Shown here piece by piece: positions 1 through 57,649 of a stretch of 57,649 nucleotides of DNA (position 1 is the stretch's first letter; each line of letters begins with the position of its first letter). The DNA comes from Actinomycetes bacterium. Lineage in GTDB: Bacteria; Actinomycetota; Actinomycetes; Streptosporangiales; Streptosporangiaceae. The notes under the pieces were generated by a model. It was not told the origin of the DNA. It did not search any database and saw only the letters and a program-made list of their open reading frames with translations. The translations under genes were made by a program, and so were the position numbers. The stretch is from NCBI GenBank assembly GCA_021793235.1, contig JAJYTD010000024.1, positions 1 through 57,649 on the forward strand, written 5' to 3'.

Positions 1-147
1 TCCAGTCCGGGGTGGTGTGCCCGTCCTCCGTGCTCATTCTCTGTGACCGGCTCTGTGGTCGGCTCTGCGGCCGGCCGCCCGCCCGCCGCCCGCCATGCGG
101 GCAGGCACTACCCCGGCGCCCCTTCCGCGGCCGGGACCGCGAGACTA

Positions 148-186
148 CCCTCAATTTATTTACTCTCAGTAACTATTTGCGAGGGT
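148..186. promoter_or_regulatory. AT-rich operator-like segment with inverted repeat (TTACT-ctc-AGTAA, flanked by CCCTC/GAGGG) upstream of the betaine-synthesis genes
   Basis: Seen directly: a low-GC stretch 'ccctcaatttatttactctcagtaactatttgcgaggg' in otherwise about 70% GC DNA, immediately 5' of the aldehyde dehydrogenase ORF. A BetI/TetR-type operator is an inference. Confidence 0.3.
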
Positions 187-276
187 GTTGCGTGATGCGC
201 GCCACTGGTGTGTGCGCGGGGCTTCTCCGTCTATGCAGGCCACAGACTTCTTGGGGATAGTCTCGGTCGAGTAAAG

Positions 277-1851
277 ATGAGAAAGGGGTTGTTTGTGACT
301 ATTTTTTCCGGGCACGACCGTTCCGTGACGCAACCCTACGTAACTCTTCCGAGTAAGCGATACCTGTCCGAACCAGGATCGGGCAGCGCGGAGAGCTGCT
401 ACATCGACGGTGCCTGGCGGCCCGCCATTGAAGGCGGTGTCCGCGACATCATCAACCCCTACGACGCGTCCGTGCTCACGGTCGTCAGCGAGGGCGATGC
501 GGCCGACGCCGACGCCGCGGTCGCCGCCGCCCGATCCGCGTTCGACAAAGGAGACTGGCGGCACCGCCCGGCGAGTGAGCGCGGCGAGATCCTGAACCGC
601 ATCGCCGACCTGCTGCAGCGCGACCGCGACGAGATCGCTCTCATGGAGTCGCTGGACACCGGCAAGACCATCGAAGAGGGCGGCATCGACGTCGACGATG
701 TCACCGCGGTGTTCCGCTACTACGCCGGACTCGCCGACAAGGACGCCGGTCGCATCATCTCCACGCCTCAGGGCGTGTTCAGCCGGGTGGTCTATGAACC
801 TGTCGGGGTCTGCGCGATGATCACCCCCTGGAACTACCCGCTGCTCCAGCTCGCCTGGAAGGTGGCCCCGGCGATCGCGGCCGGGAACACCATGGTCGTC
901 AAGCCGAGCGAGATCACCCCGGTCACCACCTGCGCGCTCGTCGAGCTCTGCACCGAGGCGGGGGTGCCCGCCGGAGTCGTCAACCTGGTGCTCGGCACTG
1001 GGGCACAGGTGGGCGCCGCCATGGTGGAAAGCCCCGATGTCGACCTCGTCTCCTTCACCGGGGGCCTGGCCACGGGGCGGCGGATCATGGCGAGTGCCGC
1101 CGAAACGGTCAAGAAGGTCGCCCTGGAACTGGGCGGAAAGAACCCCAACATCATCTTTCCCGACGTCGACCTCGACACCGCTGTGGACTACGCGATGTCC
1201 GCCGCGTTCTTCCACTCCGGCCAGGTCTGCTCCGCCGGCGCCCGGCTGATCGTGCACGAGGACGTCCACGACGCGTTCGTCGCCGAGCTGGCCCGCCGCG
1301 CCGACCGGGTCAGGATCGGCTGCGGCCAGGTCGAGGGCGTGCGGTCGGGGCCGCTGGTCTCTGCTGAGCACCGCGCCAAGGTCGAGGCCGCCGTGGCCCG
1401 CGGTATCGAGGAGGGGGCAAGGGTCGTCGCCGGAGGCAAGCGGCCCGACGATCCCGAACTCGCCAAGGGCTTCTTCTACCGCCCCACCGTGCTCGCCGAC
1501 TGCCATCGCGGGATGGACATCGTGCAGATGGAGGTCTTCGGTCCCGTTGTCACGGTGGAGAAGTTCCGCACCGAGGCCGAAGCCATCGAGCTGGGCAACG
1601 ACACCGACTACGGGCTGTCCGGGGCGGTGTGGACCAACGACACCGGGCGAGGGGAACGGGTGGCCGCGGCCCTGCGCCACGGCACAGTCTGGATCAACGA
1701 CTTCGGACCGTACTTCCCCGCCGCCGAGTGGGGCGGGCTCAAACGCTCCGGAGTCGGCCGCGAGCTGGGCCAGGCCGGACTGGACGAGTACCGGGAGGCC
1801 AAGCACATCTACCGCAACCTGGATCCCACGCCGCAGCGCTGGTTCGAGTAA
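277..1851 (+). CDS. NAD-dependent aldehyde dehydrogenase, likely betaine-aldehyde dehydrogenase
   Basis: The ORF translation carries ALDH hallmarks (ITPWNYP, VVKPSE, ELGGKNP, FFHSGQVCSAG, EVFGPV). It lies directly upstream of choline oxidase. The start is uncertain: ATG 277, GTG 298 or GTG 325 are all in frame. Confidence 0.85.
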   Translation: MRKGLFVTIFSGHDRSVTQPYVTLPSKRYLSEPGSGSAESCYIDGAWRPAIEGGVRDIINPYDASVLTVVSEGDAADADAAVAAARSAFDKGDWRHRPASERGEILNRIADLLQRDRDEIALMESLDTGKTIEEGGIDVDDVTAVFRYYAGLADKDAGRIISTPQGVFSRVVYEPVGVCAMITPWNYPLLQLAWKVAPAIAAGNTMVVKPSEITPVTTCALVELCTEAGVPAGVVNLVLGTGAQVGAAMVESPDVDLVSFTGGLATGRRIMASAAETVKKVALELGGKNPNIIFPDVDLDTAVDYAMSAAFFHSGQVCSAGARLIVHEDVHDAFVAELARRADRVRIGCGQVEGVRSGPLVSAEHRAKVEAAVARGIEEGARVVAGGKRPDDPELAKGFFYRPTVLADCHRGMDIVQMEVFGPVVTVEKFRTEAEAIELGNDTDYGLSGAVWTNDTGRGERVAAALRHGTVWINDFGPYFPAAEWGGLKRSGVGRELGQAGLDEYREAKHIYRNLDPTPQRWFE

Positions 1852-1865
1852 TCCCCCTGAGCGAT

Positions 1866-1895
1866 GCGGGCGGGGAAAGGCGGTCCCCGCCCGGC
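1866..1895 (+). terminator. GC-rich hairpin (GCGGGCGGGG...CCCCGCCCG) after the aldehyde dehydrogenase stop
   Basis: Perfect stem seen 15 nt after the stop codon. There is no clear U-tract, as is typical for actinobacterial terminators. Confidence 0.4.
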
Positions 1896-1950
1896 CCGGC
1901 CACACGGCCCGCGCGGCCGTGCTCTGTGCCTGGCCGTCCTATACCCACCC

Positions 1951-2040
1951 CTGACTGACCCTGCCCGATCCTGCCCGACCCTGTCCGGATCTACCCGAGC
2001 TTGCCCGGACTCGCCGGTCTTGCCGTGACCTGTCCGGCCG
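1951..2040. repeat. Degenerate tandem array of a roughly 9-bp unit (CCTGCCCGA-like, about 9-10 copies)
   Basis: Seen: ctgactgaccctgcccgatcctgcccgaccctgtccggatctacccgagcttgcccggactcgccggtcttgccgtgacctgtccggcc. Confidence 0.5.
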
Positions 2041-2121
2041 GTTCTGGCCGCGCGTGCCCAATGCACGACCGCGTCCACCGACGGCAGGAACCAGAAGTAG
2101 ACGCCTGAAAGGAGTCGTCCT

Positions 2122-3675
2122 GTGTCCGCAAACGAGTCCACCTTCGATTACGTGATCGTGGGCGGAGGCACCGCCGGGTCGGTGATCGCCAACCGGCTCA
2201 CCGAAGACCCCGGCACCCGTGTGTGCGTCATCGAGGGCGGACCCTCCGATGTCGGCCTGGAACGGGTCCTCAACCTGCGCGACTGGCTCGGGCTGCTGGG
2301 CAGCGACCTTGACTACGGATACACCACGGTGGAGCAGCCGCGGGGCAACTCCCACATCGTGCACTCCCGGGCACGCGTGCTGGGCGGCTGCTCCTCGCAC
2401 AACACGCTGATCAGCTTCCGACCGTTCGCCCGGGACATGGACGAATGGGTGGCGGCCGGGGCCGAAGGGTGGGACAACGCCACCGTCCAGGCCTATGCCG
2501 ACCGGATCAAATGCAACATCATCCCGATCGCACCCAAGGACCGCAACGAGATCGTCACCGACTGGATCACCGCGTCGGCCGCGGCGACAGGCGTCCCCGT
2601 CATCGAGGACTTCAACGCCGCGACCTCGCACGGCGGCGGATTCGCCGAAGGCGTCGGCTTCCTGTCGATCGCCTACGACCCCTACACCGGGTACCGGTCC
2701 TCGGCCTCGGTGGCCTACCTGCACCCGATCATGGGCGTGCGCGACAACCTCACGCTGCTCCTGGAGACCTGGGCGGACCGGCTGGTCTTCGACGGCGACC
2801 GTGCCGCCGGAGTCGAGGTCACCACCGCATCGGGGGAGCGGCGGACGATCCGCGCCGGGCGCGAGGTGATCCTGTGCGCCGGAGCCATCGACACCCCGCG
2901 ATTGCTCCTGCTGTCAGGCGTCGGCCCTGCCGACGACCTGCGGAAGGTCGGAATCGACGTGCGGCACGACCTTCCGGGCGTGGGCGAGAACCTGCTGGAC
3001 CACCCGGAGTCGATCATCATGTGGGAGACCACTCGGCCGGTTCCGGAGACCACCGTCATGGACTCCGACGGAGGGCTGTTCATCCGCCGTGACACCAGCG
3101 ACCCCCGACCCGACCTGATGTTCCACATCTACCAGATCCCGTTCGACGACAACACGGCCCGGCTCGGCTACGACTCGCCCGGTCCGCGCAACGCGATCTG
3201 CATGACGCCGAACATCCCGCGTTCACGCTCCCGCGGCAAACTGTGGCTGACCAGCTCCGACCCGAAGGACAAGCCGGCACTGGACTTCCGCTACTTCACC
3301 GACCCCGACGACTACGACGCCACCACCATCGTCGACGGGCTCAAGATCGCCCGCGAGATCGCCGCCACCGAACCGTTCGCCTCCTGGATCAAGCGCGAGG
3401 TCGCCCCCGGCCCGCGCTTGACCACCGACGCGGACCTCTCGGAGTACGGCCGCCGCGCGGCGCACACCGTCTACCACCCGGCCGGGACCTGCAAGATGGG
3501 CGCCGTTGACGACACCATGGCCGTCGTCGACCCCACGCTGAAGGTGCGGGGCCTGTCCGGGCTGCGCGTGGCCGACGCTTCCGTGTTCCCCACCATGCCG
3601 TCGCCCAATCCGATGGTCACCGTTCTGGCGATCGGCGAACGCGCCGCCGATCTCATCCGTGCCGACCGCGGGTGA
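2122..3675 (+). CDS. codA: Choline oxidase (GMC oxidoreductase)
   Basis: N-terminal FAD fold DYVIVGGGTAGSVIANRL. GMC motifs are present throughout. There is close collinear similarity to Arthrobacter-type choline oxidase (RPDLMFH..PFDDNT, DFRYFTDPDDYD, HPAGTCKMG). An RBS 'gaaaggag' precedes the GTG start. Confidence 0.85.
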   Translation: MSANESTFDYVIVGGGTAGSVIANRLTEDPGTRVCVIEGGPSDVGLERVLNLRDWLGLLGSDLDYGYTTVEQPRGNSHIVHSRARVLGGCSSHNTLISFRPFARDMDEWVAAGAEGWDNATVQAYADRIKCNIIPIAPKDRNEIVTDWITASAAATGVPVIEDFNAATSHGGGFAEGVGFLSIAYDPYTGYRSSASVAYLHPIMGVRDNLTLLLETWADRLVFDGDRAAGVEVTTASGERRTIRAGREVILCAGAIDTPRLLLLSGVGPADDLRKVGIDVRHDLPGVGENLLDHPESIIMWETTRPVPETTVMDSDGGLFIRRDTSDPRPDLMFHIYQIPFDDNTARLGYDSPGPRNAICMTPNIPRSRSRGKLWLTSSDPKDKPALDFRYFTDPDDYDATTIVDGLKIAREIAATEPFASWIKREVAPGPRLTTDADLSEYGRRAAHTVYHPAGTCKMGAVDDTMAVVDPTLKVRGLSGLRVADASVFPTMPSPNPMVTVLAIGERAADLIRADRG

Positions 3676-3726
3676 TGCGAGACGGCCACCCAATGCCGCT
3701 GCGTGCCGCGCGTGTCACGCTTGCCA

Positions 3727-4041
3727 TCAGCGTTCGCGGCGGATGCGCCGAATGACCCAGTAGACGTTCAGGCAGGCGGCGAGGAAGCACGCGGCGAGGA
3801 AGACCATCAGCGGGATCGAGTCCGCCACCACCCACGCCAGTATCGCCCCGACGAGCAGCACCACCGCCCCGAACACGGCGAGTACGGTTCGGCAGCCCAA
3901 CGCGCTGGCCGGACGGTCATGGCTTCCCAAGGGTCTGCTGGGCCGCTCGTGACGCATGTCGGTCCGCTCCTTCGCTGGTCGATCCGTCGTTGGACATGGC
4001 CGGGGCCCGCGGTCCTCTCCGCTTTGGCCGCGGCCCCGCAC
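3727..4041 (-). CDS. Small hypothetical membrane protein (two predicted TM helices)
   Basis: ORF with a hydrophobic C-terminal half (LAVFGAVVLLVGAILAWVV...MVFLAACFLAACLNVYWVI). The start may be the internal Met at about 3957. Confidence 0.35.
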   Translation of the reverse strand: MRGRGQSGEDRGPRPCPTTDRPAKERTDMRHERPSRPLGSHDRPASALGCRTVLAVFGAVVLLVGAILAWVVADSIPLMVFLAACFLAACLNVYWVIRRIRRER

Positions 4042-4054
4042 GCCGCCCCGCTGA

Positions 4055-5161
4055 TCAGGGGCTCAGCGAGAAACGCAGCAGAGCGCCCGTACTGTCCTCG
4101 GCTTCGTCCGAACCCGGGAGCAGGGTGAACGCAGAGTCGGTGGACTGTGCGGCACGCAGCATCAGGGCGCTCGCCGGCGCCTCGATCGCTTCCGTCGGAT
4201 CGGTGAGCTCGTAGCGGTCCTGGGCCAGTTCCAGCGGGTCTGTCCGCGAGGCCCAGAGCAGCGGTTCGCCCCTGCGGTCCTCGTTGAGCAGCAGCCGGTC
4301 CACCTGGCCCAAACGCAGCGCCGACACCGTGTCACCGAGGCCTTCCACGGCCCGGCCCTCCCGGTTCACGTCGCTGATGAAGTCGAGGACACGACCCGAG
4401 CGCAGCGCCTCGGCGGTCTCCCGCAACCCGTCGTCGACCGCCCTACGCAGTTCCTCCATTGCGTCGTGGTCGCCGCGCCCTCCACGGTCGAGCTCGATCA
4501 CCAGCTCCTTGGTGCGTTCGCTGAGATGCTCCTGCAGCTTGCCGCGCGCCCGTTCGTCGCCGCCGATGAACACCAGGCTCGCGGACACCATGTCGACGGC
4601 GTCCTCGACATCGCGGGCGACCTCAGCGGCGTTGGAGAACCAGACCTCTTCGGTGTGGTACTGCTGGTGCTTCTGCCGCCACCCGCCGCTCGGCACCTTG
4701 TTGATGTGCAGGGTGGCCCCGTTGAAGTGCCGCTCTCCCACGAGATCACCGTGCGCCGGGTAGGCGTATACGTCCGCGCCCACACGGTCGGTGGCGACGA
4801 CGACGTAGGGGACGCCTTCGTCGAGGTCGGCCACGAGCTCGATCGGATCGGCGACGGGCCACCACGAGGCCCGGTCCGTGGCCGGAGGCCGGGAGAGCGT
4901 GTAGGCCGCGAGCAGTTCACCCCGGGCGGCGAACAGGGCCTCTCCCTGTGGTCCCGGGATCCCCTTGGCGCCTCCGGCTGCGCTGTCGAGCGCCTTCAGG
5001 GTCTCCTCATCGGCCCCTTTCTCGGCGAGTTGCTCGCGTTGCCCTCGCCATCGCAGCTCTATCTCATGTGCCGAGTTCTCCGTGGTGCGCGTCGTGTCCA
5101 GATAGACCGATGCGACCGGTCCGGCCGCCCGGTAGAGCCGTTCGAGAAAAGCCAGTTCCAT
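4055..5161 (-). CDS. eRF1-domain protein of the Rv2629 / bacterial-archaeal eRF1-like family
   Basis: The translation from MELAFLERLYRAAGPVASVYLDTTRTTENSAHEIELRWR onward, and its roughly 368-aa length, match my recollection of the actinobacterial Rv2629-like family. The start is chosen at the internal ATG (5161) by family length. Confidence 0.55.
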   Translation of the reverse strand: MELAFLERLYRAAGPVASVYLDTTRTTENSAHEIELRWRGQREQLAEKGADEETLKALDSAAGGAKGIPGPQGEALFAARGELLAAYTLSRPPATDRASWWPVADPIELVADLDEGVPYVVVATDRVGADVYAYPAHGDLVGERHFNGATLHINKVPSGGWRQKHQQYHTEEVWFSNAAEVARDVEDAVDMVSASLVFIGGDERARGKLQEHLSERTKELVIELDRGGRGDHDAMEELRRAVDDGLRETAEALRSGRVLDFISDVNREGRAVEGLGDTVSALRLGQVDRLLLNEDRRGEPLLWASRTDPLELAQDRYELTDPTEAIEAPASALMLRAAQSTDSAFTLLPGSDEAEDSTGALLRFSLSP

Positions 5162-5304
5162 GATGTCCGGGCCGTCCGCATCGGGGTACGCCCCGTCTTC
5201 ACCTCCTGACGCCGGATCGCCGCCTTTTCGCATCCACTGCCCGGCACGGTCAACGGCATGCGGTGCGCGGTGAACTCTTTACCGCCGTGGGCGGCCGTCG
5301 CCGT

Positions 5305-5337
5305 CCGGTTGCCGACCGGTTGCCGACCGGTTGCCCA
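5305..5337. repeat. 3x tandem 11-bp repeat CCGGTTGCCGA
   Basis: Seen: ccggttgccgaccggttgccgaccggttgccc. Confidence 0.6.
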
Positions 5338-5416
5338 GGCACGGTGTGGAACGCGGTTTCGGCATCGACCGCGGGGGTAGCGGAAGGCGAGCGGTGACGT
5401 CGAATCGCCGGAAGGG

Positions 5417-5629
5417 ATGCGCACCATGGAACGCGGTAGCAGCAAACACGGACCCAGGGTCGACGACCAGATGGCCGGCGAGATCGAAGGCGTCGTGCGA
5501 AGCGGCCATCCGACGCGTGCCCAAGAAGGACGCGAACCCGAGCCCGTGGTCAACGACGATGGCGACCCCGCGATGGCTCCCGAAGCGGAGAAGGAAACGA
5601 CAGAAGAGGAAACGGCCGAAGAGGAGTGA
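5417..5629 (+). CDS. Small acidic hypothetical protein
   Basis: 70-aa ORF with a highly acidic C-terminus (EAEKETTEEETAEEE) and good GC3 bias. Function unknown. The start may be ATG 5426. Confidence 0.3.
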   Translation: MRTMERGSSKHGPRVDDQMAGEIEGVVRSGHPTRAQEGREPEPVVNDDGDPAMAPEAEKETTEEETAEEE

Positions 5630-5692
5630 CCTGATCCGCCGGGCGCGGACCGGCCCCGTTCGCGGGCCGGTCCGCACGGTTCCTCCGGCGGG

Positions 5693-7990
5693 TCACCCCT
5701 CGGCGAAGGCCGCGGGGAGGGTGGACTCGTAGGCGTCGCGCAGTTCGGGCAGTTCGATGGCGAACCCGCCGCCGGGGTGGGTGACCTGGAGCGCGGTTCC
5801 GCCGACCGTGCCGATTTCGGTGAGCGGGACGCTGTGCCGGGTGCACAGCTCGGCGAAGGCCGCTTCGGCGTCCGGGCGCACCGCCACGATCGCCCGCGCG
5901 GTCGACTCGCTGAACAGCGACACGAACGGGTCGTCGACGCGGACCGAGCAGCCGATGCCTCCGCGCATCGCCGACTCCGCGAGCGCGACCGCCAGGCCGC
6001 CATCGGAGAGGTCGTGCGCCGCGGCGGCCACACCGTACTCGGCGGCCTCGGCCAGCACCGCGCCGAGCGCGGCCTCGGCGTCCAGGTCGACCCGCGGCGG
6101 CAGCCCGCCGAGGTGGTCGTGGACGACCCCGGCCCACACCGAACCGCCCAGCTCGTCGGCCGTCTCACCGAGCAGGAAGATTTTCGCGCCGTCGGTGTCC
6201 GGGGTGAAAGCCGTGGTCAGCCGGTCGTGCACGTCGCTGATGACACCCAGCACCCCGATGACCGGCGTGGGGTTGATCGCCGTATTGCCGGTCTGGTTGT
6301 AGAAGCTGACGTTGCCGCCGGTGACCGGTGTGCCAAGCTGCGCGCAGGCGTCGGCCAGACCGCGGGTGGACTCGGCGAACTGCCACATCACCCCCGGGTC
6401 CTCCGGTGAACCGAAGTTCAGGCAGTTGGTCACCGCGATAGGGCGGGCACCGGTCGCGGCGACGTTGCGGTAGGCCTCGGCATAGGCCGCCTGAGTGCCG
6501 GCGTAGGGGTCGAGCCGGGTGTAGCGGCCGTTGCCGTCGGTGGCGAGCGCGATTCCGCGGTCGGATTCGTCGGTCACCCGGATCATGCCGCCATCGTGCG
6601 GGGCGGCGAGCACGGTGTTGCCGAGCACGTAGCGGTCGTACTGCTGGGTGACCCAGGTGGGGTCGCAGACGCCCGGGGCGGCCAGGACGCGCAGCACCTG
6701 CTCGCGCAGGTCGGCGTCGGTCTTGGGGCGGTCCAGCCGGTCCGGGGTGTCGGCCTGCAGGTCGTCCTGTTCGATGGGGCGGACGTAGGGGCGCTCGTAG
6801 ACGGGCCCTTCGTCGGCGGCGGTGCGCGGCGGCAGGTCCACTATGGTCTGCCCGTGCCAGGTCATCACCAGCCGGCCACCGCGGTCGGCCTCTTCATCGG
6901 TGACGTCGGTGACCTCGCCGATCACGGTCGCGAGGATGTTCCACCTGGCGCAGATCTCCATGAATTCGTCGAGCTTGCCCGGCTCGACGATGGCCATCAT
7001 CCGCTCCTGGGACTCGCTCATCAGGACCTCTTCGGGGGTGAGCCGGGGGTCGCGCAGCGGAACCCGGTCCAGCTCGATGCGCATGCCCCCGGTGCCGGCC
7101 GCGGCGAGCTCAGTGGTGGAGCAGGAGACTCCGGCGGCGCCGAGGTCTTGGACGCCGACGACCAGGTCCCTGCGGAACAGCTCCAGGCTGCACTCGATCA
7201 GCAGCTTCTCCATGAAGGGGTCGCCCACCTGGACACTGGGCCGCTTGGCCTGGCTCTCGTCGTCGAAGGTGGCGCTGGCCAGCACCGAGGCCCCGCCGAT
7301 CCCGTCGGGCCCGGTCGTGGCGCCGAACAGAACGACCTTGTTGCCGGGGCCGGGCGCCTGGGCGAGCTTGATGTCCTCGTGCCGCATCACGCCCACGCAC
7401 AAGGCGTTGACCAGTGGGTTTCCGGAGTACCCGGGGTCGAACCCCAGTTCTCCGCCGATGTTGGGCAGACCGAGGCAGTTGCCGTAGAAGGAGATGCCGG
7501 AGACCACACCGGGCAGCACACGGTGGGTGTCGGGTGCGTCGACCGGGCCGAACCGCAGCGCGTCCATGACGGCGACCGGGCGTGCCCCCATGGTCAGGAT
7601 GTCGCGGACGATGCCGCCGACACCGGTCGCCGCGCCCTGGTGCGGCTCGACGTAGGAAGGGCTGTTGTGCGATTCGATCTTGAAGGTCACGGCGTAGCCT
7701 TCGCCGACGTCGACTACACCCGCGTTCTCGCCCATGCCGACGAGCAGGGCGTCGCTTCGCGGTGCCTTCTCGCCGAACTGGCGCAGGTGCACCTTGGAGC
7801 TCTTGTAGGAGCAGTGCTCGCTCCACATCACCGAGTAGATGGCCAGTTCAGCGGAGGTGGGGCGGCGCCCGAGGATTTCCCGGACCCGCGCGTACTCGTC
7901 GTCGGCCATGCCGAGCTCGGCGTAGGGCTGGGAGGTCTGCGGCGTGCTGCGGGCCGTGCTAACGGTATCGGGCTGTGCTGCGTCGGGCAT
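5693..7990 (-). CDS. purL: Phosphoribosylformylglycinamidine synthase subunit PurL
   Basis: 765-aa ORF with diagnostic PurL motifs ([21 protein letters not shown], duplicated AIR-synthase-like domains). Confidence 0.95.
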
Positions 7991-8037
7991 GAGTCATCCG
8001 TTCAAGACGCGGGCGCGAAACTGGCGCGGTGGATCGA

Positions 8038-8550
8038 TCAGGAGGACGGGGCCTGTGCGTGCGCGAGCATCAGGCCGGCCGTGGACTCGGTGTCATAGGG
8101 AGTGGTGCTGACCTGGACCATGACGGACCCGTTGGTGAGATAGGACTCGGTGATCGGGACGTCGTCGGGATCGGCGGCCTCGCCCCCCTCCTCCGGGGGG
8201 AGCACCGTGGCCCATCCCCGGTCGAGCAGGTGCTCGTGGACGGCCTCGGCGGCGGCTTCGCCATCGGCGTCCTCCTCCTCGGAGGTGATGCCGACGAGGC
8301 GGAAGCATTCACTGGTCTGGCACTGCTCGCCCAGGTCGGTGTAGGAGGTGCCGCCGGGAGCCTTTCCCAGCTCCTCCATCGAGGGCGCGGGCACGGGATC
8401 GGCCGTGGCGGCCGCATCAGAAGAGGCCTCCGGTGGAGCGGGGGCGCTCAGCGCGTTGAACAGGCCGGCCGCTCCGGTGGCCACCAGACCGAGGGTCGTC
8501 AAGGTGGCCAGGACGTACATCGCCGTCTTGGAGCGCAGCTGCGCCATCAT
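8038..8550 (-). CDS. Hypothetical secreted or membrane-anchored acidic protein
   Basis: N-terminal signal/TM (MYVLATLTTLGLVATGAAGLF), then an acidic D/E/A/P-rich body. It sits between purL and purQ. Confidence 0.5.
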   Translation of the reverse strand: MMAQLRSKTAMYVLATLTTLGLVATGAAGLFNALSAPAPPEASSDAAATADPVPAPSMEELGKAPGGTSYTDLGEQCQTSECFRLVGITSEEEDADGEAAAEAVHEHLLDRGWATVLPPEEGGEAADPDDVPITESYLTNGSVMVQVSTTPYDTESTAGLMLAHAQAPSS

Positions 8551-8591
8551 CGTGAAGAACGTCCCCCGGGGTGTCGCTGGTTGTGGTCGGG

Positions 8592-9299
8592 TCAGCCGGT
8601 GGAGGCGGCGCGTACCGGCGAACCCTCGGTCAGGTGGGCGAGGATCGAGGTGAAGAAACCCAAGCCGTCGACCGAAGGGCCGGTGAGTTCTGCCACGGCG
8701 TGCTCAGGGTGGGGCATGAGGCCGACGACGTTGCCGTGGGCATTGGTGATCCCCGCGATGTCGCGCTGTGAGCCGTTGGGCGCGGTACCGACGTAGCGGG
8801 CCACGACGCGTCCGGTGCGCTCCAGTTCGTCGAGGGTCTCGGTGTCCGCGACGTAGTTGCCTTCGCCGCTCTTGAGCACCAGCACGGCCTCTTGCCCGGT
8901 GGTGTAGCGGTTGGTCCAGGCGGTGTCGACGGCCTCGATACGCAGCGCCTGGTCGCGGTTGATGAAGTGCAGTGACCGGTTGCGGGTGAGCGCTCCCGGG
9001 AGCAGATGGCTCTCGCACAGGATCTGGAAGCCGTTGCAGATGCCCAGCACGGGCAGGCGGCCCGATGCCGCGGCGGGCACCAGCTCCGTCATGACCGGGG
9101 CGAACTGTGCGATGGCACCGCAGCGCAGGTAGTCACCGTAGGAGAAGCCGCCGGGGAGGACCACGGCGTCCACGCCCTTGAGGTCGGCGTCGTCGTGCCA
9201 GAGAGGGACGGGTTCCGCGCCGGCGATGCGCACCGCGCGCATGGCGTCGCGGTCATCGAGGGAACCGGGGAAGGTGATGACGCCCACGCGGGCTGTCAT
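8592..9299 (-). CDS. purQ: Phosphoribosylformylglycinamidine synthase glutamine amidotransferase subunit PurQ
   Basis: [18 protein letters not shown]...[17 protein letters not shown]...ICNGFQIL...HPEHA: class-I GATase triad context typical of PurQ. Confidence 0.9.
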
Positions 9300-9387
9300 G
9301 GGCACTCTCCGAAAGAAATCGTCGGTGGGAGTCGGACCGGGTGGGAGTCGCGGTCATGCGACAGCGCATCCGCCTTCGAGGTTACCT

Positions 9388-9438
9388 GCAAAAAGCCGGA
9401 CGCGCGGTGCCGGGAGAATCACCTCGGGACCGCGCGTC
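9388..9438 (-). terminator. Rho-independent-type terminator for the RsbW-like gene
   Basis: 10-bp stem GACGCGCGGT/ACCGCGCGTC with a 21-nt loop, immediately at the stop. It is followed on the minus strand by CGGCTTTTTGC. Confidence 0.55.
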
Positions 9439-9883
9439 AGCAGAGGACAACGGTCGGGGAAGTTCCGCGACCGTTCTCCGGTGGTTCGTTCTCGTGCAGG
9501 CGCTTGCACAGCCGTACGATCGTGTTCCCTTCCTCCGCGCCGGTGAACGCCACATCTTCCATGAGTTGCCGCATCAGCAGAATGCCCCTGCCCGACTCTG
9601 CTTCGAGTTCTGGCAGGGGCACTCCGGCGCCGGTGAATTCCTGTCCTTTATGTGCGATCTCCAGGACGCACGAGTGTTCGTCCACGCGCGCGACGACTTC
9701 GTAGTCGGGAGCCGGAGCGCCGTGGTCGACGGCATTCGTGCACGCTTCGGAAGCGGCGAGGAGAATCTTGAAAACGCATTCGTCGCACAGTCCGCCGGTG
9801 CGCAGCGCCTCGCCTAGGAATTCCCGCATGACCGCGACGGTGTACGCCTCACGCGGCAATGTGATTGAAAATCTCATGTCCAT
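9437..9883 (-). CDS. Anti-sigma regulatory factor (Ser/Thr protein kinase, HATPase_c, RsbW-like)
   Basis: 148 aa. The N-box/G-box context (AASEACTNAVDHG...ESGRGILLMRQLMEDVAF) is typical of RsbW/SpoIIAB-type anti-sigma kinases. Confidence 0.7.
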   Translation of the reverse strand: MDMRFSITLPREAYTVAVMREFLGEALRTGGLCDECVFKILLAASEACTNAVDHGAPAPDYEVVARVDEHSCVLEIAHKGQEFTGAGVPLPELEAESGRGILLMRQLMEDVAFTGAEEGNTIVRLCKRLHENEPPENGRGTSPTVVLC

Positions 9884-9972
9884 CGGAAGCCCTCACGAGC
9901 GGTCGACACATTCCTCAGCGTTCCCGGGCGATACCCCACGAAACAGGGGTGATGGGCATGAGGAGGTCAACA

Positions 9973-10230
9973 CTACTCTACGCGCAGTTCGAAATCCTCG
10001 ATGACGGGATTGGCGAGCATCGTCTCGGCGAGGCGCCGGACGTCGGCGAGCTTGGCGTCGTCGAGTTCGCCCTCGACTTCCACTTCGAAGCGCTTGCCCT
10101 GGCGGACCTGGGTGATCCCGCCGAACCCGAGACGGCCGCAGGCCCCCACGATGGCCTGTCCCTGGGGGTCCAGGATCTCCGGTTTGAGCATGACGTCAAC
10201 GATGACGCGGGCCACGGGGTCCTCCATTGG
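9973..10230 (-). CDS. purS: Phosphoribosylformylglycinamidine synthase subunit PurS
   Basis: MEDPVARVIVDVMLKPEILDPQGQAIVGACGRLGF...FEVEVEG is the conserved PurS fold sequence. The ORF track's N-terminal extension was trimmed to Met 10230. Confidence 0.85.
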   Translation of the reverse strand, partial: PMEDPVARVIVDVMLKPEILDPQGQAIVGACGRLGFGGITQVRQGKRFEVEVEGELDDAKLADVRRLAETMLANPVIEDFELRVE

Positions 10231-10370
10231 TGCGTCGAACTTTGGGAGCAGAGGCCTCACCGAGTGATGGAGAGGGCAGCAAAAGCGTACGGCACCCGCG
10301 GACACCACGGCGTCCGGAGACGCCCGATCAGGCCTCCCTACCGCATTTTCGGCCGCCGTAACCCTTGTTT

Positions 10371-10406
10371 GACTGTCCCGTGATGTTCATCACCCGGACA
10401 ACAGTC
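10371..10406. promoter_or_regulatory. Nested inverted repeat upstream of the ECF sigma gene (GACTGT...TGATG-TT-CATCA...ACAGTC)
   Basis: Seen: gactgtcccgtgatgttcatcacccggacaacagtc, about 70 bp upstream of the sigma factor start. Confidence 0.35.
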
Positions 10407-10474
10407 ATCATTCGGTGGTTTTCCGTGCGTCTTACGAGGTGGTAGCGATCGCCTGATCGTCCCAAGGGGGAAAT

Positions 10475-11071
10475 TTGACGACCATCGGACTGGAGCGTAC
10501 CGACGCGGCCGACGACAACGAACTGGACTTCGTGGCGGCTGTGACCCCGTACGCCAATCAGTTGTACCCCACCGCCTTGCGCATGACGCGCAACTCGGCT
10601 GATGCCGAAGACCTCGTGCAGGAGACGTTCGCGAAGGCGTTCGCCAACTTCCACCAGTTCCGTGCGGGTACGAACCTGCGGGCATGGCTGTACCGCATCT
10701 TGACCAACACCTTCATCAACGGCTACCGCAAGCAGCAGCGCGAGCCGCGCCAGGATTCCACGGACGAGATCAAGGACTGGCAGCTCGCCGCCGCCGACGC
10801 GCACGCCTCGACCGGTTCCCGCTCCGCCGAGTCGGAGGTCCTGGACCACCTGCCCAGCTCCGCGATCCGAACGGCGCTCGCCGAGCTGCCCGAGGAGTTC
10901 CGGATCGTGGTCTATCTGATCGACATCGAGGGCTACACCTACAAAGAGGTGGCCGCCCGCATGGACACCCCGCTGGGGACCGTGATGTCGCGACTGCACC
11001 GCGCCCGCCGCCAGCTGCGCGAGCGGCTCGCCGACTACGCCAAGGCCCGGGGTGTGCACGTAGCCTCCTGA
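10475..11071 (+). CDS. ECF-type RNA polymerase sigma-70 family factor (SigE-like)
   Basis: Region 2 ([41 protein letters not shown]) and region 4 ([29 protein letters not shown]) are present. TTG start. No cognate anti-sigma ORF was detected downstream. Confidence 0.85.
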
Positions 11072-11492
11072 GGCGCCCAGTAGCCCTCCTGCGCGGCGGC
11101 ACACCGATACGGGCGATCCCGAATCGCGTCCTCCTCTGCTCCACGCCTCTCATCAGTCAGTCACTCACGGTCACTGATCCTGCTCTCTTCGGACGGCCGT
11201 TCCCGCGTTCTCGCGCCTTCCGCCCCACAGGGCGGTGATCGGACGTCCGAATTTTTCTTCGGACAACCTTGATATTGCTAGGAAGCCCTGGTAGTTGCGC
11301 TTCTGTCCGGGTCGGGGATCATGTGGGCGGCAGCCGAAAAGGTGCCGCTGGGGCCTTGCGTCGCCCATGGTGAGTTCTGTCACGATGTCGGTAGGGACGC
11401 CCGACCACACCCGTTACCCCGGGTAAGCGGGCGGAGATCCGGCCGGCCAGCGGTACCCCGCGAAGTCGGCCACGAGACCCGAGGAGCGACAG

Positions 11493-12608
11493 GTGTCGAA
11501 CAACACCGCTCAGAAGCAACCGGAGCTCGTCCAGCTCCTGACCCCCGAAGGGGAGCTGCGGCGGCACCCCGATTACCCGATCGACATCAGCGCGGAGGAG
11601 ATGCGCGGGCTCTACCGCGACCTCGTGCTGGTGCGCCGGGTCGACACAGAAGCGGTGGCGCTGCAACGCCAGGGCGAACTCGGCCTGTGGGCCTCCCTGC
11701 TGGGGCAGGAGGCCGCGCAGATCGGCTCTGGACGCGCACTGCGTCCCGGGGACATGGCGTTCCCCTCTTATCGCGAGCACGGGGTGGCCTGGTGCCGCGG
11801 CATCCGACCCAGGCAACTGCTCAGCATGTTCCGCGGTGTCAGCAACGGCGGGTGGGACCCCCACGAGTACGGTTTCCACCTGTACAGCATCGTCATCGCC
11901 AGCCAGACCCTGCATGCCACCGGATACGCCATGGGAGTCCAGCGCGACGGCGCGCTCGGGGCGGACGGCACGGCTGTCATCTGCTACTTCGGTGACGGTG
12001 CCACCAGTCAAGGCGATACCAGCGAGGCGTTCAACTTCGCGGCCGTGAACAACGCACCCGTCGTGTTCTTCTGCCAGAACAACCAGTGGGCCATCTCCGA
12101 ACCGCCGGAGCGCCAAGCCCGCGTCCCGCTGTACCGGCGCGCCGCCGGGTTCGGCTTCCCCGGTGTGCGCATCGACGGCAACGACGTCCTCGCCTCCCTC
12201 GCCGTCACCCGGGCCGCGCTGCAGCACGCGCGCGAAGGCCAGGGCCCGATGCTGATCGAGGCGTTCACCTACCGCATGGGCGCACACACCACCAACGACG
12301 ACCCCTCGCGCTACCGCGTTTCGGCGGAGCTGGAGGAATGGCGGAGCAAGGACCCCATCGAGCGGGTGCGCACCCATCTCACCAACGAGGGCATCGCCGA
12401 CGACGCGTTCTTCGCCGAGGTCGACGCCGAGGCCGAAAGCATCGGCGAGCGCGTCCGCCGCGAATGCCGGGAGCTGCCCGACCCCGACCCGCTGGACATC
12501 TTCCACGAGGTCTATGCCGAACCCAACGGCCACATCGACCGCCAGCGCGCGGATTTCGCCGACTACCTGGCCTCCTTCGAGGACGCCGACGCGGAAGGGG
12601 TCCGGTAA
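11493..12608 (+). CDS. Branched-chain 2-oxoacid (or pyruvate) dehydrogenase E1 component alpha subunit
   Basis: TPP-binding motif context (YFGDGATSQGD...NNQWAISEP) and E1-alpha architecture. GTG start. Confidence 0.9.
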   Translation: MSNNTAQKQPELVQLLTPEGELRRHPDYPIDISAEEMRGLYRDLVLVRRVDTEAVALQRQGELGLWASLLGQEAAQIGSGRALRPGDMAFPSYREHGVAWCRGIRPRQLLSMFRGVSNGGWDPHEYGFHLYSIVIASQTLHATGYAMGVQRDGALGADGTAVICYFGDGATSQGDTSEAFNFAAVNNAPVVFFCQNNQWAISEPPERQARVPLYRRAAGFGFPGVRIDGNDVLASLAVTRAALQHAREGQGPMLIEAFTYRMGAHTTNDDPSRYRVSAELEEWRSKDPIERVRTHLTNEGIADDAFFAEVDAEAESIGERVRRECRELPDPDPLDIFHEVYAEPNGHIDRQRADFADYLASFEDADAEGVR

Positions 12609-12610
12609 CG

Positions 12611-13591
12611 ATGACGACGAACCTCACGATCGGCAAGGCGATCAACGCCGGCCTGCGCCGCGCCATGGAGTCCGACCCCAAGGTCCTGGTCATGGGCGAG
12701 GATGTCGGCAAGCTCGGCGGTGTGTTCCGGATCACCGACCAGTTGTACAAGGACTTCGGAGCCGACCGGGTCATCGATACGCCGCTCGCCGAGTCCGGCA
12801 TCATCGGCACCGCGATCGGGCTGGCCCTGCGCGGCTACCGCCCCGTGTGCGAGATCCAGTTCGACGGGTTCTTCTTCCCGGCCGCCAACCAGACGTTCAC
12901 CCAGCTCGCCAAAGTGCGGAGACGCTCCGCCGGCGCGGTCACCGTTCCCGTCGTGCTGCGCATCCCCTACGGCGGCGGCATCGGCGCGGTCGAGCACCAC
13001 AGCGAGTCCCCCGAAGCCTACTTCGCGCACACCGCAGGGCTGCGGGTCGTCACCGTCGCCAACGCCGTGGACGCCTACTGGATGATCCAGCAGGCCATCG
13101 CCTCCGACGACCCGGTGGTCTTCTTCGAGCCGAAGCGGCGCTACTACGACAAGGCCGACGTCGACACCACGGCCGACCTCGGCTCGGCCGCCCCCATGCA
13201 CACCGCACGCGTGGCGCGCCCGGGGCAGGACGCCACACTGCTGGCCTACGGCCCGATGGTCAAAACCGCGCTGCAGGCGGCGCAGGCCGACACCGAGCAC
13301 GACATCGAGGTGATCGACCTGAGGTCGCTCGCGCCGGTGGACTACGACACCATCACCGAATCGGTGCGGCGTACGGGGCGGCTGGTCATCGCGCACGAAG
13401 CCCCCGTCAGCCACGGGGTGGGCGCGGAGATCGCGGCCAGGGTCACCGAGTCGTGCTTCTACCACCTGGAAGCCCCGGTCATCCGGGTCGGTGCATTCGA
13501 CACCCCCTACCCCCAATCGCGGTTGGAGGAGCACTACCTGCCCGACCTCGACCGCGTCCTCGACGGCGTCGACCGCGCGTTCACGTTCTAA
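12611..13591 (+). CDS. 2-oxoacid dehydrogenase E1 component beta subunit
   Basis: MTTNLTIGKAINAGLRRAMESDPKVLVMGEDVGKLGGVFRITDQL... is the transketolase-like beta subunit. It starts 3 nt after the E1-alpha stop. The track's long N-terminal extension was rejected. Confidence 0.9.
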   Translation: MTTNLTIGKAINAGLRRAMESDPKVLVMGEDVGKLGGVFRITDQLYKDFGADRVIDTPLAESGIIGTAIGLALRGYRPVCEIQFDGFFFPAANQTFTQLAKVRRRSAGAVTVPVVLRIPYGGGIGAVEHHSESPEAYFAHTAGLRVVTVANAVDAYWMIQQAIASDDPVVFFEPKRRYYDKADVDTTADLGSAAPMHTARVARPGQDATLLAYGPMVKTALQAAQADTEHDIEVIDLRSLAPVDYDTITESVRRTGRLVIAHEAPVSHGVGAEIAARVTESCFYHLEAPVIRVGAFDTPYPQSRLEEHYLPDLDRVLDGVDRAFTF

Positions 13592-13606
13592 AGGAGCCGG
13601 ATACAC

Positions 13607-15025
13607 ATGGACAAGCGTGGTGTACAGGAGTTCCGGCTGCCCGATGTGGGCGAGGGGCTCGTCGACGCCGAGATCCTGCAGTGGTATGTGCGGCCCGGTG
13701 ATGCGGTCGAGGTCAACCAGATGATCTGTGAGATCGAGACCGCCAAGGCCGCTGTGGAACTGCCCAGCCCCTACGCCGGGACGGTGCACGAGCTGCTGGT
13801 GGAGGCCGGAAGCACCGTCGATGTCGGCACCCCGATCATCACCGTGGACGTCGGCGGTGGCGGGGAGGCCGCCCCTGCCGCGCAGGCGCGGCAGGAGACA
13901 GAGGAGCGGGAGAAGCCGCTGGTCGGCTATGGCGAGAAGGCCGCGGCCACGCGGCGTCGACCCCGCAGGCGCCGCGTGCCGGATGCGGCCCCGTCGGGTC
14001 GGCGACCGGCCGGACCGGCCGCGACCGGGCCCACCGCCCCGGCAGACCCCGCACCGGAGTACCGGGCGGCGCGGCCGGGACCGGCCGCGCCCAACGGAGG
14101 AACGCGGGCCGTGCTCGCCAAGCCGCCGGTGCGCAAACTCGCCAAGGACCTCGGTGTCGACCTCCACGAGGTCACCCCGACCGGCTCCGGCGGGGTGGTG
14201 ACCCGCGACGACGTGCGGCGCTACGCCACAGCCGCGGCCCCCTCCGAGCCTGCCCGGCCCCAGGCCGCCCCGGCGGACGAGCCGGCCGGGACCCCGGCGT
14301 CGGCGAACGGAGGGGCCGCCCTCCGCGAGGAGCGCATCCCGGTCAAGGGCGTGCGCAAGCACACGGCGGCGGCGATGGTGAACAGCGCGTTCACCGCCCC
14401 GCATGTGACCGAGTTCCTGCAGGTCGACGTCACCAAGACGATGGAGGCCGTGCGCAAGCTGCGCGACCGCCCCGAGTTCTCGGAAACCAAGGTCTCCCCG
14501 CTGCTGCTGGTGGCTCGGGCCCTGCTCACCGCTGTACGCCGGAACCCGCAGATCAATGCCTCGTGGGACGAGGCGGCCCAGGAGATCGTGGTCAAGCGCT
14601 ACGTGAACCTGGGGATCGCGGCGGCGACCGAGCGCGGCCTGGTGGTGCCCAACATCAAGGACGCCGACACCAAGCCGCTCCCGGAACTCGCCCGCGGCAT
14701 CCAGGCACTCACCGAAACCGCCCGCGCGGGCCGGACCGCACCGGAGGACATGAGCGGCGGCACCATCACGATCACCAACGTCGGCGTGTTCGGGGTCGAC
14801 GCGGGAACGCCCATCATCAACCCGGGCGAGGCCGCGATCCTGGCTTTCGGCCAGATCCGCGACCTGCCCTGGGTCCACGAGGGGGCCCTGGCCGTGCGCA
14901 AGGTCACGACGCTGTCGATCTCCTTCGACCACCGGCTCGTCGACGGAGAACTCGGCTCCAAGGTCCTTTGCGACGTCGGCACCATGCTGGAGGACCCCGA
15001 GGCCATCGCCCTCGCCTGGGGCTGA
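13607..15025 (+). CDS. Dihydrolipoamide acyltransferase E2 component (lipoyl domain + E3-binding + catalytic domain)
   Basis: Lipoyl-lysine motif (EIETAKAAVELPSP), P/A linker, catalytic DHRLVDG motif. Confidence 0.9.
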   Translation: MDKRGVQEFRLPDVGEGLVDAEILQWYVRPGDAVEVNQMICEIETAKAAVELPSPYAGTVHELLVEAGSTVDVGTPIITVDVGGGGEAAPAAQARQETEEREKPLVGYGEKAAATRRRPRRRRVPDAAPSGRRPAGPAATGPTAPADPAPEYRAARPGPAAPNGGTRAVLAKPPVRKLAKDLGVDLHEVTPTGSGGVVTRDDVRRYATAAAPSEPARPQAAPADEPAGTPASANGGAALREERIPVKGVRKHTAAAMVNSAFTAPHVTEFLQVDVTKTMEAVRKLRDRPEFSETKVSPLLLVARALLTAVRRNPQINASWDEAAQEIVVKRYVNLGIAAATERGLVVPNIKDADTKPLPELARGIQALTETARAGRTAPEDMSGGTITITNVGVFGVDAGTPIINPGEAAILAFGQIRDLPWVHEGALAVRKVTTLSISFDHRLVDGELGSKVLCDVGTMLEDPEAIALAWG

Positions 15026-15042
15026 CCCCGGCTCTTCCTGAT

Positions 15043-15082
15043 ACCGAAGCCGCCCCGGGACCCCTCGGGGCGGCTTCGGCTG
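15043..15082 (+). terminator. 14-bp GC hairpin after the E2 gene
   Basis: CCGAAGCCGCCCCG-ggacccct-CGGGGCGGCTTCGG seen 18 nt after the stop. Confidence 0.5.
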
Positions 15083-15223
15083 CGCGGGGGCGTCGGTGTG
15101 AAGCTGCGGTGCGCATCCCGCGCCGTGTCCGTTCCCGGCCGTTTTGATGGGCCGCGAAACCATTCTCCGGTCTGCTGCGTCTGATCTTTCGAGATCGTCA
15201 CGCGAATGATCGGAGATCCCCCA

Positions 15224-16843
15224 ATGGTGGCGTGGAGAAGACCTCTCGCCGCGATCAGCCTGCTCGCGACCGGTGGACTGCTGCTCAGCGGTTGCGGGGT
15301 CGTCAACAACCTCACGGGCGACAGCGAGAAGCCCGCGGAGTCTTCCTCCCCGGGGGAAGCGGAGAAGGCCGAGGAGGCGGTCGAGGCGGACTTCCCCTAT
15401 GTCCGCGAGGGCCGCATGTTCCTGGACACCGGGCAGGACGTCAGGACTGAACTCGCGATCACCGGACTCGAACGCACACCCGACTACACAGTGCTGTACT
15501 ACGAGCAGACCTACCTCGACCAGCTCACGGGCCTGAACACATGGCTGTCCACACCGCCCACGCTCATCGACCCGGTCAGCGGGCAGGTGTTCCAGGAGTA
15601 CACCGATGACGAGGGCTATGCGATCTATGGCTCCTACGGTTCCCTGGAGAACGAGTACTTCCCCGTGTGGGAGGGCGTCACCAACAAGTATCGGACCTAC
15701 TTCCCCCGGCTCCCCAAGGGGGTCAAGCAGGTGACCTTCGTCGGGCACGGCATGGGCGCCATGACCGGCATCCCGGTCCAGGACGTGAAAGAGGAGCAGC
15801 CCTTCCCCGAACCGAACGGCGCCCAGTACGAGAACACCCAGCCGCCCGAAGACGAAGCGCTCACTTTCGAAGTGCGCCCGCCGGACGGCCAGGCCGTCGA
15901 GAACAAGGCGGACCTGGAAAGCTTCGTCGACTCCGATATCGCCTCCACTACACGCGACGGCGACGAGGAGACCGTCTCGCTGCACTCCGATGTCATGTTC
16001 GAGTTCGACGAGTCGGAGCTGACCGGTGACGCCGAGGACGTCGTGAAACAGGCGGCGACGACCCTGACCCGCAACGTCGACCCGGAGAACCCCGAGATCA
16101 CCGTCATCGGCCACACCGACGGCAAGGGCAGCGACGACTACAACAAGAAGCTGTCCAAGGAACGCGCGGAGACCGTGCGGGACCTGCTGAAAGACGAGGT
16201 CGGCGACGAGTTCTCCTTCGAGGTCGAGGCGCGCGGCAGCAAGGATCCCGTGGCCGATGAAGGCGGATCCGACGACGAGGAGGCGCGGGCCCGCAACCGC
16301 CGGGTCGAGTTCTCCTACCAGATCGATCCGGACTCCGCGGCCGAAGGCAGCGGCGAGGACGGGGACGGCAGCGCGTTGGACGCGGCCGAACGCAACGTCG
16401 CCGCACCCGCGCCCTTCGCCGCCGACGACGGCGAGGTCGTCGCCAGCACCACTAAGGACGACGTCAAGCTGGACGTGCACCCGCTGCGCCGCGACGGCGG
16501 CTACGTCATCGGGACGGTGTCGCTGACCAACACCTCCGACGAACCGATCCAGCCCGACATGGGCGGCGAGGACTCGCTGCAGCCGGGCGGGCCGGCGCAG
16601 TTCAGCGAGGGCGCGCTCGGCGGCTTCCAACTGCTCGACCCCGGCTCCGACCTGGTGCGCTACGTCGCGCAGATGAAGTTCAGTGACGACGAGTACATGG
16701 CTTTTGCCGAAGAGGTGCACGAGCTGCAGCCGGGAGAGGCCTACCGCAACATAGCGGTGTTCCCGGCCCCTCCGTCCGACGCCACCGAGATGACACTGCG
16801 CGCCGGGCCTTTCGGCGAACTCGAGAACGTTCCGATCCAGTAA
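15224..16843 (+). CDS. OmpA/MotB-family lipoprotein
   Basis: Lipobox LLLSGCG after a signal peptide. C-terminal OmpA_C domain (ITVIGHTDGKGSDDYNKKLSKERAETV...NRRVEF). Confidence 0.75.
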   Translation: MVAWRRPLAAISLLATGGLLLSGCGVVNNLTGDSEKPAESSSPGEAEKAEEAVEADFPYVREGRMFLDTGQDVRTELAITGLERTPDYTVLYYEQTYLDQLTGLNTWLSTPPTLIDPVSGQVFQEYTDDEGYAIYGSYGSLENEYFPVWEGVTNKYRTYFPRLPKGVKQVTFVGHGMGAMTGIPVQDVKEEQPFPEPNGAQYENTQPPEDEALTFEVRPPDGQAVENKADLESFVDSDIASTTRDGDEETVSLHSDVMFEFDESELTGDAEDVVKQAATTLTRNVDPENPEITVIGHTDGKGSDDYNKKLSKERAETVRDLLKDEVGDEFSFEVEARGSKDPVADEGGSDDEEARARNRRVEFSYQIDPDSAAEGSGEDGDGSALDAAERNVAAPAPFAADDGEVVASTTKDDVKLDVHPLRRDGGYVIGTVSLTNTSDEPIQPDMGGEDSLQPGGPAQFSEGALGGFQLLDPGSDLVRYVAQMKFSDDEYMAFAEEVHELQPGEAYRNIAVFPAPPSDATEMTLRAGPFGELENVPIQ

Positions 16844-16864
16844 GGGGCGGGATCGGAGCCGGCG

Positions 16865-16899
16865 GGCGGCCCCATTGTGGCGGAGGGCCGCCCGCTTTG
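16865..16899 (+). terminator. Hairpin GGGCGGCCC/GGGCCGCCC followed by GCTTTGC
   Basis: Seen directly downstream of the OmpA-family gene. Confidence 0.4.
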
Positions 16900-17351
16900 C
16901 TATGCCCGTGGTCGGCAGTCGGGGCAGGGACGGTCTCAAGTGGCTCTCTTGGATATGTCCGCCCGATTGCGAACGCAGCGGAACCCTGGGCTGGATTTGG
17001 ATCCACTGCCCGGGCAGCCCCTGGCCTTCCTTGTCCTCAGCAACTATGGAAACAGAGCTGCCGCGGAAACCTGCGAGCCGGCGTACGGGGGAAGAATCAG
17101 ACCGCGTGGTATGTTGCGGGGCTAAATACCAGGGTAATTTGGCTCTGTTCGAGCGCGTTGTCCTTAGCTGCCTTAAGCCAATGTCTCATCCGTGGAGCGG
17201 CCTGCAAAGGAAAATGGAGAACAGTGTCGACCGAGGAGCAGCAGATGGATCTACTGGCTGCTGGTGGTGTGGGTGGCTTGCAAAGCCTGCGCAGCGGCAT
17301 ACTATTTTTTGGCCGGTGAACCTACTGCTTCTCGCGGTACCCCCCGCGTCG

Positions 17352-17840
17352 TCACCGCGTGTTGAGCCGTTCGGCCTCCAAAATGACCTCGGCGCTGTCT
17401 TCGTCAGGAAAGGTGATCAGCGCCCTACGTGCCACGGAGTCCTCCTGGAGATTCGATCCTGTACACGTGGTGTAGCCGTCCACGGTGTCCTCCGGGAAGT
17501 CCTGGGTGATCCACTTGGGGTCTTCGGGCGGGTCAGGACTCCGGTAGGCCGAGAAGTTCTCGCCTAGTTCGCAGAACATCTCCGCTCCCTGAGGAGATGT
17601 GGAGAAAGTGGCGATGTAGACCAGCCCGCCGGTTTCGTTGCGGGAGCGTTCGATGTTGAGATTTTCGAGGTCGTCGGGGAGCGATAGCGCGGTGAACTCG
17701 ACGAGCTCCTCAGCGGTCGGCTCCCCGGAAGGCATCGGCTCGGGTTCGGGGTACTCATCTCCTGTGCCCGAGCACGAGGCCAAGATAGCGGGTGCTGCTG
17801 CGGCCATGGCGGCTGCCGTGAAAACCGATATCTTTTCCAT
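17352..17840 (-). CDS. Hypothetical lipoprotein (low-GC island)
   Basis: MEKISVFTAAAMAAAAPAILASCSG: signal peptide + lipobox. Acidic body. Lower GC than the surroundings. Confidence 0.5.
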   Translation of the reverse strand: MEKISVFTAAAMAAAAPAILASCSGTGDEYPEPEPMPSGEPTAEELVEFTALSLPDDLENLNIERSRNETGGLVYIATFSTSPQGAEMFCELGENFSAYRSPDPPEDPKWITQDFPEDTVDGYTTCTGSNLQEDSVARRALITFPDEDSAEVILEAERLNTR

Positions 17841-18388
17841 TCCCGGGAAATTTCTGTAGAGGGATGTTAGACGGGGTGGTCTGCGCTTCAATCGGCGGCG
17901 TGGGAGCCCCGTCTAGCATATGGGATGCTCCCGAATATACTGAATTCTTGAGCAGGACACCACCGCGGTCGGAGCCCTGGATATGGCGAAGCATGTCTCG
18001 TTCCATAGTGGGGCGAGGGGGGATTGGTTAGGAAGCTACACGCCATAGTCCAGGCGATCTTGGGCTCCAGGGACCAAGTTAGGGAATCCCGGGCCCGAAC
18101 ACGAGAGGGTGTGCCCGGCTGCGAAGTGTTCTCCGGCCGGATCCGGCGGCCGTCCAGGCGGGAAGAAAAGAAAAATGGGAGGAATTGTACATCACCGATT
18201 CCGGAAGCACTATCTTCCCGGAAGTAATGTATGTAACGGCGGTGGTGTCCTCGACCGTTCGGAAATCCGCCTCGGAGCGGCCGACGCATGGCGATCGGTA
18301 CCGCTCGGCCGACCCGGTGCCACAGGTGGTAGCCCGGAAGCGGGGCCGGACACTGCCTCGGGCCGGTGTCGCCAGGGTGATGTGGCCC

Positions 18389-18760
18389 TTAGGCGGCGTT
18401 GAGTGCTGCGGCGTGGTGCCGACCGCGCTCGAAGGTGCGGCGGCGGGGGAACGGGTTCAGCAGTGCGGCGGCGCCTGCGGGGTCGTTCGCCGGGTGGGTC
18501 ACAGTGGAGCCGAAGAGGTCGTTCCAGATGAACTTGCCGTCGCGGCACCAGACGTTGATGTCCCGCATCACCGAGATGACGGCGAGGTCGGTGTTGCCTG
18601 CTCGGTACATGGGGCGGGCGGCGATAGCCACTAGTTCGACCCAGAGGGCAGTGATCGCTCGCTCAGCGCAGAAGGCGTGTCGCGGTTTGTGCTTGACCCG
18701 CTTGGCCAGTGCCGACTTCACACGGTTGGCCCTGGGATTGTTCAACCGCCAGTGACTCAA
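18389..18760 (-). pseudogene. Unclassified ORF fragment in the low-GC island; possible decayed gene (frame continues in the 18663-18863 ORF)
   Basis: A 123-aa ORF and an overlapping upstream 66-aa ORF in a different frame suggest a frameshifted remnant. I could not assign a family. Confidence 0.2.
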
Positions 18761-18950
18761 AGTGACGTCTCCTGAATTGGTCGGATACCGCGGTGGGGGT
18801 GCCGCTCATCGGATGCGGCCACACGTGCGCGGCCAAACCATAGGCGCATGACTTGTACTTCATGACCTGTGATCTATGCGAAGTTGATCGGTAGCGGATC
18901 GCGTCGTTACCTCTCGGTTATTCTTCGCGCTCCGGATATTAGCAGGAACC

Positions 18951-18974
18951 GACCCCTAGGGGTCGACCCCTATA
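18951..18974. repeat. Perfect 14-bp palindrome GACCCCTAGGGGTC followed by a GACCCCTATA half-copy; a larger CCCCTAT/ATAGGGG inverted repeat follows
   Basis: Seen: gacccctaggggtcgacccctataaatgtggtccatgccacactccaatagggg. Confidence 0.6.
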
Positions 18975-19368
18975 AATGTGGTCCATGCCACACTCCAATA
19001 GGGGTGGATTGCCTGGATGTTGCCTGGATTCAACGGGTCAGGGCCAACATGTGCGGGTGGTGGGCCGGGGGCGCCCTCCGGCGGACCGCACCGCAGAGCC
19101 CCTGGCCGAAGCGCCAGAGGTGAGGCGGTTCCGTACCGGGGAGCACCGCCGGTGGTGGGGCGCCGCAGTGGTGGGCCACGACCTCTGCGCACAGGGAATG
19201 GGTGGATTATCCCGGAGTGGGATGTTCAGTGTGCTTTGTCCCTGGTTACCATGGGCACATCATGCCACAACCGTCCGCGACCGATCGCGCCTCCAGCAAG
19301 AGCACCGCCCTCAACCGCCACCGCACCGGCGGCGGTTTGCCCCTGGACTCAGCGGCAGGCCCGATCAG

Positions 19369-20667
19369 GGTGCACCGTTGAGCGGCGGCGCGGCGGCACA
19401 GGGGCCAGTACGCGCGGATTCATCCGGTGACCGGATTGATTCCCTGGCAGTTCAGCCGCCGGGAGGCGCCCGGGCCTGGCTCATCTGGGGAACCGCCGTC
19501 GCCGTCTACTTCCTGGCGATGTTCCATCGCAACGGTCTCGGTGTGGCCGCCCTTGAGGCACAGCAGCGCTTCCACGTGGGCCCGGCGCTGCTGTCCCTGC
19601 TGCCCATGCTGCAACTGCTGGTCTATGTGGTGCTCCAGGTACCGACCGGGCTGATGGCCGACCGCATCGGCCCGCGCCGGTCGCTGCTCATGGGACTGGC
19701 CGCGATGACGGGGGGCACGGTGCTGTTCGCCCTGGCCCCGAACATCCAGACGGCGGTCGCCGGCCGGGTGCTCATCGGCCTCGGCGACGCGGTGACATTT
19801 CTGAACGTGATCCGGCTGGGGGCCCTGTGGTTCCCCCGTTCGCGCTATGCCCTCATCAGCGCCCTCACCGGGGTCATGGGCGGGCTCGGGCAGATCGCGA
19901 GCGTGGCCCCTCTGGCTGCGGCGCTGCACGGCCTGGGCTGGACCGCGGCCTTCCTCGGCTCCGCAGGGGTGACCGCGGCCATGGCCCTGCTGGCGCTGCT
20001 GGTGATCCGGGACCGGCCCGCAGGAGCACGCGACAGGCACCCGCACGTGCCCATCACACTGTGGGCGAGCCTCACAGAGGCGCTGAAGGCGCGCGGCCCC
20101 CGAGCCGGTATGGCCAACCACGCTGCCGTCATGGCGCCCTACACGGTGATCGCGGTGCTATGGGGCTACCCCTTCCTGGTGGAGGGGCTGGGGATGACAT
20201 CTGCGACCGCCGGGCTGGTGCTGACGGGTCTCGGCGCGGGCACCTTGTGGCTCTCCCCGGTTCTCGGCGCCATCGTCGGCAGGCGGCCGAGTATCCGCCG
20301 CCCGTTCGCGGTGGTCTGTACGCTACTGCTCAGCCTGAGCTGGGTGCTCCTCGTCTGCTGGCCCGGAGGCCTGCCGCCCGTGCCGGTGGCCATCGGGGTG
20401 CTGGCGGTGAGCGCGGCCGGTACGGTGTTCGCGCCGGCGCTGTCCTTCGACTTCGCCCGGGACGGAATACCGGTCGCCCGGACCGGCGTGGCCTCGGGCC
20501 TGGTGAACATGAGCGGATTCACCGCCGCCGTCATCGGGATCGTGGGCGCGGGGGTGATCCTGCAGGTCGGCGGCGGCTTTCAGGCGGCCTTCCTGCCCGT
20601 GGCCGCGACCACGGTGCTCGCCACGGCGGCGCTCCTCGTGCAACTGCGGCACTATCCGCGGGGCTGA
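19369..20667 (+). CDS. MFS transporter
   Basis: 12-TM-like hydrophobic periodicity. The MFS signature region reads GLMADRIGPRRSLLMG. The start is uncertain: TTG 19369 or earlier. The track's long N-terminal extension is implausible. Confidence 0.7.
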   Translation, partial: GAPLSGGAAAQGPVRADSSGDRIDSLAVQPPGGARAWLIWGTAVAVYFLAMFHRNGLGVAALEAQQRFHVGPALLSLLPMLQLLVYVVLQVPTGLMADRIGPRRSLLMGLAAMTGGTVLFALAPNIQTAVAGRVLIGLGDAVTFLNVIRLGALWFPRSRYALISALTGVMGGLGQIASVAPLAAALHGLGWTAAFLGSAGVTAAMALLALLVIRDRPAGARDRHPHVPITLWASLTEALKARGPRAGMANHAAVMAPYTVIAVLWGYPFLVEGLGMTSATAGLVLTGLGAGTLWLSPVLGAIVGRRPSIRRPFAVVCTLLLSLSWVLLVCWPGGLPPVPVAIGVLAVSAAGTVFAPALSFDFARDGIPVARTGVASGLVNMSGFTAAVIGIVGAGVILQVGGGFQAAFLPVAATTVLATAALLVQLRHYPRG

Positions 20668-20699
20668 ACGCCCGGCCGCCACCGGTCCCGGAGGGGCGG

Positions 20700-20912
20700 T
20701 CAGATGACGTCGGTGTCACCCGGGGGCCGCCGGTAGTCGCGACGGCCGCCGCGCGAGGCCATGATGCCGAGAGTGAGCACGATGACCGCCGCCCCCGCCA
20801 GCATGAAGATGATGCCGATGGCGGACAGATCGAGCCCCGCCACGTCAGCGGTGATGCCGAATTTCAGCACCGCTCCGATGACGATGAGGAAGATCCCGAG
20901 CCCGATTCCCAT
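20700..20912 (-). CDS. Small membrane protein
   Basis: MGIGLGIFLIVIGAVLKFG...IGIIFMLAGAAVIVLTLGIM: two TM helices. Confidence 0.4.
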   Translation of the reverse strand: MGIGLGIFLIVIGAVLKFGITADVAGLDLSAIGIIFMLAGAAVIVLTLGIMASRGGRRDYRRPPGDTDVI

Positions 20913-21092
20913 CTGCTGCCTCCGCGGCGCCGTGTATGTGCGGTCCCTGTTGCTATTACCCGCTTCACGGCGGCGCATTACCGGAAATATACGAACGCGC
21001 CGGTGGGGGAGCGGACGGTGGGCCGCCCCTCACCCGCCATCAGCGAAGACCCCTGTGGTCGGCGCGCCGGTGCGGTTGCGAAGAGCTCGGCC

Positions 21093-22094
21093 TCACGTCG
21101 GGAGGGGTTCGCCGCCGGGGCCGCGGAACGTGCTGCGGTAGGCGCTCGGTGAGACACCGAGCGCCGCCTGTAGATGCTGGCGCAGCGATGCGGCCGTGCC
21201 AAAGCCCGCGTCCGCCGCGATCCGGTCGACGGGAAGGTCGGTCTCCTCCAGGAGCTGCCGGGCACGCTCGATCCGCTGCAGGGTCAACCACTGCAGGGGG
21301 GAGACCCCGACCTCGTCCCGGAAGCGGCGGGTGAAGGTCCGTACACTCATCGACTCCCGCGCCGCCAGGTCGCGCAGACCGACCGGCCTATCGAGGTGCT
21401 CCAGCGCCCACGCGCGGGCCGCGCCGGTGGAGGAGACCCGCGGCTCGGGAACGGGGCGCCGGATGAACTGGGCCTGGCCGCCGTCGCGGTGCGGGGAGAC
21501 GACCGTGCCGCGGGCGACCTCGTTGGCGACCGCGGCCCCGTGGTCGCACCGGATCATGTGCAGGCACAGGTCGATGCCCGAAGCGACCCCGGCCGAGGTG
21601 AGCACGCCCCCGTCGTCGGTGTAGAGGACGTTCGGATCGAGTTTCACCGCCGGATACAGCCTCCGGAAGGCGTCGCAGGACCGCCAGTGCGTCGTGGCCC
21701 GTCGGCCGTCGAGCAGTCCGGCGGCGGCCAATACGAAGGAGCCCGTGCAGATGGAGGCGATCCGAGCGCCCGGCCGGATGGCGGCGACGGCCTCGGCGAG
21801 CGGGGTGCTGAGAGGGCCTTCCCGGGGCTCGTAGTCCGCAGGGGAAGCCGGGACGACCACGGTGTCGGCCTCGCCCAGAATCTCCGGTCCGTGCGCGACG
21901 TTGATCGTGATGTCGGCGTCGGTGCGCACTTCACCGGGAACGAGCGTGCAGGTCAGTACTTCATACAGCGGTGCGCCTCCGGCCGAGCGGGCTTGGCCGA
22001 ACAATCGGTGCACGATCCCCATCTCGATCGGCAGCAGGCCATGGCGCACCAGAACGGCCACCCGGTGCCGGCCGGAGTGCGAGAAAGCGCTCAT
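21093..22094 (-). CDS. GlxA-family transcriptional regulator (DJ-1/PfpI domain + AraC HTH)
   Basis: N-terminal DJ-1/PfpI-like domain (ASICTGSFVLAAAGLLDGRRATTHW). C-terminal AraC HTH (LAARESMSVRTFTRRFRDEVGVSPLQWL). Confidence 0.85.
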   Translation of the reverse strand: MSAFSHSGRHRVAVLVRHGLLPIEMGIVHRLFGQARSAGGAPLYEVLTCTLVPGEVRTDADITINVAHGPEILGEADTVVVPASPADYEPREGPLSTPLAEAVAAIRPGARIASICTGSFVLAAAGLLDGRRATTHWRSCDAFRRLYPAVKLDPNVLYTDDGGVLTSAGVASGIDLCLHMIRCDHGAAVANEVARGTVVSPHRDGGQAQFIRRPVPEPRVSSTGAARAWALEHLDRPVGLRDLAARESMSVRTFTRRFRDEVGVSPLQWLTLQRIERARQLLEETDLPVDRIAADAGFGTAASLRQHLQAALGVSPSAYRSTFRGPGGEPLPT

Positions 22095-22221
22095 GGCCCG
22101 ATTCTTTCACATGATGGCCTTCCGGCCACTCGTCTCGCCGGGGATGGGCGCGCATGATCGTTCGCAGGCCCTCGCCTTGGGCGCGGGGGCGGTCGACACG
22201 TGAACGAGAGAGGTGTGCCGG

Positions 22222-23049
22222 ATGAAGGTGCTGTGGGTCTTCGCCCACCCGGAACAGCGTTCGCTGAACGGGGCCCTGAGAGACGAGGGCCTCCACGAAC
22301 TGCGGGAGCTGGGGCACGAGTACCGCCAGTCCGACCTGTACGCCATGGGGTTCACACCCGTGGTCGACAAAGACGACTTCAGTACGCAGCCGCACGAGCG
22401 CCTGGTCGTCACCGCGGAGTCCAAACGCGCCTACCAGGCCGCAGCGCTGAGCGAGGACATCCGCGCCGAGCACGCCAAGCTCGCCTGGGCCGACACCCTT
22501 ATCCTGCAGTTCCCCCTCTGGTGGTACGGCATGCCCGCCATCCTCAAGGGCTGGTTCGACCGCGTGTTCGTCAAGGGGTTCGGCTACGGGGTCAGCGACC
22601 CGCACGACGGCCGCACCCTCCGCTACGGGGAGGGGCGGCTGGCCGGCAAACGCGCGATGGTCGTGGTGACGGTCGGCGCCAGGGAGGCCGCCGTCGGCCC
22701 CCGCGGCATCAACGGCGACCTGAACGACCTGCTGTTTCCCCTGCAGCACGGCACGCTCTGGTACACCGGCGCGTCCGTGCTCGACCCGTTCGTCGTCCAC
22801 GGCGCGGACCGGGTCTCCCCCGAGCAGTACGCGGCCGCCGCCGCACGGCTGCGCGGCCGGCTCCGCTCGCTGCCGACCAGTACGCCGATCCCCTTCCGCT
22901 ACCAGAACAAGGGGGACTATGCCGAGGATCTCGTGCTGCGGCCCGAGATCGCGCCGGGCCGCACCGGCCTCGACGTGCACCGCACCGACGGGGCGACCGG
23001 TGCGGGCCGCGAGCGAATGGAGGGCGTGCGCCCGGCCCCGATCGGGTAG
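22222..23049 (+). CDS. NAD(P)H dehydrogenase (quinone), flavodoxin-like fold
   Basis: MKVLWVFAHPEQRSLNGAL...LILQFPLWWYGMPAILKGWFDRV: Flavodoxin_2/NQO1-like signature. Confidence 0.8.
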   Translation: MKVLWVFAHPEQRSLNGALRDEGLHELRELGHEYRQSDLYAMGFTPVVDKDDFSTQPHERLVVTAESKRAYQAAALSEDIRAEHAKLAWADTLILQFPLWWYGMPAILKGWFDRVFVKGFGYGVSDPHDGRTLRYGEGRLAGKRAMVVVTVGAREAAVGPRGINGDLNDLLFPLQHGTLWYTGASVLDPFVVHGADRVSPEQYAAAAARLRGRLRSLPTSTPIPFRYQNKGDYAEDLVLRPEIAPGRTGLDVHRTDGATGAGRERMEGVRPAPIG

Positions 23050-23149
23050 GGGCGGCCCAAAGGCCGGTTCCGGTGGGGTCGCCACCGGAACCGGCCCATG
23101 TGTGCGGCACCTGCGTTGTGCGCGTTTCAGCCGCTACTGGGGCGTCGGC

Positions 23150-24973
23150 TTAGAACGCCGACTCGGGGACCTCCATCAGGTCCAGCGAGGTCTTCTCCGT
23201 GATCGCGCGCTCGGCGGACAGGCGCGGCAGGACCTGGTCGGCGAAGAACCGCGCGGCGGCGATCTTGCCGGTGTAGAAGTCCCGATCCGCCTGGCCGGCT
23301 CCGTCGAGGGCGGCCAGCGCGGCCTCGGCCTGGCGCAGCAGCAGCCAGCCCAGGACCACGTCGCCGAATCCCATCAGCAGGCGCGTGGTGTTCAGGCCCA
23401 CCTTGTACAGCTCCCGGCTGTCCTCGGCAGAGCGCATGGCGTCGCCGACCATGATCTCGACGATTCTCTCCACGTCGGCGGCTGCCTCGGCGAGGGCGGC
23501 GCGCTCTTCCTTCAGCTGCCCGTTCCCGGCCTCGCCGGCGGCGAACTCCTTGATCTCGCCGATCAGCTGCCCGAACGCCTGCCCGTTGTTCTTCACGATC
23601 TTGCGGAAGAAGAAGTCCTGCGCCTGGATCGCCGTGGTCCCCTCGTAGAGGGTGTCGATCTTGGCGTCGCGGATGTACTGCTCGATGGGGTAGTCCTGCA
23701 GGTATCCGGAGCCGCCGAGGGTCTGCAGCGACTCGGCCAGCAGCGCATAGGACCGCTCCGAGCCGACGCCCTTGACGATCGGCAGCAGCAGGTCGTTGAG
23801 CGCCTCGACGGAGCTGTGGTCCTCTCCGTTGTGCTGGGCGATCTGCACCGCGTCCTGCTGGGTGGCGGTGTAGATGACCAGGGCACGCAGTGCTTCGGCG
23901 TAGGCCTTCTGGGTCATGAGGCTGCGCCGCACGTCCGGGTGGTGGGTGATGGTCACGCGCGGGGCGGTCTTGTCCGCCATCTGGGTCAGGTCGGCGCCCT
24001 GCTTGCGCTCCTTGGCGTACTCCAGCGCGTTCAGGTAGCCGGTGGACAGGGTGGCGATCGCCTTCGTCCCCACCATCATCCGGGCGTGCTCGATGACGAG
24101 GAACATCTGCCGGATGCCGTCGTGCTTGTCGCCCACCAGGTAGCCCACGGCGGGGTGCTTGGCGCCGAAGGTCAGCTCGCAGGTGGTGGAGGCCTTCAGG
24201 CCCATCTTGTCCTCGACGTTGGTCACGTAGGCGCCGTTGCGCTCGCCCAGCGACCCGTCCTCGTTGACCAGGTATTTCGGCACCAGGAAGAGCGAGAGGC
24301 CCTTCGTTCCGGGCTTGGCCCCCTCCGGGCGGGCCAGCACCAGGTGGAAGATGTTCTCGGTCATGTCCTGCTCGGCCGAGGTGATGAACCGCTTCACACC
24401 TTCGATGTGCCAGGTGCCGTCGCCCTGGTCGATGGCCTTGGTGCGGCCGGCGCCGACATCGGAGCCCGCGTCGGGCTCGGTGAGCACCATGGTGGCGCCC
24501 CAGCCGCGGTCGATGGCCATCTGGGCGAACTTCTTCTGCGCCTCGTTGCCCTCGCGGTAGAGGATGTAGGCGAAGCCCGGACCGGCGGCGTACATGTGGA
24601 CGGCGGGGTTGGCGCCGAGGATCAGTTCCGCGGCGGCCCACACCAGAGAGCGGGGTGCGCCGAGCCCGCCGAGTTCAGGCGGCAGGTCGAGGTTGTACCA
24701 CCCGGCGTCCATGTAGTCCTGGTAGGACTTCTTCAGGCTTTCGGGCAGGGCGACGGTGTTGGTCGCCGGGTCGAACACCGGCGGGTTGCGGTCGGCGTCT
24801 TCGAAGGACTCGGCCACGGATCCAGTGGCGAGCCTGTCGACCTCATCGAGAATGGTGCGAGCCGTGTCCTCGTCCAGCTCCTCGAACGGGCCGGTTCCCA
24901 GCACGTCCTGGCGCTTGAAGACCTCAAAAAGGTTGAACTCGAGGTCACGGAGGTTGCTCTTGTAATGCGTCAT
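23150..24973 (-). CDS. Long-chain acyl-CoA dehydrogenase (FadE5-like, about 607 aa)
   Basis: ACAD domains ([20 protein letters not shown]) with an N-terminal extension, as in mycobacterial FadE5. Confidence 0.9.
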
Positions 24974-25025
24974 GGCGCGCTCCGCTGTGTCGTGGCCGCT
25001 GTGTCAGCACAGGCGATCTACCAAC

Positions 25026-25058
25026 TAGTAACAAGTCAATGTTACTACCGAGTAGTAG
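25026..25058. promoter_or_regulatory. Operator-like palindrome TAGTAACA-agtcaa-TGTTACTA plus AGTAGTAG in the low-GC fadE upstream region
   Basis: Seen 50-85 bp upstream of the fadE start. It shares a 20-mer with the region upstream of the Fe-S oxidoreductase (see findings). Confidence 0.45.
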
Positions 25059-25218
25059 ATCTTTGCCAAGGGGTGTTGTGCACCGTTTCGGTAGAGGCCC
25101 CTGTCTTCCCGTCGAACGCGGCACTCGCCGCGCCATGGGGCGATACCGGCATGCCCGACCAAGGTGACTTTTGGTAACTGCGCATCATTGGATGGATACC
25201 TTCGGTAATTTTCTCCTC

Positions 25219-26079
25219 ATGCCATCGCACCAGCATGAAGTCCTCATTGAGCTGTTCCGGAACAACCTCGCCCTGGCTCCTGAACTGCTCCACGAAGCCC
25301 TGGGCATCGAGGTCCCCGATCACAACAGGGTCTTTTTGGAGAGCTGTGACCTGACCGACGTCAACCCCACCGAGTACCGAGCCGATGTCACCGTCGCTCT
25401 CAGACGGCAGAAGGAGGTGGAGATGGCGATCATCGTGGAAGTCCAACGCAGCCCGGCCAAAAAGAAGAGACTGACCTGGCCGGTCTATGTCGCCACTCTC
25501 CGCGCGAGACTGGGCTGCCCGGTCATACTGATGGTGGTGTCCCCGAAGCAGAAAGTCGCCGATTGGTGCGCTGTCCCGATCGAACTGGGACATCCGGGAT
25601 TCGTCCTGGAGCCCCTCGTCATCGGGCCGGCCCAGGTGCCGGTGGTGACCGACCCCGTCAAGGCACGCGGCCAGCCCGAACTGTCCGTGCTCTCCGCACT
25701 GGCCCACGGCGACAGCCCCGAGGTGCTCGACGCCTTCGGTCACGCCTTGGAATCAGTGGATAGCGATAAGTTCCCCTTCTATTATGACTATGTGTCGGGA
25801 CAGTTGTCCGATGCCGCCCGCGAATACTGGGAGAAGCTCATGGCCGCCGGAACTTACGAATGGCAGACCGATATCGCCCGCAAGTACGTCTCCGAGGGCA
25901 AGGCCGAGGGCAAGGCCGAGGGTGAGGCCAACGCCGTCTTGCTGTTTCTGGCCGCGCGCGGCATCCCGGTTCCGGATGAAGCCCGCGAACGCATCACCGC
26001 TTGCACCGATCTGGGCCAGCTAGAGGTGTGGATCCGGCGTGCCGCCACGGTGGACACGGCTGATGAACTCTTCGACTGA
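25219..26079 (+). CDS. Rpn-family recombination-promoting nuclease / putative transposase (PD-(D/E)XK, DUF4351 C-terminus)
   Basis: N-terminal MPSHQHEVLIELFRN... The core (EVQRS...PVYVATL) and C-terminal region (LFLAARGIPVPDEARERI...LGQLEVWIRRAATVDTADEL) resemble YhgA/Rpn-like proteins. The start was trimmed to Met 25219. Confidence 0.5.
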   Translation: MPSHQHEVLIELFRNNLALAPELLHEALGIEVPDHNRVFLESCDLTDVNPTEYRADVTVALRRQKEVEMAIIVEVQRSPAKKKRLTWPVYVATLRARLGCPVILMVVSPKQKVADWCAVPIELGHPGFVLEPLVIGPAQVPVVTDPVKARGQPELSVLSALAHGDSPEVLDAFGHALESVDSDKFPFYYDYVSGQLSDAAREYWEKLMAAGTYEWQTDIARKYVSEGKAEGKAEGEANAVLLFLAARGIPVPDEARERITACTDLGQLEVWIRRAATVDTADELFD

Positions 26080-26103
26080 CGTCAGGCGCGCATGACGGCG
26101 GCG

Positions 26104-26135
26104 GCCGCCGACCGGAATCGTCCGGTCGGCGGCCG
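26104..26135 (+). terminator. 13-bp perfect hairpin GGCCGCCGACCGG/CCGGTCGGCGGCC after the Rpn-like gene
   Basis: Seen 25 nt after the stop. Confidence 0.45.
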
Positions 26136-26210
26136 CTATGTTTCCGGGGCCGCGGCGGCCGCAGGATGGCGGGCTGATGCGTCGGGTGCGCCCTTCGCTA
26201 GGGTGCTCGA

Positions 26211-26984
26211 GTGCGCAATGGTGACGGATCGGGCGAAGCGGGCAGGGCGCTGCTCGACGCGGAGCTTTGGCGGCGGAGCGAGGACGGGCATACCTTCGGG
26301 GCGCTCGTGTGGCAGGCCGGGCCCGGATGGCGGATGATCGCCTCCAGTGTGCTGGGCGGCGGGATCGGGCCGCGGTCGTTCGTGGTGAACGCGCAGGTCT
26401 CGGGTGACTACCGGCGCACCGACCCGCAAGCGCACCTGTCCGGGATCGCGGCGGCGGCCGGCGCCGCGGGCGAGGGCGTCGGCCTGCTGACGGCCGCCGA
26501 CGTCGACCGGGCGCAGTGGGGAGCCGATGGGGGTGTCGAGGTCCTGGCGACGGTCGGGATCGGCCGCCCGACCTGGGCCGCGGACAGCGAGGAGCTGGAC
26601 GAGGCGCGGCTGGGCGACGAACCTGCGGACGGTCCGCTGGGCGGCCAGGGGCCGGGCACCATCAACATCGTGGTGGCGGTCCCGGCCGCCCTGTCCGATG
26701 CCGCCCTGGTCAACGCGGTCGCCACCGCCACAGAAGCCAAAGTGCAGGCGGTCATGCGGGCGGGATACGCCTGCACGGGGACGGCCTCCGACGCGGTGTG
26801 CGTCGCGGCCCGCATCGCCGCCGACGGACTGCCCGAGGAGGCGTTCGGCGGCCCCCGGTCCCGGTGGGGCGCCCGCATCGCCCGCGCGGTGCACGCCGCG
26901 GTCTACGCCGGGGCCCTCGATGACGCCGACCGCCTACGGGCAGACGGCGCCGACCGCGGCCGCGCATATTCGGCGCGGTCCTGA
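26211..26984 (+). CDS. Adenosylcobinamide amidohydrolase (CbiZ)-like protein
   Basis: GTG start right after an in-frame stop. The region MIASSVLGGGIG...VVNAQV...GVGLLTAA...TGTASDAVCVA resembles the CbiZ family by recollection. Not verified. Confidence 0.4.
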   Translation: MRNGDGSGEAGRALLDAELWRRSEDGHTFGALVWQAGPGWRMIASSVLGGGIGPRSFVVNAQVSGDYRRTDPQAHLSGIAAAAGAAGEGVGLLTAADVDRAQWGADGGVEVLATVGIGRPTWAADSEELDEARLGDEPADGPLGGQGPGTINIVVAVPAALSDAALVNAVATATEAKVQAVMRAGYACTGTASDAVCVAARIAADGLPEEAFGGPRSRWGARIARAVHAAVYAGALDDADRLRADGADRGRAYSARS

Positions 26985-27133
26985 GCCCGGGCGGGAGCAT
27001 CGGATTCGGTGGTCTGACCGGCCAGGAGGGCACGGCCGGTGGTGCGGCCCCGCAACGGCGCGGGTCCGTGGAAACCCGCCGAGAACACGTTTCCACGGAC
27101 CCGGCAAAGGCCCCGCCCTGCTCTCCGCCGTTC

Positions 27134-30100
27134 TCACGGCGAGAAGCGCTCCGCCGCCCTCTCGATCGCCGTCTCCACCGCGCCTACACGGTCGGCCAGC
27201 AGCCCCACGGCGCCCACGGCCCGGCTCATCGGGTCCGCACCGTCACCGCCGAGGGCCTTGGACCGCAGGTAGGCGGCCTTCACCGCCGTCCACCGCTCCG
27301 CCTGCTCGGCGGTCATCGTGCCGCGCAGCTCGGCCAGCTTGAGCAGGTTGGCCTCCGCGTCGGAGGTGAGGGTCTGCGCCTCGCCCAGGTAGTGGTCGTC
27401 GATCGCCGCGGCCAGCTCGGCGTCGTTCATCACCGGCACGATCTTCTCGGCCAGCCGGTTCATGTTCCGGTAGGAGCCCTGCAGCCGGAAGGGCGGTTCG
27501 GTGCGCGACTCCTCCGCTTGTGCCGCCGAAGCGATGTAGGCCTGGTTGTTGGCCAGCACCACCTCCTGCACCGCGACCAGTTTGCGCAGCACCGCCAGAA
27601 TCTGGTCCAGCTCCACCGGTGAATAGGAGTGGGACAGCCGGTCCGGCCGCACCGACTCGTCGCCCTTGGCCAGCCGCACCAGCAGCTCGATGTCGCCGCG
27701 GTCCCGCGTGGACAGCGGTGCCAGGACCGGGTTGGACGTCAGCGCGTTCTCGATGTAGCTCAGCGCGAACAGCTCATCCTTGCCCGACAGCACGTCGCCC
27801 AGGTTGTACACGTCGGCGCGGTTGGCCAGCATGTCCGGGACCCGGAACCGCTGCCCCTCTTCGGTGTAGGGGTTACCGGCCATGCACACCGCGAACCGCT
27901 TGCCACGCAGGTCATAGGTGCGGGTACGGCCGTCCCACACCCCCTCCATCCGACGCTGCCCGTCGCACAGCGAGATGAACTTCTGCAGCAGTTCCGGCGA
28001 CGTGTGCTGGATGTCGTCCAGGTACAGCAGCGTGTTGCTGCCCATCTCCAACGCGAAGGAGATCTTCTCGACCTCCTGGCGCGCCGTCGCGTCAGGCGCA
28101 TCGGCAGGGTCCAGCGAGGTCACGGAGTGGCCCAGCGCCGGCCCGTTGACCTTGACGAACACCAGCCCCAGCCGGCTCGCCACATACTCCATCAGCGTGG
28201 TCTTGCCATACCCCGGCGGGGAGATGAGCAGCAGCAGTCCGCTCTGGTCGGTGCGCCTGCTATCGCCGGCCGCCCCCACCTGCTTGGCGAGGTTGTCGCC
28301 GATCAGCGGCAGATAGACCTCGTCCAGCAGCCGGTTGCGCACGAACCCGCTCATCACCTTCGGCCGGTACTCGTCCAGCCGCAGCCCGCGCCGCTCGCGC
28401 TCCACCAGCTCGTTGCGCCGCCGCTGGTACTCCCGGTAGGCCGGGACCTCCTCAGAGCGGAACCGCCGGGTCCGGGCCAGCAGCTCATCGAGCCGGAACA
28501 CCAGGCGCCGGTCGACGATGCGGGGGTGGGTCCCGAGCAGCCCGCTCACCTCCGCCGACAGCGACGCCGACGAGTCGTGGCGGTGCAGGGCAGAACCGCA
28601 CAGCTCGATCGCCACCGCCTCCGGCAGATCCGCCTCGCTCACCTCCTCTCCGGCCGTGGCCGAAAACGAGTTCAGCCACGCGGTGACGAGCTGGTGCCGG
28701 GCGGCCAGGTCACCACCCAGAGCCCGCAGGTCCTCCGCGAACTCCTGGCGCGACTTCGACCGCGCACCGCCGAGCGCGCGGCGGAACCGGTCCAGCAAGT
28801 CGCGGGCCCCTGCGCTGGTGACGAACCCCGAAGGTGCCCCGGCCACCTCCTCGAACAGGTACTCACCGGCGAGGTCGGTCTCGGCCGCCGCCCCGTCCAG
28901 CCCCGCCTCGGCCAGGAACGCGGCGATGGCCGAACCCAGTTCCGCGTACAGTCCGTTGATCTCCGCCGACCGGCGCGAACCGAAGATCGTCCGCGCCCGC
29001 GCCAGCGACGCCGCCCGCGTCGTCCACGCGGTCCTGGACTCCTCGTCGGTGCCGAACGCCCAGAACAACTGGGCGGCGGCCCGCGCCTGCGGCGGGTAGC
29101 GCAGCAGACCGGCACTGGTGTGCAGCCGCAGCAGCGCTTCGAGGAGCAGAGCGGCGTCGTGGTCGTGCACACCCCGCTCATACCCCTCGTCGTAACGGGT
29201 CTCGGCGACCGCGCGGACCACATCGAGCAGCCCGCCGGCTGCGTCGACGCCCCGCACCGCCGCCTCGTGAAGCACGTCAAGGGTCACCCCCTCGTCGCCG
29301 TTCTCGGCGGCGGCCAGGACCGAGGCGGCCAAATACTCGGCCCGGTACACCTCCGGGGACTCCGACACCAGCAGCCGGTCCCAGAACCGGCGGGTCGCGG
29401 CGAACTCGGCGTCGCGCACCGGCGCCCGGTAGTCCGTCCCGGTGATGCTGATCGCCATCTCGCCGTCGTGCGGCACCATCGTCAGGTCGACCGGTTGGGT
29501 GTTGACGGCGAAGCGGTGCTGCCCCAACCGGATGCTCTCGCCGCCGTCGTCGAACAGGTCGATGCGGTCCCGCAGCGCCCGGCCGGCCTCCTGCCGGGCG
29601 GCCTTGACGCGCCCCTCCAGCTCTTCGGCGCGGACCTGGTCGCCCAGCGAGCGCAGCTCCTCCGTGCTGGCGCGCAGCTTGGCCACCATGGGGTCGGAGG
29701 CGAAGTAGGTGTTCACGTCATCCAGCGAATCCAGCGACATGACCCGCCGGCTCACACTGGTGAGGATCCGCTCAGCGGACTCCACCAGCCGGTCCGCGCG
29801 CCGGGCGCGTTCGTCGAGCAGCGTCTGCTTGCGCGCCGAGAACGCCTCGTAGACGTCCTCCCGCTTGGTGGCCAGATCACCGAGGAAATCGTCGAACTCC
29901 GCGAACCGCGACTCCAGGTTCTCGATCTGCAGCATCAGCCGGCCGAGCTGCTCGTCGCAGCGGTCCGGCGTGTCCGACGCCGCCAGCGCGCCGGTGACGG
30001 CCTGGCCCAGCAGCGCGAACTCCGCGGCGAACTCGGCGCGCCCCTCGGAGTCCAGCAGCTGCCTGCGGCGCGTCTCCAACGTGGCGCGCGCCCGGTTGAT

Positions 30101-32170
30101 CCCCCCTAGGACCGCACCGATCCGCTCCAGGATCTGCGTGCGCACCAGCGCGTCGGCGACGTCAAGAGAACCCACGACCTCGGTGACGATTTCCAGGCCC
30201 TCGGTCTGCTCCGCCAGCCGCTCGCCCACCGGGCCGGCTTCGGCGACCGTCGCGATCCCCTCGGCGTCGGCGACCAGCCGGTCCACCTCGGTGTGGTAGC
30301 CGGCGAAAGCGTCGTCGCCCTGCAGGAAGTCGATGGCGCGCCGCCCCGAGGAGGCGAGTTCGTCGGCGAGCTCGCTGTCCAGCTCATCCACCCGGTCGGT
30401 GTCGACGTAGCGCATCTCCCGCACCGTCACCAGGTGGCCCTGGGCGCGGCGCAGCTCGGCCAGCCGTGACACCCACGCATCGGCCGACCGCAGCGTCTCA
30501 CTCCGCGCGCGCCGGATCAAAGACGTGATCTGTGCCGCCGCCTCCTCCAGGGCGGACTCGGCCTGCCCGGTGAGCGCCTGCACCTTCTCGAACTCGTCCA
30601 GCACCTGCTCCGCGGTGGACCGCACCTCGGTGAGCGGGCCGTACAGGTCGCCGAGTTCCTTGTCGTCCAGCCAGTGGTAGTGGTCGAACACCCGCCGGCA
30701 GGCCGCGATCAGCGCCTCGAACACCGCGGTCGACGGCGACATCTCCGCCACCATCCGGGTCACCGACAGGCAGTCGGAGATCCCCCGCACCAGCTCGGCG
30801 TTGCCGATCCGCTCCAGCGGCCCGGTACCGACCGGCTGGGCGGCCGCGTACACATCGGACACGTAGGGGGTCTGCCACACCTGCATGGGGTGCACCCGGG
30901 TGGGCTCCTCGGAGACCGCCCGGAACACCACGAGCGTTCCGTCGTCGAACAGCGAGTACCCGTGGCACGGGATCGGGGTGGCGACCTCCTTGCGGATGAC
31001 GTTGTAGGGCAGCAGCAGGCTGCGCCCCTCCTGGCGGGCGTGGAACACATAGAGCACGTCCTCGCCGTTGGGCGAGCGGATGACCTGCTCGAACTCCAGG
31101 TCCTTGATTACCGCGTCGAACGTCTTGACCGCGCCGGTGGCCAGGTAGTAGCCGCCGGGGAAGATGATGCCCTGGTCCTCGGGCAGCCTGCGGCACGCCT
31201 GCCCGATCCCGTCCAGCCGGACGACGTCCTTGGTCCTGGTGTTGAACACCAGGTACCGCCACTCGGTCTCGTTGTAGGGCAGGATCCGCAGCAGGATCAG
31301 CGCGCCGACACGGGCGTAGTAGACATCGGCGTCGGCCAGGCTCTGCAGCGGCTCGTCGACGGGTTCGCTGTAGATCCCCTCGCCCACCTCGGTGTTGTTC
31401 TCGACCTTGATGGTCAGGTCTCCGCCGACCGCCTCCACGAACATTTCACCGAGGATGGAGATGTGCGGGTGCCGCCCCAGGACATGGTCCTCGCGCGTGG
31501 CCTCGATCCACTCGAAGTCGTGAGGCGGCGGAAAGACGTGGTCGCGGTCGCCCTGGTTGTCGAGGTATTCGACCTCCCCGGCCGGGCTCACCGACCAGCG
31601 CAGCACCTTGACGTCCTCGGTGCGCGGCCCCGTCTGGAATACCGCCAGCAGCTTGCCCTCGACCCGCCGCAACTGCAGCAGGCGGGTGTCGCGGTAGTAG
31701 CGGTACAGCTCGCTGAAGTCCCGCTCGAACTGCGGGGCGCGCAGCAGCTCCGGGAACTCGCCGTGTCCGGCCGCGTCGAACCGGAACCCGTCTTCGGCGC
31801 CGCCGTCCGCGGCCGCACCGCCACCCGTGCCCCGCACGAACGTGTGCAGCGAGAATACATCGTCGACGGCGGTCTCGGGCTTCAACCCGATGAACACGTT
31901 GTAGCCGAACAGCATGAACCCGCCGACCGAGACGATGTCGCGCGGCACACAGTTGTTCTCGGTCCGGATCCGCTCGGTGCCGATCAGCCGCAGCTCGCTG
32001 CCGCCGAACACCTCCAGGCGTCGGCGGTTCAGCTCCTCGGCCCTTCGGGCGAGCTCCTCAGCCCGGCCGGACAGCCGCTCCCGCAGCACCTCGTAGGTAC
32101 CCGCGTCCAGCCCGCTGGCCGGGGAGGAGCCCGCCGCGCCGGCGGGCTCCTCGGTCACGACATCGGTCAC
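27134..32170 (-). CDS. Giant (1678 aa) multidomain protein with an embedded MoxR/AAA_5-type AAA+ ATPase module, flotillin-associated
   Basis: Walker A LLLISPPGYGKTT, Walker B LLYLDDIQH, sensor/arginine-finger region CMAGNPYTEEGQRFRVPDMLANRADV (MoxR-like). Long alpha-helical segments flank the ATPase module. The start is 7 bp after the flotillin stop. Strong GC3 bias over the full length. Confidence 0.8.
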   Translation of the reverse strand: MTDVVTEEPAGAAGSSPASGLDAGTYEVLRERLSGRAEELARRAEELNRRRLEVFGGSELRLIGTERIRTENNCVPRDIVSVGGFMLFGYNVFIGLKPETAVDDVFSLHTFVRGTGGGAAADGGAEDGFRFDAAGHGEFPELLRAPQFERDFSELYRYYRDTRLLQLRRVEGKLLAVFQTGPRTEDVKVLRWSVSPAGEVEYLDNQGDRDHVFPPPHDFEWIEATREDHVLGRHPHISILGEMFVEAVGGDLTIKVENNTEVGEGIYSEPVDEPLQSLADADVYYARVGALILLRILPYNETEWRYLVFNTRTKDVVRLDGIGQACRRLPEDQGIIFPGGYYLATGAVKTFDAVIKDLEFEQVIRSPNGEDVLYVFHARQEGRSLLLPYNVIRKEVATPIPCHGYSLFDDGTLVVFRAVSEEPTRVHPMQVWQTPYVSDVYAAAQPVGTGPLERIGNAELVRGISDCLSVTRMVAEMSPSTAVFEALIAACRRVFDHYHWLDDKELGDLYGPLTEVRSTAEQVLDEFEKVQALTGQAESALEEAAAQITSLIRRARSETLRSADAWVSRLAELRRAQGHLVTVREMRYVDTDRVDELDSELADELASSGRRAIDFLQGDDAFAGYHTEVDRLVADAEGIATVAEAGPVGERLAEQTEGLEIVTEVVGSLDVADALVRTQILERIGAVLGGINRARATLETRRRQLLDSEGRAEFAAEFALLGQAVTGALAASDTPDRCDEQLGRLMLQIENLESRFAEFDDFLGDLATKREDVYEAFSARKQTLLDERARRADRLVESAERILTSVSRRVMSLDSLDDVNTYFASDPMVAKLRASTEELRSLGDQVRAEELEGRVKAARQEAGRALRDRIDLFDDGGESIRLGQHRFAVNTQPVDLTMVPHDGEMAISITGTDYRAPVRDAEFAATRRFWDRLLVSESPEVYRAEYLAASVLAAAENGDEGVTLDVLHEAAVRGVDAAGGLLDVVRAVAETRYDEGYERGVHDHDAALLLEALLRLHTSAGLLRYPPQARAAAQLFWAFGTDEESRTAWTTRAASLARARTIFGSRRSAEINGLYAELGSAIAAFLAEAGLDGAAAETDLAGEYLFEEVAGAPSGFVTSAGARDLLDRFRRALGGARSKSRQEFAEDLRALGGDLAARHQLVTAWLNSFSATAGEEVSEADLPEAVAIELCGSALHRHDSSASLSAEVSGLLGTHPRIVDRRLVFRLDELLARTRRFRSEEVPAYREYQRRRNELVERERRGLRLDEYRPKVMSGFVRNRLLDEVYLPLIGDNLAKQVGAAGDSRRTDQSGLLLLISPPGYGKTTLMEYVASRLGLVFVKVNGPALGHSVTSLDPADAPDATARQEVEKISFALEMGSNTLLYLDDIQHTSPELLQKFISLCDGQRRMEGVWDGRTRTYDLRGKRFAVCMAGNPYTEEGQRFRVPDMLANRADVYNLGDVLSGKDELFALSYIENALTSNPVLAPLSTRDRGDIELLVRLAKGDESVRPDRLSHSYSPVELDQILAVLRKLVAVQEVVLANNQAYIASAAQAEESRTEPPFRLQGSYRNMNRLAEKIVPVMNDAELAAAIDDHYLGEAQTLTSDAEANLLKLAELRGTMTAEQAERWTAVKAAYLRSKALGGDGADPMSRAVGAVGLLADRVGAVETAIERAAERFSP

Positions 32171-32177
32171 CTATCCG

Positions 32178-34187
32178 TCACCGCTTCACACCGTCGAGGG
32201 CGGCCACGGGCGCCTCGGCGACGCCGAGGTGCTGCGCGGTTTTCAACAGCTCCTGCATCTTGCCCGCGTCAGGGCCGCCCGCGTTGATGAGCTTCACCAG
32301 CAGCGCCGACAGCGTGAGGTTCTTGATGTCGGCGGTGTCCACCGACCCCAGCACCCGGGAGATGTCGTCGGCGAAGCTGCCCGAACCGTCCAGCCAGGAC
32401 CCGGCCAGGGACTGGGCCACATCGGAGTTCTCCACGAACCCGTCCACGGCCTTGCCCATCCCGATGGAGTTGACCATCCGGTCGAAGAACATGCCGTCGC
32501 CGCCGACGATGTTGATGTCGGCCTTCTCCAGGCCGGTCGCCAGCACCGACGCCTGGGCCTCGGCGACCTGGCGGTGTACGTCGATCCCGGCGAGCCGGAT
32601 GTCCTTCTCGGTCTCCAGGCGCAGGCGGTACTCTTCGTGCTCGCGGCTGATCTCGTCGAGCGCGGCCATCGCGCCGGCCTTCTCGTTGAGCCCCTCGGCT
32701 TCGGCCTTGAGCTTCTCGCGGATGGCTTCGGCTTCGGCGAGCGCCTTCTCGCGCGCCACAGCGGCCTCCGCGCGGCCGACCTTATCGATCGCCTCGGCGT
32801 CCTGCTCGCGCACCTGGACCTCGGCCAGGCCCGCGGCGGCGGCTTCGGCCTGCAGCCCTTCGGCCAGACGGATCTTGGCGCGGGTGTCGAGTTCGGCGGC
32901 CTGCTGGCGGGCTTCGGCCAGGGTCATCTCCTCGGCGGCCTTGTGCTTGGCCGCCTCCTCGGCGGCTTCGGCCGCCTTGATGTCCTTGACCAGGTTCTCC
33001 TGCGCTTCGGCCTCGGCGTGGATGATGACCGCCTGCCGCTGGCGCTCGGCCTCCTCGACCGCGCGCAGCCGCTTGATGTTCTCCTCCTGCTCAGCGACGG
33101 TCTTCTCGACCGCGATCCGCTCCCGGATCACCTCGGCGACCTCGCGCTTTTCGCCCTCGACCTCCTTGTCCTTGGCGATACGGGACAGTTCGGTCTCGCG
33201 CTCGCGGCCGATGACCTCCAGCAGCCGATCCTTTTCGATGCGTTCGGTCTCGATGGAGATGACGCGTTCGCGGTTCTTCTCCGCGACGGCGATCTCCCGC
33301 TTCTGGTTCTCCTGCTGCACGCCCAGCTGCTCGTCGGTGCGCAGGTGCGCCTGCTGCGCCTTGAGCCGCTCCTCGGCCTGGACCCGGGCGGTCTCGGCCT
33401 CTTCGCGGGCCCGGATGATCTCGATCTCCCGCTTGGCCTTGGCCTCGGCTTCCTCCCGGCGCCGCTCCAGCTCCGCGAGGGTCTCCGCGGCCTCGGTGTC
33501 CTGCCGGTCGATCTCCTTGCGGCGGTCGTTCTCCAGCTCGTTGGTCTGCTTGTGCTGCGCGGAGGTGAGTTCGGTGATCTTACTGATGCCCTGGGCGTCG
33601 AGGATGTTGTCCCGGTCGAGCTGGCTCAGCGGGGTCTGTTCGAGGTAGTCGATCGCGGCGTCCTCAAGGATGTACCCGTTGAGGTCGGTGCCGATGAGGG
33701 CGACGATCCGGTCCCGGAACTCGTCGCGCTTGGTGTAGAGGTCCTCGAAGTCGAAGTGCTTGCCGACGGTCTTGAGCGCCTCGGAGAACTTGGCGTTGAA
33801 CAGCTGCTGCAAGGTCTCCTGGTCGCTGGCCCGGTCGGTGCCGATGGACTGGGCGACCTTGATGACGTCTTCGAGGGTCTTGTTGACGCGGACGAAGAAG
33901 GTGATGCTGATGTCCGCGCGGATGTTGTCCTGGCAGATCAGCCCTTCGCGGCCGCTGCGGTTGATCTCCATGGTCTTGACCGAGATGTCCATCACCTCGG
34001 CCTTGTGCAGCACGGGAAGAACGACAGCACCGGTGAAGGTCACGTCGACTTTTTTGACCTTGGAGATGATCAGCGCCCGGCCCTGCTCGACTTTGCGGAA
34101 GAGTCGGGTGACCACGAATAGCAGGGCGATGACGATGAGGAGTGCGACGGCGAGCAGGATGCCGAACGCGGGAGCGATGATGTCCAT
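32178..34187 (-). CDS. Flotillin-like SPFH/Band-7 protein (YqiK/FloT-like, 669 aa)
   Basis: N-terminal TM helix, an SPFH domain, then about 300 aa of E/A/R/K-rich coiled-coil and a C-terminal flotillin tail. Confidence 0.85.
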   Translation of the reverse strand: MDIIAPAFGILLAVALLIVIALLFVVTRLFRKVEQGRALIISKVKKVDVTFTGAVVLPVLHKAEVMDISVKTMEINRSGREGLICQDNIRADISITFFVRVNKTLEDVIKVAQSIGTDRASDQETLQQLFNAKFSEALKTVGKHFDFEDLYTKRDEFRDRIVALIGTDLNGYILEDAAIDYLEQTPLSQLDRDNILDAQGISKITELTSAQHKQTNELENDRRKEIDRQDTEAAETLAELERRREEAEAKAKREIEIIRAREEAETARVQAEERLKAQQAHLRTDEQLGVQQENQKREIAVAEKNRERVISIETERIEKDRLLEVIGRERETELSRIAKDKEVEGEKREVAEVIRERIAVEKTVAEQEENIKRLRAVEEAERQRQAVIIHAEAEAQENLVKDIKAAEAAEEAAKHKAAEEMTLAEARQQAAELDTRAKIRLAEGLQAEAAAAGLAEVQVREQDAEAIDKVGRAEAAVAREKALAEAEAIREKLKAEAEGLNEKAGAMAALDEISREHEEYRLRLETEKDIRLAGIDVHRQVAEAQASVLATGLEKADINIVGGDGMFFDRMVNSIGMGKAVDGFVENSDVAQSLAGSWLDGSGSFADDISRVLGSVDTADIKNLTLSALLVKLINAGGPDAGKMQELLKTAQHLGVAEAPVAALDGVKR

Positions 34188-34250
34188 CAGGCAGGGATCT
34201 CTCTGTCGGATGCGATCAGGGGATCAGAGGTGGTGTGGCGCGCGCAAAGC

Positions 34251-34307
34251 ATGGGGGAGCGGATCGGTGCACCCTTAGGGATGGGGGAGCGGATCAGTTC
34301 ACCCTTC
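34251..34307. repeat. Two tandem about 27-bp direct repeats (ATGGGGGAGCGGATCrGTkCACCCTT) in the flotillin promoter region
   Basis: Seen: atgggggagcggatcggtgcacccttaggg / atgggggagcggatcagttcacccttctga, period 30 bp, 65-120 bp upstream of the flotillin start. Confidence 0.55.
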
Positions 34308-34377
34308 TGACGTTGGGTTTCGGCAACAGGTTCCGTGTTCTTTGGCCGTGAGCGGCCAGCGGCGGCCCATGGCCGGG

Positions 34378-35088
34378 TCAGGACAGGCCGGGATCCAGCG
34401 CGGCGTCGAAAGCGGTGACCCAGAAGAACTCGCCTTCAGCGTCGTAGTCGAAGATCAGCGCGGTGCTGCCGGAGGTGAGGTCCTCATCGCCGGTCTGGCG
34501 GACCTGGATGATCGCGGAGGAGCCGTCCGCGGAGGTGATCTCGGCCTGTCCGAACTCGCGATCCACGCGGCCGGTGCGCACGATGCACGTCTGGCCGACG
34601 AAATCTTTGCGGGAGGACCCGCGCTGGTTCGGCAGGAACCGCCGCAGGCCCATGACGACACCGCTGGTGAACGCCCACGCGACGATGACCGCTGCGGCCA
34701 GCACGAGCAGCCCAAGGGCGATGAGGAGCGGAGTGGAGTCCACCCCGAGGGAGTCGATCAGCACGGTTCCCACCAGGCTCGCGAACCAGGCCACCGCGAT
34801 CAGCAGTGACAGCACGACGGTGACGGGTACCCCGCCCAGGCCGATACCGGGGAAGAAGGCGCCGAAGCCGCCGGTGCCGGTGTCGACATCGGTGTCGAGT
34901 AGGTCGGTGTCGACGGCGCCCAGTATGACGAAGACCCAGTAGCCGATGACGACCAGCAGCATGAAACTGAACAGGCCGGCAGGGAAACCGAGCACCGCAC
35001 CGAAGAACTCAACCATGACCCGCCGCACCGACCCCCAACCTGAACCACTGGCCACCGCTTGCCCTGCGACCTTACCGAACCAGGTCAC
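34378..35088 (-). CDS. NfeD-like / YqiJ-like membrane protein (flotillin partner)
   Basis: Multi-TM N-terminal region, then a C-terminal soluble beta-rich (OB-like) domain (QTCIVRTGRVDREFGQAEITSADGSSAIIQVRQ). It is upstream of and co-oriented with flotillin. Confidence 0.65.
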   Translation of the reverse strand: MTWFGKVAGQAVASGSGWGSVRRVMVEFFGAVLGFPAGLFSFMLLVVIGYWVFVILGAVDTDLLDTDVDTGTGGFGAFFPGIGLGGVPVTVVLSLLIAVAWFASLVGTVLIDSLGVDSTPLLIALGLLVLAAAVIVAWAFTSGVVMGLRRFLPNQRGSSRKDFVGQTCIVRTGRVDREFGQAEITSADGSSAIIQVRQTGDEDLTSGSTALIFDYDAEGEFFWVTAFDAALDPGLS

Positions 35089-35266
35089 CGGCCAGCCCCC
35101 CAGGGGGTGAAATGTCCGGTATCGGTCACTCGGTCACCATGAATGCGCCGATCGGACACCACTTTTCGTGTCCATTGGTTGACCGTATGGCGCGCTTTCG
35201 TGTAACGATCGGATCACACGGGAATGAACAGTTTCCTCGAAGCTGCGTATTCAGAGGAGCCGCCTT

Positions 35267-35536
35267 GTGAGCCGCCCGTGGGACGTCGACCCCTCTGCAC
35301 AGTTCCGCCGCCGACTTGGCAGAACAGCTGCTGAGCTTGGCGACAGCAGGGATCGTAAAGACTGTCCGGACATCTGGGAACTGACCAACGGAGATGTCGC
35401 GATCATCGGCCGGGATGTGACAGACCTCTTCTCCGCCCGACTGCCGTCAGGTGTGGGAGTCGGCGCCGATGAACGCCTTATCGTGATCCCCGGAAATATG
35501 CTCAAGGCGGCAAAACCGGACATCGAAGATGTTTGA
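35267..35536 (+). CDS. Hypothetical 89-aa protein (first gene of a coupled three-gene module)
   Basis: Good GC3 bias. Its stop overlaps the next start (ATGTTTGA). Weak resemblance to DUF397-like small proteins (C-x-D-I...G-D-V-A-I-I-G-R-D). Confidence 0.45.
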   Translation: MSRPWDVDPSAQFRRRLGRTAAELGDSRDRKDCPDIWELTNGDVAIIGRDVTDLFSARLPSGVGVGADERLIVIPGNMLKAAKPDIEDV

Positions 35537-36140
35537 TCTGGTCTGGGAGTACCCGGCGACACCGCTGAACCGCCCGGACTACCACGCCGATTCCGATCGT
35601 GTAGAAGAACGCATGTCCGGGGTCATCTGGAAGCTGGAGCGCGCACAGTACGTGTCCGAGCAGGGCGATGAGGCATGGGACGCGTTCGTCGACGGGGACT
35701 GGCCGCTGGTCATGGCGATCTACGAGAGCGAACGCGATGCCATCCGGAAGGCCGTGGAGGAGGAGGCGAAACAGGGGGTGGAGTTCCGCCGACTGCGCAT
35801 AGTGGAGCTTCCCCCGAGCTCCTACATCCGCTGGGAGCTTCCCAGCCTGCGGATATCCGCCGAATGCGGGCGTCTGATCAGAGTGCTGGATGCACGCCGG
35901 ATTGCGGATTTGGAGCGGAAGTATCCCCTACCGGAAATGCTGGTCTGCGGTGATCACGCCCTTTACCACGTCCAGTACGACGAGCAGAAGGTGCCGATCG
36001 GTGCGCGGAAGATCGACGACCGGCAAATTGTGGGCTCGGCAGCCGCGTCTGTGGCGGCGTTGTACGCTCAGGCAGAGCCGTTGACGGACTTCGTTGAACG
36101 GGAGATCACCCCACTGGGGCCACCAAAGTACGCGGAATGA
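35529..36140 (+). CDS. Hypothetical 203-aa protein (second gene of the module)
   Basis: Overlaps both neighbours by 8 nt and 4 nt. No recognisable catalytic motif by eye. Confidence 0.5.
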   Translation: MFDLVWEYPATPLNRPDYHADSDRVEERMSGVIWKLERAQYVSEQGDEAWDAFVDGDWPLVMAIYESERDAIRKAVEEEAKQGVEFRRLRIVELPPSSYIRWELPSLRISAECGRLIRVLDARRIADLERKYPLPEMLVCGDHALYHVQYDEQKVPIGARKIDDRQIVGSAAASVAALYAQAEPLTDFVEREITPLGPPKYAE

Positions 36141-36907
36141 CACAGATAAGACGAAACGCACGCCAGGAAAGCGACCACGCCGCTGTCCGGCTGCGTTCTG
36201 CTGCTGTTTTTACTCTCATCGCGCTCCTCGCCGCGGCGGCTGTGGCCGTATCCCCTGTAGCGCTACGCGTGTTCGACGGAGCAGGCGGCGAGTGGGAGCG
36301 GCTGAGCTTCATCGGGCAGACCTACGGTGCCGTGTCCGCTCTCATCGCCGTGTTCGCGCTGGTCGGTGTGATCGGCACCCTCGTCTTCCAGGCCCGTGAC
36401 AGTCGGCGGGCGATCGAGGAAACCCGGCGCCAGGCAATGAGCGACCTGCTCAAAATGGCCATGGACGACCCCGACCTTGACGAGTGCTGGGGTCCGATTC
36501 CCCAGCCGGCCGACCCCAAGGCGCGCAAGCAGCAGCTTTACACCAACATGATCATCGCCCAGTGGAGCGCGGCTTTCGAGGCCGAGGCCATTCCGGAAGG
36601 GCGGCTGCGCCTGATCGCGCGGGAGATGTTCGAGGGCCGGCCGGGGCGCACCTACTGGCAGCGGGCAGGCCAAGGGTGGGTGTCCGGGCCGGGCAGCGCC
36701 ATGGAACTGCGTTTCGCGCGAATCCTCGACGAGGAGTACCACCGGGCCGTAGCCGTCTCGCCGGAGCCACCGCAAGAGCGGTCACCCGAGGAGAAGCGCG
36801 GACCGCGCGGACGCCGCTTCGGCACCGCCCTCCTCGCCGCGGCCACCTTCGCCGCCGGGGCTGCCACGGCCGCGGCTGTCGCCTCGGGCCGGCGTCGCCC
36901 GAGCTGA
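36137..36907 (+). CDS. Hypothetical membrane protein, 256 aa (third gene of the module)
   Basis: Two N-terminal TM helices (AVFTLIALLAAAAVAV; TYGAVSALIAVFALVGVIGTLVF), then a soluble domain and an Ala-rich tail. Its start overlaps the upstream stop (ATGA). Confidence 0.45.
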   Translation: MTQIRRNARQESDHAAVRLRSAAVFTLIALLAAAAVAVSPVALRVFDGAGGEWERLSFIGQTYGAVSALIAVFALVGVIGTLVFQARDSRRAIEETRRQAMSDLLKMAMDDPDLDECWGPIPQPADPKARKQQLYTNMIIAQWSAAFEAEAIPEGRLRLIAREMFEGRPGRTYWQRAGQGWVSGPGSAMELRFARILDEEYHRAVAVSPEPPQERSPEEKRGPRGRRFGTALLAAATFAAGAATAAAVASGRRRPS

Positions 36908-37539
36908 CCTCGCCCGCGTCTGGCCCCGTGCCCGCTGGGATCAGTTGCCCAATGGGCGCCGGTGGCCGTCCGGACCGCTCGGCTCCGCCTCGGGCGCGGG
37001 TGTGCCGTCGGGGGGAAACCGTGCTTGCGCAGCATCGTGCGGCGGTAGTGGCCGGCGGTGGCCAGCGAAAGCACGGACAGGGCCGCGGCCCAGACGCCCA
37101 CAATGATTCCCGTGGGTGCGGTGATCCAGACGGTACTCCAGGAGCTCCACTCCACCGGGTCGATGAGGAAGGAGACCAGGCCGCCACCGGGGTTGGTGAC
37201 GTAGGAGAGCGGGATGAGGACCAGGGAGGAGACGCCCACCACCGCGACGAGCCGCCGGAGGGCGTACCAGCGCCCCAGCACATCGTCGCGCACCCACATC
37301 CGATAGCGGGGCGGCACCCGGGTGTCGAGTGACCGGTAGGCCAGCCAGCGCAGGAAGGGCGGGCGTTCCCGCAGGCGGGTGAGTAGCCCGGCCTTGACGA
37401 GCCCCCACCGCTCATCGGCGGTCGTGTCCGACTCGCGCAGCTCCAGGGTGGTGGCGATGATCTCTTCGCCGGGCTGTTCCCGGTAGTGCCGGGGGTAGCA
37501 GCGCAGTGCGCGCCGTAGCCGCTGCTCGTATCTGTCCAT
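36652..37539 (-). CDS. PadR-associated membrane protein (DUF1700-like)
   Basis: MDRYEQRLRRALRCYPRHYREQPGEEII...TTADERW, then TM helices. Its start overlaps the PadR stop. The 3' end is uncertain: the frame runs open to 36652, which would overlap the convergent gene by about 255 bp. Confidence 0.45.
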   Translation of the reverse strand: MDRYEQRLRRALRCYPRHYREQPGEEIIATTLELRESDTTADERWGLVKAGLLTRLRERPPFLRWLAYRSLDTRVPPRYRMWVRDDVLGRWYALRRLVAVVGVSSLVLIPLSYVTNPGGGLVSFLIDPVEWSSWSTVWITAPTGIIVGVWAAALSVLSLATAGHYRRTMLRKHGFPPTAHPRPRRSRAVRTATGAHWATDPSGHGARRGRGQLGRRRPEATAAAVAAPAAKVAAARRAVPKRRPRGPRFSSGDRSCGGSGETATARWYSSSRIRAKRSSMALPGPDTHPWPARCQ

Positions 37540-37541
37540 GC

Positions 37542-37877
37542 TCACACGGCCCCCATTCTCGGCTGCGGGCGCGGCGCCAGCAGGGATCGGGCGACCGATG
37601 CCAGGCGTTCCAGCCGCGCGGTCTCCTCGGCCAGCACCGTGTGCCCGTCCTCGGTCAGTTGGTAATAGCGGCGGTTGCGGCCGTTGACGACCTCTTCCTT
37701 GGCGACCGAGACCAGGCCGTCGCCGGTGAGCCGGTCGAGCGCGCCGTAGAGGGTTCCGGCGCCGAGGCGCACCCGCCCGTCGGAGAGCTCCCGCACCGCC
37801 GTGATGATCGCGTATCCGTGCCGTGGTCCTTCGGTGAGGGCCAGCAGCATGAGGTAGCTCTGCTCCCGTAGTGCCAT
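37542..37877 (-). CDS. PadR-family transcriptional regulator
   Basis: LMLLALTEGPRHGYAIITAV...GTLYGALDRLTGDGLV...RRYYQLTEDG: canonical PadR winged helix. Confidence 0.85.
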   Translation of the reverse strand: MALREQSYLMLLALTEGPRHGYAIITAVRELSDGRVRLGAGTLYGALDRLTGDGLVSVAKEEVVNGRNRRYYQLTEDGHTVLAEETARLERLASVARSLLAPRPQPRMGAV

Positions 37878-38042
37878 ACTCGATATATATCAGTAAGAGA
37901 TATATAAAGGAATAGGTGGCCGGATACGGCCACGTGGAGGGCAACAGTGGTGGGCAGCGGATTCGCGGCCACCGAACGCTGCGGCGCAGAAACAGCGCAC
38001 TCGTGGGAAACCGGCCGCCGCCGTCCGTGCGTCCACGGGTCC

Positions 38043-38708
38043 ATGGAGAACAACACCGCGCCCGGGTGGGGCGCCATCGACGCCGCACTGCTACGGATCT
38101 ACCCGCAAACCGAGCCGCTGCATATGGGCACCGAGCATCCGTGGCGCCTGGGCGGTCCCCACCCCCTCGACGGCATCAGCTTCTACCCGCGAACCGACCC
38201 GGTGCCGCATTGGCACGTGGTCGGCTACGGCATGACCGAGCTGTACGACAAGGAGACGGACAACTCCGAGGAATCCGGCTGGGGGTTCGAGTTCACCTTC
38301 CGGGCGGTGCGCCGCGGTGGTGACGAAGAGCCTCCGATGTGGGCCGCGGTTCTGCTGCAGAAGCTGGGCCGCTACGTGTTCGACTCCGGTAACCGGTTCG
38401 AACCGGGGCACACCATGAAGGTCGGCGGTCCGATCGACGGCTCTGACAACGGCTCCGTGATCCGCGCGCTCGCCTTCGCCGAAGACCCCGAACTCGGCCA
38501 GATCGCCACCCCGCACGGCCGGGTCCGGTTCCTGCAGGTGATCGGGCTCAGCCTGGACGAGTACGAGGCCGCACTCGGGGGACGGGCCCATGTCCTGCTC
38601 CGGGTCCTGGGGTCCAGGATCCCGCTGGGCACCACGGACATGCGCCGGCGCTCACTGCTGGAGGACCCGAAGATCGCCGCGAGTCTGGCCCAGGCCATGC
38701 AGCATTAG
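38043..38708 (+). CDS. Suppressor-of-fused (SUFU)-like domain protein
   Basis: WHVVGYGMTELYDKETDNSEESGWGFEFTFR matches the bacterial SUFU-like signature by recollection. The start was trimmed to Met 38043. Confidence 0.6.
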   Translation: MENNTAPGWGAIDAALLRIYPQTEPLHMGTEHPWRLGGPHPLDGISFYPRTDPVPHWHVVGYGMTELYDKETDNSEESGWGFEFTFRAVRRGGDEEPPMWAAVLLQKLGRYVFDSGNRFEPGHTMKVGGPIDGSDNGSVIRALAFAEDPELGQIATPHGRVRFLQVIGLSLDEYEAALGGRAHVLLRVLGSRIPLGTTDMRRRSLLEDPKIAASLAQAMQH

Positions 38709-38733
38709 CCGCCCGGCTACCCGGACACCTTGG

Positions 38734-39165
38734 TCACCCCTCCTGATCGAGGATTCCGTCGATCATGTCGTCGAGGACCAGGCTGAGATCCTTGTCGACC
38801 AGCAGCCGCAGCTCGTGGAGCGCGTCGCTGGTATCGACCCTGTCTCCCGCGCGGCCCTTGATCACGCACAGCCGTGCTGTCTCCCGTGTCGGGATATTGA
38901 GAAACCCCAGTTCGTTCGGTGGCGCCAACTCGTACAGGTTCACCGGATAGCGGGTGTGGCGGGTGCGCCACAGCTCGTGGCGGGCCAGAACGAACCCGTG
39001 CAGCAGGGAATCGAAGATCCCGCCCGGCTCAAGGTCGGCCTGGGCATCCTGATCGGCCAGGTGGCGGCATTCGTCGCAGTTGGCTAGCTCTGCCTTGAGG
39101 AGGCGGCGCGCGGCGGGGTGGGTGACGTGTTCGGCGTTGAGCTTGCTGGGGTGACGGTGCGCCAT
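38734..39165 (-). CDS. Hypothetical protein (CxxC-containing, about 144 aa)
   Basis: The C-terminal 144 aa of the track ORF have plausible composition (ELANCDECRH...). The N-terminal extension was rejected. Confidence 0.35.
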   Translation of the reverse strand: MAHRHPSKLNAEHVTHPAARRLLKAELANCDECRHLADQDAQADLEPGGIFDSLLHGFVLARHELWRTRHTRYPVNLYELAPPNELGFLNIPTRETARLCVIKGRAGDRVDTSDALHELRLLVDKDLSLVLDDMIDGILDQEG

Positions 39166-39526
39166 GCGGATCAGGCTACGCGAGCGCTTTGACCGTGCCG
39201 TAAGCGTTCCTGACCGCGCGCTCGCTGACGCTTCTATGTCGAGCAGGGGGTGGAGGTTGCGGCAATGGGGCGGAGCCGGCTTGCCGCTGAGCAGACGGGT
39301 ACCCTCCCCCGGAGCCGTGGTGGCGGTCTGGTTTTCGAGGTGGCCGGTGTGTGCGGCGGCAAGCCGGCGCTCCTCGCTGCGCTCGGACGTGCCCCATTGC
39401 CGCGACCGGGAAGGCCGGCTCTCCACCGCTCCGATGCCGGCTGCTGTGGCCACACTGGACGCCGCTGTGTGGGTAGGGCTTGGGGACAGCGGCGTGAACA
39501 TGGGCTAGACGAGGGGATAGACGACC

Positions 39527-40573
39527 ATGCGTGCTCTGACAGTGGTGCCGCAGCAGGCCGGCTCGGTGCGGGTGAGAGAAGTCGAAGCGCCTGTCGCAGG
39601 AGAGGGCGAGCTGCTCGTCGACGGCGTGGCGCTGGGGATCTGCGGCACCGACCAGGAGATCGCCAGAGGCGAGTACGGTTCGGCGCCGCCTGGCGAGGAA
39701 CACCTGATCCTGGGGCACGAATCGCTCGGCCGGGTGCGCCAGGCGCCGCAGGGCAGCGGCTTTACACCGGGCGATCTGGTGGTCGGTGTCGTGCGGCGGC
39801 CCGACCCCGAACCGTGCGGGGCGTGCGCGCGCGGCGAGTTCGACATGTGCCGCAACGGCCGGTTCACCGAACGCGGCATCAAGGAGATCCACGGCTACGG
39901 CTCGCAGCAGTGGACGGTGGCAGCCGACTACGCGGTCAAGCTCGACCCCGCGCTGGAACGTGTCGGCGTGCTCCTGGAGACCGCCTCGGTCGTCGCCAAG
40001 GCGTGGGAGCAGATCGAGCGGATCGGCGGCCGGGCCTGGTTCGAACCGCGCCGCCTGCTCGTCACCGGCGCCGGCCCGATCGGGCTGCTGGCCGCCCTGC
40101 TCGGTGTCCAGCGCGGCCTTGACGTGCATGTCCTCGACCGGGTGGAGACGGGGACCAAACCGCAGCTGGTAGCCGACCTCGGGGCGACCTACCACACCGG
40201 AAGCATCGCCGATATCGCCGCCAAGGGCGAGCCGGACGTGGTCATCGAGGCCACCGGCGCCTCCAGCCTCATCCTCGACGCGTTGGCCCACAACGCGCAC
40301 TACGGGATCGTCTGCCTCACCGGTCTCTCATCGAGCGGCCGCAAACTCAGCATCGACGCGGGTGAGCTCAACCGCGAGATCGTCCTGGAGAACGACGCGC
40401 TCTTCGGGTCGGTCAACGCCAACCTGCGCCACTACGAACTGGCCGCCCATGCGCTGGCCCGGGCCGACCGCTCCTGGCTGGAGCGGATGATCACCCGGCG
40501 GCTGCCGCTGGACCGCGCGCACGAGGCGTTCGAACCCGGCGGCGAAGACGTGAAGACCGTCATCGACCTGTGA
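39527..40573 (+). CDS. Zn-dependent medium-chain dehydrogenase/reductase (glucose/threonine dehydrogenase-like)
   Basis: GHESLG zinc-ligand motif, structural-zinc Cys cluster (CGACARGEFDMC), Rossmann motif GAGPIGLL. Confidence 0.85.
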   Translation: MRALTVVPQQAGSVRVREVEAPVAGEGELLVDGVALGICGTDQEIARGEYGSAPPGEEHLILGHESLGRVRQAPQGSGFTPGDLVVGVVRRPDPEPCGACARGEFDMCRNGRFTERGIKEIHGYGSQQWTVAADYAVKLDPALERVGVLLETASVVAKAWEQIERIGGRAWFEPRRLLVTGAGPIGLLAALLGVQRGLDVHVLDRVETGTKPQLVADLGATYHTGSIADIAAKGEPDVVIEATGASSLILDALAHNAHYGIVCLTGLSSSGRKLSIDAGELNREIVLENDALFGSVNANLRHYELAAHALARADRSWLERMITRRLPLDRAHEAFEPGGEDVKTVIDL

Positions 40574-40767
40574 GCCGCCGGGGTGCCCCCGGCACTGGTG
40601 CTTCTTGGCTTTGTGGGGAAGCCGGGCGGGGGTATGGCAGGGACCTGTCTCTCCTCGTGCCGATCTCGGGAGAACTTCCCTCTCCGGCGCTGTTGAGGGG
40701 GAATTCGCCCCGAGATCGGCGCACACCCCCGCTCCCGCCCCGGGCCTCCTGGCGATTGGTCAGAGCG

Positions 40768-40860
40768 GGTCACCCCCACGTGCGTGGGGCGCGGATGTGT
40801 CCCTCCCGGTCCTGCTGGGCGAAGCCCGACTTACCCCCACCTGCGTGGGGCTCGGATAGA
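40768..40860. repeat. Pair of about 29-bp direct repeats with an internal hairpin, 61-bp periodicity (CRISPR-repeat-like; no cas genes)
   Basis: Seen: ggTCACCCCCACGTGCGTGGGGCGCGGATg at about 40768 and ctTACCCCCACCTGCGTGGGGCTCGGATa at about 40829. 26 of 28 core positions are identical. The stem CCCCAC/GTGGGG resembles type I-E repeat architecture. Confidence 0.35.
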
Positions 40861-40981
40861 CGCTCGCAACCGACCCGTGTGCCGGTTCTCTTATGCCGAG
40901 CCGTTCTGTCACCGGTGCGGTGGCCGTGTTCCTCCGCCACCGATCGCGCCGAAGCCGACAGTGGACGGGAGAGTATCTTGA

Positions 40982-41003
40982 TTATCGAACACCAGTTCGA
41001 TAA
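40982..41003. promoter_or_regulatory. Perfect 9-4-9 palindrome TTATCGAAC-acca-GTTCGATAA upstream of the AraC-type regulator
   Basis: Seen about 140 bp upstream of the 41140 start. AT-rich relative to its context. Confidence 0.4.
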
Positions 41004-41139
41004 AAGTGTATTGGCAAGCTTGGGCTCCCCGAGGAATCCGCTCGTGATGGTGTTGCGGCGCTTGTAGGTGTCGGTGACGTAGCTGGCGGTGCGGTCGGCC
41101 GTGTCCGACTGATCTCAGTCATGGCGAGGAAGCAGGAGG

Positions 41140-41844
41140 ATGCTGGAAACCGAGGACCGGCCGTCGGGATCGCCGTATATCGCCCGCGTGTGGCGCAGCC
41201 GCAGCTCCTGCGTCGAGCACATGACGTCAGTGGCGACATCGAATTGGGAGCTTGTCGTGTGGACGCAGCGTGGCCTCGTCCACGCCGCGGTCCGTGGCCC
41301 GGAGACCGCAGCGAGCGCGGCCGACGTGCCCGACGAGTCGGAGTCATTCGGGATCAGCTTTTCGCATGGCACGTCGATGCCGCACCTGCCGATGGCGCGG
41401 CTCGTCGACAGGCAATTGGAATGCCCCCACGTGACCGGGAGAGCCTTCGTGCTCCGGGGCGAGGAATGGTCCCTTCCTGATTTCGAGAACGCCGAGGAGT
41501 TCGTGGCCCGGCTCGCCCGTGAGGGGGTGCTCGTGCGCGATCCGCTCGTGGAAGAGGCCGTCAAGGGCGGGACACCGAGGGTCGGTGCGCGCTCGGTGCA
41601 GCGGCGCGTCGCCGCGGCGACCGGTCTCACTCAAGGCGCGATCCGGCAGATAGAGCGTGCCCGGCAGGCCGCGATCCTGCTCGGCGAGGGGATCGCGCCC
41701 CTCGACGTTACGCACCGGCTCGACTACTACGACCAGCCGCACCTGGCCAGGTCGCTCACGCGCTTCGTCGGCCGCACGGCGACGCAATTGCGGCGAGAAG
41801 ACGCCGCCGAACCCCTGTCGCTTCTGTACAAGACCGGCACCTGA
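41140..41844 (+). CDS. AraC-family transcriptional regulator (C-terminal HTH_18)
   Basis: C-terminal HTH (RSVQRRVAAATGLTQGAIRQIERARQA...PHLARSLTRFVGRTATQLRR). Confidence 0.7.
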   Translation: MLETEDRPSGSPYIARVWRSRSSCVEHMTSVATSNWELVVWTQRGLVHAAVRGPETAASAADVPDESESFGISFSHGTSMPHLPMARLVDRQLECPHVTGRAFVLRGEEWSLPDFENAEEFVARLAREGVLVRDPLVEEAVKGGTPRVGARSVQRRVAAATGLTQGAIRQIERARQAAILLGEGIAPLDVTHRLDYYDQPHLARSLTRFVGRTATQLRREDAAEPLSLLYKTGT

Positions 41845-41967
41845 CCACGTTCATAGCCTGGCGCGTGGCGCGGCACGGGCCCGTGCAGCCGGTTCGTCGA
41901 CGATCAACCCGGCGAACCAATAGCCGACCTGGAGAACAACAACATTCAGCAGGAGAACAAGAGCACC

Positions 41968-42504
41968 ATGGGCAAGATCATCTCGAACTTCTTCATCTCG
42001 CTCGACGGGGTGGTCGAGTCACCGGATGAGTGGCACTTCCCGTACTTCAACGATGAGATGGGCGCCGTGGTGGGCGCCGGCATCGACACGAGCAAGGCGC
42101 TACTCATGGGCCGCCGACTCTATGACGAGTGGGCCGAGTACTGGCCCGGCAGCACGGAAGAGCCGGTTGCGACCCACTTCAACAACGCGTCGAAGTACGT
42201 GATCTCCGGCTCGCTGACGGATCCGGCGTGGCACAACACGACGGTGCTGCCCGGCGACGTCGACGCGGTTCGCCGGTTCAAGGAGGACATCGACGGCGAC
42301 ATCAGCATGTCGGGCAGCGCGGTCACCGTGCGTTGGCTCCTCGCCAACGGACTGCTCGACGAACTCCGTCTTCTCGTGCACCCGATCGTTGTCGGCCATG
42401 GTCAGCGTTTGTTCGAGAACACCCCCACGCACAAGCTTGCCCTCACCGATAGCACCACCCTCTCGACCGGCGTACTCAGCCTCACTTACGTGCCGGCCTC
42501 ATGA
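41968..42504 (+). CDS. Dihydrofolate reductase-family protein (RibD C-terminal domain-like)
   Basis: MGKIISNFFISLDGVVESPDEWHF...LLDELRLLVHPIVVGHGQRLF: typical YwjB/RibD_C family. Confidence 0.8.
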   Translation: MGKIISNFFISLDGVVESPDEWHFPYFNDEMGAVVGAGIDTSKALLMGRRLYDEWAEYWPGSTEEPVATHFNNASKYVISGSLTDPAWHNTTVLPGDVDAVRRFKEDIDGDISMSGSAVTVRWLLANGLLDELRLLVHPIVVGHGQRLFENTPTHKLALTDSTTLSTGVLSLTYVPAS

Positions 42505-42546
42505 CCTCCCCTCACGGCCGCCGCCAAACCATTGAGTAACCGTGCC

Positions 42547-42602
42547 GATCTTGACGCTGTGCACGTAGGAAACCGCTTCCCGGAGTGCACAGCGTCAAGA
42601 TC
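42547..42602. repeat. Extended hairpin element, copy 1: GATCTTGACGCTGTGCAC-N20-GTGCACAGCGTCAAGATC
   Basis: Seen. The 18-bp arms are identical to those of copy 2 at 47667-47722. The loop is 20 nt but of different sequence. Confidence 0.7.
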
Positions 42603-42639
42603 AACGACAAGAACCGCCCACGGGCCGGGCGGCACTCCT

Positions 42640-43020
42640 TCACCGGGGTGTCCGGGCTACCCGGGTCCCCCAGATTCCCCGCGTTCCCCGGTCCTTCCCA
42701 CTCCCACCTTGGCCTGCTCCCGGGCCGGCGCCCATGGTGTGCCCAGCCGGGGCGGCGCCGGAGACCGTGTCGCTGAAGGAGAAGAGGAGGTGCAGCGCGG
42801 CCTGCCCCCGCAGCATCCAGCCGCAGATGGTGGGCAGTCCCCGCTCATGGCCTGCGGCGCTCCACGCGACCGCGAAGATCAGCAGGAATCCGGTGGCCAG
42901 GGCGAGCAGTGAGGTGCCGTGCCCTGCCGTCATCGTGTGTCCGGCGGCGGATACGCCGACGCACACCGCGGCGAACACAGCGGCGCGCGGTGAGCGGGAC
43001 GACGCCGGCGGAGCGGACAC
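42640..43020 (-). CDS. Small hypothetical membrane protein with repeated AGHTM motifs
   Basis: Two TM helices. His/Met-containing repeats (AGHTMTAGHG ... AGHTMGAGPGAG). Strong GC3 bias. Confidence 0.35.
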   Translation of the reverse strand: MSAPPASSRSPRAAVFAAVCVGVSAAGHTMTAGHGTSLLALATGFLLIFAVAWSAAGHERGLPTICGWMLRGQAALHLLFSFSDTVSGAAPAGHTMGAGPGAGQGGSGKDRGTRGIWGTRVARTPR

Positions 43021-43179
43021 GCGGCCATCTTCGCATCGAACTACGGAATCCGATATCCGTTGTACGGCGGTTAATTTTGGCGGATTGCAAATTCCCAGGT
43101 CGCCGATCTCGAAAAAATCGCGGGCGCCAGGAATTTCAGGGAAGGTTCATCTGGTATCGGGGGGAATGCGCAGTAGAGC

Positions 43180-44556
43180 TCATTGGTCTGCCGGTGGACT
43201 CCCATTCGCGGACTGCGGGTGTGAACGTGCGGACACCACCAGGGCGGCCGCCACAGCGGCGAGCGTCAGAGCGGCGAACACCAGTGCCGTCCCCGCGTAG
43301 CCGGCCAGGCCGAGGCCGACGCCGCCGAGCGCGGCGCCCGCGAACACCCCCAGGCTCATTCCGGCCGCGTTGATGCTCAGCGCCGAACCGCGCAGGTCCC
43401 CGCAGCACCGGACGAGAAGGCTGACGACACAGGCTGCGACGGTCGCGTGCCCCGCACCGAGCAGGGCCGTCAGGCTCAGCGCGAGCGGTAGCGACCCGGT
43501 GAAGTAGAAGCCGCTGATGCAGGCGAGGACCGCGAGCAGGCTGAGGAGCAGCAGCCGCTCGGTTCTCAGCCGAGGGCGGGCGATGTTGGCGAGCCGCCCG
43601 GCGAGCAGGTTGCCGACGAAGAAGGAGGCCCCGCTCAGCGTCCAGACCAGGGCGAAGACTCCGGGGGTGAGCTGGAAGCGATCGGCGTAGAACGCGGCGA
43701 GGTAGGACAGGTATCCCATGAACGCCCCCGTCCGCAGGCACCCGATGAGGATCAGCGGCATCGCGCCGGGGATACGGGCTAGTGCCAGGAACGAGGCGAT
43801 GTAGCCGGGCCCCGTGCCGGCTCCCTGGCCTGACTGCTCGCCCTCGCTCTTTCGTAGGACGAACACCACTCCCAGGGCCGCGGCGGTGACAGCGACCGCC
43901 ACCAGGTCGCCGCGCCAGCCCCACAGCACCGCGGGAAGCGCGACCAGGGGAGCCGCCAGCATCGCGGTCATCGACTGGGTGGCGGTGACCAGGGTGGCGG
44001 CCCGCCCTGAGGCCGCGTCGTCGCCATAGCGGTCCGCGGCCGACGCGGTAAGGGCGGGATTCAGTATCGCCGTCGCAGCCCCGACGAGCAGGCAGAACGC
44101 GGCGAGGGCGAAGAATTCGCCGACCGCGCCCACGGCCGCCGATACCCCGAGCAGCCCAAGGGCAGCGGCGGCTGCGCGCGTCTTCGGGACACGATCGATC
44201 AAGGGGGCCAGGCTGACGCCGACGACCAGGGCGGCAAGGCCGCCAAGCCCGCGGAGTCCGCCCATCGCGGCCACGCTGCTGCCCGCCGTCTCCGAAATCG
44301 GCACCAGAAAGGTGCTGAAGACGGTGAACGGCAGCAACCCGACTGCCGAGGCGAGCAGGATCGGCCCCAGGGCGGCGGCCATCCGCAGGTCGCCGGGGAC
44401 CGGTCCGTCGGTCGGAGCAAGACCCGTACCGGCCGCCTTCTCGCCGGGGGTAGGGGTTTCGGCGTTCGGCCGGGCGGATTCGGTGCTCACGACGGCCCCA
44501 CTCTCCTTTCCGTTAGTGGTGGCGCGCTGCCGGGGCCGCGGAAACCGGGTGGTCAC
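43180..44556 (-). CDS. MFS transporter (last gene of the ABC uptake operon)
   Basis: 12-TM hydrophobicity. Its GTG start overlaps the stop of the upstream substrate-binding gene (GTGA). Confidence 0.75.
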   Translation of the reverse strand: MTTRFPRPRQRATTNGKESGAVVSTESARPNAETPTPGEKAAGTGLAPTDGPVPGDLRMAAALGPILLASAVGLLPFTVFSTFLVPISETAGSSVAAMGGLRGLGGLAALVVGVSLAPLIDRVPKTRAAAAALGLLGVSAAVGAVGEFFALAAFCLLVGAATAILNPALTASAADRYGDDAASGRAATLVTATQSMTAMLAAPLVALPAVLWGWRGDLVAVAVTAAALGVVFVLRKSEGEQSGQGAGTGPGYIASFLALARIPGAMPLILIGCLRTGAFMGYLSYLAAFYADRFQLTPGVFALVWTLSGASFFVGNLLAGRLANIARPRLRTERLLLLSLLAVLACISGFYFTGSLPLALSLTALLGAGHATVAACVVSLLVRCCGDLRGSALSINAAGMSLGVFAGAALGGVGLGLAGYAGTALVFAALTLAAVAAALVVSARSHPQSANGSPPADQ

Positions 44557-45572
44557 CGGCCGATCGAGCGCAGGTACTCGGCGAGCTTCTCCGCGGCGTC
44601 GACGTTGCGCGGACCGCTGACGGCCTCGCCGTAGTCGATGATGTGGAAGCGCTCCTCTTCGACGGCCGGCACCGATTTCAGCCCGGGAAAGGACTTCAGG
44701 AACGCGATCTTCTCCTCTACGGGCTGGTCGCCGTAGTCCACGACCGCGATGACCTCCGGTTCGGCTCTGATGACGCTTTCCCAGCCGACCGTGGTCCAGC
44801 GTTGGTCGAGGTCGGCGAAGATGTTCTCGCCGCCCGCGGCTTCGATGATCTCGTTCGGTGCGGCCTGCCCGCCGGAGGTGAAGGGCTGGTCGGTTCCGGA
44901 GTCGTAGAGGAACACGTTCGCGGGGTCGCCCTTGGGGTGGGTCTCCTCCAGCACGGCGATGCGCTCTTGCAGGTCGGCGACCAGTTCGTCGGCGCGGTCC
45001 TCGACGTGGAAGATCGCGCCGATGTCACGGAGGTCGGTGTAGAGCGCTTCCAGCGGAGGGATCGTGACCGGGGTGTCGCCGTAGTCGAAGCAGCTTTCGG
45101 TGAACATGTAGCTCTGGATGCCGACCTCCTCCAGCAGTTCGGGAGTGATACCGCGTTCTTCGCTGAACCCCGAGTTCCAGCCGGCGAGGACCCAGTCCGC
45201 CTTCGCGTCGACTACGATCTCCCGGCTGATCACGTCGGTGCCGAGGACTTCCACCGCGTCGTAGCTCTCCTTGTAGGGGGAGCGGGAGACCGGTTCGTCG
45301 GCGGTGGAGGGCATGACGTAGCCAGCCATCTGATCGGCCAGCCCCAAGGCGAACATCTTCTCGGTGGCGCTCATGTCATAGGCCACCGGCCGCTGCGGCA
45401 TCGGGTACTCGACCTCTTCGCCGCAGTTGGCGATGGTGACGGTGTGTTCGGTGGTGGAACCGCCTTCGACTTCGGCGCCGCACGCGGTGGTCAGTACGCA
45501 CAGTGACGCGAGCGGCAGCACGGCTCGGCGTACGGAGAGCAGGCGGTTCCTCGGCGTTCTCGGCAGGGTCAT
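44553..45572 (-). CDS. ABC transporter substrate-binding lipoprotein (siderophore/cobalamin TroA-like family)
   Basis: Signal peptide + lipobox (VLTTACG). Periplasmic binding-protein fold typical of FecB/FhuD-like proteins. The start was trimmed to Met 45572, which overlaps the ATPase stop. Confidence 0.85.
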   Translation of the reverse strand: MTLPRTPRNRLLSVRRAVLPLASLCVLTTACGAEVEGGSTTEHTVTIANCGEEVEYPMPQRPVAYDMSATEKMFALGLADQMAGYVMPSTADEPVSRSPYKESYDAVEVLGTDVISREIVVDAKADWVLAGWNSGFSEERGITPELLEEVGIQSYMFTESCFDYGDTPVTIPPLEALYTDLRDIGAIFHVEDRADELVADLQERIAVLEETHPKGDPANVFLYDSGTDQPFTSGGQAAPNEIIEAAGGENIFADLDQRWTTVGWESVIRAEPEVIAVVDYGDQPVEEKIAFLKSFPGLKSVPAVEEERFHIIDYGEAVSGPRNVDAAEKLAEYLRSIGR

Positions 45573-46363
45573 GGGCGGGTTCCTTCCCGGGGGGCCTCGG
45601 TGTCGAGGTCGTGGAGCAGGCGGGGTTCGCCGGTGGCGGGATGGGTGACGACGGTGACCGCCACCCCGAAGACCTTCCGGATGTATTCGGGGGTGAGCAC
45701 CTCGGCGGGCGGGCCGATGGCGACGAGGGCGCCGTCCTGGAGTAGGGCGAGCCGGTCGCAGGCGGCCGCGGCAAGGTTGAGGTCGTGCAGTGCCACCAGG
45801 ACGGTGAGGCCAGAGCCGCGCAGGAACGACAGGAGGTCGATCTGGTGGCGTATGTCCAGGTGGTTCGTTGGCTCGTCGAGCACGAACACCCGGGGCTCCT
45901 GTACCAGCGCGCGGGCGATGAACACGCGCTGCCGTTCTCCGCCCGACAGCGTCAGCACACTTTGTTCGGCCAGGTGCGCGGTAGTGGTGCGGAGCATCGC
46001 CTGGTGGCACAGTTCTGTTTCCCGGGGGCTGAGGGCCTGGTTGCCCCGGGTGTGCGGGGATCGGCCCAAGGCCACGATCTCCCGCACAGTGAAGTCGAGT
46101 TCGGCCGTACTCTCCTGCGTGAGAGCGGCCACCCAACGGGCGCTATCACGCAGGGACAGTGAGATGAGGTCGGTGCCGTCCAGCAGCACCGCACCGGCGG
46201 TGGGGCGCAGGGCACGGTAGACGCAGCGCAGGACAGTGGACTTGCCGCTGCCGTTGGGGCCGAGCAGTCCCACGACCTCGCCGCTGCCGATGTCCAGGTT
46301 CAGGTCATGGACCAGGAACCGGCCGTCGGCCTCCACCGATATCCCGTCGAGTGCCAGTCGCAT
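45569..46363 (-). CDS. ABC transporter ATP-binding protein (FecE-like)
   Basis: Walker A GPNGSGKST, signature LSGGERQRV, Walker B VFVLDEPT. Confidence 0.9.
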   Translation of the reverse strand: MRLALDGISVEADGRFLVHDLNLDIGSGEVVGLLGPNGSGKSTVLRCVYRALRPTAGAVLLDGTDLISLSLRDSARWVAALTQESTAELDFTVREIVALGRSPHTRGNQALSPRETELCHQAMLRTTTAHLAEQSVLTLSGGERQRVFIARALVQEPRVFVLDEPTNHLDIRHQIDLLSFLRGSGLTVLVALHDLNLAAAACDRLALLQDGALVAIGPPAEVLTPEYIRKVFGVAVTVVTHPATGEPRLLHDLDTEAPREGTRP

Positions 46364-47488
46364 TCACCGGCCCCCGAACAGGTAGCTCCGGCGCCGCATG
46401 AGGGTGATGAAGACCGGTACCCCGATCAGTGCGGTGATGACGCCGAGAGGAAGCTCCTGCGGTGCGACCAGAGTGCGGGAGACCAGGTCCACCCAGACGA
46501 GGAAGAGGGCGCCGGCCAGAGGGGCGACGGCCAGGACCCGGGCATGGCCGGAGCCGACCACCATCCGGACGAGGTGGGGCATCACCAGTCCGACGAAGCC
46601 GATGGCGCCGCTGACGGCCACCACCGCTCCCGTGACCAAGGCGGTGAGCAGGAAGAGCCGGCGCCGCAGCGCCTCCGTGTGCACGCCCAGACTGGCGGCG
46701 GTCTCGTCGCCCAGTGCCAGCACGTCCAGCGACCGGCTGCTGCGCCGCAGCAGCACGAGTGCGGCCAGCACCGCGGACCCGGCGAGGGGAAGCGAGCCCC
46801 AGGTGGCCGCGCCCAGGCTGCCCATCAGCCAGAACAGGACGGTCCGGGCTGCTTCGCCGTCTTTGGACAGGAAGACGATCACGCTCATCACGGCCTGGAA
46901 GCCGAACGCCATGGCGACCCCGGTCAGGACCAGCCGCAGTGGGCTGAGGCCGCCACGGCTCTGCGCGGCGAGGTAGACCAGGATCGAGGCGCCCAGCGCG
47001 CCCAGGAAGGCCGCCGCCGACAGGGCGTAGACGCCGAGCGCCCCGAACGCCCCGAAGACGACCACCGACGTGGCGCCGACCGAAGCACCGGAGGAGACCC
47101 CCAGCACGAACGGGTCGGCCAGGGCGTTGCGGACCAGCGCCTGCACCGCCACCCCGATGATGCCAAGCCCGGCGCCCACCACCGCGGCCAGCAGAACGCG
47201 CGGGGTTCGGACCGCCCAGATGATGGTGTAGTCGGAGACCTCATCGGGGCGGATGGTGCCGTTTGTCAGGGCGGCGCCGATGTAGCGCAGCGTGTCCCCG
47301 GCGGGCATGGTCGCCGGGCCCAGGGAGATGGCGGCGACAACGGACACCGCCAGGGCGGTGGAGAGGACGGCCACGGTGAGCGCCAGTCCGCTCCGGGCTG
47401 TGCGGGCCATCCGGTGTTCCTCGCGGTTCGCCGCGGCGGGGCCGGTCGGTTGGAGGGGGTCGGTGGTGGGTTCAGTGGTCGCGGGCAT
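46364..47488 (-). CDS. ABC transporter permease (FecCD family)
   Basis: FecCD-type hydrophobic profile and motifs (LTGVAMAFGFQAV...LIGVPVFITLM). The start is possibly Met at about 47410. Confidence 0.9.
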   Translation of the reverse strand: MPATTEPTTDPLQPTGPAAANREEHRMARTARSGLALTVAVLSTALAVSVVAAISLGPATMPAGDTLRYIGAALTNGTIRPDEVSDYTIIWAVRTPRVLLAAVVGAGLGIIGVAVQALVRNALADPFVLGVSSGASVGATSVVVFGAFGALGVYALSAAAFLGALGASILVYLAAQSRGGLSPLRLVLTGVAMAFGFQAVMSVIVFLSKDGEAARTVLFWLMGSLGAATWGSLPLAGSAVLAALVLLRRSSRSLDVLALGDETAASLGVHTEALRRRLFLLTALVTGAVVAVSGAIGFVGLVMPHLVRMVVGSGHARVLAVAPLAGALFLVWVDLVSRTLVAPQELPLGVITALIGVPVFITLMRRRSYLFGGR

Positions 47489-47573
47489 GCCGGACCCCGG
47501 GTGTCGTCATCGTCAGACCTCCGCATGGTGCCTCGGTGCCCCTGTGCCGGGGCCTCTGCGAGCTTCACAGAAA

Positions 47574-47588
47574 TGAAAATCATTTTCA
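47574..47588. promoter_or_regulatory. Zur-box-like 7-1-7 palindrome TGAAAAT-C-ATTTTCA upstream of the ABC permease
   Basis: Seen 86 bp upstream of the permease start. It matches the actinobacterial Zur operator consensus (TGAAAATGATTTTCA-type) as I recall it. Confidence 0.5.
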
Positions 47589-47666
47589 ATGTGGAGAAAG
47601 GAGATGTGACGCGGGTCTCGAAGGCCAGGGCGACCTTTCCATGTGCTTCTCCGAGGGACCCGCACT

Positions 47667-47722
47667 GATCTTGACGCTGTGCACCTTAAAACACGCGTTC
47701 GTACGTGCACAGCGTCAAGATC
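47667..47722. repeat. Extended hairpin element, copy 2: GATCTTGACGCTGTGCAC-N20-GTGCACAGCGTCAAGATC
   Basis: Seen. It lies immediately next to the clpB terminator. Confidence 0.7.
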
Positions 47723-47723
47723 G

Positions 47724-47767
47724 GCGAAAAGAACGGCCCCCGGTGCGCGTTGGCGCTCCGGGGGCCG
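47724..47767 (-). terminator. Rho-independent terminator of clpB
   Basis: 10-bp stem CGGCCCCCGG/CCGGGGGCCG, followed on the minus strand by TTCTTTTCG, about 17 nt after the clpB stop. Confidence 0.6.
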
Positions 47768-47783
47768 TGGTGTACGGGTCGGA

Positions 47784-50396
<2,613 letters not shown>

Positions 50397-50550
50397 GTGT
50401 CGCCGCCCCCTTCATGCGAGCATCGCTATGTGGTTGTGCAGAGTGTCTTCTCCCCTGGCTGGGGCGCCCGCGCAGCACCAAGGCCGCGGGCCCATCCCCC
50501 GGTTGGGCCCGGCATGCGGGCACGGAGGGCCGGGACGGCTCCCGGCGTGG

Positions 50551-50982
50551 TCACCGGTCCTGTTCGGGCGGCGGAGAGGTGTTGAAGAGCGTCACCGTGG
50601 TCCGCCGAACCGGGATGAGTTCGCCGCCCTGGGACTGGGCGGAGGTGCGGCGGGCGACCGCGCTGCGCGCCGCCTGCAGTTCGTTGTGCAGATGGAAGAG
50701 GTGGTCGCGCAGTTCCGCCACCTCGCGCTGGAGCTCCAGGATGCGCTTGATCCCGGCGAGGTTGATGCCCTCCTCCTGGGACAGCCGCTGCACCTCGCGG
50801 AGCATCTGGATGTCGCGCATCGAGTAGCGCCGGCCCCGTCCCGATGCCCGGCCCGGAGAGACCAGGCCGAGCCGGTCGTACTGGCGCAGCGTCTGCGGAT
50901 GCAGTCCGGACAGTTCAGCGGCGACGGAGATCACATAGACCGGGATGTCGTCACCGAACGGTGGATTGGTCATCGCATTCAC
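50551..50982 (-). CDS. hspR: Heat-shock repressor HspR (MerR family)
   Basis: MerR HTH ([29 protein letters not shown]). Located at the end of the dnaK operon; its start overlaps the dnaJ stop. Confidence 0.85.
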
Positions 50983-52136
50983 ATCCCTTTCGCCCGCGCT
51001 TCGAGTCCGTTGCGCGGATCCTGGTCCGCTGTGGCGGCGCGGAACTTCTCCAGGGCCTCCCTGGCGTCGTTGTTCAGGTTCTTCGGTACCGCCACCTCGA
51101 TGGTGACGAGCATGTCACCCTTTGTTCCGTCACGCCGTGTCGACCCTTTGCCCCGGACCCGGAACGTGCGCCCGTTCGGGGTGCCCGGGGGGATCTTCAC
51201 GGTGACGGGAAGTCCATTGAGCGTCGGCACCCGCACATCGGCGCCGAGCACTGCCTCGGGGAAGGTCACCGGGACGGTGATCGTCAGGTTGTCGCCGGTC
51301 TTGCCGAACACGGGGTGCGGCTGCACATGTACCACCACATAGAGGTCTCCGGCCGGTCCGCCGTGCTCGCCCGGCGCACCCTTGCCCTTGATTCGGATCC
51401 GCTGCCCGTCGGACACGCCGGCCGGGATCCGCGCCTGCACCGTCCGGGAGCTCTTGCCCCGGCCGCTGCCCTGGCAGGTGGGGCACGGGTCGTCGACGAC
51501 GAGCCCGCGGCCCTTGCATTCGCTGCACGGCTCCGACAACGAGAAGCCGCCCAGGTTCGTGTTCTCATGTCCGGTCCCCGCGCATTTGGGGCACACCCGG
51601 GGACTGCTTCCGGCGTTGGCGCCGGTGCCCTTGCACGTGGGGCAGGCGGCATCGCTGCTGAGCCGGAACGACCGGGTGACTCCGGTGGCCGCCTCGTCGA
51701 AGGTCAGCCGGGTCTCGGTCTCCACGTCAGCGCCGCGGCGGGCCTGCGTCGTGGTCCGTCCTCGGCCGCCGAACAGCCCGCCGAACAAGTCGCTCAGCCG
51801 CTCGCCGCCACCGCCGCTACCGCCGGCTCCGCCTCCGCCGAACAGGTCGCCGAGGTCGAACCCGCCTGCCCCGGTCTGTCCGCCCGGCCGGTAGGAGCTC
51901 CCGAACAGCGACCGCGCGTTGTCGTACTCCTTGCGCCGTTTCTCGTCGGAAAGGACGGAGTAGGCCTCGGAGATCTCCTTGAAGCGCTCCTCGGCCTTGG
52001 GGTCGCTCTTGTTGGCGTCGGGGTGGTTCTCGCGCGCGAGCTTGCGATAGGACTGCTTGATCTCGTCCTGCGTGGCCGTCTTTGAGACTCCGAGGACCTT
52101 GTAGTAGTCCTTCTCCAGGTAGTCCTTGGTGCTCAT
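50979..52136 (-). CDS. dnaJ: Chaperone DnaJ
   Basis: J domain ([31 protein letters not shown]), G/F region, four CxxCxGxG zinc-finger repeats. Trimmed to Met 52136. Confidence 0.9.
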
Positions 52137-52262
52137 CGACGTCTGCCTTCTCCCGCTTCGCGCTCGCTGTGCTTCTTGGCTGGTAGGGGCGGTCTCCAAC
52201 TGCCGGGAGGCCGGGTGGGCCCGCCCCGGGCGCCGTGTGGGCGTCCGGGGCGGGACCGACTG

Positions 52263-53003
52263 CTACTGCTTCTCGTTGTCGTCACCGACTTCGGGGGAGT
52301 CCGCGGACTCGTCCGGGGCCGCCCCCGGGTCCTCCTCCGCGGCTTCCTCCGTGGCTTCCTGTGCGGCCTCCTGCGGCGTGTCGGTCCCGGCCGTGTCGCC
52401 GATCGGGTCCGCCACGACCACGCGGGCCGGTCGCAGGACCCGCTCCCCGATGAGGTACCCCGGCTGGAACACCTCGATCACCGACTGGACGGTGATCTCG
52501 GGGTCCGGAGAGGGCACCAGCGTCAGGGCCTCGTGCACGGTGGGGTCGAACTCGTCGCCCTTCTCCCCGTACTTCTGCAGGCCCAGCTTGGTGGCGAGCG
52601 CCTCCAAGGCCTCCCCGACCGATTTGAACCCGCCGTTGAGCTCGTTGTGCTCGCGGGCCCGGCCGATGTCGTCCAGGATGGGCAGCAGTTCGCTCACGAC
52701 CCGGGCCGTCTCCTGCTCCCGGACGGCCGTCCGGTCGCGGTCCACCCGCTTGCGGTAGTTGGCGTACTCCGCCTGCAACCGCTTGAGGTCGTCGGTGCGT
52801 TCAGCAAGCTGCTCCCGTACCGTGGCGAGTTCCGCGCCGTCGGCGGTACCCGCTTCGGGTTCGGACGGCACCTGGGAGTCCGCGGCGGGTGCCGACTCAC
52901 CCTCCGGGGTGCGCAGTTCGCCCGTCTCAGGATCGATGCGCCGCTTGTCGCGGATCACCGGCCCCTCCTGCTCCTGGCCGTTCTCGTTCTCCGGTAGCGC
53001 CAT
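52263..53003 (-). CDS. grpE: Nucleotide exchange factor GrpE
   Basis: GrpE core (LKRLQAEYANYRKRVDRD...FDPTVHEA) with acidic tails. Confidence 0.9.
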   Translation of the reverse strand: MALPENENGQEQEGPVIRDKRRIDPETGELRTPEGESAPAADSQVPSEPEAGTADGAELATVREQLAERTDDLKRLQAEYANYRKRVDRDRTAVREQETARVVSELLPILDDIGRAREHNELNGGFKSVGEALEALATKLGLQKYGEKGDEFDPTVHEALTLVPSPDPEITVQSVIEVFQPGYLIGERVLRPARVVVADPIGDTAGTDTPQEAAQEATEEAAEEDPGAAPDESADSPEVGDDNEKQ

Positions 53004-53038
53004 GTCGCTGACCCTCCTTGACTTCCGCTTTTCCCGGG

Positions 53039-54886
<1,848 letters not shown>

Positions 54887-54957
54887 GAGTACGTCCTCCG
54901 TCAGAGTTGAGTCTTACGGGCGTAAGTTTGCTTCGCCTTACGTTCAGTGTCAAATCA

Positions 54958-54978
54958 CTTGAGTCGACTCGGCTCAAT
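54958..54978. promoter_or_regulatory. HAIR-like HspR operator candidate CTTGAGT-N7-GCTCAAT upstream of dnaK (additional CTTACG/CGTAAG repeats nearby)
   Basis: Seen 70-90 bp upstream of the dnaK start. The HAIR consensus is CTTGAGT-N7-ACTCAAG. Confidence 0.4.
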
Positions 54979-55349
54979 GTTGTTTCGTATGTCTGTAACG
55001 GAAGAGATCTTGAGGTTGTTCCCGGTTGTCCGTACGAGTCTCGCGGACCTTACGCGCGCCGTCTGCTGAGCCACGCGCGAACCAGGGGTATCTCAGGGCC
55101 GATCCGGACCCGGCTCAGGGGGCGGGGCGGCTGCTACTGGTGGAACCCCTGATGTGCGGTGCAACGGAATCTGGGAGCCTCGCCTGAGGAATTGGGACCC
55201 CGCGTGCTCTTCTGGTCGCAGCGCTCAGTAACCTGGTAAGTCGCCTGAGCAGGGCAATTGTCTGTCTTATACGGCTCAGGGTTCCGTCGCGGATGGCCGG
55301 TCCGCTGCGGCGGTAGGCCGACCGTGCGGTCGGCGCGGTGATCCACCGA

Positions 55350-55369
55350 CTACTACTGGCTAGTAACAT
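55350..55369. promoter_or_regulatory. 20-mer CTACTACTGGCTAGTAACAT shared with the fadE upstream region
   Basis: Seen 62 bp upstream of the Fe-S oxidoreductase start. The near-identical 20-mer CTACTACTCGGTAGTAACAT lies on the coding strand of fadE at 25039-25058. Confidence 0.45.
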
Positions 55370-55430
55370 AGGGTGGAGCTCCGTTGTGTGGCGCAGCGGA
55401 GTACGACAGCAGGATGGGAGGCCGCGGGCG

Positions 55431-57608
55431 ATGCTCAACATCGTTCTGGGGGTCATCACGACCGTCTTCGCCGCGGTCGGGGTCGCCATGTTCGCACTCG
55501 GCATCCGCCAGATGGTGCGAACCGTGGGCCTCGGCCGCCCGGTGGAAGCGGACCGCAAAGGGCCCTTCGGTCGGCGTCTGACGAATACGCTGATCGAGAC
55601 GCTCGGGCACACACGCATGCTCAAGTGGCGCTGGATCGGCGTCGCGCACTGGTTCGTCATGGTCTCGTTCCCGGCGCTCGCGTTCACGGTGGTCGAGGCG
55701 CACGGCGAGGTGTGGGACCCCTACTTCCACCTGCCGATCATCTACGACTGGGCGGTCTACGGCCTGTTCATCGAGGCCATCGCCGCGCTGAGCCTGGTCT
55801 CCATCCTGGGCCTGATCATTTACCGCCAGGTCAAAGGGGCCAAGCGGCTGGGGCGCGCCTCCCGCTTCGAGAACTCCCGGCACTGGCAGGCCTACTACGT
55901 CGAGGCCTACATCCTCGCCCTGGTCGTCTCGATCTTCGTGATCCGCGGCTTCAAGGTCGCGCTCGGCGACTTCGCGTTCCCCGTGTGGGCCACTCCGCTG
56001 TCGCACGCGATGGGCGCCGTCCTGCCGGCCAGCGAGGCCGGCCTGTCCCTGGTGGCCGCGTTCAAGCTGATCATCTCGTGGCTGTTCTTCATGGTCCTGG
56101 CCATGGTCTTGACCATGGGCATCGGCTGGCACCGGTTCACCGCGCCGTTCAACATCTACTTCAAGCGCAATGACGACGGCAGCCCCGCACTGGGCGGCGC
56201 CAAGCCGATGCTCGGCAACGACGGCAAGCCCCTCGACTTCGAGGAGGCCGACCCCGACGAGGACCCGTTCGGTGTCGGCAAGATCGAGGAGTTCACCTGG
56301 AAGGGCCTGCTCGACTTCACCACCTGCACCGAGTGCGGCCGGTGCCAGTCGCAGTGCCCTGCCTGGAACACCGGAAAGCCGCTCTCCCCCAAGAAGCTGG
56401 TCATGGACCTGCGGGAGCACGCCTACGCCAAGGCGCCCTACCTGCTGCAGGGGGTCACCGCCGAGTCCCTCGCCGAGCAGCAGGACGACAGCCACGCCGG
56501 GATGGACGTCCTGGCCCTCCTGGAGAAGCCCCTGGTGGGCACCGAGGAGGAGGGCGGTGTCATCCACCCCGACGTCCTGTGGTCCTGCACCAACTGCGGC
56601 GCCTGCGTCGAGCAGTGCCCGGTCGACATCGAGCACATCGACCACATCCTCGACATGCGCCGCTACCAGGTGATGATCGAGTCGAGCTTCCCCTCCGAGG
56701 CGAACACGCTGCTGAAGAACCTGGAGAACAAGGGCAACCCGTGGGGCATGAGCGAGGAGAAGCGCCTCGACTGGATCGCTGAGCTCGACTTCGAGGTGCC
56801 CGTGGTCGAGGACAAGCTCCCCGAAGGGACGGAGTACCTGTTCTGGGTCGGCTGCGCCGGCGCCCTGGAGGACCGCGCCAAGAAGACCACAAAGGCCATC
56901 GCCGAGCTGCTGCACATGGCCGACGTCAAGTTCGCGGTGCTCGGCGGAATGGAGGCCTGCACCGGCGATCCGGCCCGCCGCCTGGGCATGGAGTACGTCT
57001 TCCAGATGCTGGCCCAGCAGAACGTCGAGACGCTCAACGAAGCCGGTGTCACCAAGATCGTGGCCAGCTGCCCGCACTGCTTCAACACGCTCGGCAACGA
57101 GTACCCGCAGCTCGGCGGCGAGTACGAGGTCGTCCACCACAGCCAGTTGCTGGCCAAGCTCGTGGAGGAGGGCCGGCTCACCCCGGTCCAGCCGATCGAG
57201 GAGAACATCACCTACCACGACCCGTGCTTCCTGGGGCGGCACAACAAGGTCTACACCCCGCCCCGCGACATCATGGCGCAGGTGCCCGGCATCACCACCA
57301 AGGAGATGCACCGGCACAAGGAGCGCGGCTTCTGCTGCGGCGCGGGCGGTGCGCGGATGTGGATGGAGGAGCGCATCGGCAAGCGCATCAACACCGAGCG
57401 CGTGGACGAGGCGCTGACGACCGACCCCGACACCGTCTCCACCGCGTGCCCGTTCTGTCAGGTGATGCTCGGCGACGCGATCAACGAGAAGAAGTCCAAG
57501 GGTGAGGCCAAGGAGACCTTGGAGGTCGTGGACGTCTCCCAGCTCCTGCTCCGCTCGGTCAAGGGCGAGGCCCCGACCGAGGAGGACCCGGAGAAGGAGA
57601 ACGCCTGA
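55431..57608 (+). CDS. Membrane-anchored (Fe-S)-binding oxidoreductase (N-terminal multi-TM domain + 2x[4Fe-4S] + CCG domains; heterodisulfide-reductase-like)
   Basis: N-terminal TM helices. Ferredoxin-type CxxCxxCxxxCP motifs (CTECGRCQSQCP; CTNCGACVEQCP). Two Cys-rich CCG regions. An RBS GGGAGG precedes the ATG at 55431. Confidence 0.8.
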   Translation: MLNIVLGVITTVFAAVGVAMFALGIRQMVRTVGLGRPVEADRKGPFGRRLTNTLIETLGHTRMLKWRWIGVAHWFVMVSFPALAFTVVEAHGEVWDPYFHLPIIYDWAVYGLFIEAIAALSLVSILGLIIYRQVKGAKRLGRASRFENSRHWQAYYVEAYILALVVSIFVIRGFKVALGDFAFPVWATPLSHAMGAVLPASEAGLSLVAAFKLIISWLFFMVLAMVLTMGIGWHRFTAPFNIYFKRNDDGSPALGGAKPMLGNDGKPLDFEEADPDEDPFGVGKIEEFTWKGLLDFTTCTECGRCQSQCPAWNTGKPLSPKKLVMDLREHAYAKAPYLLQGVTAESLAEQQDDSHAGMDVLALLEKPLVGTEEEGGVIHPDVLWSCTNCGACVEQCPVDIEHIDHILDMRRYQVMIESSFPSEANTLLKNLENKGNPWGMSEEKRLDWIAELDFEVPVVEDKLPEGTEYLFWVGCAGALEDRAKKTTKAIAELLHMADVKFAVLGGMEACTGDPARRLGMEYVFQMLAQQNVETLNEAGVTKIVASCPHCFNTLGNEYPQLGGEYEVVHHSQLLAKLVEEGRLTPVQPIEENITYHDPCFLGRHNKVYTPPRDIMAQVPGITTKEMHRHKERGFCCGAGGARMWMEERIGKRINTERVDEALTTDPDTVSTACPFCQVMLGDAINEKKSKGEAKETLEVVDVSQLLLRSVKGEAPTEEDPEKENA

Positions 57609-57649
57609 TCCCTGCCGCTGCCTGAACCGTCCTGCGGCCGCGGCCCGTG

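What the first reader, a model, noticed from the sequence alone, without database searches (positions are those of the whole stretch)
25026..25058. Shared 20-mer operator/promoter element upstream of fadE and of a distant Fe-S oxidoreductase gene
CTACTACTCGGTAGTAACAT (coding-strand orientation of fadE, 25039-25058) and CTACTACTGGCTAGTAACAT (55350-55369) are both about 62-66 bp upstream of their start codons in the same orientation. Each is an imperfect CTACTA/TAGTAA palindrome. The fadE copy is embedded in a larger TAGTAACA-N6-TGTTACTA palindrome inside a short low-GC tract. This looks like a common regulator site, for example a TetR/FadR-like lipid-catabolism regulon linking an acyl-CoA dehydrogenase and a membrane Fe-S, heterodisulfide-reductase-like oxidoreductase.
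Basis: seen in the sequence. Interest (0 to 1): 0.55.

Follow-up and report, generated by a model that had tools for sequence, protein, structure and literature searches.

The report
FdmR-type fatty-acid repressor operators
The shared 20-mer is real and is most likely the binding site of a fatty-acid-responsive TetR repressor (the FdmR/Rv0238 type known from mycobacteria), placed on the promoters of two linked beta-oxidation genes, fadE5 and etfD; it extends a known regulon to a Nocardiopsis-like bacterium and is not a new kind of element.

Summary
Two 20-mers, identical at 18 of 20 positions, lie 61-65 nt upstream of two start codons; none is expected by chance.

The genes are orthologues of mycobacterial FadE5 (acyl-CoA dehydrogenase) and EtfD (membrane Fe-S ETF:menaquinone oxidoreductase). 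These catalyse consecutive steps of beta-oxidation electron transfer. The window comes from a Nocardiopsaceae MAG.

The functional core is a dyad, TACT-N4-AGTA (wider form GTTAC-N6-GTAAC).

- All 80 fadE5 loci from Nocardiopsis, Actinomadura, Streptosporangium, Nonomuraea, Streptomyces and Pseudonocardia have the dyad within 300 nt upstream, and 70 have two. No site scores in 578 kb of flanks.
- 46 of about 78 metagenomic etfD loci, not used to train the matrix, have one site upstream.
- M. smegmatis and a slow-growing Mycobacterium have the same sites at fadE5.
- The published ChIP-seq motif of M. tuberculosis Rv0238 (FdmR), AtCTTACTccggAGTAAGaT, shares the core. That core with one mismatch allowed picks exactly the two reader sites.

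Best explanation: an FdmR-type, acyl-CoA-released repressor that occludes both promoters. The regulator gene is not in the window, and neither binding nor the ligand was tested. Verdict: new member of a known kind, modest interest.

The parts
25039..25058 (-). In gene orientation it reads CTAC-TAC-TCGGTA-GTA-ACAT. The conserved dyad is TACT-CGGT-AGTA.
   Evidence: Scores 20.0 bits with the position weight matrix. The block CTAC..G.AGTAACAT is invariant in 7 Nocardiopsis-group sequences (A1). It is one of only two window matches to the Rv0238 core TTACT-N4-AGTAA with at most 1 mismatch; 0.05 are expected.
25015..25034 (-). Operator O2 of the fadE5 promoter. In gene orientation it reads TTGT-TAC-TAGTTG-GTA-GATC. 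Its centre is 24 bp downstream of the O1 centre.
   Evidence: Scores 21.8 bits. TTGTTAC...GTAG is invariant in A1. A second site 24-29 bp from the first is present in most of the 80 fadE5 loci.
25039..25047 (-). -10-like sequence inside O1: TAGTAACAT, containing TAGTAA and TAACAT (TANNNT). This assignment is inferred, not mapped.
   Evidence: In 65 of 68 two-site fadE5 loci, the upstream site is followed by TANNNT on the gene strand, starting at the T of the right GTA. This is true for only 7 of 68 downstream sites. A strict sigma-70 scan found no canonical promoter.
25064..25069 (-). -35-like TTGGCA, lying 16-19 nt upstream of the -10 candidates. Inferred.
   Evidence: TGGC is invariant in the Nocardiopsis-group alignment A1. 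No transcription start data are available.
23150..24973 (-). fadE5 orthologue: broad-specificity acyl-CoA dehydrogenase, 607 aa.
   Evidence: Pfam Acyl-CoA_dh_M/_1/_C domains. Full-length match to the M. smegmatis and M. tuberculosis FadE5 structures 6kpt and 6kse, E about 1e-250.
55350..55369 (+). Single operator of the etfD promoter: CTAC-TAC-TGGCTA-GTA-ACAT. The dyad is TACT-GGCT-AGTA. The right half overlaps the -10-like TAGTAA/TAACAT.
   Evidence: Scores 23.9 bits. TAC..GCTAGTAACAT is invariant in 7 Nocardiopsaceae dnaK-etfD intergenic regions (A2). It matches the Rv0238 core with 1 mismatch.
55431..57608 (+). etfD orthologue: membrane Fe-S / CCG-domain ETF:menaquinone oxidoreductase, 725 aa.
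   Evidence: Pfam CCG x2 plus 4Fe-4S dicluster domains. Matches PDB 9ojn_A, M. smegmatis EtfD, at E 2e-216 (paper PMC13083937). It is 100% identical to a protein of a Nocardiopsaceae MAG.

Best explanation
The two 20-mers are operators for one dimeric TetR-family repressor of the FdmR (M. tuberculosis Rv0238) type.

The protein recognises the dyad TACT-N4-AGTA (extended form GTTAC-N6-GTAAC). At fadE5, two operators 24 bp apart cover the -10 region (O1) and the early transcribed region (O2). At etfD, one operator covers the -10 region.

Bound repressor blocks RNA polymerase. When long-chain acyl-CoA accumulates, the repressor leaves the DNA. The first dehydrogenase of beta-oxidation (FadE5) and the membrane enzyme that passes its electrons from ETF to menaquinone (EtfD) are then induced together.

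Shown here:
- the sites exist and are non-random;
- they are deeply conserved at both gene families;
- they match the Rv0238 ChIP-seq motif.

Inferred:
- which protein binds in this organism;
- the overlap with the real transcription start;
- the ligand.
For: (1) Chance is excluded.

(2) The genes are functionally coupled as FadE5 -> ETF -> EtfD.

(3) Phylogenetic footprints exist within Nocardiopsaceae at both promoters (A1; A2).

(4) All 80 of 80 fadE5 loci from six or more actinomycete genera carry the dyad within 300 nt upstream, and 70 carry two. No site of 12 bits or more occurs in 578 kb of flanking DNA.

(5) An independent test set of etfD loci, not used to build the matrix, gives 46 of about 78 loci with one site 17-226 nt upstream, and a single hit elsewhere in 381 kb.

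(6) Positions 7 and 12 of the site are strictly Y and R, although they were not imposed. This is typical of protein contacts.

(7) Mycobacterial fadE5 promoters carry the same sites. M. smegmatis has AAGTTACTGAACGGTATAGT and CAGTTACTGGTGGGTAAC. A slow grower has GTGTTACTGGTGGGTAAC, plus TTCTTACTCTGCAGTAAGTT in the fadA2/fabG4 intergenic region.

(8) The Rv0238 ChIP-seq motif is AtCTTACTccggAGTAAGaT. Rv0238 peaks lie at -34 to +13 of the primary TSSs of fabG4/fadA2, etfB (Rv3029c) and fadE24, all repressed on induction (PMC4301838 supplements).

(9) Rv0238 is FdmR, a long-chain acyl-CoA-responsive repressor of fatty-acid degradation genes, reported as a key regulator of fadE5 (PMC12403877; PMC9262360).

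(10) O1 overlaps a TANNNT hexamer on the gene strand in 65 of 68 loci.
Against: - No FdmR homologue is encoded in the window or in any fetched non-mycobacterial locus (tblastn). Its presence in Nocardiopsaceae could not be checked.
- The literal 16-bp M. tuberculosis palindrome CTTACT-N4-AGTAAG matches the window sites only with 3 mismatches, which is not significant on its own. Only the 10-position core matches well.
- Rv0244c (fadE5) and Rv0338c (etfD) are not among the few Rv0238 peaks listed in the stored part of the 2015 table.
- A strict sigma-70 scan finds no promoter at either site. The promoter overlap is inferred from TANNNT statistics only.
- About one third of the etfD loci lack the site.
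- The position weight matrix was built with the TAC/GTA core imposed, so scores at fadE5 loci are partly circular.
Confidence: 0.75

Rival explanations
1. A shared operator, but bound by a different regulator. This could be a paralogous TetR (for example AccR-like) or a member of another family that recognises a similar 5-N6-5 palindrome. The regulon logic would be the same, with a different protein and possibly a different ligand.
For: No FdmR homologue could be located for this organism. Actinomycete TetR paralogues use look-alike operators, for example AccR with GTTAA-N6-TTAAC (PMC10933834). The outermost bases differ from the M. tuberculosis consensus, GTTAC against CTTAC.
Against: The AccR pattern has no match in the window even with 2 mismatches. 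The same motif sits at mycobacterial fadE5 and fadA2/fabG4 promoters, where Rv0238 binding and repression were measured. Mycobacterial fadE5 sites themselves use GTTAC.
Confidence: 0.15
2. The similarity reflects a shared promoter type only, such as recognition elements of an alternative sigma factor, with no repressor involved.
For: The right end of both 20-mers (TAGTAACAT) looks like a -10 element and is the most conserved part (A1, A2). O1 sites overlap TANNNT in 65 of 68 loci.
Against: The conserved positions are dyad-symmetric. The second fadE5 operator, O2, has the dyad but no -10-like hexamer on the gene strand in 61 of 68 loci. The motif equals a ChIP-seq motif of a TetR protein.
Confidence: 0.04
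3. The palindromes act at the RNA level, as hairpins in the 5' leaders, rather than as DNA-binding sites.
For: O2 and perhaps part of O1 are probably transcribed. Palindromes can fold.
Against: The arms are only 3-5 nt, their sequence is fixed, and the 4-6 nt between them varies freely. This is the pattern of a protein site, not of a stem kept by covariation. No Rfam family matches the etfD leader.
Confidence: 0.03
4. Chance resemblance of two AT-rich intergenic stretches.
For: None, apart from both lying in lower-GC intergenic DNA.
Against: Zero matches are expected in shuffles. The sites are conserved across families and orders at both genes.
Confidence: 0.01

Closest known systems
FdmR (M. 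marinum) / Rv0238 (M. tuberculosis): TetR-family, long-chain acyl-CoA-responsive repressor of fatty-acid degradation genes
   Same: - The operator core is the same, TTACT-N4-AGTAA.
- The sites lie on core promoters of beta-oxidation and electron-transfer genes: fadE5, fadA2/fabG4, etfB and fadE24 in mycobacteria; fadE5 and etfD here.
- The two-operator layout at fadE5 is also present in M. smegmatis.
   Different: - The organism is a Nocardiopsaceae (Streptosporangiales) MAG, not a mycobacterium.
- The regulator gene is not near fadE5 here. In the slow-growing Mycobacterium locus it lies about 5 kb from fadE5.
- The outer half-site base is G (GTTAC) rather than C (CTTAC).
- Whether etfD is a reported FdmR target could not be checked, because Dong et al. 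2021 is not held.
- Binding and ligand were not tested here.
Bacillus FadR (YsiA): TetR-family acyl-CoA-responsive repressor of the fad regulon (B. halodurans structure paper PMC5397183, listed)
   Same: The logic is the same: a TetR repressor released by long-chain acyl-CoA. From my own knowledge of Matsuoka et al. 2007, not checked here, it controls acyl-CoA dehydrogenase, etfBA and a CCG-domain Fe-S oxidoreductase (fadF), so it also couples a dehydrogenase to an EtfD-like protein.
   Different: It belongs to a different phylum and a different TetR subfamily. As recalled, and not tested here, the operator sequence is different. This is an analogue, not a family member.
AccR of Streptomyces avermitilis: TetR repressor of short-chain acyl-CoA metabolism
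   Same: 16-bp operator with a 5-N6-5 architecture, GTTAA-N6-TTAAC, upstream of acyl-CoA dehydrogenase and enoyl-CoA hydratase genes in an actinomycete (PMC10933834).
   Different: The half-site differs (GTTAA/TTAAC against GTTAC/GTAAC). There is no match in the window with up to 2 mismatches. Its targets are leucine and short-chain acyl-CoA genes, not fadE5/etfD.

Membership tests
FdmR / Rv0238 regulon (operator sites) | The site matches the experimentally derived Rv0238 binding motif. | tested here: met
   The ChIP-seq motif is AtCTTACTccggAGTAAGaT (PMC4301838 supplementary file 5). Its core TTACT-N4-AGTAA, with at most 1 mismatch, hits only 25042-25055 and 55353-55366 in the window; 0.05 are expected. 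The full 16-mer matches only with 3 mismatches.
FdmR / Rv0238 regulon (operator sites) | The same motif is present at the orthologous promoter in mycobacteria, where FdmR is the reported regulator. | tested here: met
   M. smegmatis fadE5 upstream has two sites (14.7 and 23.6 bits). The slow-grower locus has one at fadE5 (25.5 bits) and one in the fadA2/fabG4 intergenic region (16.9 bits). FdmR is reported as a key regulator of fadE5.
FdmR / Rv0238 regulon (operator sites) | The target genes belong to fatty-acid beta-oxidation or its electron transfer chain. | tested here: met
   FadE5 orthologue. EtfD orthologue.
FdmR / Rv0238 regulon (operator sites) | The sites overlap the core promoter, as expected for repression by occlusion. 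| tested here: inconclusive
   TANNNT overlaps O1 in 65 of 68 loci. Rv0238 peaks lie at -34 to +13 of TSSs in M. tuberculosis. There is no TSS for this organism, and a strict sigma-70 scan was negative.
FdmR / Rv0238 regulon (operator sites) | An Rv0238 orthologue (TetR_N + TetR_C_46) is encoded in the same genome. | tested here: inconclusive
   None was found in the 57.6-kb window or in 168 fetched loci other than the mycobacterial one. The rest of the MAG could not be searched. The representative search gave unnamed full-length relatives at 40-52% identity.
FdmR / Rv0238 regulon (operator sites) | DNA binding is released by long-chain acyl-CoA. | not testable with these tools
   This needs EMSA with and without acyl-CoA. 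The property is reported for FdmR.
AccR operator (S. avermitilis) | GTTAA-N6-TTAAC palindrome. | tested here: not met
   0 matches in the window with up to 2 mismatches.
Bacillus FadR (YsiA) operator | FadR-box sequence upstream of fad genes. | not tested
   The consensus is recalled from memory only. It is treated as a functional analogue, not as membership.

The most novel reading that the evidence does not exclude
The FdmR-type operator is not a mycobacterial speciality. It may be a pan-actinomycete regulon signature, with a conserved two-operator fadE5 promoter and etfD as a core target in Streptomyces, Streptosporangiales and Pseudonocardiales. That would identify the so far uncharacterised master repressor of beta-oxidation in antibiotic-producing actinomycetes, and would show that the acyl-CoA dehydrogenase step and its respiratory outlet are co-regulated from a single site type.
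Probability: 0.55. Interest if true: 0.45.

Novelty: new member of a known kind. Interest (0 to 1): 0.3.

Why it matters
FdmR controls whether mycobacteria burn or store fatty acids and is needed for virulence. EtfD is a candidate drug target as the sole link between beta-oxidation and respiration.

The same operator sits in front of both fadE5 and etfD in a distant actinomycete, and across Streptomyces and relatives. This suggests an ancient, compact regulon.

It gives a ready position weight matrix for predicting beta-oxidation control in industrial actinomycetes, where removing this repression, or tightening it, could change acyl-CoA precursor supply for polyketides and triacylglycerols.

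For this window alone it is a sound but ordinary annotation: two promoters, one repressor.

Tried and rejected
- The primary FdmR paper (PMC8072231) is not held. Papers citing it gave the gene identity (Rv0238) but no motif. The motif came from the Minch et al. supplements instead.
- Text searches for the motif string found only unrelated proteobacterial motifs and AccR. A search for a characterised Streptomyces beta-oxidation TetR found none.
- Looking for the regulator:
  - Pfam scans of 27 window ORFs found AraC-type regulators and an ECF sigma factor but no TetR.
  - tblastn with the mycobacterial FdmR orthologue against all loci hit only its own locus.
  - The search for homologous proteins returned only mycobacterial orthologues.
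  - The search of protein representatives gave unnamed relatives, and the listing of cluster members did not name them.
- Exact look-up of the window FadE5 protein found nothing.
- A strict sigma-70 and terminator scan found nothing at either site.
- My first dyad guesses were wrong. TACTA-N4-TAGTA gave 0 hits. TACTAC-N3-GTAGTA hit both sites but is not the conserved register.
- The literal M. tuberculosis 16-mer is not significant on its own.
- I tried to find a mycobacterial etfD among the metagenome loci to check its promoter. The best was only 71% identical to M. smegmatis EtfD, so this remains untested.
- Rfam found nothing in the etfD leader.

Full report
**Observation.**
CTACTACTCGGTAGTAACAT is at 25039-25058 on the minus strand, and CTACTACTGGCTAGTAACAT is at 55350-55369 on the plus strand. 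A degenerate search allowing three mismatches returns only these two sites, with none expected in shuffles. Both face their downstream genes, with 65 and 61 nt between the site and the ATG. The TAGTAACA-N6-TGTTACTA palindrome (25026-25047) and the low-GC tract (0.49 against a window mean of 0.68) are also real.

**The genes and the organism.**
- The minus-strand gene 23150-24973 (607 aa) aligns end to end with the FadE5 structures of M. smegmatis and M. tuberculosis, E about 1e-250.
- The plus-strand gene 55431-57608 (725 aa) has two CCG domains and a 4Fe-4S dicluster domain. It matches PDB 9ojn, the M. smegmatis EtfD, at E 2e-216.
- EtfD is the membrane enzyme thought to pass electrons from ETF to menaquinone. 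It is needed for growth on fatty acids, and the published assay reconstitutes FadE5 -> ETF -> EtfD (PMC13083937). The two genes are therefore consecutive parts of one pathway.
- The EtfD protein is 100% identical to one from a Nocardiopsaceae MAG (contig DAHVRE010000079.1). FadE5 is 89% identical to that of Nocardiopsis trehalosi.

**What the conserved element is.**
Aligning the fadE5 upstream region with six Nocardiopsis-group genomes shows one conserved island in otherwise unalignable DNA: (C/T)TGGC-N-CTACTnGGTAGTAACATTGACTTGTTACnnnnnnGTAGATC (A1). The conserved register is CTAC-TCGGTA-GTAAC, a TACT-N4-AGTA dyad.

A second dyad, GTTAC-TAGTTG-GTAG (window 25015-25034), follows with centres 24 bp apart.

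The dnaK-etfD intergenic region of six other Nocardiopsaceae shows the same pattern, with an invariant TAC..GCTAGTAACAT block (A2).

**Breadth.**
- All 80 fadE5 loci retrieved from GTDB species genomes have at least one exact TAC-N6-GTA within 300 nt upstream, and 70 have two, mostly 24-29 bp apart. These loci cover Nocardiopsis, Actinomadura, Spirillospora, Microbispora, Nonomuraea, Streptosporangium, Streptomyces, Pseudonocardia, Streptoalloteichus and several MAGs.
- A 20-nt matrix built from these sites shows constraints that were not imposed. Position 7 is always Y, position 12 always R, the centre is R-Y, and the flanks are A/T-rich.
- In the window the matrix scores only three places: O2 at 21.8 bits, O1 at 20.0 and the etfD site at 23.9. 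The next best scores 8.3.
- In 578 kb of fadE5 flanks there is no other hit of 12 bits or more.
- As an independent test, 46 of about 78 usable etfD loci from metagenomes have one site 17-226 nt upstream. These loci were not used for training. There is a single hit elsewhere in 381 kb.
- The upstream fadE5 operator is followed by TANNNT on the gene strand, starting at the T of the right GTA, in 65 of 68 two-site loci. The downstream operator shows this in only 7 of 68. This suggests that O1 overlaps the -10 hexamer and that O2 lies in the early transcribed region.

**Which regulator.**
- FdmR, the TetR-family long-chain-acyl-CoA-responsive repressor of fatty-acid degradation described in M. 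marinum, is Rv0238 in M. tuberculosis (PMC12403877). It is described as a key regulator of fadE5 (PMC9262360). It is one of five TetR regulators conserved in all mycobacteria, including M. leprae (PMC4482099).
- I rebuilt the M. smegmatis FadE5 sequence from the PDB alignment and fetched two mycobacterial loci.
  - M. smegmatis has two sites upstream of fadE5: AAGTTACTGAACGGTATAGT, overlapping a TATAGT -10, and CAGTTACTGGTGGGTAACTT.
  - A slow-grower locus with the M. tuberculosis gene order (aftD-lpqI-TetR...htdX-fabG4-fadA2-fadE5) has GTGTTACTGGTGGGTAACTT upstream of fadE5 and TTCTTACTCTGCAGTAAGTT between fadA2 and fabG4.
- The supplements of the M. tuberculosis DNA-binding network paper give the Rv0238 ChIP-seq motif as AtCTTACTccggAGTAAGaT. 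They place Rv0238 peaks at -34 to +13 of the primary TSSs of Rv0242c/Rv0243 (fabG4/fadA2), Rv3029c (etfB) and Rv3139 (fadE24). All are repressed when Rv0238 is induced (PMC4301838).

**Mechanism proposed.**
A dimeric FdmR-type TetR protein binds each dyad. At fadE5, two dimers on O1 and O2 cover the -10 region and the start of the transcript. At etfD, one dimer covers the -10 region. Long-chain acyl-CoA releases the repressor and both genes are induced together.

The shown steps are site existence, non-randomness, conservation at both gene families, and identity with the Rv0238 motif. The inferred steps are the binding protein in this organism, the promoter overlap, and the ligand.

**Weak points.**
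- No TetR gene lies in the window, and no FdmR homologue lies in any non-mycobacterial locus I hold. I could not query the rest of the MAG. The representative search shows full-length relatives at 40-52% identity, but without names.
- The literal 16-bp M. tuberculosis palindrome fits the window sites only with three mismatches, because the outer base is G rather than C. Mycobacterial fadE5 sites also use GTTAC.
- The stored part of the 2015 table does not list Rv0244c or Rv0338c among Rv0238 peaks.
- A strict sigma-70 consensus scan finds nothing.
- One third of the etfD loci have no site.
- The -35/-10 spacing is ambiguous: TTGGCA-16-TAGTAA or TTGGCA-19-TAACAT.

**Rivals.**
- A look-alike paralogous TetR is the only serious rival. 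AccR of S. avermitilis uses GTTAA-N6-TTAAC, but that pattern is absent from the window.
- A pure promoter element is unlikely, because O2 has the dyad without a -10 hexamer.
- An RNA hairpin is unlikely, because the arm sequence is fixed while the spacer varies.
- Chance is excluded.

**Novelty and score.**
The regulator type, its motif and its role are known from mycobacteria, and the FadE5-ETF-EtfD pathway is known. What is added is that a Nocardiopsaceae genome, and apparently most mycelial actinomycetes, carry the same operator at fadE5 (in a conserved double arrangement) and at etfD. I found no paper describing this outside mycobacteria, but I could not read the primary FdmR paper. I rate it a new member of a known kind, with interest 0.3.

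Noticed in passing
window 55380-55400 (etfD 5' leader, between the operator and the Shine-Dalgarno GGGAGG): A conserved hairpin, TCCGTTGTG-TGG-CGCAGCGGA, is present in all 7 Nocardiopsaceae etfD leaders. Four to six pairs show compensatory changes, for example GGTG/CACC to GATG/CATC to GGCG/CGCC. There is no Rfam match. It could be an mRNA-stability or attenuation element, independent of the operator.
   Followed up: partly
window 25171-26079 (+), divergent from fadE5: A 302-aa ORF (probable start ATG 25195) has no Pfam hit at E<=1e-3. It sits in a patch of lower GC (0.49-0.62) between fadE5 and a CbiZ-like gene (26211-26984). It may be an inserted gene. The Nocardiopsis relatives do not align upstream of the operator block.
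   Followed up: partly
L163:12623-12642 (same MAG contig, about 400 nt beyond the window's 3' end): A weak dyad, AGGCTACGTTTGAGTAGCAT (10.6 bits), lies about 116 nt upstream of a small 81-aa minus-strand gene just downstream of etfD. It has G at position 7, which is never seen in trained sites, so it may be chance.
   Followed up: no
window 10429-10448: GTCTTACGAGGTGGTAGCGA has an exact TAC-N6-GTA about 27 nt upstream of an ECF sigma factor ORF (10475-11071), but scores only 8.3 bits. It is probably chance. Another exact core, at 48360, lies inside clpB.
   Followed up: partly
window 47784-55431; L164-L168: etfD is transcribed divergently from the dnaK-grpE-dnaJ-hspR-clpB heat-shock cluster. 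This dnaK/etfD head-to-head arrangement is conserved in Nocardiopsis, Spinactinospora, Streptomonospora and Marinactinospora. In N. sediminis, fadE5 and etfD lie only about 12 kb apart on one contig, against 30 kb here.
   Followed up: partly
L161:9909-9954 and L162:9932-9951: M. smegmatis keeps both fadE5 operators, with O1 over a TATAGT -10. The slow-growing Mycobacterium locus keeps only the downstream one, after a TATATT -10. The double-operator architecture has therefore been simplified in that lineage.
   Followed up: partly
L106-L160 (about 32 of 78 metagenomic etfD loci): About one third of the etfD loci have no FdmR-type site within 250 nt upstream. I did not determine whether etfD is an internal operon gene there or is under different control.
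   Followed up: no
window 27134-34187 (-): Two very large adjacent genes, 1678 aa and a 669-aa SPFH/Band-7 protein, lie between the two regulated loci. I did not examine them.
   Followed up: no

Follow-up and report, generated by a model that had tools for sequence, protein, structure and literature searches.

Does a giant ATPase belong functionally to the flotillin gene that it follows, and if so, what does it do there? The question is raised by three co-oriented genes on the minus strand of the window, a stretch of 57,649 nt from an Actinomycetes bacterium (Streptosporangiaceae), which according to the open reading frames and their translations encode a YqiJ/YuaF-type membrane protein, a flotillin, and a giant AAA+ protein (the triad; Table 1). 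Both the role of bacterial flotillins and the turnover of their assemblies are still debated, and a giant protein that is inseparable from one flotillin subtype offers a handle on this question. The giant is very large and highly conserved, and it occurs in the tractable organisms Streptomyces, Myxococcus, Pseudomonas fluorescens SBW25 pQBR103, Proteus, and Vibrio.

Composition of the locus

All three open reading frames listed in the earlier note were found as described there, including a membrane-protein frame of 236 aa which stays open to a GTG at position 35088. Due to the fact that the database gene call and an alignment of seven homologues begin at the ATG at 35016, this codon is most likely the start of the gene; the 24 extra codons upstream are without counterpart in the aligned homologues. 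In case of the giant, a GTG at 32170 is indeed situated 7 nt past the flotillin TGA. In the public gene call, translation begins at the following GTG (32158), 19 nt past the flotillin stop, which gives 1674 aa. With either GTG, the giant gene follows closely on the end of the flotillin gene. The triad is flanked by housekeeping genes with matching GC content, and an Rfam scan of the whole window gave no match.

Table 1. Features of the triad and its spacers, positions in the window
Feature	Position	Strand	Details
YqiJ/YuaF-type ("NfeD-like", DUF1449-like) membrane protein	34378..35016	-	212 aa; ORF, gene call, homologues
Two 26-nt direct repeats (AAGGGTGMACYGATCCGCTCCCCCAT)	34251-34276, 34281-34306	-	period 30 nt, identical at 24/26 positions
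Flotillin-family SPFH protein	32178..34187	-	669 aa; Band_7, YqiK match
Giant soluble AAA+ protein, database name 'DNA repair ATPase'	27134..32170	-	1678 aa
Pfam DUF3686 region of giant	30674..32056	-	aa 39-499; Pfam E 2.7e-222
Long helical/coiled-coil region of giant	29555..30853	-	aa ~440-872; Pfam and model
Pfam DUF7902 in giant	30059-30313	-	aa 620-704; inside long helical/coiled-coil region
AAA+ ATPase module of giant	27731..28273	-	aa ~1300-1480; Pfam AAA_5
GC-rich 14-bp hairpin	27062..27102	-	~32 nt past giant stop, between convergent genes

The membrane protein is composed of 3-4 hydrophobic or transmembrane segments and a C-terminal beta domain. E. coli YqiJ was matched by BLASTP (E = 8e-4) and by profile comparison (hhalign probability 78.7%, E = 1.7e-5, 140 columns), and the former label "NfeD-like" is appropriate in the YqiJ/YuaF sense. 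Pfam NfeD (PF01957) gave no match even at E ≤ 10, and neither DUF1449 nor YqiJ_N was detected by Pfam; judged by its sequence, the protein resembles the YqiJ/YuaF branch only and not the Pfam NfeD family. At the same position in other loci, Pfam YqiJ_N is present in a Planctomycetota locus and a DUF1449 annotation in Hymenobacter. A homologue of the membrane protein is located upstream of the flotillin gene in most loci examined.

The identification of the second protein as a flotillin was confirmed by Pfam Band_7 (26.4 bits, cut-off 23.6) and by the match to E. coli YqiK (26% identity over 484 columns, E = 7e-34). It comprises an N-terminal membrane anchor (one transmembrane segment, aa 8-26), the SPFH/Band_7 domain (aa 32-173), and a long E/A/R-rich coiled coil. 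Orthology to FloT (NCBIfam equivalog NF058507) is not indicated, the score being 29.8 bits where 700 are required, and a PDB sequence search with the flotillin returned no match. The C-terminal region is conserved among giant-linked flotillins. Its tail (IKNLT..SALL) was rejected as a universal docking motif, because the Pseudomonas and Deinococcus flotillins do not have it; a docking site common to all is therefore not apparent.

AlphaFold2 models, fold searches, and Pfam describe the giant as a succession of a beta-propeller, coiled coils, a helical domain, a single MoxR-like AAA+ module, and a C-terminal helical domain, with no transmembrane segment. In the model of the DUF3686 region (mean pLDDT 81), an N-terminal helix (aa 23-55) is followed by the propeller (aa ~61-433), for which Foldseek reports WD40-type propellers, e.g., DCAF1 and Elp1. 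The earlier estimate of some 1100 aa outside the ATPase, mostly helical, is only partly right: the AAA+ module is preceded by about 1300 aa, and these include the propeller, which is not helical.

The ATPase motifs recognised earlier are present, and Pfam reports AAA_5 in the giant. Walker A (GYGKT, 1320-1324), Walker B (D1385-D1386), sensor-1 (N1433), an Arg finger candidate (R1451), and a sensor-2 candidate in the helical domain after the AAA+ module (R1568) are invariant in an alignment of 18 sequences with identities down to 31%. These invariant catalytic motifs suggest that the giant is an active ATPase. Due to the Walker B sequence DD in place of DE, hydrolysis may be slow or regulatory. 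Sequence searches of the PDB with the giant found matches of Walker A length only (Rix7, Cdc48, Rpt3), and fold searches placed the AAA+ module nearest to CbbQ and NorQ, both MoxR proteins; on motifs and predicted fold, the module is of the MoxR/AAA_5 type. MoxR proteins (CbbQ, NorQ, RavA; Pfam AAA_5) have ~300-500 aa and act together with a VWA/MIDAS partner, and the AAA modules of midasin and dynein are related to them. In the giant, by contrast, the module is placed at the C-terminal end of 1678 aa, behind propeller and coiled coils, and carries the DD variant of Walker B. A VWA domain, which had been proposed as a target of the domain check, was not found by Pfam in the giant or the scanned neighbours, and the genes listed for related loci include none either.

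Conservation of the flotillin-giant linkage

Of 80 species-genome loci, 78 have a flotillin homologue immediately before the giant gene and in the same orientation. In 76 of these the homologue is full length; in L037 it is truncated where the contig ends, and in L083 it is partial. The remaining loci, L063 and L067, are cut so close to the contig end, with only ~100-375 nt upstream of the giant, that they are uninformative. In ~20 loci the flotillin stop and the giant start overlap by 4 nt, and in many more the gap is 11 nt or less. Identities of flotillin and giant to the proteins of the window co-vary across loci (r = 0.86, n = 83), and sequence conservation is very high, at 70-80% across actinomycete orders. 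Outside this phylum, the triad was also observed in Pseudomonadota, Bacteroidota, Deinococcota, Myxococcota, Planctomycetota, and one Clostridia MAG, with examples in Pseudomonas pQBR103, Hymenobacter, Deinococcus, Flavobacterium, a Planctomycetota MAG, Agaribacterium, and another lineage at 32% identity. Hymenobacter and Flavobacterium encode full-length giant homologues with 39-43% identity to the protein of the window. The triad is thus co-inherited across at least seven phylum-level lineages, and an adjacency confined to this strain, named in the earlier note as the result that would speak against its proposal, is clearly contradicted.

A reciprocal test was made with a plasmid collection. 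The 13 records bearing a giant are the same 13 that contain a near-full-length match to the flotillin, and about 300 records with other, YqiK-like flotillins match the SPFH domain only and are all without a giant. By its sequence, the flotillin is a distinct subtype, found only with the giant in this collection, and in the collections searched the two are linked one-to-one. The proposal of the earlier note, a giant partner dedicated to this flotillin, is well supported by these observations. No fourth universally conserved gene was detected by clustering of the flanking open reading frames, which revealed synteny at genus level only. Among individual neighbours, TelA is encoded downstream of the triad in locus L089, and yjfK/L/M/C-like genes are situated upstream of it on pQBR103.

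PspA genes are located upstream of the triad in Bacteroidota, Planctomycetota, and Gammaproteobacteria, accompanied by a CesT/Tir-type gene in all of these loci except the Planctomycetota one. Neither gene was found in the flanks of the window, and PspA was not found within 10 kb in the actinomycete and myxobacterial loci examined (tblastn at 1e-4, of limited sensitivity). An operon of flotillin, YqiJ-YuaF, and a 'beta-propeller + coiled-coil + AAA+ ATPase' gene associated with PspA has been described by comparative genomics (Ravi et al. 2024, mSystems 9:e00847-23; PMC11237479), together with abbreviated operons lacking PspA, stated there to be widespread. The triad is therefore not a newly discovered system, and the novelty implied in the earlier note was not upheld. 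The three components and their order are identical in the window and in that operon, and the published Dokdonia example (CesT_Tir, YqiJ-YuaF, Band-7+CC+flotillin, beta-propeller+CC+AAA-ATPase) fits the Hymenobacter and Flavobacterium loci. Since the CesT/Tir-PspA dyad is missing from the window, its locus represents the abbreviated form. Whereas the AAA+ gene was reported to join the flotillin/YqiJ-YuaF pair 'in some cases', here a particular flotillin subtype occurs one-to-one with the giant. This linkage, the assignment to the MoxR clade, and the case against the name 'DNA repair ATPase' are the additions to the work of Ravi et al., which contains neither an AAA+ clade assignment nor experiments. 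A literature search on the DUF3686/PF12458 family and its pairing with flotillin found no experimental work on any member.

Compared to the pairs YqiJ-YqiK of E. coli and YuaF-FloT of B. subtilis, the arrangement of a small polytopic membrane protein gene followed by that of an anchored SPFH flotillin with an EA-rich coiled coil is the same. The E. coli yqiJK locus differs in that no third gene follows; sibD/ibsD come next.

Possible roles of the giant protein

The reading that we prefer, and to which we give an even chance, is that the triad is the PspA-less form of a widespread membrane module, the last gene of which encodes a soluble AAA+ protein of roughly 1650 aa, and in which the giant acts as an ATP-driven remodeller of flotillin assemblies during a membrane-stress response. 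As is usual for flotillins, the second protein would oligomerise into a large cup on the cytoplasmic side of the membrane, and the YqiJ-like protein would sit in the membrane below this cup. The giant would hexamerise via its AAA+ module, dock onto the flotillin assembly via propeller and coiled-coil arms, and by ATP hydrolysis assemble, open, or dismantle flotillin assemblies. The setting would be an envelope or membrane-stress response involving PspA, whose gene may lie within the operon or at another genomic site. In favour of a stress setting are the PspA genes upstream of the triad in several phyla and its TelA and yjfK/L/M/C-like neighbours. A physical contact of giant and flotillin is inferred from gene linkage, the 'remodelling machine' of the earlier note is an inference as well, and the same reading has been proposed from genomics (PMC11237479). 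Several observations count against it, among them the DD Walker B and the flotillin tail motif missing in Pseudomonas and Deinococcus: canonical MoxR proteins work with VWA partners, none of which is present; a relative of 1040 aa lacks the AAA+ module and is located away from any flotillin; and in Flavobacterium litorale a gene for a 586-aa coiled-coil protein is inserted between flotillin and giant.

It is tempting to speculate, as a tentative and less probable extension, that the giant is a dedicated ATP-driven assembly-disassembly factor of the SPFH (flotillin) cage, and that in PspA-linked operons it could serve as a counterpart of Vps4 as well. If true, no energy-dependent regulator of a flotillin scaffold would have been known before it, and in those operons it could be the missing bacterial Vps4 counterpart for ESCRT-III-like membrane repair.

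A different view, which we consider somewhat unlikely, takes the flotillin as a mere platform, on which the giant remodels ESCRT-III-like PspA/IM30 polymers in the manner of Vps4, or extracts or chaperones membrane proteins of the flotillin domain. A precedent for the latter is given by HflK/HflC-FtsH and prohibitin-m-AAA protease, in which an SPFH scaffold is functionally paired with a membrane AAA+ ATPase. However, FtsH is a membrane-anchored AAA protease of the classical clade, and the giant is soluble, without a protease domain, and of another AAA+ clade. The position of PspA genes directly before the triad in several phyla, reported likewise by Ravi et al. 2024 (PMC11237479), is in agreement with a PspA substrate, as is a 2025 review according to which a Vps4-like ATPase for PspA seems to be absent from bacteria, and which lists the role of the Band-7 partners of PspA as undetermined. 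Yet in the actinomycete and myxobacterial loci examined, which are without a nearby PspA gene, the giant never occurs without its flotillin; thus flotillin and not PspA is the obligate partner. Furthermore, the MoxR/midasin/dynein clade is not known to thread substrates, which also speaks against this view.

Very unlikely is a horizontally spread anti-phage or other conflict system that acts by membrane disruption. Conflict systems often contain large AAA+/NTPase proteins that bear propellers, copies of the triad are located on large plasmids (pQBR103, Hymenobacter, Deinococcus, Streptomyces), and AbiJ-, deaminase-, and VasI-like genes were predicted downstream of the Agaribacterium triad. On the other hand, a search of PADLOC-DB 2.0 gave only two weak P-loop matches of the giant to IetA (E = 0.003-0.008) and none for the other two proteins, and a phage origin was rejected, with no relatives among 2.9 million viral contigs. 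The conservation across actinomycete orders is unlike that of fast-evolving defence genes, the window shows housekeeping flanks of like GC content, and flanks elsewhere vary by genus but are no defence islands.

That the giant is a DNA repair ATPase next to a flotillin by accident is hardly credible: a repair role is given by the Pfam description of DUF3686 and by the NCBI name, the two Bacteroidota loci have divergent genes for LexA-like or HTH regulators, and RuvB appears among the Foldseek matches, but the matches to RuvB_N/RuvB models cover the P-loop only, far below cut-offs, and no DNA-binding, nuclease, or SMC/RecN/RuvB-type domain was found in the giant beyond this loop. Thousands of database entries carry the name 'DNA repair ATPase', which on the domain evidence is without support and misleading.

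Spacer repeats and probable terminator

The tandem repeats noted earlier in front of the flotillin gene are real (two matches, none expected by chance) and sit in the 190-nt spacer between the membrane-protein and flotillin genes, with a repeat unit of 26 nt instead of the 27 bp given before and a span of 34251..34306. The dedicated regulation of the flotillin that had been read from them was not borne out. They were not found in the other fetched loci, including the two Nocardiopsis loci examined (L009 and L012), of which the spacers differ. The RNA fold of the spacer is ordinary (z-score +0.36, not significant), and a sigma-70 consensus scan of the repeat region revealed no promoter-like site. 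On these grounds, the repeats were rejected as a conserved regulatory element.

Past the other end of the triad, the hairpin after the giant gene folds at -50.7 kcal/mol (z-score -3.85), and none of 200 shuffled sequences was as stable. By its position and predicted stability, it is likely the terminator of the operon.

Conservation of the flotillin-giant linkage

The giant gene is obligately co-inherited with, and tightly coupled to, the gene of a dedicated flotillin subtype. A same-strand flotillin homologue is located directly upstream of the giant gene in 78 of 80 genome loci and is full-length in 76; it is cut by the contig end in locus L037 and matched partially in L083. For the other two loci (L063 and L067), the upstream DNA is too short to judge. 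A YqiJ-like gene upstream of flotillin is detectable in most loci. The triad was found in the P. fluorescens SBW25 plasmid pQBR103, Hymenobacter, Deinococcus, Myxococcus, Corallococcus, a Clostridia MAG, two proteobacterial MAGs, Flavobacterium litorale, a Planctomycetota MAG, Agaribacterium, and the most distant lineage sampled (32% identity). Adjacency to flotillin, which the earlier note had left to genome comparison, is thus very strongly conserved beyond this strain and in other phyla.

Clustering at 90% identity divides the large giant family into more than 6500 clusters; at 50% identity, 1439 representatives remain (485 with E <= 1e-30). The family occurs in at least 596 species genomes. 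Homologues are conserved over their full length, with identities of 70-80% across actinomycete orders and of 43-50% to Deinococcus, Pseudomonas, Proteus, Hymenobacter, Halomonas, and Vibrio. Flotillin and giant identities co-vary across loci (r = 0.86). About 20 loci show a 4-nt overlap of flotillin stop and giant start, and many others separate the two by at most 11 nt; in most Streptomyces loci the gap is 40-230 nt. Flotillin-like matches occur in 313 records of the plasmid collection, only 13 of which extend past the SPFH domain, and these are exactly the 13 giant-bearing records, with adjacent coordinates. Unlike the triad, E. coli yqiJK is without a third gene.

No fourth universally conserved gene was found beside the triad across the loci compared. 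Two exceptions to the arrangement were observed. In Flavobacterium litorale, a coiled-coil gene is situated between flotillin and giant, and an AAA-less giant relative with DUF3686 and DUF7902 (locus L091) adjoins no flotillin gene. The latter has an integrase and an Rhs/Tc-toxin gene in its vicinity and may represent a copy that has decayed or been repurposed. About 20 Streptomyces loci carry a PucR-type regulator gene (GGDEF_2 and HTH_30) just upstream of the triad, and 12 encode a 668-aa TrkA_N-domain protein just downstream; both neighbours represent genus-level synteny only.

Coordinates of features in the window, in the giant protein and in homologous loci (L handles)
Feature	Position	Strand	Remark
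First protein ORF	34378-35088	-	236 aa
Flotillin ORF	32178-34187	-	669 aa
Giant ORF	27134-32170	-	1678 aa
Direct repeats	34251-34306		
ORF between acyl-CoA dehydrogenase gene and cbiZ	25171-26079	+	about 295-302 aa, no Pfam match
DUF6879 and DUF6082 gene pair	35529-36907	+	203 and 256 aa, stop/start overlapping
SUFU-like protein (PF05076) and divergent PadR-family regulator	37542-38708	+ and -	253 and 111 aa
Heat-shock cluster	47784-54886	-	
DnaK	53039-54886	-	
GrpE	52263-53003	-	
DnaJ	50979-52199	-	
ClpB	47784-50396	-	
Giant, N-terminal helix	aa 23-55		AlphaFold2
Giant, beta-propeller	aa about 61-433		AlphaFold2
Giant, long helices/coiled coils	aa 440-872		AlphaFold2
Giant, small beta unit	aa 879-917		AlphaFold2
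Giant, helical domain	aa 939 to about 1290		AlphaFold2
Giant, AAA+ module	aa about 1300-1480		AlphaFold2
Giant, helical C-terminal domain	aa 1480-1678		AlphaFold2
LexA-family/HTH_3 regulator, Bacteroidota	L007:577-1362, L090:127-891		divergent, upstream of CesT/Tir-PspA-triad operon
TelA	L089:12001-13221	same as giant	
Coiled-coil gene, F. litorale	L090:5228-6988		586 aa, faint SMC_N match
AAA-less giant relative	L091:7001-10123		1040 aa
PucR-type regulator, examples	L042:4841-6325, L065:14950-16956		

Domains and fold of the triad proteins

The first protein contains 3-4 hydrophobic segments and a soluble C-terminal beta-rich domain. A Pfam scan gave no match, NfeD included. Similarity to E. 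coli YqiJ is weak in pairwise BLAST (E 8e-4) and better at the profile level (hhalign E 1.7e-5, probability 79%), and counterparts in other loci are annotated as DUF1449 or match Pfam YqiJ_N. The second protein is a flotillin: Band_7 exceeds the Pfam threshold, an N-terminal anchor is present, and E. coli YqiK aligns over 484 columns with 26% identity (E 7e-34). Assignment as a FloT orthologue fails the NCBIfam cut-off.

The giant is a soluble protein, in which no transmembrane segments were found; it combines a propeller with coiled coils and carries an intact MoxR-like AAA+ module. Pfam assigns DUF3686 to aa 39-499 (E 2.7e-222) and DUF7902 to aa 620-704, with weak AAA_5/AAA matches at aa 1313-1438. 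Two AlphaFold2 models, built from 40-sequence alignments of actinomycete and Bacteroidota homologues, reached mean pLDDT values of 81 and 80. In Foldseek searches the N-terminal part matched WD40-type propellers with low global TM-score, and the AAA+ part matched RuvB, MCM, NorQ, CbbQ, and dynein. In an alignment of 18 sequences with identities down to 31%, Walker A (GYGKT), Walker B (DD), sensor-1 N1433, R1451, and R1568 do not vary. Due to these residues and the fold matches, the designation of the ATPase as MoxR/AAA_5-like is correct. The remaining sequence had been described as largely helical, which overlooks the propeller.

Neighbourhood, published operons and candidate function

In the favoured explanation, the giant would hexamerise via its AAA+ module, its propeller and coiled-coil arms would bind the cytoplasmic flotillin assembly, and it would spend ATP to assemble, open or dismantle this assembly under membrane stress. 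We give this proposal as a whole, an AAA+ hexamer docked on and remodelling a flotillin assembly, about an even chance.

The main alternative, in which flotillin only offers a platform and the ATPase targets PspA polymers or further membrane clients, appears less likely. PspA genes recur near the triad. Outside the actinomycetes, PspA/IM30 genes often precede it; none was found in the window, nor up to 10 kb from the triad in the actinomycete loci. In Hymenobacter and Flavobacterium, a Tir/CesT chaperone gene is followed by PspA and the triad; a LexA-like or HTH regulator is encoded divergently, a hint that self-cleavage or stress may lead to de-repression. Two PspA genes lie ahead of the triad in the Planctomycetota MAG, a divergent DUF2170 (YjfI)-PspA pair accompanies that of Agaribacterium, and yjfK/L/M/C-like genes are situated upstream in pQBR103. 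TelA, a toxic-anion resistance gene, comes immediately after the giant gene in the most distant of the lineages sampled. A role of the triad in defence is improbable, as PADLOC models gave no meaningful match to its proteins and no relative was found in the viral contigs searched. Least probable is a role in DNA repair: for the database name "DNA repair ATPase", which probably originates from coiled-coil similarity, no basis was found, the RuvB-model matches covering the P-loop only and lying far under the cut-off.

Ravi et al. 2024 (PMC11237479; preprint 2020) reported CesT/Tir-PspA operons with three further products, one of them a 3TM YqiJ/YuaF protein, and the Dokdonia operon in their supplementary example matches the Hymenobacter and Flavobacterium loci in gene order. 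The module has therefore already been described, computationally only; the earlier note was largely right about identity and linkage, but not about novelty. Literature searches returned no paper mentioning DUF3686 or linking flotillin to a "DNA repair ATPase", and a 2025 review still calls the roles of Band-7 partners undetermined. The triad is a well-supported, testable lead and not a discovery.

The locus in the window, its repeats and flanks

Part of one contig in the metagenome-assembled genome GCA_027322605.1 is identical to the window; the named genera nearest to this genome are Nocardiopsis and Streptomonospora. The three genes are indeed co-oriented on the minus strand. For the first gene, the ATG at 35016 (212 aa) is the probable start, in agreement with the public gene call and with the starts of seven homologues. 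The giant ORF begins with a GTG 7 nt past the flotillin stop; in the public gene call, the start is placed at the following GTG, 19 nt past the stop. A 14-bp GC-rich hairpin (fold z = -3.85), likely a terminator, lies about 32 nt 3' of the giant's stop codon, facing the convergent cbiZ.

The direct repeats, two units of 26 nt repeating every 30 nt, are real and non-random. Neither the rest of the window nor the other loci retrieved contain further copies, Nocardiopsis spacers differ, and a fold test detected no unusual RNA structure in the spacer. Nothing beyond the presence of the repeats favours the "dedicated regulation" formerly suggested.

The flanks are ordinary chromosomal genes, encoding CbiZ, an acyl-CoA dehydrogenase, and a flavodoxin-like reductase nearby and, farther away, purL/purQ-like genes, an ECF sigma factor, 2-oxoacid dehydrogenase E1 and E2, and dnaK-grpE-dnaJ with clpB. 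The dnaJ-clpB gap of 580 nt could harbour an HspR-type regulator. The DUF6879/DUF6082 pair is divergent from the triad, with an intergenic region of about 510 nt. GC content is high (about 0.64-0.72), with a dip at 24001-26100 (0.638 versus about 0.70) that coincides with the ORF between the acyl-CoA dehydrogenase gene and cbiZ. AT skew is strongly negative (-0.31) across the flotillin gene (32001-34000), which reflects minus-strand coding sequence for E/A/K/R-rich coiled coils; a similar dip occurs across dnaK.

Follow-up and report, generated by a model that had tools for sequence, protein, structure and literature searches.

Organization of the gene module

Within the window (the complete 57,649-nucleotide stretch of DNA analysed here), three genes are packed end to end on the plus strand. 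ORF1 (35267-35536) begins at a GTG codon, 7 nt downstream of a GAGGAG Shine-Dalgarno sequence, and encodes an acidic protein of 89 aa (pI 4.8) that falls outside the described families. ORF2 (35529-36140, ATG start) encodes an equally acidic 203-aa protein (pI 4.8) whose DUF6879 domain has a phospholipase D (PLD)-superfamily fold without the HKD motif, and ORF3 (36137-36907, ATG start) encodes a DUF6082 membrane protein of 256 aa that is basic (pI 10.0) and hence complementary in charge to the other two. ORF1 is coupled to ORF2 by an 8-nt start/stop overlap, ATGTTTGA (35529..35536, plus strand), and ORF2 overlaps ORF3 by 4 nt (ATGA). When re-checked, the coordinates and junctions agreed with the first-pass annotation, and its description of a translationally coupled, co-inherited trio of uncharacterised proteins holds, with the order of the first two genes kept almost throughout the relatives and that of all three in a single clade. 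Of the two junctions that it singled out, the 8-nt overlap is conserved, whereas ATGA is not conserved as such, the ORF2/ORF3 spacing in relatives ranging from a 23-nt overlap to a 22-nt gap. Among the relatives compared, dN/dS is 0.03-0.10 for ORF1, 0.08-0.19 for DUF6879 and 0.13-0.17 for DUF6082; purifying selection acts on all three genes, and the ORFs are real genes.

The module is separated from a divergent minus-strand gene (34378-35088) by a 178-bp intergenic region (35089..35266, GC 0.57), within which its promoter presumably lies. The divergent arrangement is as previously reported, but the upstream gene, which had been called nfeD, has no Pfam match. Similarly, the inverted repeats noted in this gap (GGACAC...GTGTCC and CGTGT...ACACG) are present, but occur at the level expected by chance when compared with shuffled sequence (P 0.46 for 6-bp arms and 0.39 for 5-bp arms). 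A GGACA-type upstream element is common only to a closely related Actinomadura subclade and is not decisive. Promoter and terminator calling over 34900-37700 gave neither a consensus sigma-70 promoter nor a terminator; a possible promoter can be placed by eye at about 35181-35210 (TTGACC, an 18-nt spacer, TAACGA). With the repeats at chance and no consensus promoter or terminator called, we rejected the assignment of an operator or promoter to the spacer. The association with a flotillin locus is not conserved: none of the 80 related genome loci has flotillin- or NfeD-like neighbours, and the window and other loci have only the module clusters in common. A search around the module for signatures of insertion found no notable flanking direct repeats and no tRNA.

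A conserved small protein and a PLD fold without its catalytic motif

The 89-aa protein is absent from Pfam and defines a new family of conserved small proteins, for which no fold match was found. Its homologues (n=177) are nearly constant in length at 89 aa and are 60-76% identical between actinomycete genera, and no other component of the module is as strongly conserved. The residues R16, C33, W37, D43, D50, E69 and R70 of ORF1 are invariant. An earlier suggestion that it resembles DUF397 proteins was rejected on the basis of Pfam scans and profile-profile comparisons: 0 of 36 aligned members of the ORF1 family match DUF397 (PF04149), even at E<=10, and two hhalign comparisons with the DUF397 profile gave probabilities of 1.6% and 1.2%. 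What aligns is a local pattern of 16 columns, C-[PV]-[DE]-[IV]...G-x-V-A-[VI], common to both families but without statistical support for homology.

ORF2, in which the first-pass annotation saw no recognisable motif, matches Pfam DUF6879 (PF21806) over profile positions 7-166 of 167 (E 4.8e-33; 114.4 bits against a gathering cut-off of 23.9). This family comprises 1018 clusters at 50% identity. Although sequence searches linking DUF6879 or DUF6082 to solved structures returned only noise, ORF2 belongs at the level of fold to the phospholipase D superfamily. Structurally it matches the non-catalytic TrmBL2/TrmB domain best, FAM83 pseudo-PLDs also score highly, and the fold is that of Nuc, NucT, Zucchini, BfiI and SauUSI. 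DUF6879 retains this fold but no longer the catalytic His and Lys: among 66 sequences no His is invariant or even >=90% conserved, and the catalytic pattern HxK(x4)D(x6)G[ST]xN is missing. Only the D151-x6-G158 spacing is left, which on motif comparison is reminiscent of the D-x6-G of HKD enzymes. The family has a conserved motif set of its own (WKLER.Q, RRLR.VE, Y.WE, PE and Y.V.YD), with invariant residues that include K35, E37, R38, Q40, R69, R88, R90, E103, E136 and Y150. A scaffold would not require so many invariant charged residues, and a non-canonical enzymatic or ligand-binding site is therefore possible. DUF6879 also exists without ORF1: proteins with about 40% identity to ORF2 lie in a cluster with ThiF, a 41-aa peptide and an HExxH membrane protein, as in Microbispora (L092), where the cluster may be a RiPP-like pathway.

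The membrane protein and its alternatives

ORF3 matches Pfam DUF6082 (PF19560) across profile positions 1-161 of 163 (E 3.4e-53; 180 bits against a gathering cut-off of 26.7). Rather than the two transmembrane helices proposed before, hydropathy gives three hydrophobic segments (approximately residues 20-43, 58-85 and 228-250), all of them conserved in 24 homologous third genes. Two N-terminal transmembrane helices are followed by a soluble, helical domain of some 130 aa (residues 86-216) and then by a hydrophobic segment at the C-terminus; we infer that the basic soluble domain is cytoplasmic. There is also a weak, holin-like match to NCBIfam TIGR01598 (E 0.012, below cut-off). In a metagenome scan centred on DUF6082, 17 of the 25 loci with sufficient upstream DNA have the ORF1-DUF6879 pair in front.

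The module belongs to a widespread and previously undescribed family of actinomycete gene modules, with at least 400 loci among species-representative genomes. DUF6879 lies immediately 3' of ORF1 in 74 of 80 genome loci, and the in-frame 8-nt RTGNNTRA overlap between them is kept in 72 of the 80, across many genera. The third gene, by contrast, is interchangeable: in sister clades its place is taken by a STAND NTPase, which tells more about the module than any other observation and was missed in the first pass. Among the related loci the third partner is DUF6082 in 24 (the window's included), a STAND gene downstream in 31, a STAND gene divergent upstream in 23, and none in 4. Altogether, 54 of 82 related loci carry a STAND gene, which the window's own operon lacks. 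This partner is an NB-ARC+TPR ATPase without an effector domain, and the clades of the DUF6879 tree coincide with partner type. The two kinds of component are joined outright on a plasmid of Kitasatospora cathayae (locus L089), where a 1014-aa protein fuses an N-terminal DUF6879 to NB-ARC and TPR domains; an 89-aa gene precedes the fusion gene with the same overlap. At another locus (L070), ORF1 and DUF6879 are fused as a single ORF. A search for a docking domain shared by the DUF6082 soluble domain, the STAND N-termini and a 134-aa STAND-associated protein found none; a short ...YQAGRD.HI motif links only the tail of the 134-aa protein to the N-terminal end of the divergent-type STAND protein.

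Accessory character and genomic neighbourhood

Several features mark the module as accessory. GC3 is lowered in the window's module (0.63 and 0.77, versus 0.86-0.93 in neighbouring genes), with medians of 0.77 and 0.81 over the related loci, and the flanks are not conserved among these loci. Genomes with two copies hold two different classes (L054/L056, L041/L064, L069/L075 and L076/L022). Copies have decayed at L011, L016 and L024, and ORF1 and DUF6082 persist without DUF6879 at L011, L024 and L106. At one locus (L131) a divergent trio adjoins a primase/helicase gene.

The richest neighbour families at DUF6082-class loci are XRE regulators of the DUF5753/HTH_31 type and HATPase_c_2 proteins. 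Pairs of XRE (HTH_31+DUF5753) and DUF397 genes lie <=6 kb from the module in about 35 of 82 loci, although the window has none within 6 kb. The distance and orientation of the XRE genes vary, which indicates co-location rather than an operon. XRE/DUF397 genes also directly adjoin distant DUF6082 genes, one locus having the order DUF6879-XRE-DUF6082 (L127, L130). A TIR-domain gene is found near the module in some Streptomyces loci.

None of the three proteins matches PADLOC (PADLOC-DB v2) at E<=0.1, and PADLOC applied to 140 neighbours found no real defence genes, only protein kinases matching PD-T4-6 models. Together with a PHROGs search of the three proteins, these searches gave nothing beyond generic kinase matches, and we rejected a defence annotation for the trio. 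A phage origin was likewise rejected, with 0 matches in 50,697 phage records and one weak IMG/VR match (29% identity). No searchable paper mentions DUF6879 or DUF6082, and text searches of Kaur et al. 2020 (PMC7159879), a 2026 STAND atlas and a 2025 Streptomyces defence-discovery preprint turned up no description of the module.

A model for the function of the module

We suggest, at about even confidence, that the three genes form a co-functional accessory cassette for signalling or conflict in which the inactive PLD domain serves as an adaptor. The invariant core would be two acidic cytoplasmic proteins held in fixed proportion by the conserved 8-nt overlap: ORF1, with a fold of its own, and the PLD-fold DUF6879, which we infer to form a complex. 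DUF6879 would serve, without catalysis, as an adaptor for binding or dimerisation, the role that PLD-like domains have in TrmB-family regulators and in FAM83 proteins. According to clade, this core would be wired to one of two partners, either an effector-less NB-ARC+TPR STAND (NLR-like) ATPase or DUF6082, and DUF6879 can evidently be fused to the N-terminus of the STAND ATPase, the usual output position. In the window, the partner DUF6082 would hold the acidic pair at the membrane, or receive it there, through its basic cytoplasmic domain. The likeliest function would then be that of a switchable cassette, used in a response triggered by stress or an invader, or in developmental control of the WhiJ/XRE-DUF397 kind.

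Some observations sit uneasily with this proposal. The dense invariant charged residues of DUF6879 speak against a simple adaptor, and the adaptor model leaves the ORF1-less DUF6879 of the ThiF cluster unexplained. STAND, if a sensor, and DUF6082, if an effector, would not be obvious functional equivalents, a docking domain common to the STAND N-termini and the DUF6082 soluble domain was not found, and the module has no PADLOC match and is essentially absent from phage records.

More specific alternatives can be weighed against the same evidence. An NLR-type immune system acting against phage or by abortive infection is a tentative possibility: a STAND protein or another cue would sense the invader, the ORF1/DUF6879 pair would act as effector or adaptor in trans, and DUF6082 would disrupt the membrane as executioner where STAND is absent. 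The effector-less STAND partners, one fusion with DUF6879 at the effector position, the multiple copies and classes per genome with low GC3 and variable flanks, the nearby TIR-domain genes and the sub-threshold holin-like match of ORF3 all fit such a system. However, PADLOC is negative, the neighbours are enriched in XRE/DUF5753 and HATPase_c_2 rather than defence genes, the catalytic PLD motif is gone, ORF1 is conserved far above what is usual for components of an arms race, and text searches of Kaur et al. 2020, the STAND atlas and the Streptomyces preprint found no such module among the systems described. In a bolder form, the pair would be a new unit of NLR-like immunity in actinomycetes, for signalling or for execution. 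The dead PLD domain, oligomerised by STAND or docked on DUF6082, would then release the ultra-conserved 89-aa protein, or activate it, against a cellular target that is itself conserved; the window would hold a STAND-independent, membrane-gated variant. This we consider unlikely. The XRE/DUF5753 and HATPase_c_2 neighbours lend some weight to an accessory module of a WhiJ/XRE-DUF397/anti-sigma-like network regulating development or antibiotic production, which would modulate transcription indirectly rather than kill. No neighbour families are commoner than DUF5753, HATPase_c_2 and HTH_31, XRE/DUF397 pairs recur close to the module and directly beside distant DUF6082 genes, XRE-DUF397 pairs have been shown to be pleiotropic regulators and not toxin-antitoxin systems (PMC10364602, PMC6262351), and STAND proteins can also be regulators (AfsR; bioRxiv 10.64898/2026.09.02.748808). 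Yet no DNA-binding domain is present in any of the three proteins, the two soluble ones are acidic, the placement of the XRE genes is variable, and the window itself is without a close pair. We consider this reading rather doubtful.

Two further explanations start from the ORF1/DUF6879 pair itself. A type II toxin-antitoxin-like pair with an accessory third gene would account for the small 5' gene overlapping a larger 3' gene and for a module that is multi-copy, accessory and sometimes decayed, but it is improbable. Type II systems combine a DNA-binding antitoxin with a known toxin fold; no DNA-binding fold is recognisable in ORF1 and no known toxin fold or motif is present in either protein, ORF1 is more conserved than DUF6879 (the opposite of the usual antitoxin pattern), and at three loci ORF1 and DUF6082 survive where DUF6879 is missing. 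It is also quite unlikely that DUF6879 is an active enzyme (a phosphodiesterase, a nuclease or a peptide-nucleotide-processing enzyme) using a non-HKD site, with ORF1 as a substrate-like partner or regulator. The fold common to active PLD enzymes, the dense invariant K, R, E, Y and D residues with the D151-x6-G158 spacing, and the close homologues in the ThiF and short-peptide cluster would favour catalysis, but the family has no conserved His and its closest structural matches are to a non-catalytic domain and to pseudo-PLDs.

The module is common, and its hosts are the main antibiotic-producing actinomycetes. What is new is the structural assignment of DUF6879 as an inactive PLD fold, together with a clean three-way exchange of partner (membrane protein, STAND downstream, STAND divergent) and a Rosetta-stone fusion. 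These raise the question of the route by which an effector-less bacterial NLR-like ATPase delivers its output. Should the pair be that output, bacterial STAND biology would gain a new class of effector or adaptor; a regulatory role would instead broaden the WhiJ/XRE-DUF397 network, a poorly understood control of development and antibiotic production in Streptomyces.

Comparison with known systems

DUF6879 has no detectable sequence relation to the PLD pseudo-enzymes, namely the C-terminal domain of TrmB/TrmBL2 and the DUF1669 domain of FAM83. Unlike these, it stands alone, with its own motifs and outside a wHTH or kinase-binding context, and it is paired with an 89-aa protein. It differs from the single-HKD PLD nucleases (Nuc, NucT, Zucchini, and the domains of BfiI, NgoAVII and SauUSI) in lacking HxK(x4)D(x6)GSxN and in being acidic, which is not what is expected of a nucleic-acid enzyme. 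The XRE-DUF397 pairs of Streptomyces (WhiJ/BldB-type, Scr1/Scr2) are also actinomycete-specific, multi-copy and accessory, contain a small protein, and often lie within a few kb of the module; in contrast to them, the trio has no HTH protein, and gene order and partner differ.

With respect to STAND/NLR-like systems (Avs, bNACHT-type, and the effector-associated-domain (EAD) systems of Kaur et al. 2020, PMC7159879), the window's operon is distinguished by lacking a STAND gene, any known effector or EAD domain and a PADLOC match, and a PLD-directed text search of the papers on those systems retrieved no such module. The sister clades, however, likewise pair the core with an NB-ARC+TPR ATPase, and the resemblance extends to DUF6879 fused at the usual place of an effector, to paralogous copies within a genome, and to multicellular actinomycete hosts.

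A coupled three-gene operon

The first-pass annotation placed three overlapping plus-strand genes in the window, and their coordinates proved exact: ORF1 at 35267-35536 (89 aa, with a GTG start and a GAGGAG Shine-Dalgarno sequence 7 nt upstream; locus tag M0026_04655 in a MAG named Nocardiopsaceae bacterium), ORF2 at 35529-36140 (203 aa) and ORF3 at 36137-36907 (256 aa). ORF1 and ORF2 overlap by 8 nt at ATGTTTGA, and ORF2 and ORF3 by 4 nt at ATGA. Purifying selection acts on each of the three genes, most strongly on ORF1, and their third-position GC (0.63, 0.77 and 0.80) lies below that of the surroundings (0.86-0.93). The module is an operon of three real genes, in which co-translation of ORF1 and ORF2 is enforced. 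A second ORF1...DUF6879 pair in the same MAG is uncoupled and has no third gene.

A spacer of 178 bp separates ORF1 from the divergent minus-strand gene at 34378-35088. The inverted repeats singled out in this spacer by the first-pass annotation occur no more often than in shuffled sequence, and neither a consensus promoter nor a terminator could be called. Neither Pfam nor NCBIfam gives the divergent gene, previously labelled nfeD, a match at E<=0.1; its likeness to NfeD is confined to its adjacency to flotillin and to a layout of hydrophobic segments at the N-terminus and a soluble domain at the C-terminus. Since flotillin, the NfeD-like gene, PadR and SUFU nowhere adjoin the module in related loci, the divergence from the flotillin locus that had been taken to characterise the module is incidental.

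Other features lie nearby. A minus-strand ORF at 36652-37545, which the public gene annotation of the identical contig omits, is coupled by a 4-nt overlap to the PadR gene (37542-37877). Its product is a membrane protein resembling DUF5313 (Pfam E 9e-9, above the cut-off); its frame is convergent with ORF3 and overlaps the last 256 nt of that gene. At 27134-34187, also on the minus strand, the gene of a 1678-aa protein with DUF3686 ('ATPase involved in DNA repair'), DUF7902 and AAA_5 ends 8 nt from the gene of a 669-aa flotillin-like SPFH protein; this giant AAA ATPase and the flotillin look like one operon, separate from the module. Between the flotillin and NfeD-like genes, two tandem copies of the 26-nt ATGGGGGAGCGGATCGGTGCACCCTT (34251-34306; 92% identical, 30-nt period) are found.

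A new small-protein family and a PLD-fold partner

ORF1 has no match in Pfam, NCBIfam, PADLOC or PHROGs. Its 177 detectable homologues, almost all of 89 aa and 60-76% identical, occur in Streptomyces, Actinomadura, Nocardiopsis, Streptomonospora, Micromonospora, Saccharopolyspora, Kitasatospora and others, and constitute a genuinely new small-protein family. The AF2 model of ORF1 is confident (pLDDT 86.6). A likeness to DUF397 had been suggested from a local pattern that is real (CPDIWELDNGDVAVIGRD versus CVEVA..G.VAVRDS); it fails every statistical test, and we have dropped this kinship.

ORF2 is a full-length member of Pfam DUF6879, a family of 1018 clusters at 50% identity, and its fold is predicted with very high confidence (pLDDT 96.7, pTM 0.91). 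Structurally it comes closest to single-HKD nucleases and to PLD pseudo-enzyme domains (TrmB/TrmBL2, FAM83). The match list is topped by the domains of the TrmB family and FAM83, which likewise have a PLD fold that lacks the catalytic apparatus. Across a 66-sequence alignment the invariant residues are K35, E37, R38, Q40, W58, R69, R88, R90, Y99, W102, E103, P135, E136, Y150, G158 and L178. With no conserved histidine in that alignment, and with only the D151-x6-G158 spacing left as what appears to be the sole echo of the HKD motif, DUF6879 is a domain of PLD fold that lacks the canonical catalytic machinery. This is a new structural assignment of a DUF. As a catalytic PLD enzyme, ORF2 fails on the defining motif.

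ORF3 is a full-length member of Pfam DUF6082. Three stretches of the protein are hydrophobic (about 20-43, 58-85 and 228-250), and the second and third of these enclose a basic helical domain of ~130 aa (pI 10.0); every homologous third gene keeps this layout.

A third partner that differs between clades

A one-genome-per-species scan found at least 400 ORF1-encoding loci, of which the best 80 were analysed. DUF6879 immediately follows ORF1 in 74 of these 80, the two are fused in one additional locus (L070), and the in-frame 8-nt RTGNNTRA overlap is kept in 72/80. Third components were counted over 82 loci, comprising these 80, one Streptomyces locus and the window. An NB-ARC+TPR STAND ATPase lies immediately downstream in 31/82 and DUF6082 in 24/82, the window among them; in 23/82 a similar STAND ATPase shares a divergent operon upstream with a 134-aa helical protein, and four have none of these forms. 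The clades of a neighbour-joining DUF6879 tree coincide with the three partner forms, indicating that the partnerships are old and stably inherited. The pair has long been inherited together with a third partner that depends on the clade. Where a genome has two copies, their partner forms differ. On a Kitasatospora cathayae plasmid, a STAND ATPase carries DUF6879 physically fused at its N-terminus (a RefSeq-annotated 1014-aa DUF6879-NB-ARC-TPR protein), and the 89-aa gene precedes it with the usual overlap. When metagenomes were scanned from DUF6082, the pair sat ahead in 17 of the 25 loci with enough upstream DNA. More distant DUF6082 genes have no pair ahead, some lying beside XRE/DUF397 genes and one in the order DUF6879-XRE-DUF6082.

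Decayed copies include ORF1+DUF6082 without DUF6879 (L011, L024, L106) and a truncated STAND gene (L016). Tandem or convergent arrays occur at L112 3965-8355 (ORF1-DUF6879-DUF6082-DUF6879-DUF6082-(DUF6879 fragment)-DUF6082), L103 3069-5750, L015 and L085, the last with an XRE-DUF397 pair flanked by two convergent trios. In several loci of the divergent-STAND clade (L004, L020, L054, L076, L080, L084), a palindrome of the form TGGCATATGCCA, a candidate operator, lies ~100-120 nt ahead of ORF1, between the divergent genes. In this clade the 134-aa helical protein (L004 9328-9732, minus strand, and homologues) ends in ...ASGRARVYQAGRD.HI, a motif also present at the N-terminus of the divergent STAND protein (hhalign probability 91.5%, 19 columns).

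Microbispora and Sphaerisporangium have DUF6879 proteins ~40% identical to ORF2 with no ORF1 beside them, encoded in a four-gene cluster (L092 6637-9829; L094 6547-9871) where they lie between ThiF-like and 41-42-aa peptide (...KISFRLLDKIETTQSYSGNSNS) genes and the gene of a 403-406-aa membrane protein with an HExxH motif (HELAH). This cluster may represent a RiPP-like or peptide-adenylation pathway.

Proposed mechanism and alternative roles

We give about even odds to a structural-functional model in which ORF1 and DUF6879 would form a complex, and DUF6879, without catalysis of its own, would act as an adaptor or as a platform for dimerisation, placed where a molecular switch gives its output. 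In most clades this switch would be the STAND ATPase; in the window it would be the DUF6082 membrane protein, on whose basic domain, presumably cytoplasmic, the acidic pair (pI 4.8 for both ORF1 and ORF2) could dock.

Within this model we considered four partly overlapping roles. NLR-like immunity or abortive infection is a tentative reading; the STAND fusion, copy-number pattern and composition favor a conflict system. In 21 DUF6082-class loci, 140 called ORFs lie within about 5.5 kb of the module, and among them PADLOC recovered protein kinases only. The module is essentially absent from phage records and rare on plasmids. WhiJ-type developmental or antibiotic regulation, slightly more doubtful, draws on the same neighbors: the commonest families, DUF5753 (7), HATPase_c_2 (6) and HTH_31 (5), are WhiJ/AbaA-type XRE, DUF397 and anti-sigma-like gene sets, which favor a regulatory network. 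A TA-like pair is improbable, and we consider a non-canonical enzyme, for a family with no conserved histidine, to be equally so.

At L131 508-5618, a primase/helicase gene (PriCT_2, DUF5906, VapE-like) is immediately followed by a possible divergent trio, made up of a 95-aa protein bearing a ...GCPSIYLDEQGDFVVQG... motif, a weak match to DUF6879 and a DUF6082 gene; this position suggests that an integrative element carries the trio. The 95-aa protein is possibly homologous to ORF1, judging from our own reading and a profile that already contained it.

Comparison with known systems

The searchable literature holds no mention of DUF6879 or DUF6082, and no such module was returned by a text search of two STAND papers or appears in the validation section of a Streptomyces defence-discovery preprint. 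The nearest system-level analogues are the multi-gene STAND conflict systems (PMC7159879, PMC13581612) and the XRE-DUF397 pairs (PMC10364602, PMC6262351); the window operon lacks the defining features of both. Beside these systems we rate the module as an accessory, modular switch-plus-adaptor cassette, whose clean and common anatomy raises a testable question.

Follow-up and report, generated by a model that had tools for sequence, protein, structure and literature searches.

REPINs are extragenic elements with invariant inverted ends that enclose a less conserved spacer, the length and hairpin-forming capacity of which are critical (PMC3116915). Two surveys of REP/RAYT and RAYT/HUH systems make no mention of Actinobacteria. 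When co-transcribed, the Correia (NEMIS) elements of Neisseria form long hairpins that RNase III can cleave and that can change the 3' ends of mRNAs; these elements measure 100-155 bp, have a common interior and a TA target duplication, and are present in hundreds of copies. Proteins also read inverted sequences of similar size: AraC/XylS-type monomers cover about 17-18 bp, and RhaS and RhaR bind imperfect inverted half-sites, with 16-17-bp spacers, that abut the -35 region of the regulated promoter. Young plant MIRNA genes reportedly arise by inverted duplication of a fragment of the target gene; they belong to the eukaryotic Dicer/Argonaute pathway, and their similarity to the target runs beyond the mature segment. 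We know of no established bacterial equivalent of such an origin. The Y1/HUH enzymes of IS200/IS605 elements recognise a DNA hairpin, not duplex ends, and make no target duplication, and their target lies directly against one end. The TnpA hairpins known so far, short and imperfect, have defined guide and cleavage tetranucleotides. A Y1/HUH 'peel-and-paste' mechanism is also described for the IS200/IS605 derivatives termed PATEs (PMC6006769).

The element described here is present twice in a stretch of 57,649 nucleotides of DNA from an uncultured actinomycete (hereafter, the window). Like REPINs, it is extragenic, is found at gene 3' ends, lacks a target-site duplication and forms a hairpin, and its invariant inverted 18-mers parallel the invariant inverted 16-mers of the REPINs of Pseudomonas and Enterobacteria (PMC3116915). 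However, each REP is an imperfect palindrome, whereas the arms of the element are not, and REPINs reach tens to hundreds of copies per genome, whereas two copies were found here in about 81 kb (PMC3116915). Moreover, REPINs are mobilised by RAYT transposases, encoded by a single-copy gene that is usually REPIN-flanked, whereas no RAYT gene is present in these 81 kb, and the host is an actinomycete rather than a Pseudomonas or enterobacterial species. The perfect 18-bp terminal inverted repeats in intergenic DNA are MITE-like, but no autonomous IS with the same ends was found in the genomes, metagenomes, viral contigs, plasmids and phages searched. Unlike Correia/NEMIS, the element is 56 bp long, shows no duplication, has unrelated interiors and occurs in two copies. 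It may share with PATEs recognition as a DNA hairpin, the lack of a target duplication and conserved sequence on one side only; unlike for PATEs, no TnpA gene was found, and the putative one-sided target is deduced from two sites. As in RhaS/RhaR sites, inverted half-sites of about 17-18 bp flank a fixed spacer of about 16-20 bp and of arbitrary sequence, but all four half-sites are identical here and copy 1 lies between convergent gene ends. As in young plant MIRNA genes, the arms match a protein-coding gene of the same genome, with stems kept and loops diverged; in contrast to those genes, the similarity stops at 18-20 nt.

Sequence and structure of the element

The 18-mer GATCTTGACGCTGTGCAC is followed, after 20 nt, by its reverse complement at two places in the window (copies 1 and 2; Table 1). 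All four arms are identical (72/72 arm positions), and a search of the window for the arm with up to 3 mismatches returned these 4 arms, all exact; shuffling the sequence 100 times gave an expectation of 0.10, and no shuffle (0/100) gave 4 arms. The loops, GTAGGAAACCGCTTCCCGGA and CTTAAAACACGCGTTCGTAC, are each exactly 20 nt and show no significant similarity (p=0.13 in the direct orientation, p=0.06 in the inverted one); the description of fully identical arms around unrelated 20-nt loops, given in an earlier note on this DNA, is thus borne out. Folded on their own as single-stranded DNA, the two 56-mers have energies of -21.5 to -23.5 kcal/mol (z about -8), the hairpin is stable whichever strand is taken, and no other hairpin with such a stem and loop size exists in the 57.6-kb window. 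The only palindromes internal to the arm are GATC and GTGCAC, and no stem-loop is possible within a single arm. The 56-base hairpin sequence is identical across independent assemblies from two studies (ERZ794971/72/77, SRR6713627, SRR26497569/89 and GCA_027322605.1), and is therefore not an assembly artefact. The argument made earlier, from invariant arms and free loops to sequence-specific recognition, is sound, and the candidate classes then named (a dimeric-protein site, a REP/MITE-like element, and an sRNA or processing signal) are all live.

Several known classes of element were also considered. The 18-bp stem was rejected as an intrinsic terminator: no T-run comes after it on either strand (plus strand, AACGACAAGAAC or GGCGAAAAGAAC; minus strand, GGCACGG or AGTGCGG), and the terminator scan calls a separate GC hairpin beside copy 1, not the 18-bp stem. 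A search of Rfam 15 at gathering thresholds gave 0 matches; a search by E-value brought up nothing but generic hairpin noise from miRNA models, at 14-25 bits where the thresholds are 39-95. No promoter for the hairpin was found, the promoter consensus being unmatched. The HspR operator (HAIR) has the consensus CTTGAGT-N7-ACTCAAG, upstream of heat-shock genes, and the true HAIR of this locus, ATTGAGC-N7-ACTCAAG, is located upstream of dnaK (54958-54978); the CTTGACG and CGTCAAG of the arms stand 36 nt apart, downstream of clpB, and an HspR operator was rejected. A Zur site was likewise rejected, as the arms do not match the Zur operator.

The copies lie past intrinsic terminators

Both copies are located between called genes, copy 1 between the convergent 97-aa gene (minus strand) and RibD_C gene (plus strand), and copy 2 with the clpB terminator on one side and the Zur-box promoter of the FecCD operon on the other. 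The palindrome TGAAAATCATTTTCA in that promoter region is presumably a Zur box, named from known actinobacterial Zur operators. HspR, encoded in the heat-shock cluster that ends with clpB, matches its profile at 145 bits (cutoff 105). Read on the minus strand, both copies begin exactly 10 nt beyond the base of an intrinsic-terminator stem, in agreement with the earlier placement of each just past a terminator-like hairpin downstream of clpB or of the small membrane-protein (97-aa) gene.

Table 1. Coordinates of the element and of neighbouring features in the window.
Feature	Position	Strand	Description
Copy 1, palindromic doublet	42547..42602		arm A (GATCTTGACGCTGTGCAC, +) 42547-42564; 20-nt loop 42565-42584; arm A' (reverse complement) 42585-42602
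Copy 2, palindromic doublet	47667..47722		arm A (GATCTTGACGCTGTGCAC, +) 47667-47684; 20-nt loop 47685-47704; arm A' (reverse complement) 47705-47722
Intrinsic terminator, 97-aa gene	42613..42633	-	8-bp stem, 5-nt loop; terminator scan
Intrinsic terminator, clpB	47733..47768	-	16-bp interrupted stem, 4-nt loop; repeat search and fold
Copy 1 conserved flank	42603..42626	-	10-nt T-rich tail TCTTGTCGTT and 3' half of terminator stem
Copy 2 conserved flank	47723..47746	-	10-nt T-rich tail TCTTTTCGCC and 3' half of clpB terminator stem
clpB, at the end of the dnaK-grpE-dnaJ-hspR-clpB heat-shock cluster	47784..50396	-	context only
FecCD-ABC-PBP-MFS metallophore-type uptake operon, between the copies	43180..47488	-	context only; vertically inherited
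Zur-box-like perfect palindrome TGAAAATCATTTTCA	47574..47588	.	upstream of FecCD, 78 nt from copy 2; not in the repeat

The 24-nt flanks on the high-coordinate side are identical at 17/24 positions (p about 1.4e-4 against random 24-mers of the window), and those on the low-coordinate side at 8/24, which is not significant; the short flanking similarity reported before thus stands on the terminator side, but not on the other. The similar flank consists of the 3' half of the GC-rich stem and the T-rich tail: the two tails agree at 8/10 positions, and the stems differ in length and sequence. The minus-strand flank motif, GTTCTTnTCG, occurs three times in the window, two of them at the hairpin sites. 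With two sites, both of which are terminator tails (17/24 in the flank, same 10-nt offset), target preference and convergence are inseparable.

The arms are identical to a segment of tig

Arm A' is identical to an in-frame 18-mer of the trigger factor gene tig that codes for VHSVKI (positions 3930-3947 of L103, a sequence from the same samples as the window contig and of equal coverage, roughly 7x). This link is a post hoc find; Markov models trained on 81 kb give 1.2e-4 to 1.0e-3 chance occurrences of the 18-mer in 7 Mb. Among 120 related Tig proteins, VHSVKI is found in 8 and VHSVKV in 78, and, given the peptide VHSVKI, the exact codon string of tig has a probability of about 0.05; the arm agrees with this lineage's own tig allele. 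The match ends at 18-20 nt, and relatives with the same 18-mer in tig have no hairpin. Another, unrelated GC-rich 18-mer is also common to the window and the tig locus.

Distribution and comparison with Nocardiopsis sp. CNT-189

The only paired copies in about 81 kb of the organism's DNA are the two described, 5.1 kb apart, and no paired copy was found in 185,579 GTDB representative genomes, JGI metagenomes, IMG/VR viral contigs, plasmids and phages. The copy count applies to these 81 kb, the organism itself being absent from the GTDB and JGI collections scanned, which did not return its own tig 18-mer. In the data searched, the paired hairpin was found only in this lineage; the earlier note had counted uniqueness to these two sites against its own reading, and across the 81 kb and the databases such uniqueness is what we observe. 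No empty-site allele was detected in any sample examined, nor was any transposase, RAYT or recombinase gene in about 81 kb.

In the nearest syntenic genome, that of Nocardiopsis sp. CNT-189 (ClpB 91% identical), the order dnaK-grpE-dnaJ-hspR-clpB-FecCD-ABC-PBP-MFS is kept, without the hairpin. The clpB terminator and the Zur box, the latter as TGAAAACGGTTTTCA, are both retained, and the spacer between them is of 58 nt in CNT-189 versus 144 nt in the MAG, which is consistent with an insertion. Identities between the two are 91% for ClpB, 79% for FecCD, 74% for PBP and 69% for MFS, and 74% for Band7, which lies outside; protein divergence is smooth, and GC3 uniform, across the hairpin positions.

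Origin and possible roles of the element

We favour, with low confidence, a reading in which the copies are a small, lineage-specific, REPIN/MITE-like extragenic palindromic doublet lodged beside terminators. Invariant 18-bp inverted ends around a 20-nt spacer of fixed length and free sequence constitute a REPIN/MITE-type architecture. The arms would be the part recognised by the copying machinery, most plausibly by a transposase that acts in trans and, like the Y1/HUH enzymes (RAYT, IS200/IS605), recognises either the hairpin or the ends. The arms would stay identical while the spacer drifts because only copies with intact arms would propagate, and the one-sided flank 5'-GTTCTTnTCG (minus strand) may mean that terminator tails are preferred as targets. 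A dedicated cellular function of the element is improbable. Any RNA reading through the terminator of clpB or of the 97-aa gene would nevertheless gain a very stable 18-bp stem-loop, which might back up termination and insulate the Zur-regulated promoter from the heat-shock operon.

The REPIN-like architecture, the position of both copies 10 nt past terminators and the hairpin-free state of CNT-189 support such a doublet, and ordinary divergence of a duplication would hardly leave 72 arm positions identical when the spacers are unrelated and the flank is 71% identical. Against it stand the presence of two copies only in about 81 kb, the lack of a transposase, RAYT or recombinase gene there, of paired copies in the databases searched and of an empty-site allele in the samples, arms that, unlike true REPs, are not small palindromes, and unrelated interiors, where transposition would normally yield copies with a common one. 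There is also no target-site duplication, the flanks being GTGCC and AACGA around one copy and GCACT and GGCGA around the other. The terminal palindrome GATC could be reread as a 4-bp duplication, the two being indistinguishable here. The doublet model does not predict the exact identity of the arms with tig, and must explain it either by seeding or by coincidence. If the genome holds many copies, the element would represent a REPIN-like replicator family in an actinomycete, with a founding sequence traceable to a housekeeping gene, a rare view of the birth of a repeat; if there are only two copies and tig, templated copying or antisense regulation would be needed, which is more unusual and directly testable.

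Conservation of half-site sequence and spacer length, with a free spacer sequence, is also the classical signature of a bipartite operator, but it is rather unlikely, in our view, that the copies are duplex-DNA protein sites with inverted 18-bp half-sites at a fixed centre-to-centre distance of 38 bp. A dimer or tetramer of a putative regulator or roadblock protein, for example of the AraC/XylS type, would then be bound past the two terminators, where it would stop read-through or draw the 5-kb segment into a loop. At 700 nt from copy 1 there is a gene with a weak AraC-type HTH match (41140-41844; HTH_18, 27 bits, cutoff 33.6), and HspR, PadR and other regulators are encoded on the contig. However, an identity of 72/72 is beyond what is usual for operators, no promoter is expected between the convergent gene ends at copy 1, the promoter regions in the 81 kb contain no further half-site (up to 3 mismatches), the site is missing in CNT-189 despite the same operon, and the arms are neither a HAIR (HspR) nor a Zur site. 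An origin that requires neither binding nor mobility is a single duplication, within the 5-kb neighbourhood, of a module of ~80 nt comprising terminator and hairpin, by ectopic repair or template switching. Conversion tracts between the copies, which together with intrastrand (quasi-palindrome) correction would keep the arms perfect, should also have evened out the 20-nt spacer, and the spacers are at random-level identity, compared with 71% for the flank and 100% for the arms; in addition, the terminator stems are unlike in length and sequence. We regard this local origin, which would confer no function except the extra stem-loop, as unlikely, although just two copies are known, close together, and on the terminator side they remain similar, in direct orientation, past the end of the palindrome (84-nt family D1, 76%; 17/24).

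The match to tig brings in a further alternative, that of a tig-derived hairpin RNA with arms copied from the organism's own trigger-factor gene, which we consider very unlikely. Transcripts would come from the plus strand or from read-through of clpB or the 97-aa gene, and an RNase III-type dsRNA nuclease would cut their stem to give an 18-nt antisense to tig mRNA (codons VHSVKI), so coupling chaperone or metal-stress operons to trigger-factor expression; the copies would be akin to paralogous hairpin genes, in which the stem is constant and the loop varies freely. No hairpin promoter was found, the hairpin lies beyond the terminators on the minus strand, the antisense strand would be sequestered in a perfect 18-bp stem, and the mechanism is without established bacterial precedent. 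The identity of A' with the organism's own tig 18-mer (1.2e-4 to 1.0e-3 chance occurrences) and its allele-specific nature (VHSVKI in 8/120; codon string about 0.05) do argue for a link, but the match is limited to 18-20 nt, relatives sharing the tig 18-mer lack the hairpin, and the link is post hoc, with a second, unrelated GC-rich 18-mer shared with the tig locus. Likewise, copy 2 is immediately behind the dnaK-clpB chaperone cluster, but copy 1 has no chaperone link. The wider idea, in which inverted tig 18-nt duplicates at two loci would form a bacterial analogue of miRNA/siRNA-like, target-derived hairpin regulation, tying the dnaK-clpB heat-shock cluster to the ribosome-associated chaperone, is highly doubtful. 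Finally, the copies were earlier suggested to delimit the Zur-box ABC/MFS operon as a mobilised or co-regulated unit. Their positions do bracket this operon, and extension of the outer arms gives a 28-nt inverted repeat with a single mismatch; such a unit is nonetheless extremely improbable, as the clpB-FecCD-ABC-PBP-MFS order is the same in the hairpin-free CNT-189, there is no step in divergence or GC3 at the boundaries, no transposase or integrase was found, and the flank homology indicates that the copies are in direct, not inverted, orientation. Copy 2 is upstream of the Zur-box promoter and therefore outside the operon transcript, so that no single transcript carries both copies. None of this alters the view of the Zur-regulated uptake operon as ordinary and vertically inherited.

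Results

The A-N20-A' arrangement described in the earlier note, with A the 18-nt arm GATCTTGACGCTGTGCAC and A' its reverse complement, was borne out at both sites, here called copy 1 and copy 2. A search of the window with up to three mismatches returned exactly four arms (0.10 expected from shuffles), identical to one another at 72 of 72 positions. Both loops are 20 nt long, and permutation tests found no significant similarity between them (direct, p=0.13; inverted, p=0.06), so that we rejected the loops as diverged homologues in either orientation. The bare 56-mers fold as single-stranded DNA with an energy of about -22 to -23 kcal/mol (z about -8), the RNA of either strand folds into the same stem, and no other hairpin of equal stem and loop size was found in the window. 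A spacer-like or guide-like role of the loops was also rejected, as nothing in the window is identical or complementary to them at up to five mismatches and viral contigs gave no match.

Features of the element sites, their gene neighbourhood and other parts of the window
Feature	Position	Strand	Remarks
dnaK-grpE-dnaJ-hspR-clpB		minus	heads the gene order; HspR confirmed (145 bits)
HspR-type inverted repeat	54958-54978	minus	dnaK promoter region
clpB terminator	47733-47768	minus	followed by a 10-nt T-rich tail, then copy 2
Copy 2	47667-47722		
Stretch from Zur box to copy 2	47593-47668	plus	
Zur-box-like perfect palindrome	47574-47588		about 78 nt beyond copy 2
FecCD/ABC/PBP/MFS uptake operon, then 97-aa gene (family unassigned)		minus	past the Zur box
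97-aa gene terminator	42613-42633	minus	followed by a 10-nt T-rich tail, then copy 1
Copy 1	42547-42602		
RibD_C 3' end to 19 nt from copy 1	42468-42528		59-nt stretch
Variable stretch relative to Nocardiopsis sp. CNT-189	~34200-43180		contains copy 1
Perfect 15-bp inverted repeat	27061-27103		13-nt loop
Tandem duplication, 11-nt period	5305-5335		
Tandem duplication, 12-nt period	25892-25921		
baeRF_family2 gene	4055-5233	minus	adjoins purL

In both copies the element starts exactly 10 nt past the base of a terminator stem, the intervening T-rich tails being TCTTGTCGTT and TCTTTTCGCC. The 24-nt flanks on the terminator side are identical at 17 positions (p about 1.4e-4 against random 24-mers of the window), which fixes the two copies in direct orientation; the flanks on the opposite side are unrelated. 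The short flanking similarity noted earlier is therefore real, and consists, on one side only, of the terminator tail and the distal stem. Copy 1 is also approached from the plus strand by a convergent RibD_C gene. Because copy 2 is situated upstream of the Zur-box promoter, neither copy is part of the operon transcript. Between the Zur box and copy 2, a strong Shine-Dalgarno-like run, GGAGAAAGGAG, immediately precedes a start-stop ATG-TGA and an overlapping GTG ORF of 20 codons, whose stop codon (TGA) shares two bases with the start of arm A; this could be a divergent leader or mini-ORF under Zur control, or a chance arrangement. At the other end of the heat-shock genes, the dnaK promoter region carries a canonical HspR-type inverted repeat (ATTGAGC-CGAGTCG-ACTCAAG) followed by a TTGACA-like sequence, with a possible half-site, CCTCAAGATCT, about 40 nt further upstream.

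The element is real, since it is identical in independent assemblies: identical elements occur at the same locus in the ENA assemblies ERZ794971/72/77 and in Logan SRR6713627, and in a second NCBI assembly, GCA_027322605.1, that is 100% identical over 14.6 kb, while an identical copy 1 is present in Logan SRR26497569/89. An assembly or amplification artefact is ruled out by this identity among several assemblies from two studies. The Logan contigs from SRR26497569 and SRR26497589 both end exactly at 42528, 19 nt beyond copy 1. We rejected an empty-site allele or strain-variable junction at this point, because the adjoining contig ends at 42468, inside RibD_C, and points to a break in the local assembly rather than to a structural variant; the stretch between the two contig ends suggests a small strain-level variant or a low-coverage break in that study. 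No variant lacking the element was found in the assemblies examined.

Scans for the exact arm gave 32 matches among 185,579 GTDB representative genomes, 61 in JGI metagenomes and none in IMG/VR viral contigs. All were solitary arms. None had a true partner within 90 nt, as a few 'partners' with 4-6 mismatches proved to be self-overlaps via the GTGCAC palindrome, and a widespread repeat family was rejected on this basis. When the 84-nt unit was compared with plasmids and phages by mismatch-tolerant BLAST, only chance partial matches were returned. Neither the GTDB nor the JGI scan returned the 18-mer of the MAG's own tig (trigger factor) gene, the best tig context being 0.90 identical; the organism is thus absent from both collections, and neither scan bears on copy number in its own genome. 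The search of the organism's own DNA covered about 81 kb: the window, extensions of 8.9 kb and a 14.6-kb region with tig. This DNA contains the two copies, no further arm with up to three mismatches except that in tig, and no transposase, RAYT or recombinase genes.

Ten of the 32 GTDB matches and 19 of the 61 JGI matches fall in the trigger factor gene, where the site GTGCACAGCGTCAAGATC encodes V-H-S-V-K-I within the motif TVHSVKIKELPELDD. The MAG's own tig gene (product P0132), recovered from ERZ794972/77 with a coverage similar to that of the window contig, about 7x, carries the exact 18-mer at positions 3930-3947 of locus L103. In the individual arms the match extends by only 1-2 nt (to 19, 20, 19 and 19 nt), and beyond this the element and the tig locus show no further likeness. 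We left out the element and tig sites and trained Markov models (order 0-5) on the rest of the 81 kb; these predict 1.2e-4 to 1.0e-3 occurrences of the 18-mer in 7 Mb, both strands included. The number of k-mers shared by window and tig locus falls about 3.1-fold per base, and a second exact 18-mer is common to window 57112-57129 and L103 3886-3903, inside tig and 44 nt upstream of the arm match, which argues for a chance expectation at the upper end of that range or somewhat above. This second 18-mer, a GC-rich codon string around GGCGGCGAGTACGAGG, is taken as chance background of high-GC coding DNA, although its nearness to the arm site is odd. Among the 120 closest Tig proteins the motif reads VHSVKV in 78 and VHSVKI in eight, and the probability of the exact codon string given the peptide is about 0.05. 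On these sequence comparisons the arm fits the lineage's own tig allele, not the generic motif, and the identity, spotted post hoc, is probably not chance. Relatives with the same tig 18-mer have no hairpin.

The earlier note had also proposed that the copies mark the boundaries of a mobilised or co-regulated unit. Nocardiopsis sp. CNT-189, the nearest syntenic genome, has the same gene order, dnaK-grpE-dnaJ-hspR-clpB-FecCD-ABC-PBP-MFS, and offered the comparison with an orthologous locus that the note had called for: between clpB and FecCD it carries a terminator and a Zur box, 58 nt apart as against 144 nt in the MAG, and no long-stem hairpin. Protein identity between the two genomes changes smoothly, through DnaK (92%), ClpB (91%), DnaJ (83%), FecCD (79%), ABC (71%), PBP (74%) and MFS (69%), with Band7, outside the segment, at 74%, and GC3 is 0.85-0.94 throughout. 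Judging by gene order and divergence, the operon is ancestral at its clpB-adjacent position and the hairpin is an extra in the MAG. On the strength of synteny, smooth divergence and uniform GC3 we rejected a mobile operon or composite transposon, and with the copies lying off the operon transcript the proposed boundary role does not hold; a mobile unit is essentially excluded. Past the MFS gene synteny is lost, up to the Band7/DUF3686 pair; in this interval the MAG has the 97-aa gene, RibD_C, AraC-like (41140-41844), ADH, SUFU-like, PadR, DUF6082 and DUF6879 genes and CNT-189 (its locus L038, 14348-18865) an HTH_31 (PopR/ClgR-like) gene and two clpP genes. Homologous operons of other actinomycetes (loci L039, L101 and L102) lack synteny with clpB and gave no information for this comparison. 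In them the FecCD/ABC/PBP transporter genes are accompanied by PALP, ATP-grasp, methyltransferase or DUF364/GHMP genes; we read these sets as opine-type metallophore clusters, in which case the MAG operon would import such a metallophore.

Several known classes were tried and rejected. No Rfam family reached its gathering threshold, and the weaker matches were generic hairpin noise, so no known RNA family applies. The arm contains TTGACG; inspection found no -10 sequence at 16-19 nt from it in any of the four readings and a consensus promoter scan returned 0 sites, which argues against a promoter in the arm. Spacing and position are wrong for an HspR/HAIR site, and the GC skew has no switch of the kind expected at a replication terminus or fork trap. 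Integron attC sites and Tn3-type inverted repeats probably do not fit either, as there are no core sites, GGGG ends, integrase or transposase. A literature search with the arm sequence gave coincidental primer matches only.

Discussion

The hairpin is a real palindromic element of an uncultured Nocardiopsaceae lineage, an orphan with two known copies. Hairpin-recognising Y1/HUH systems yield a conserved flank on one side without target duplication. The comparison system that we set beside this one-sided flank is that of PMC6006769. REPINs consist of two invariant inverted end-sequences around a less conserved spacer, whose length and hairpin capacity are critical (PMC3116915); the element shares this architecture of invariant inverted ends and a free spacer of fixed length. 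Because of this architecture and of the Y1/HUH-like one-sided flank without target duplication, we rank first, tentatively, a lineage-specific REPIN/MITE-like palindromic doublet. Such a doublet would spread through recognition of its arms and insert into terminator tails; its sole likely effect on the cell would be an extra stable stem-loop in read-through RNA, which could back up the terminator or insulate the Zur promoter from the heat-shock operon. Unlike in REPINs, however, the arms are not themselves palindromic REPs; unlike MITEs, the copies have neither target duplication nor a shared interior; and no cognate transposase gene was found in the about 81 kb searched. We would class the element as neither REPIN nor MITE; at best it works like one.

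Conserved half-sites at fixed spacing would also be accounted for by a bipartite operator in duplex DNA, but an operator leaves unexplained both the position between convergent gene ends and the perfect identity of the arms, and we consider it unlikely. Somewhat more doubtful still is a one-off local duplication whose arms were kept by intrastrand correction: it accounts for the low copy number and the proximity of the copies, but not for their unrelated spacers. Duplication followed by ordinary divergence does not give perfect arms beside random-level spacers and a 71%-identical flank. The identity with tig, and the 'identical stems, free loops', would be accommodated by a hairpin RNA derived from tig that serves as an antisense precursor; this is improbable, given that there is no promoter, that the hairpin sits behind terminators and that such an RNA has no known bacterial precedent. 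As a possible REPIN-like repeat of an actinomycete the doublet deserves moderate attention, the more so because its arms are identical to the organism's own allele of the trigger-factor gene.

Other features of the window

The CbiZ and DUF3686 genes converge on the unrelated perfect inverted repeat (CGGGTCCGTGGAAAC...GTTTCCACGGACCCG), which is probably a terminator. Short tandem duplications with repeat units CCGGTTGCCGA (11-nt period) and CCGAGGGCAAGG (12-nt period) were also seen. The gene adjoining purL encodes a bacterial eRF1-like protein (baeRF_family2, E=1e-34) and is 100% identical in samples of two studies.
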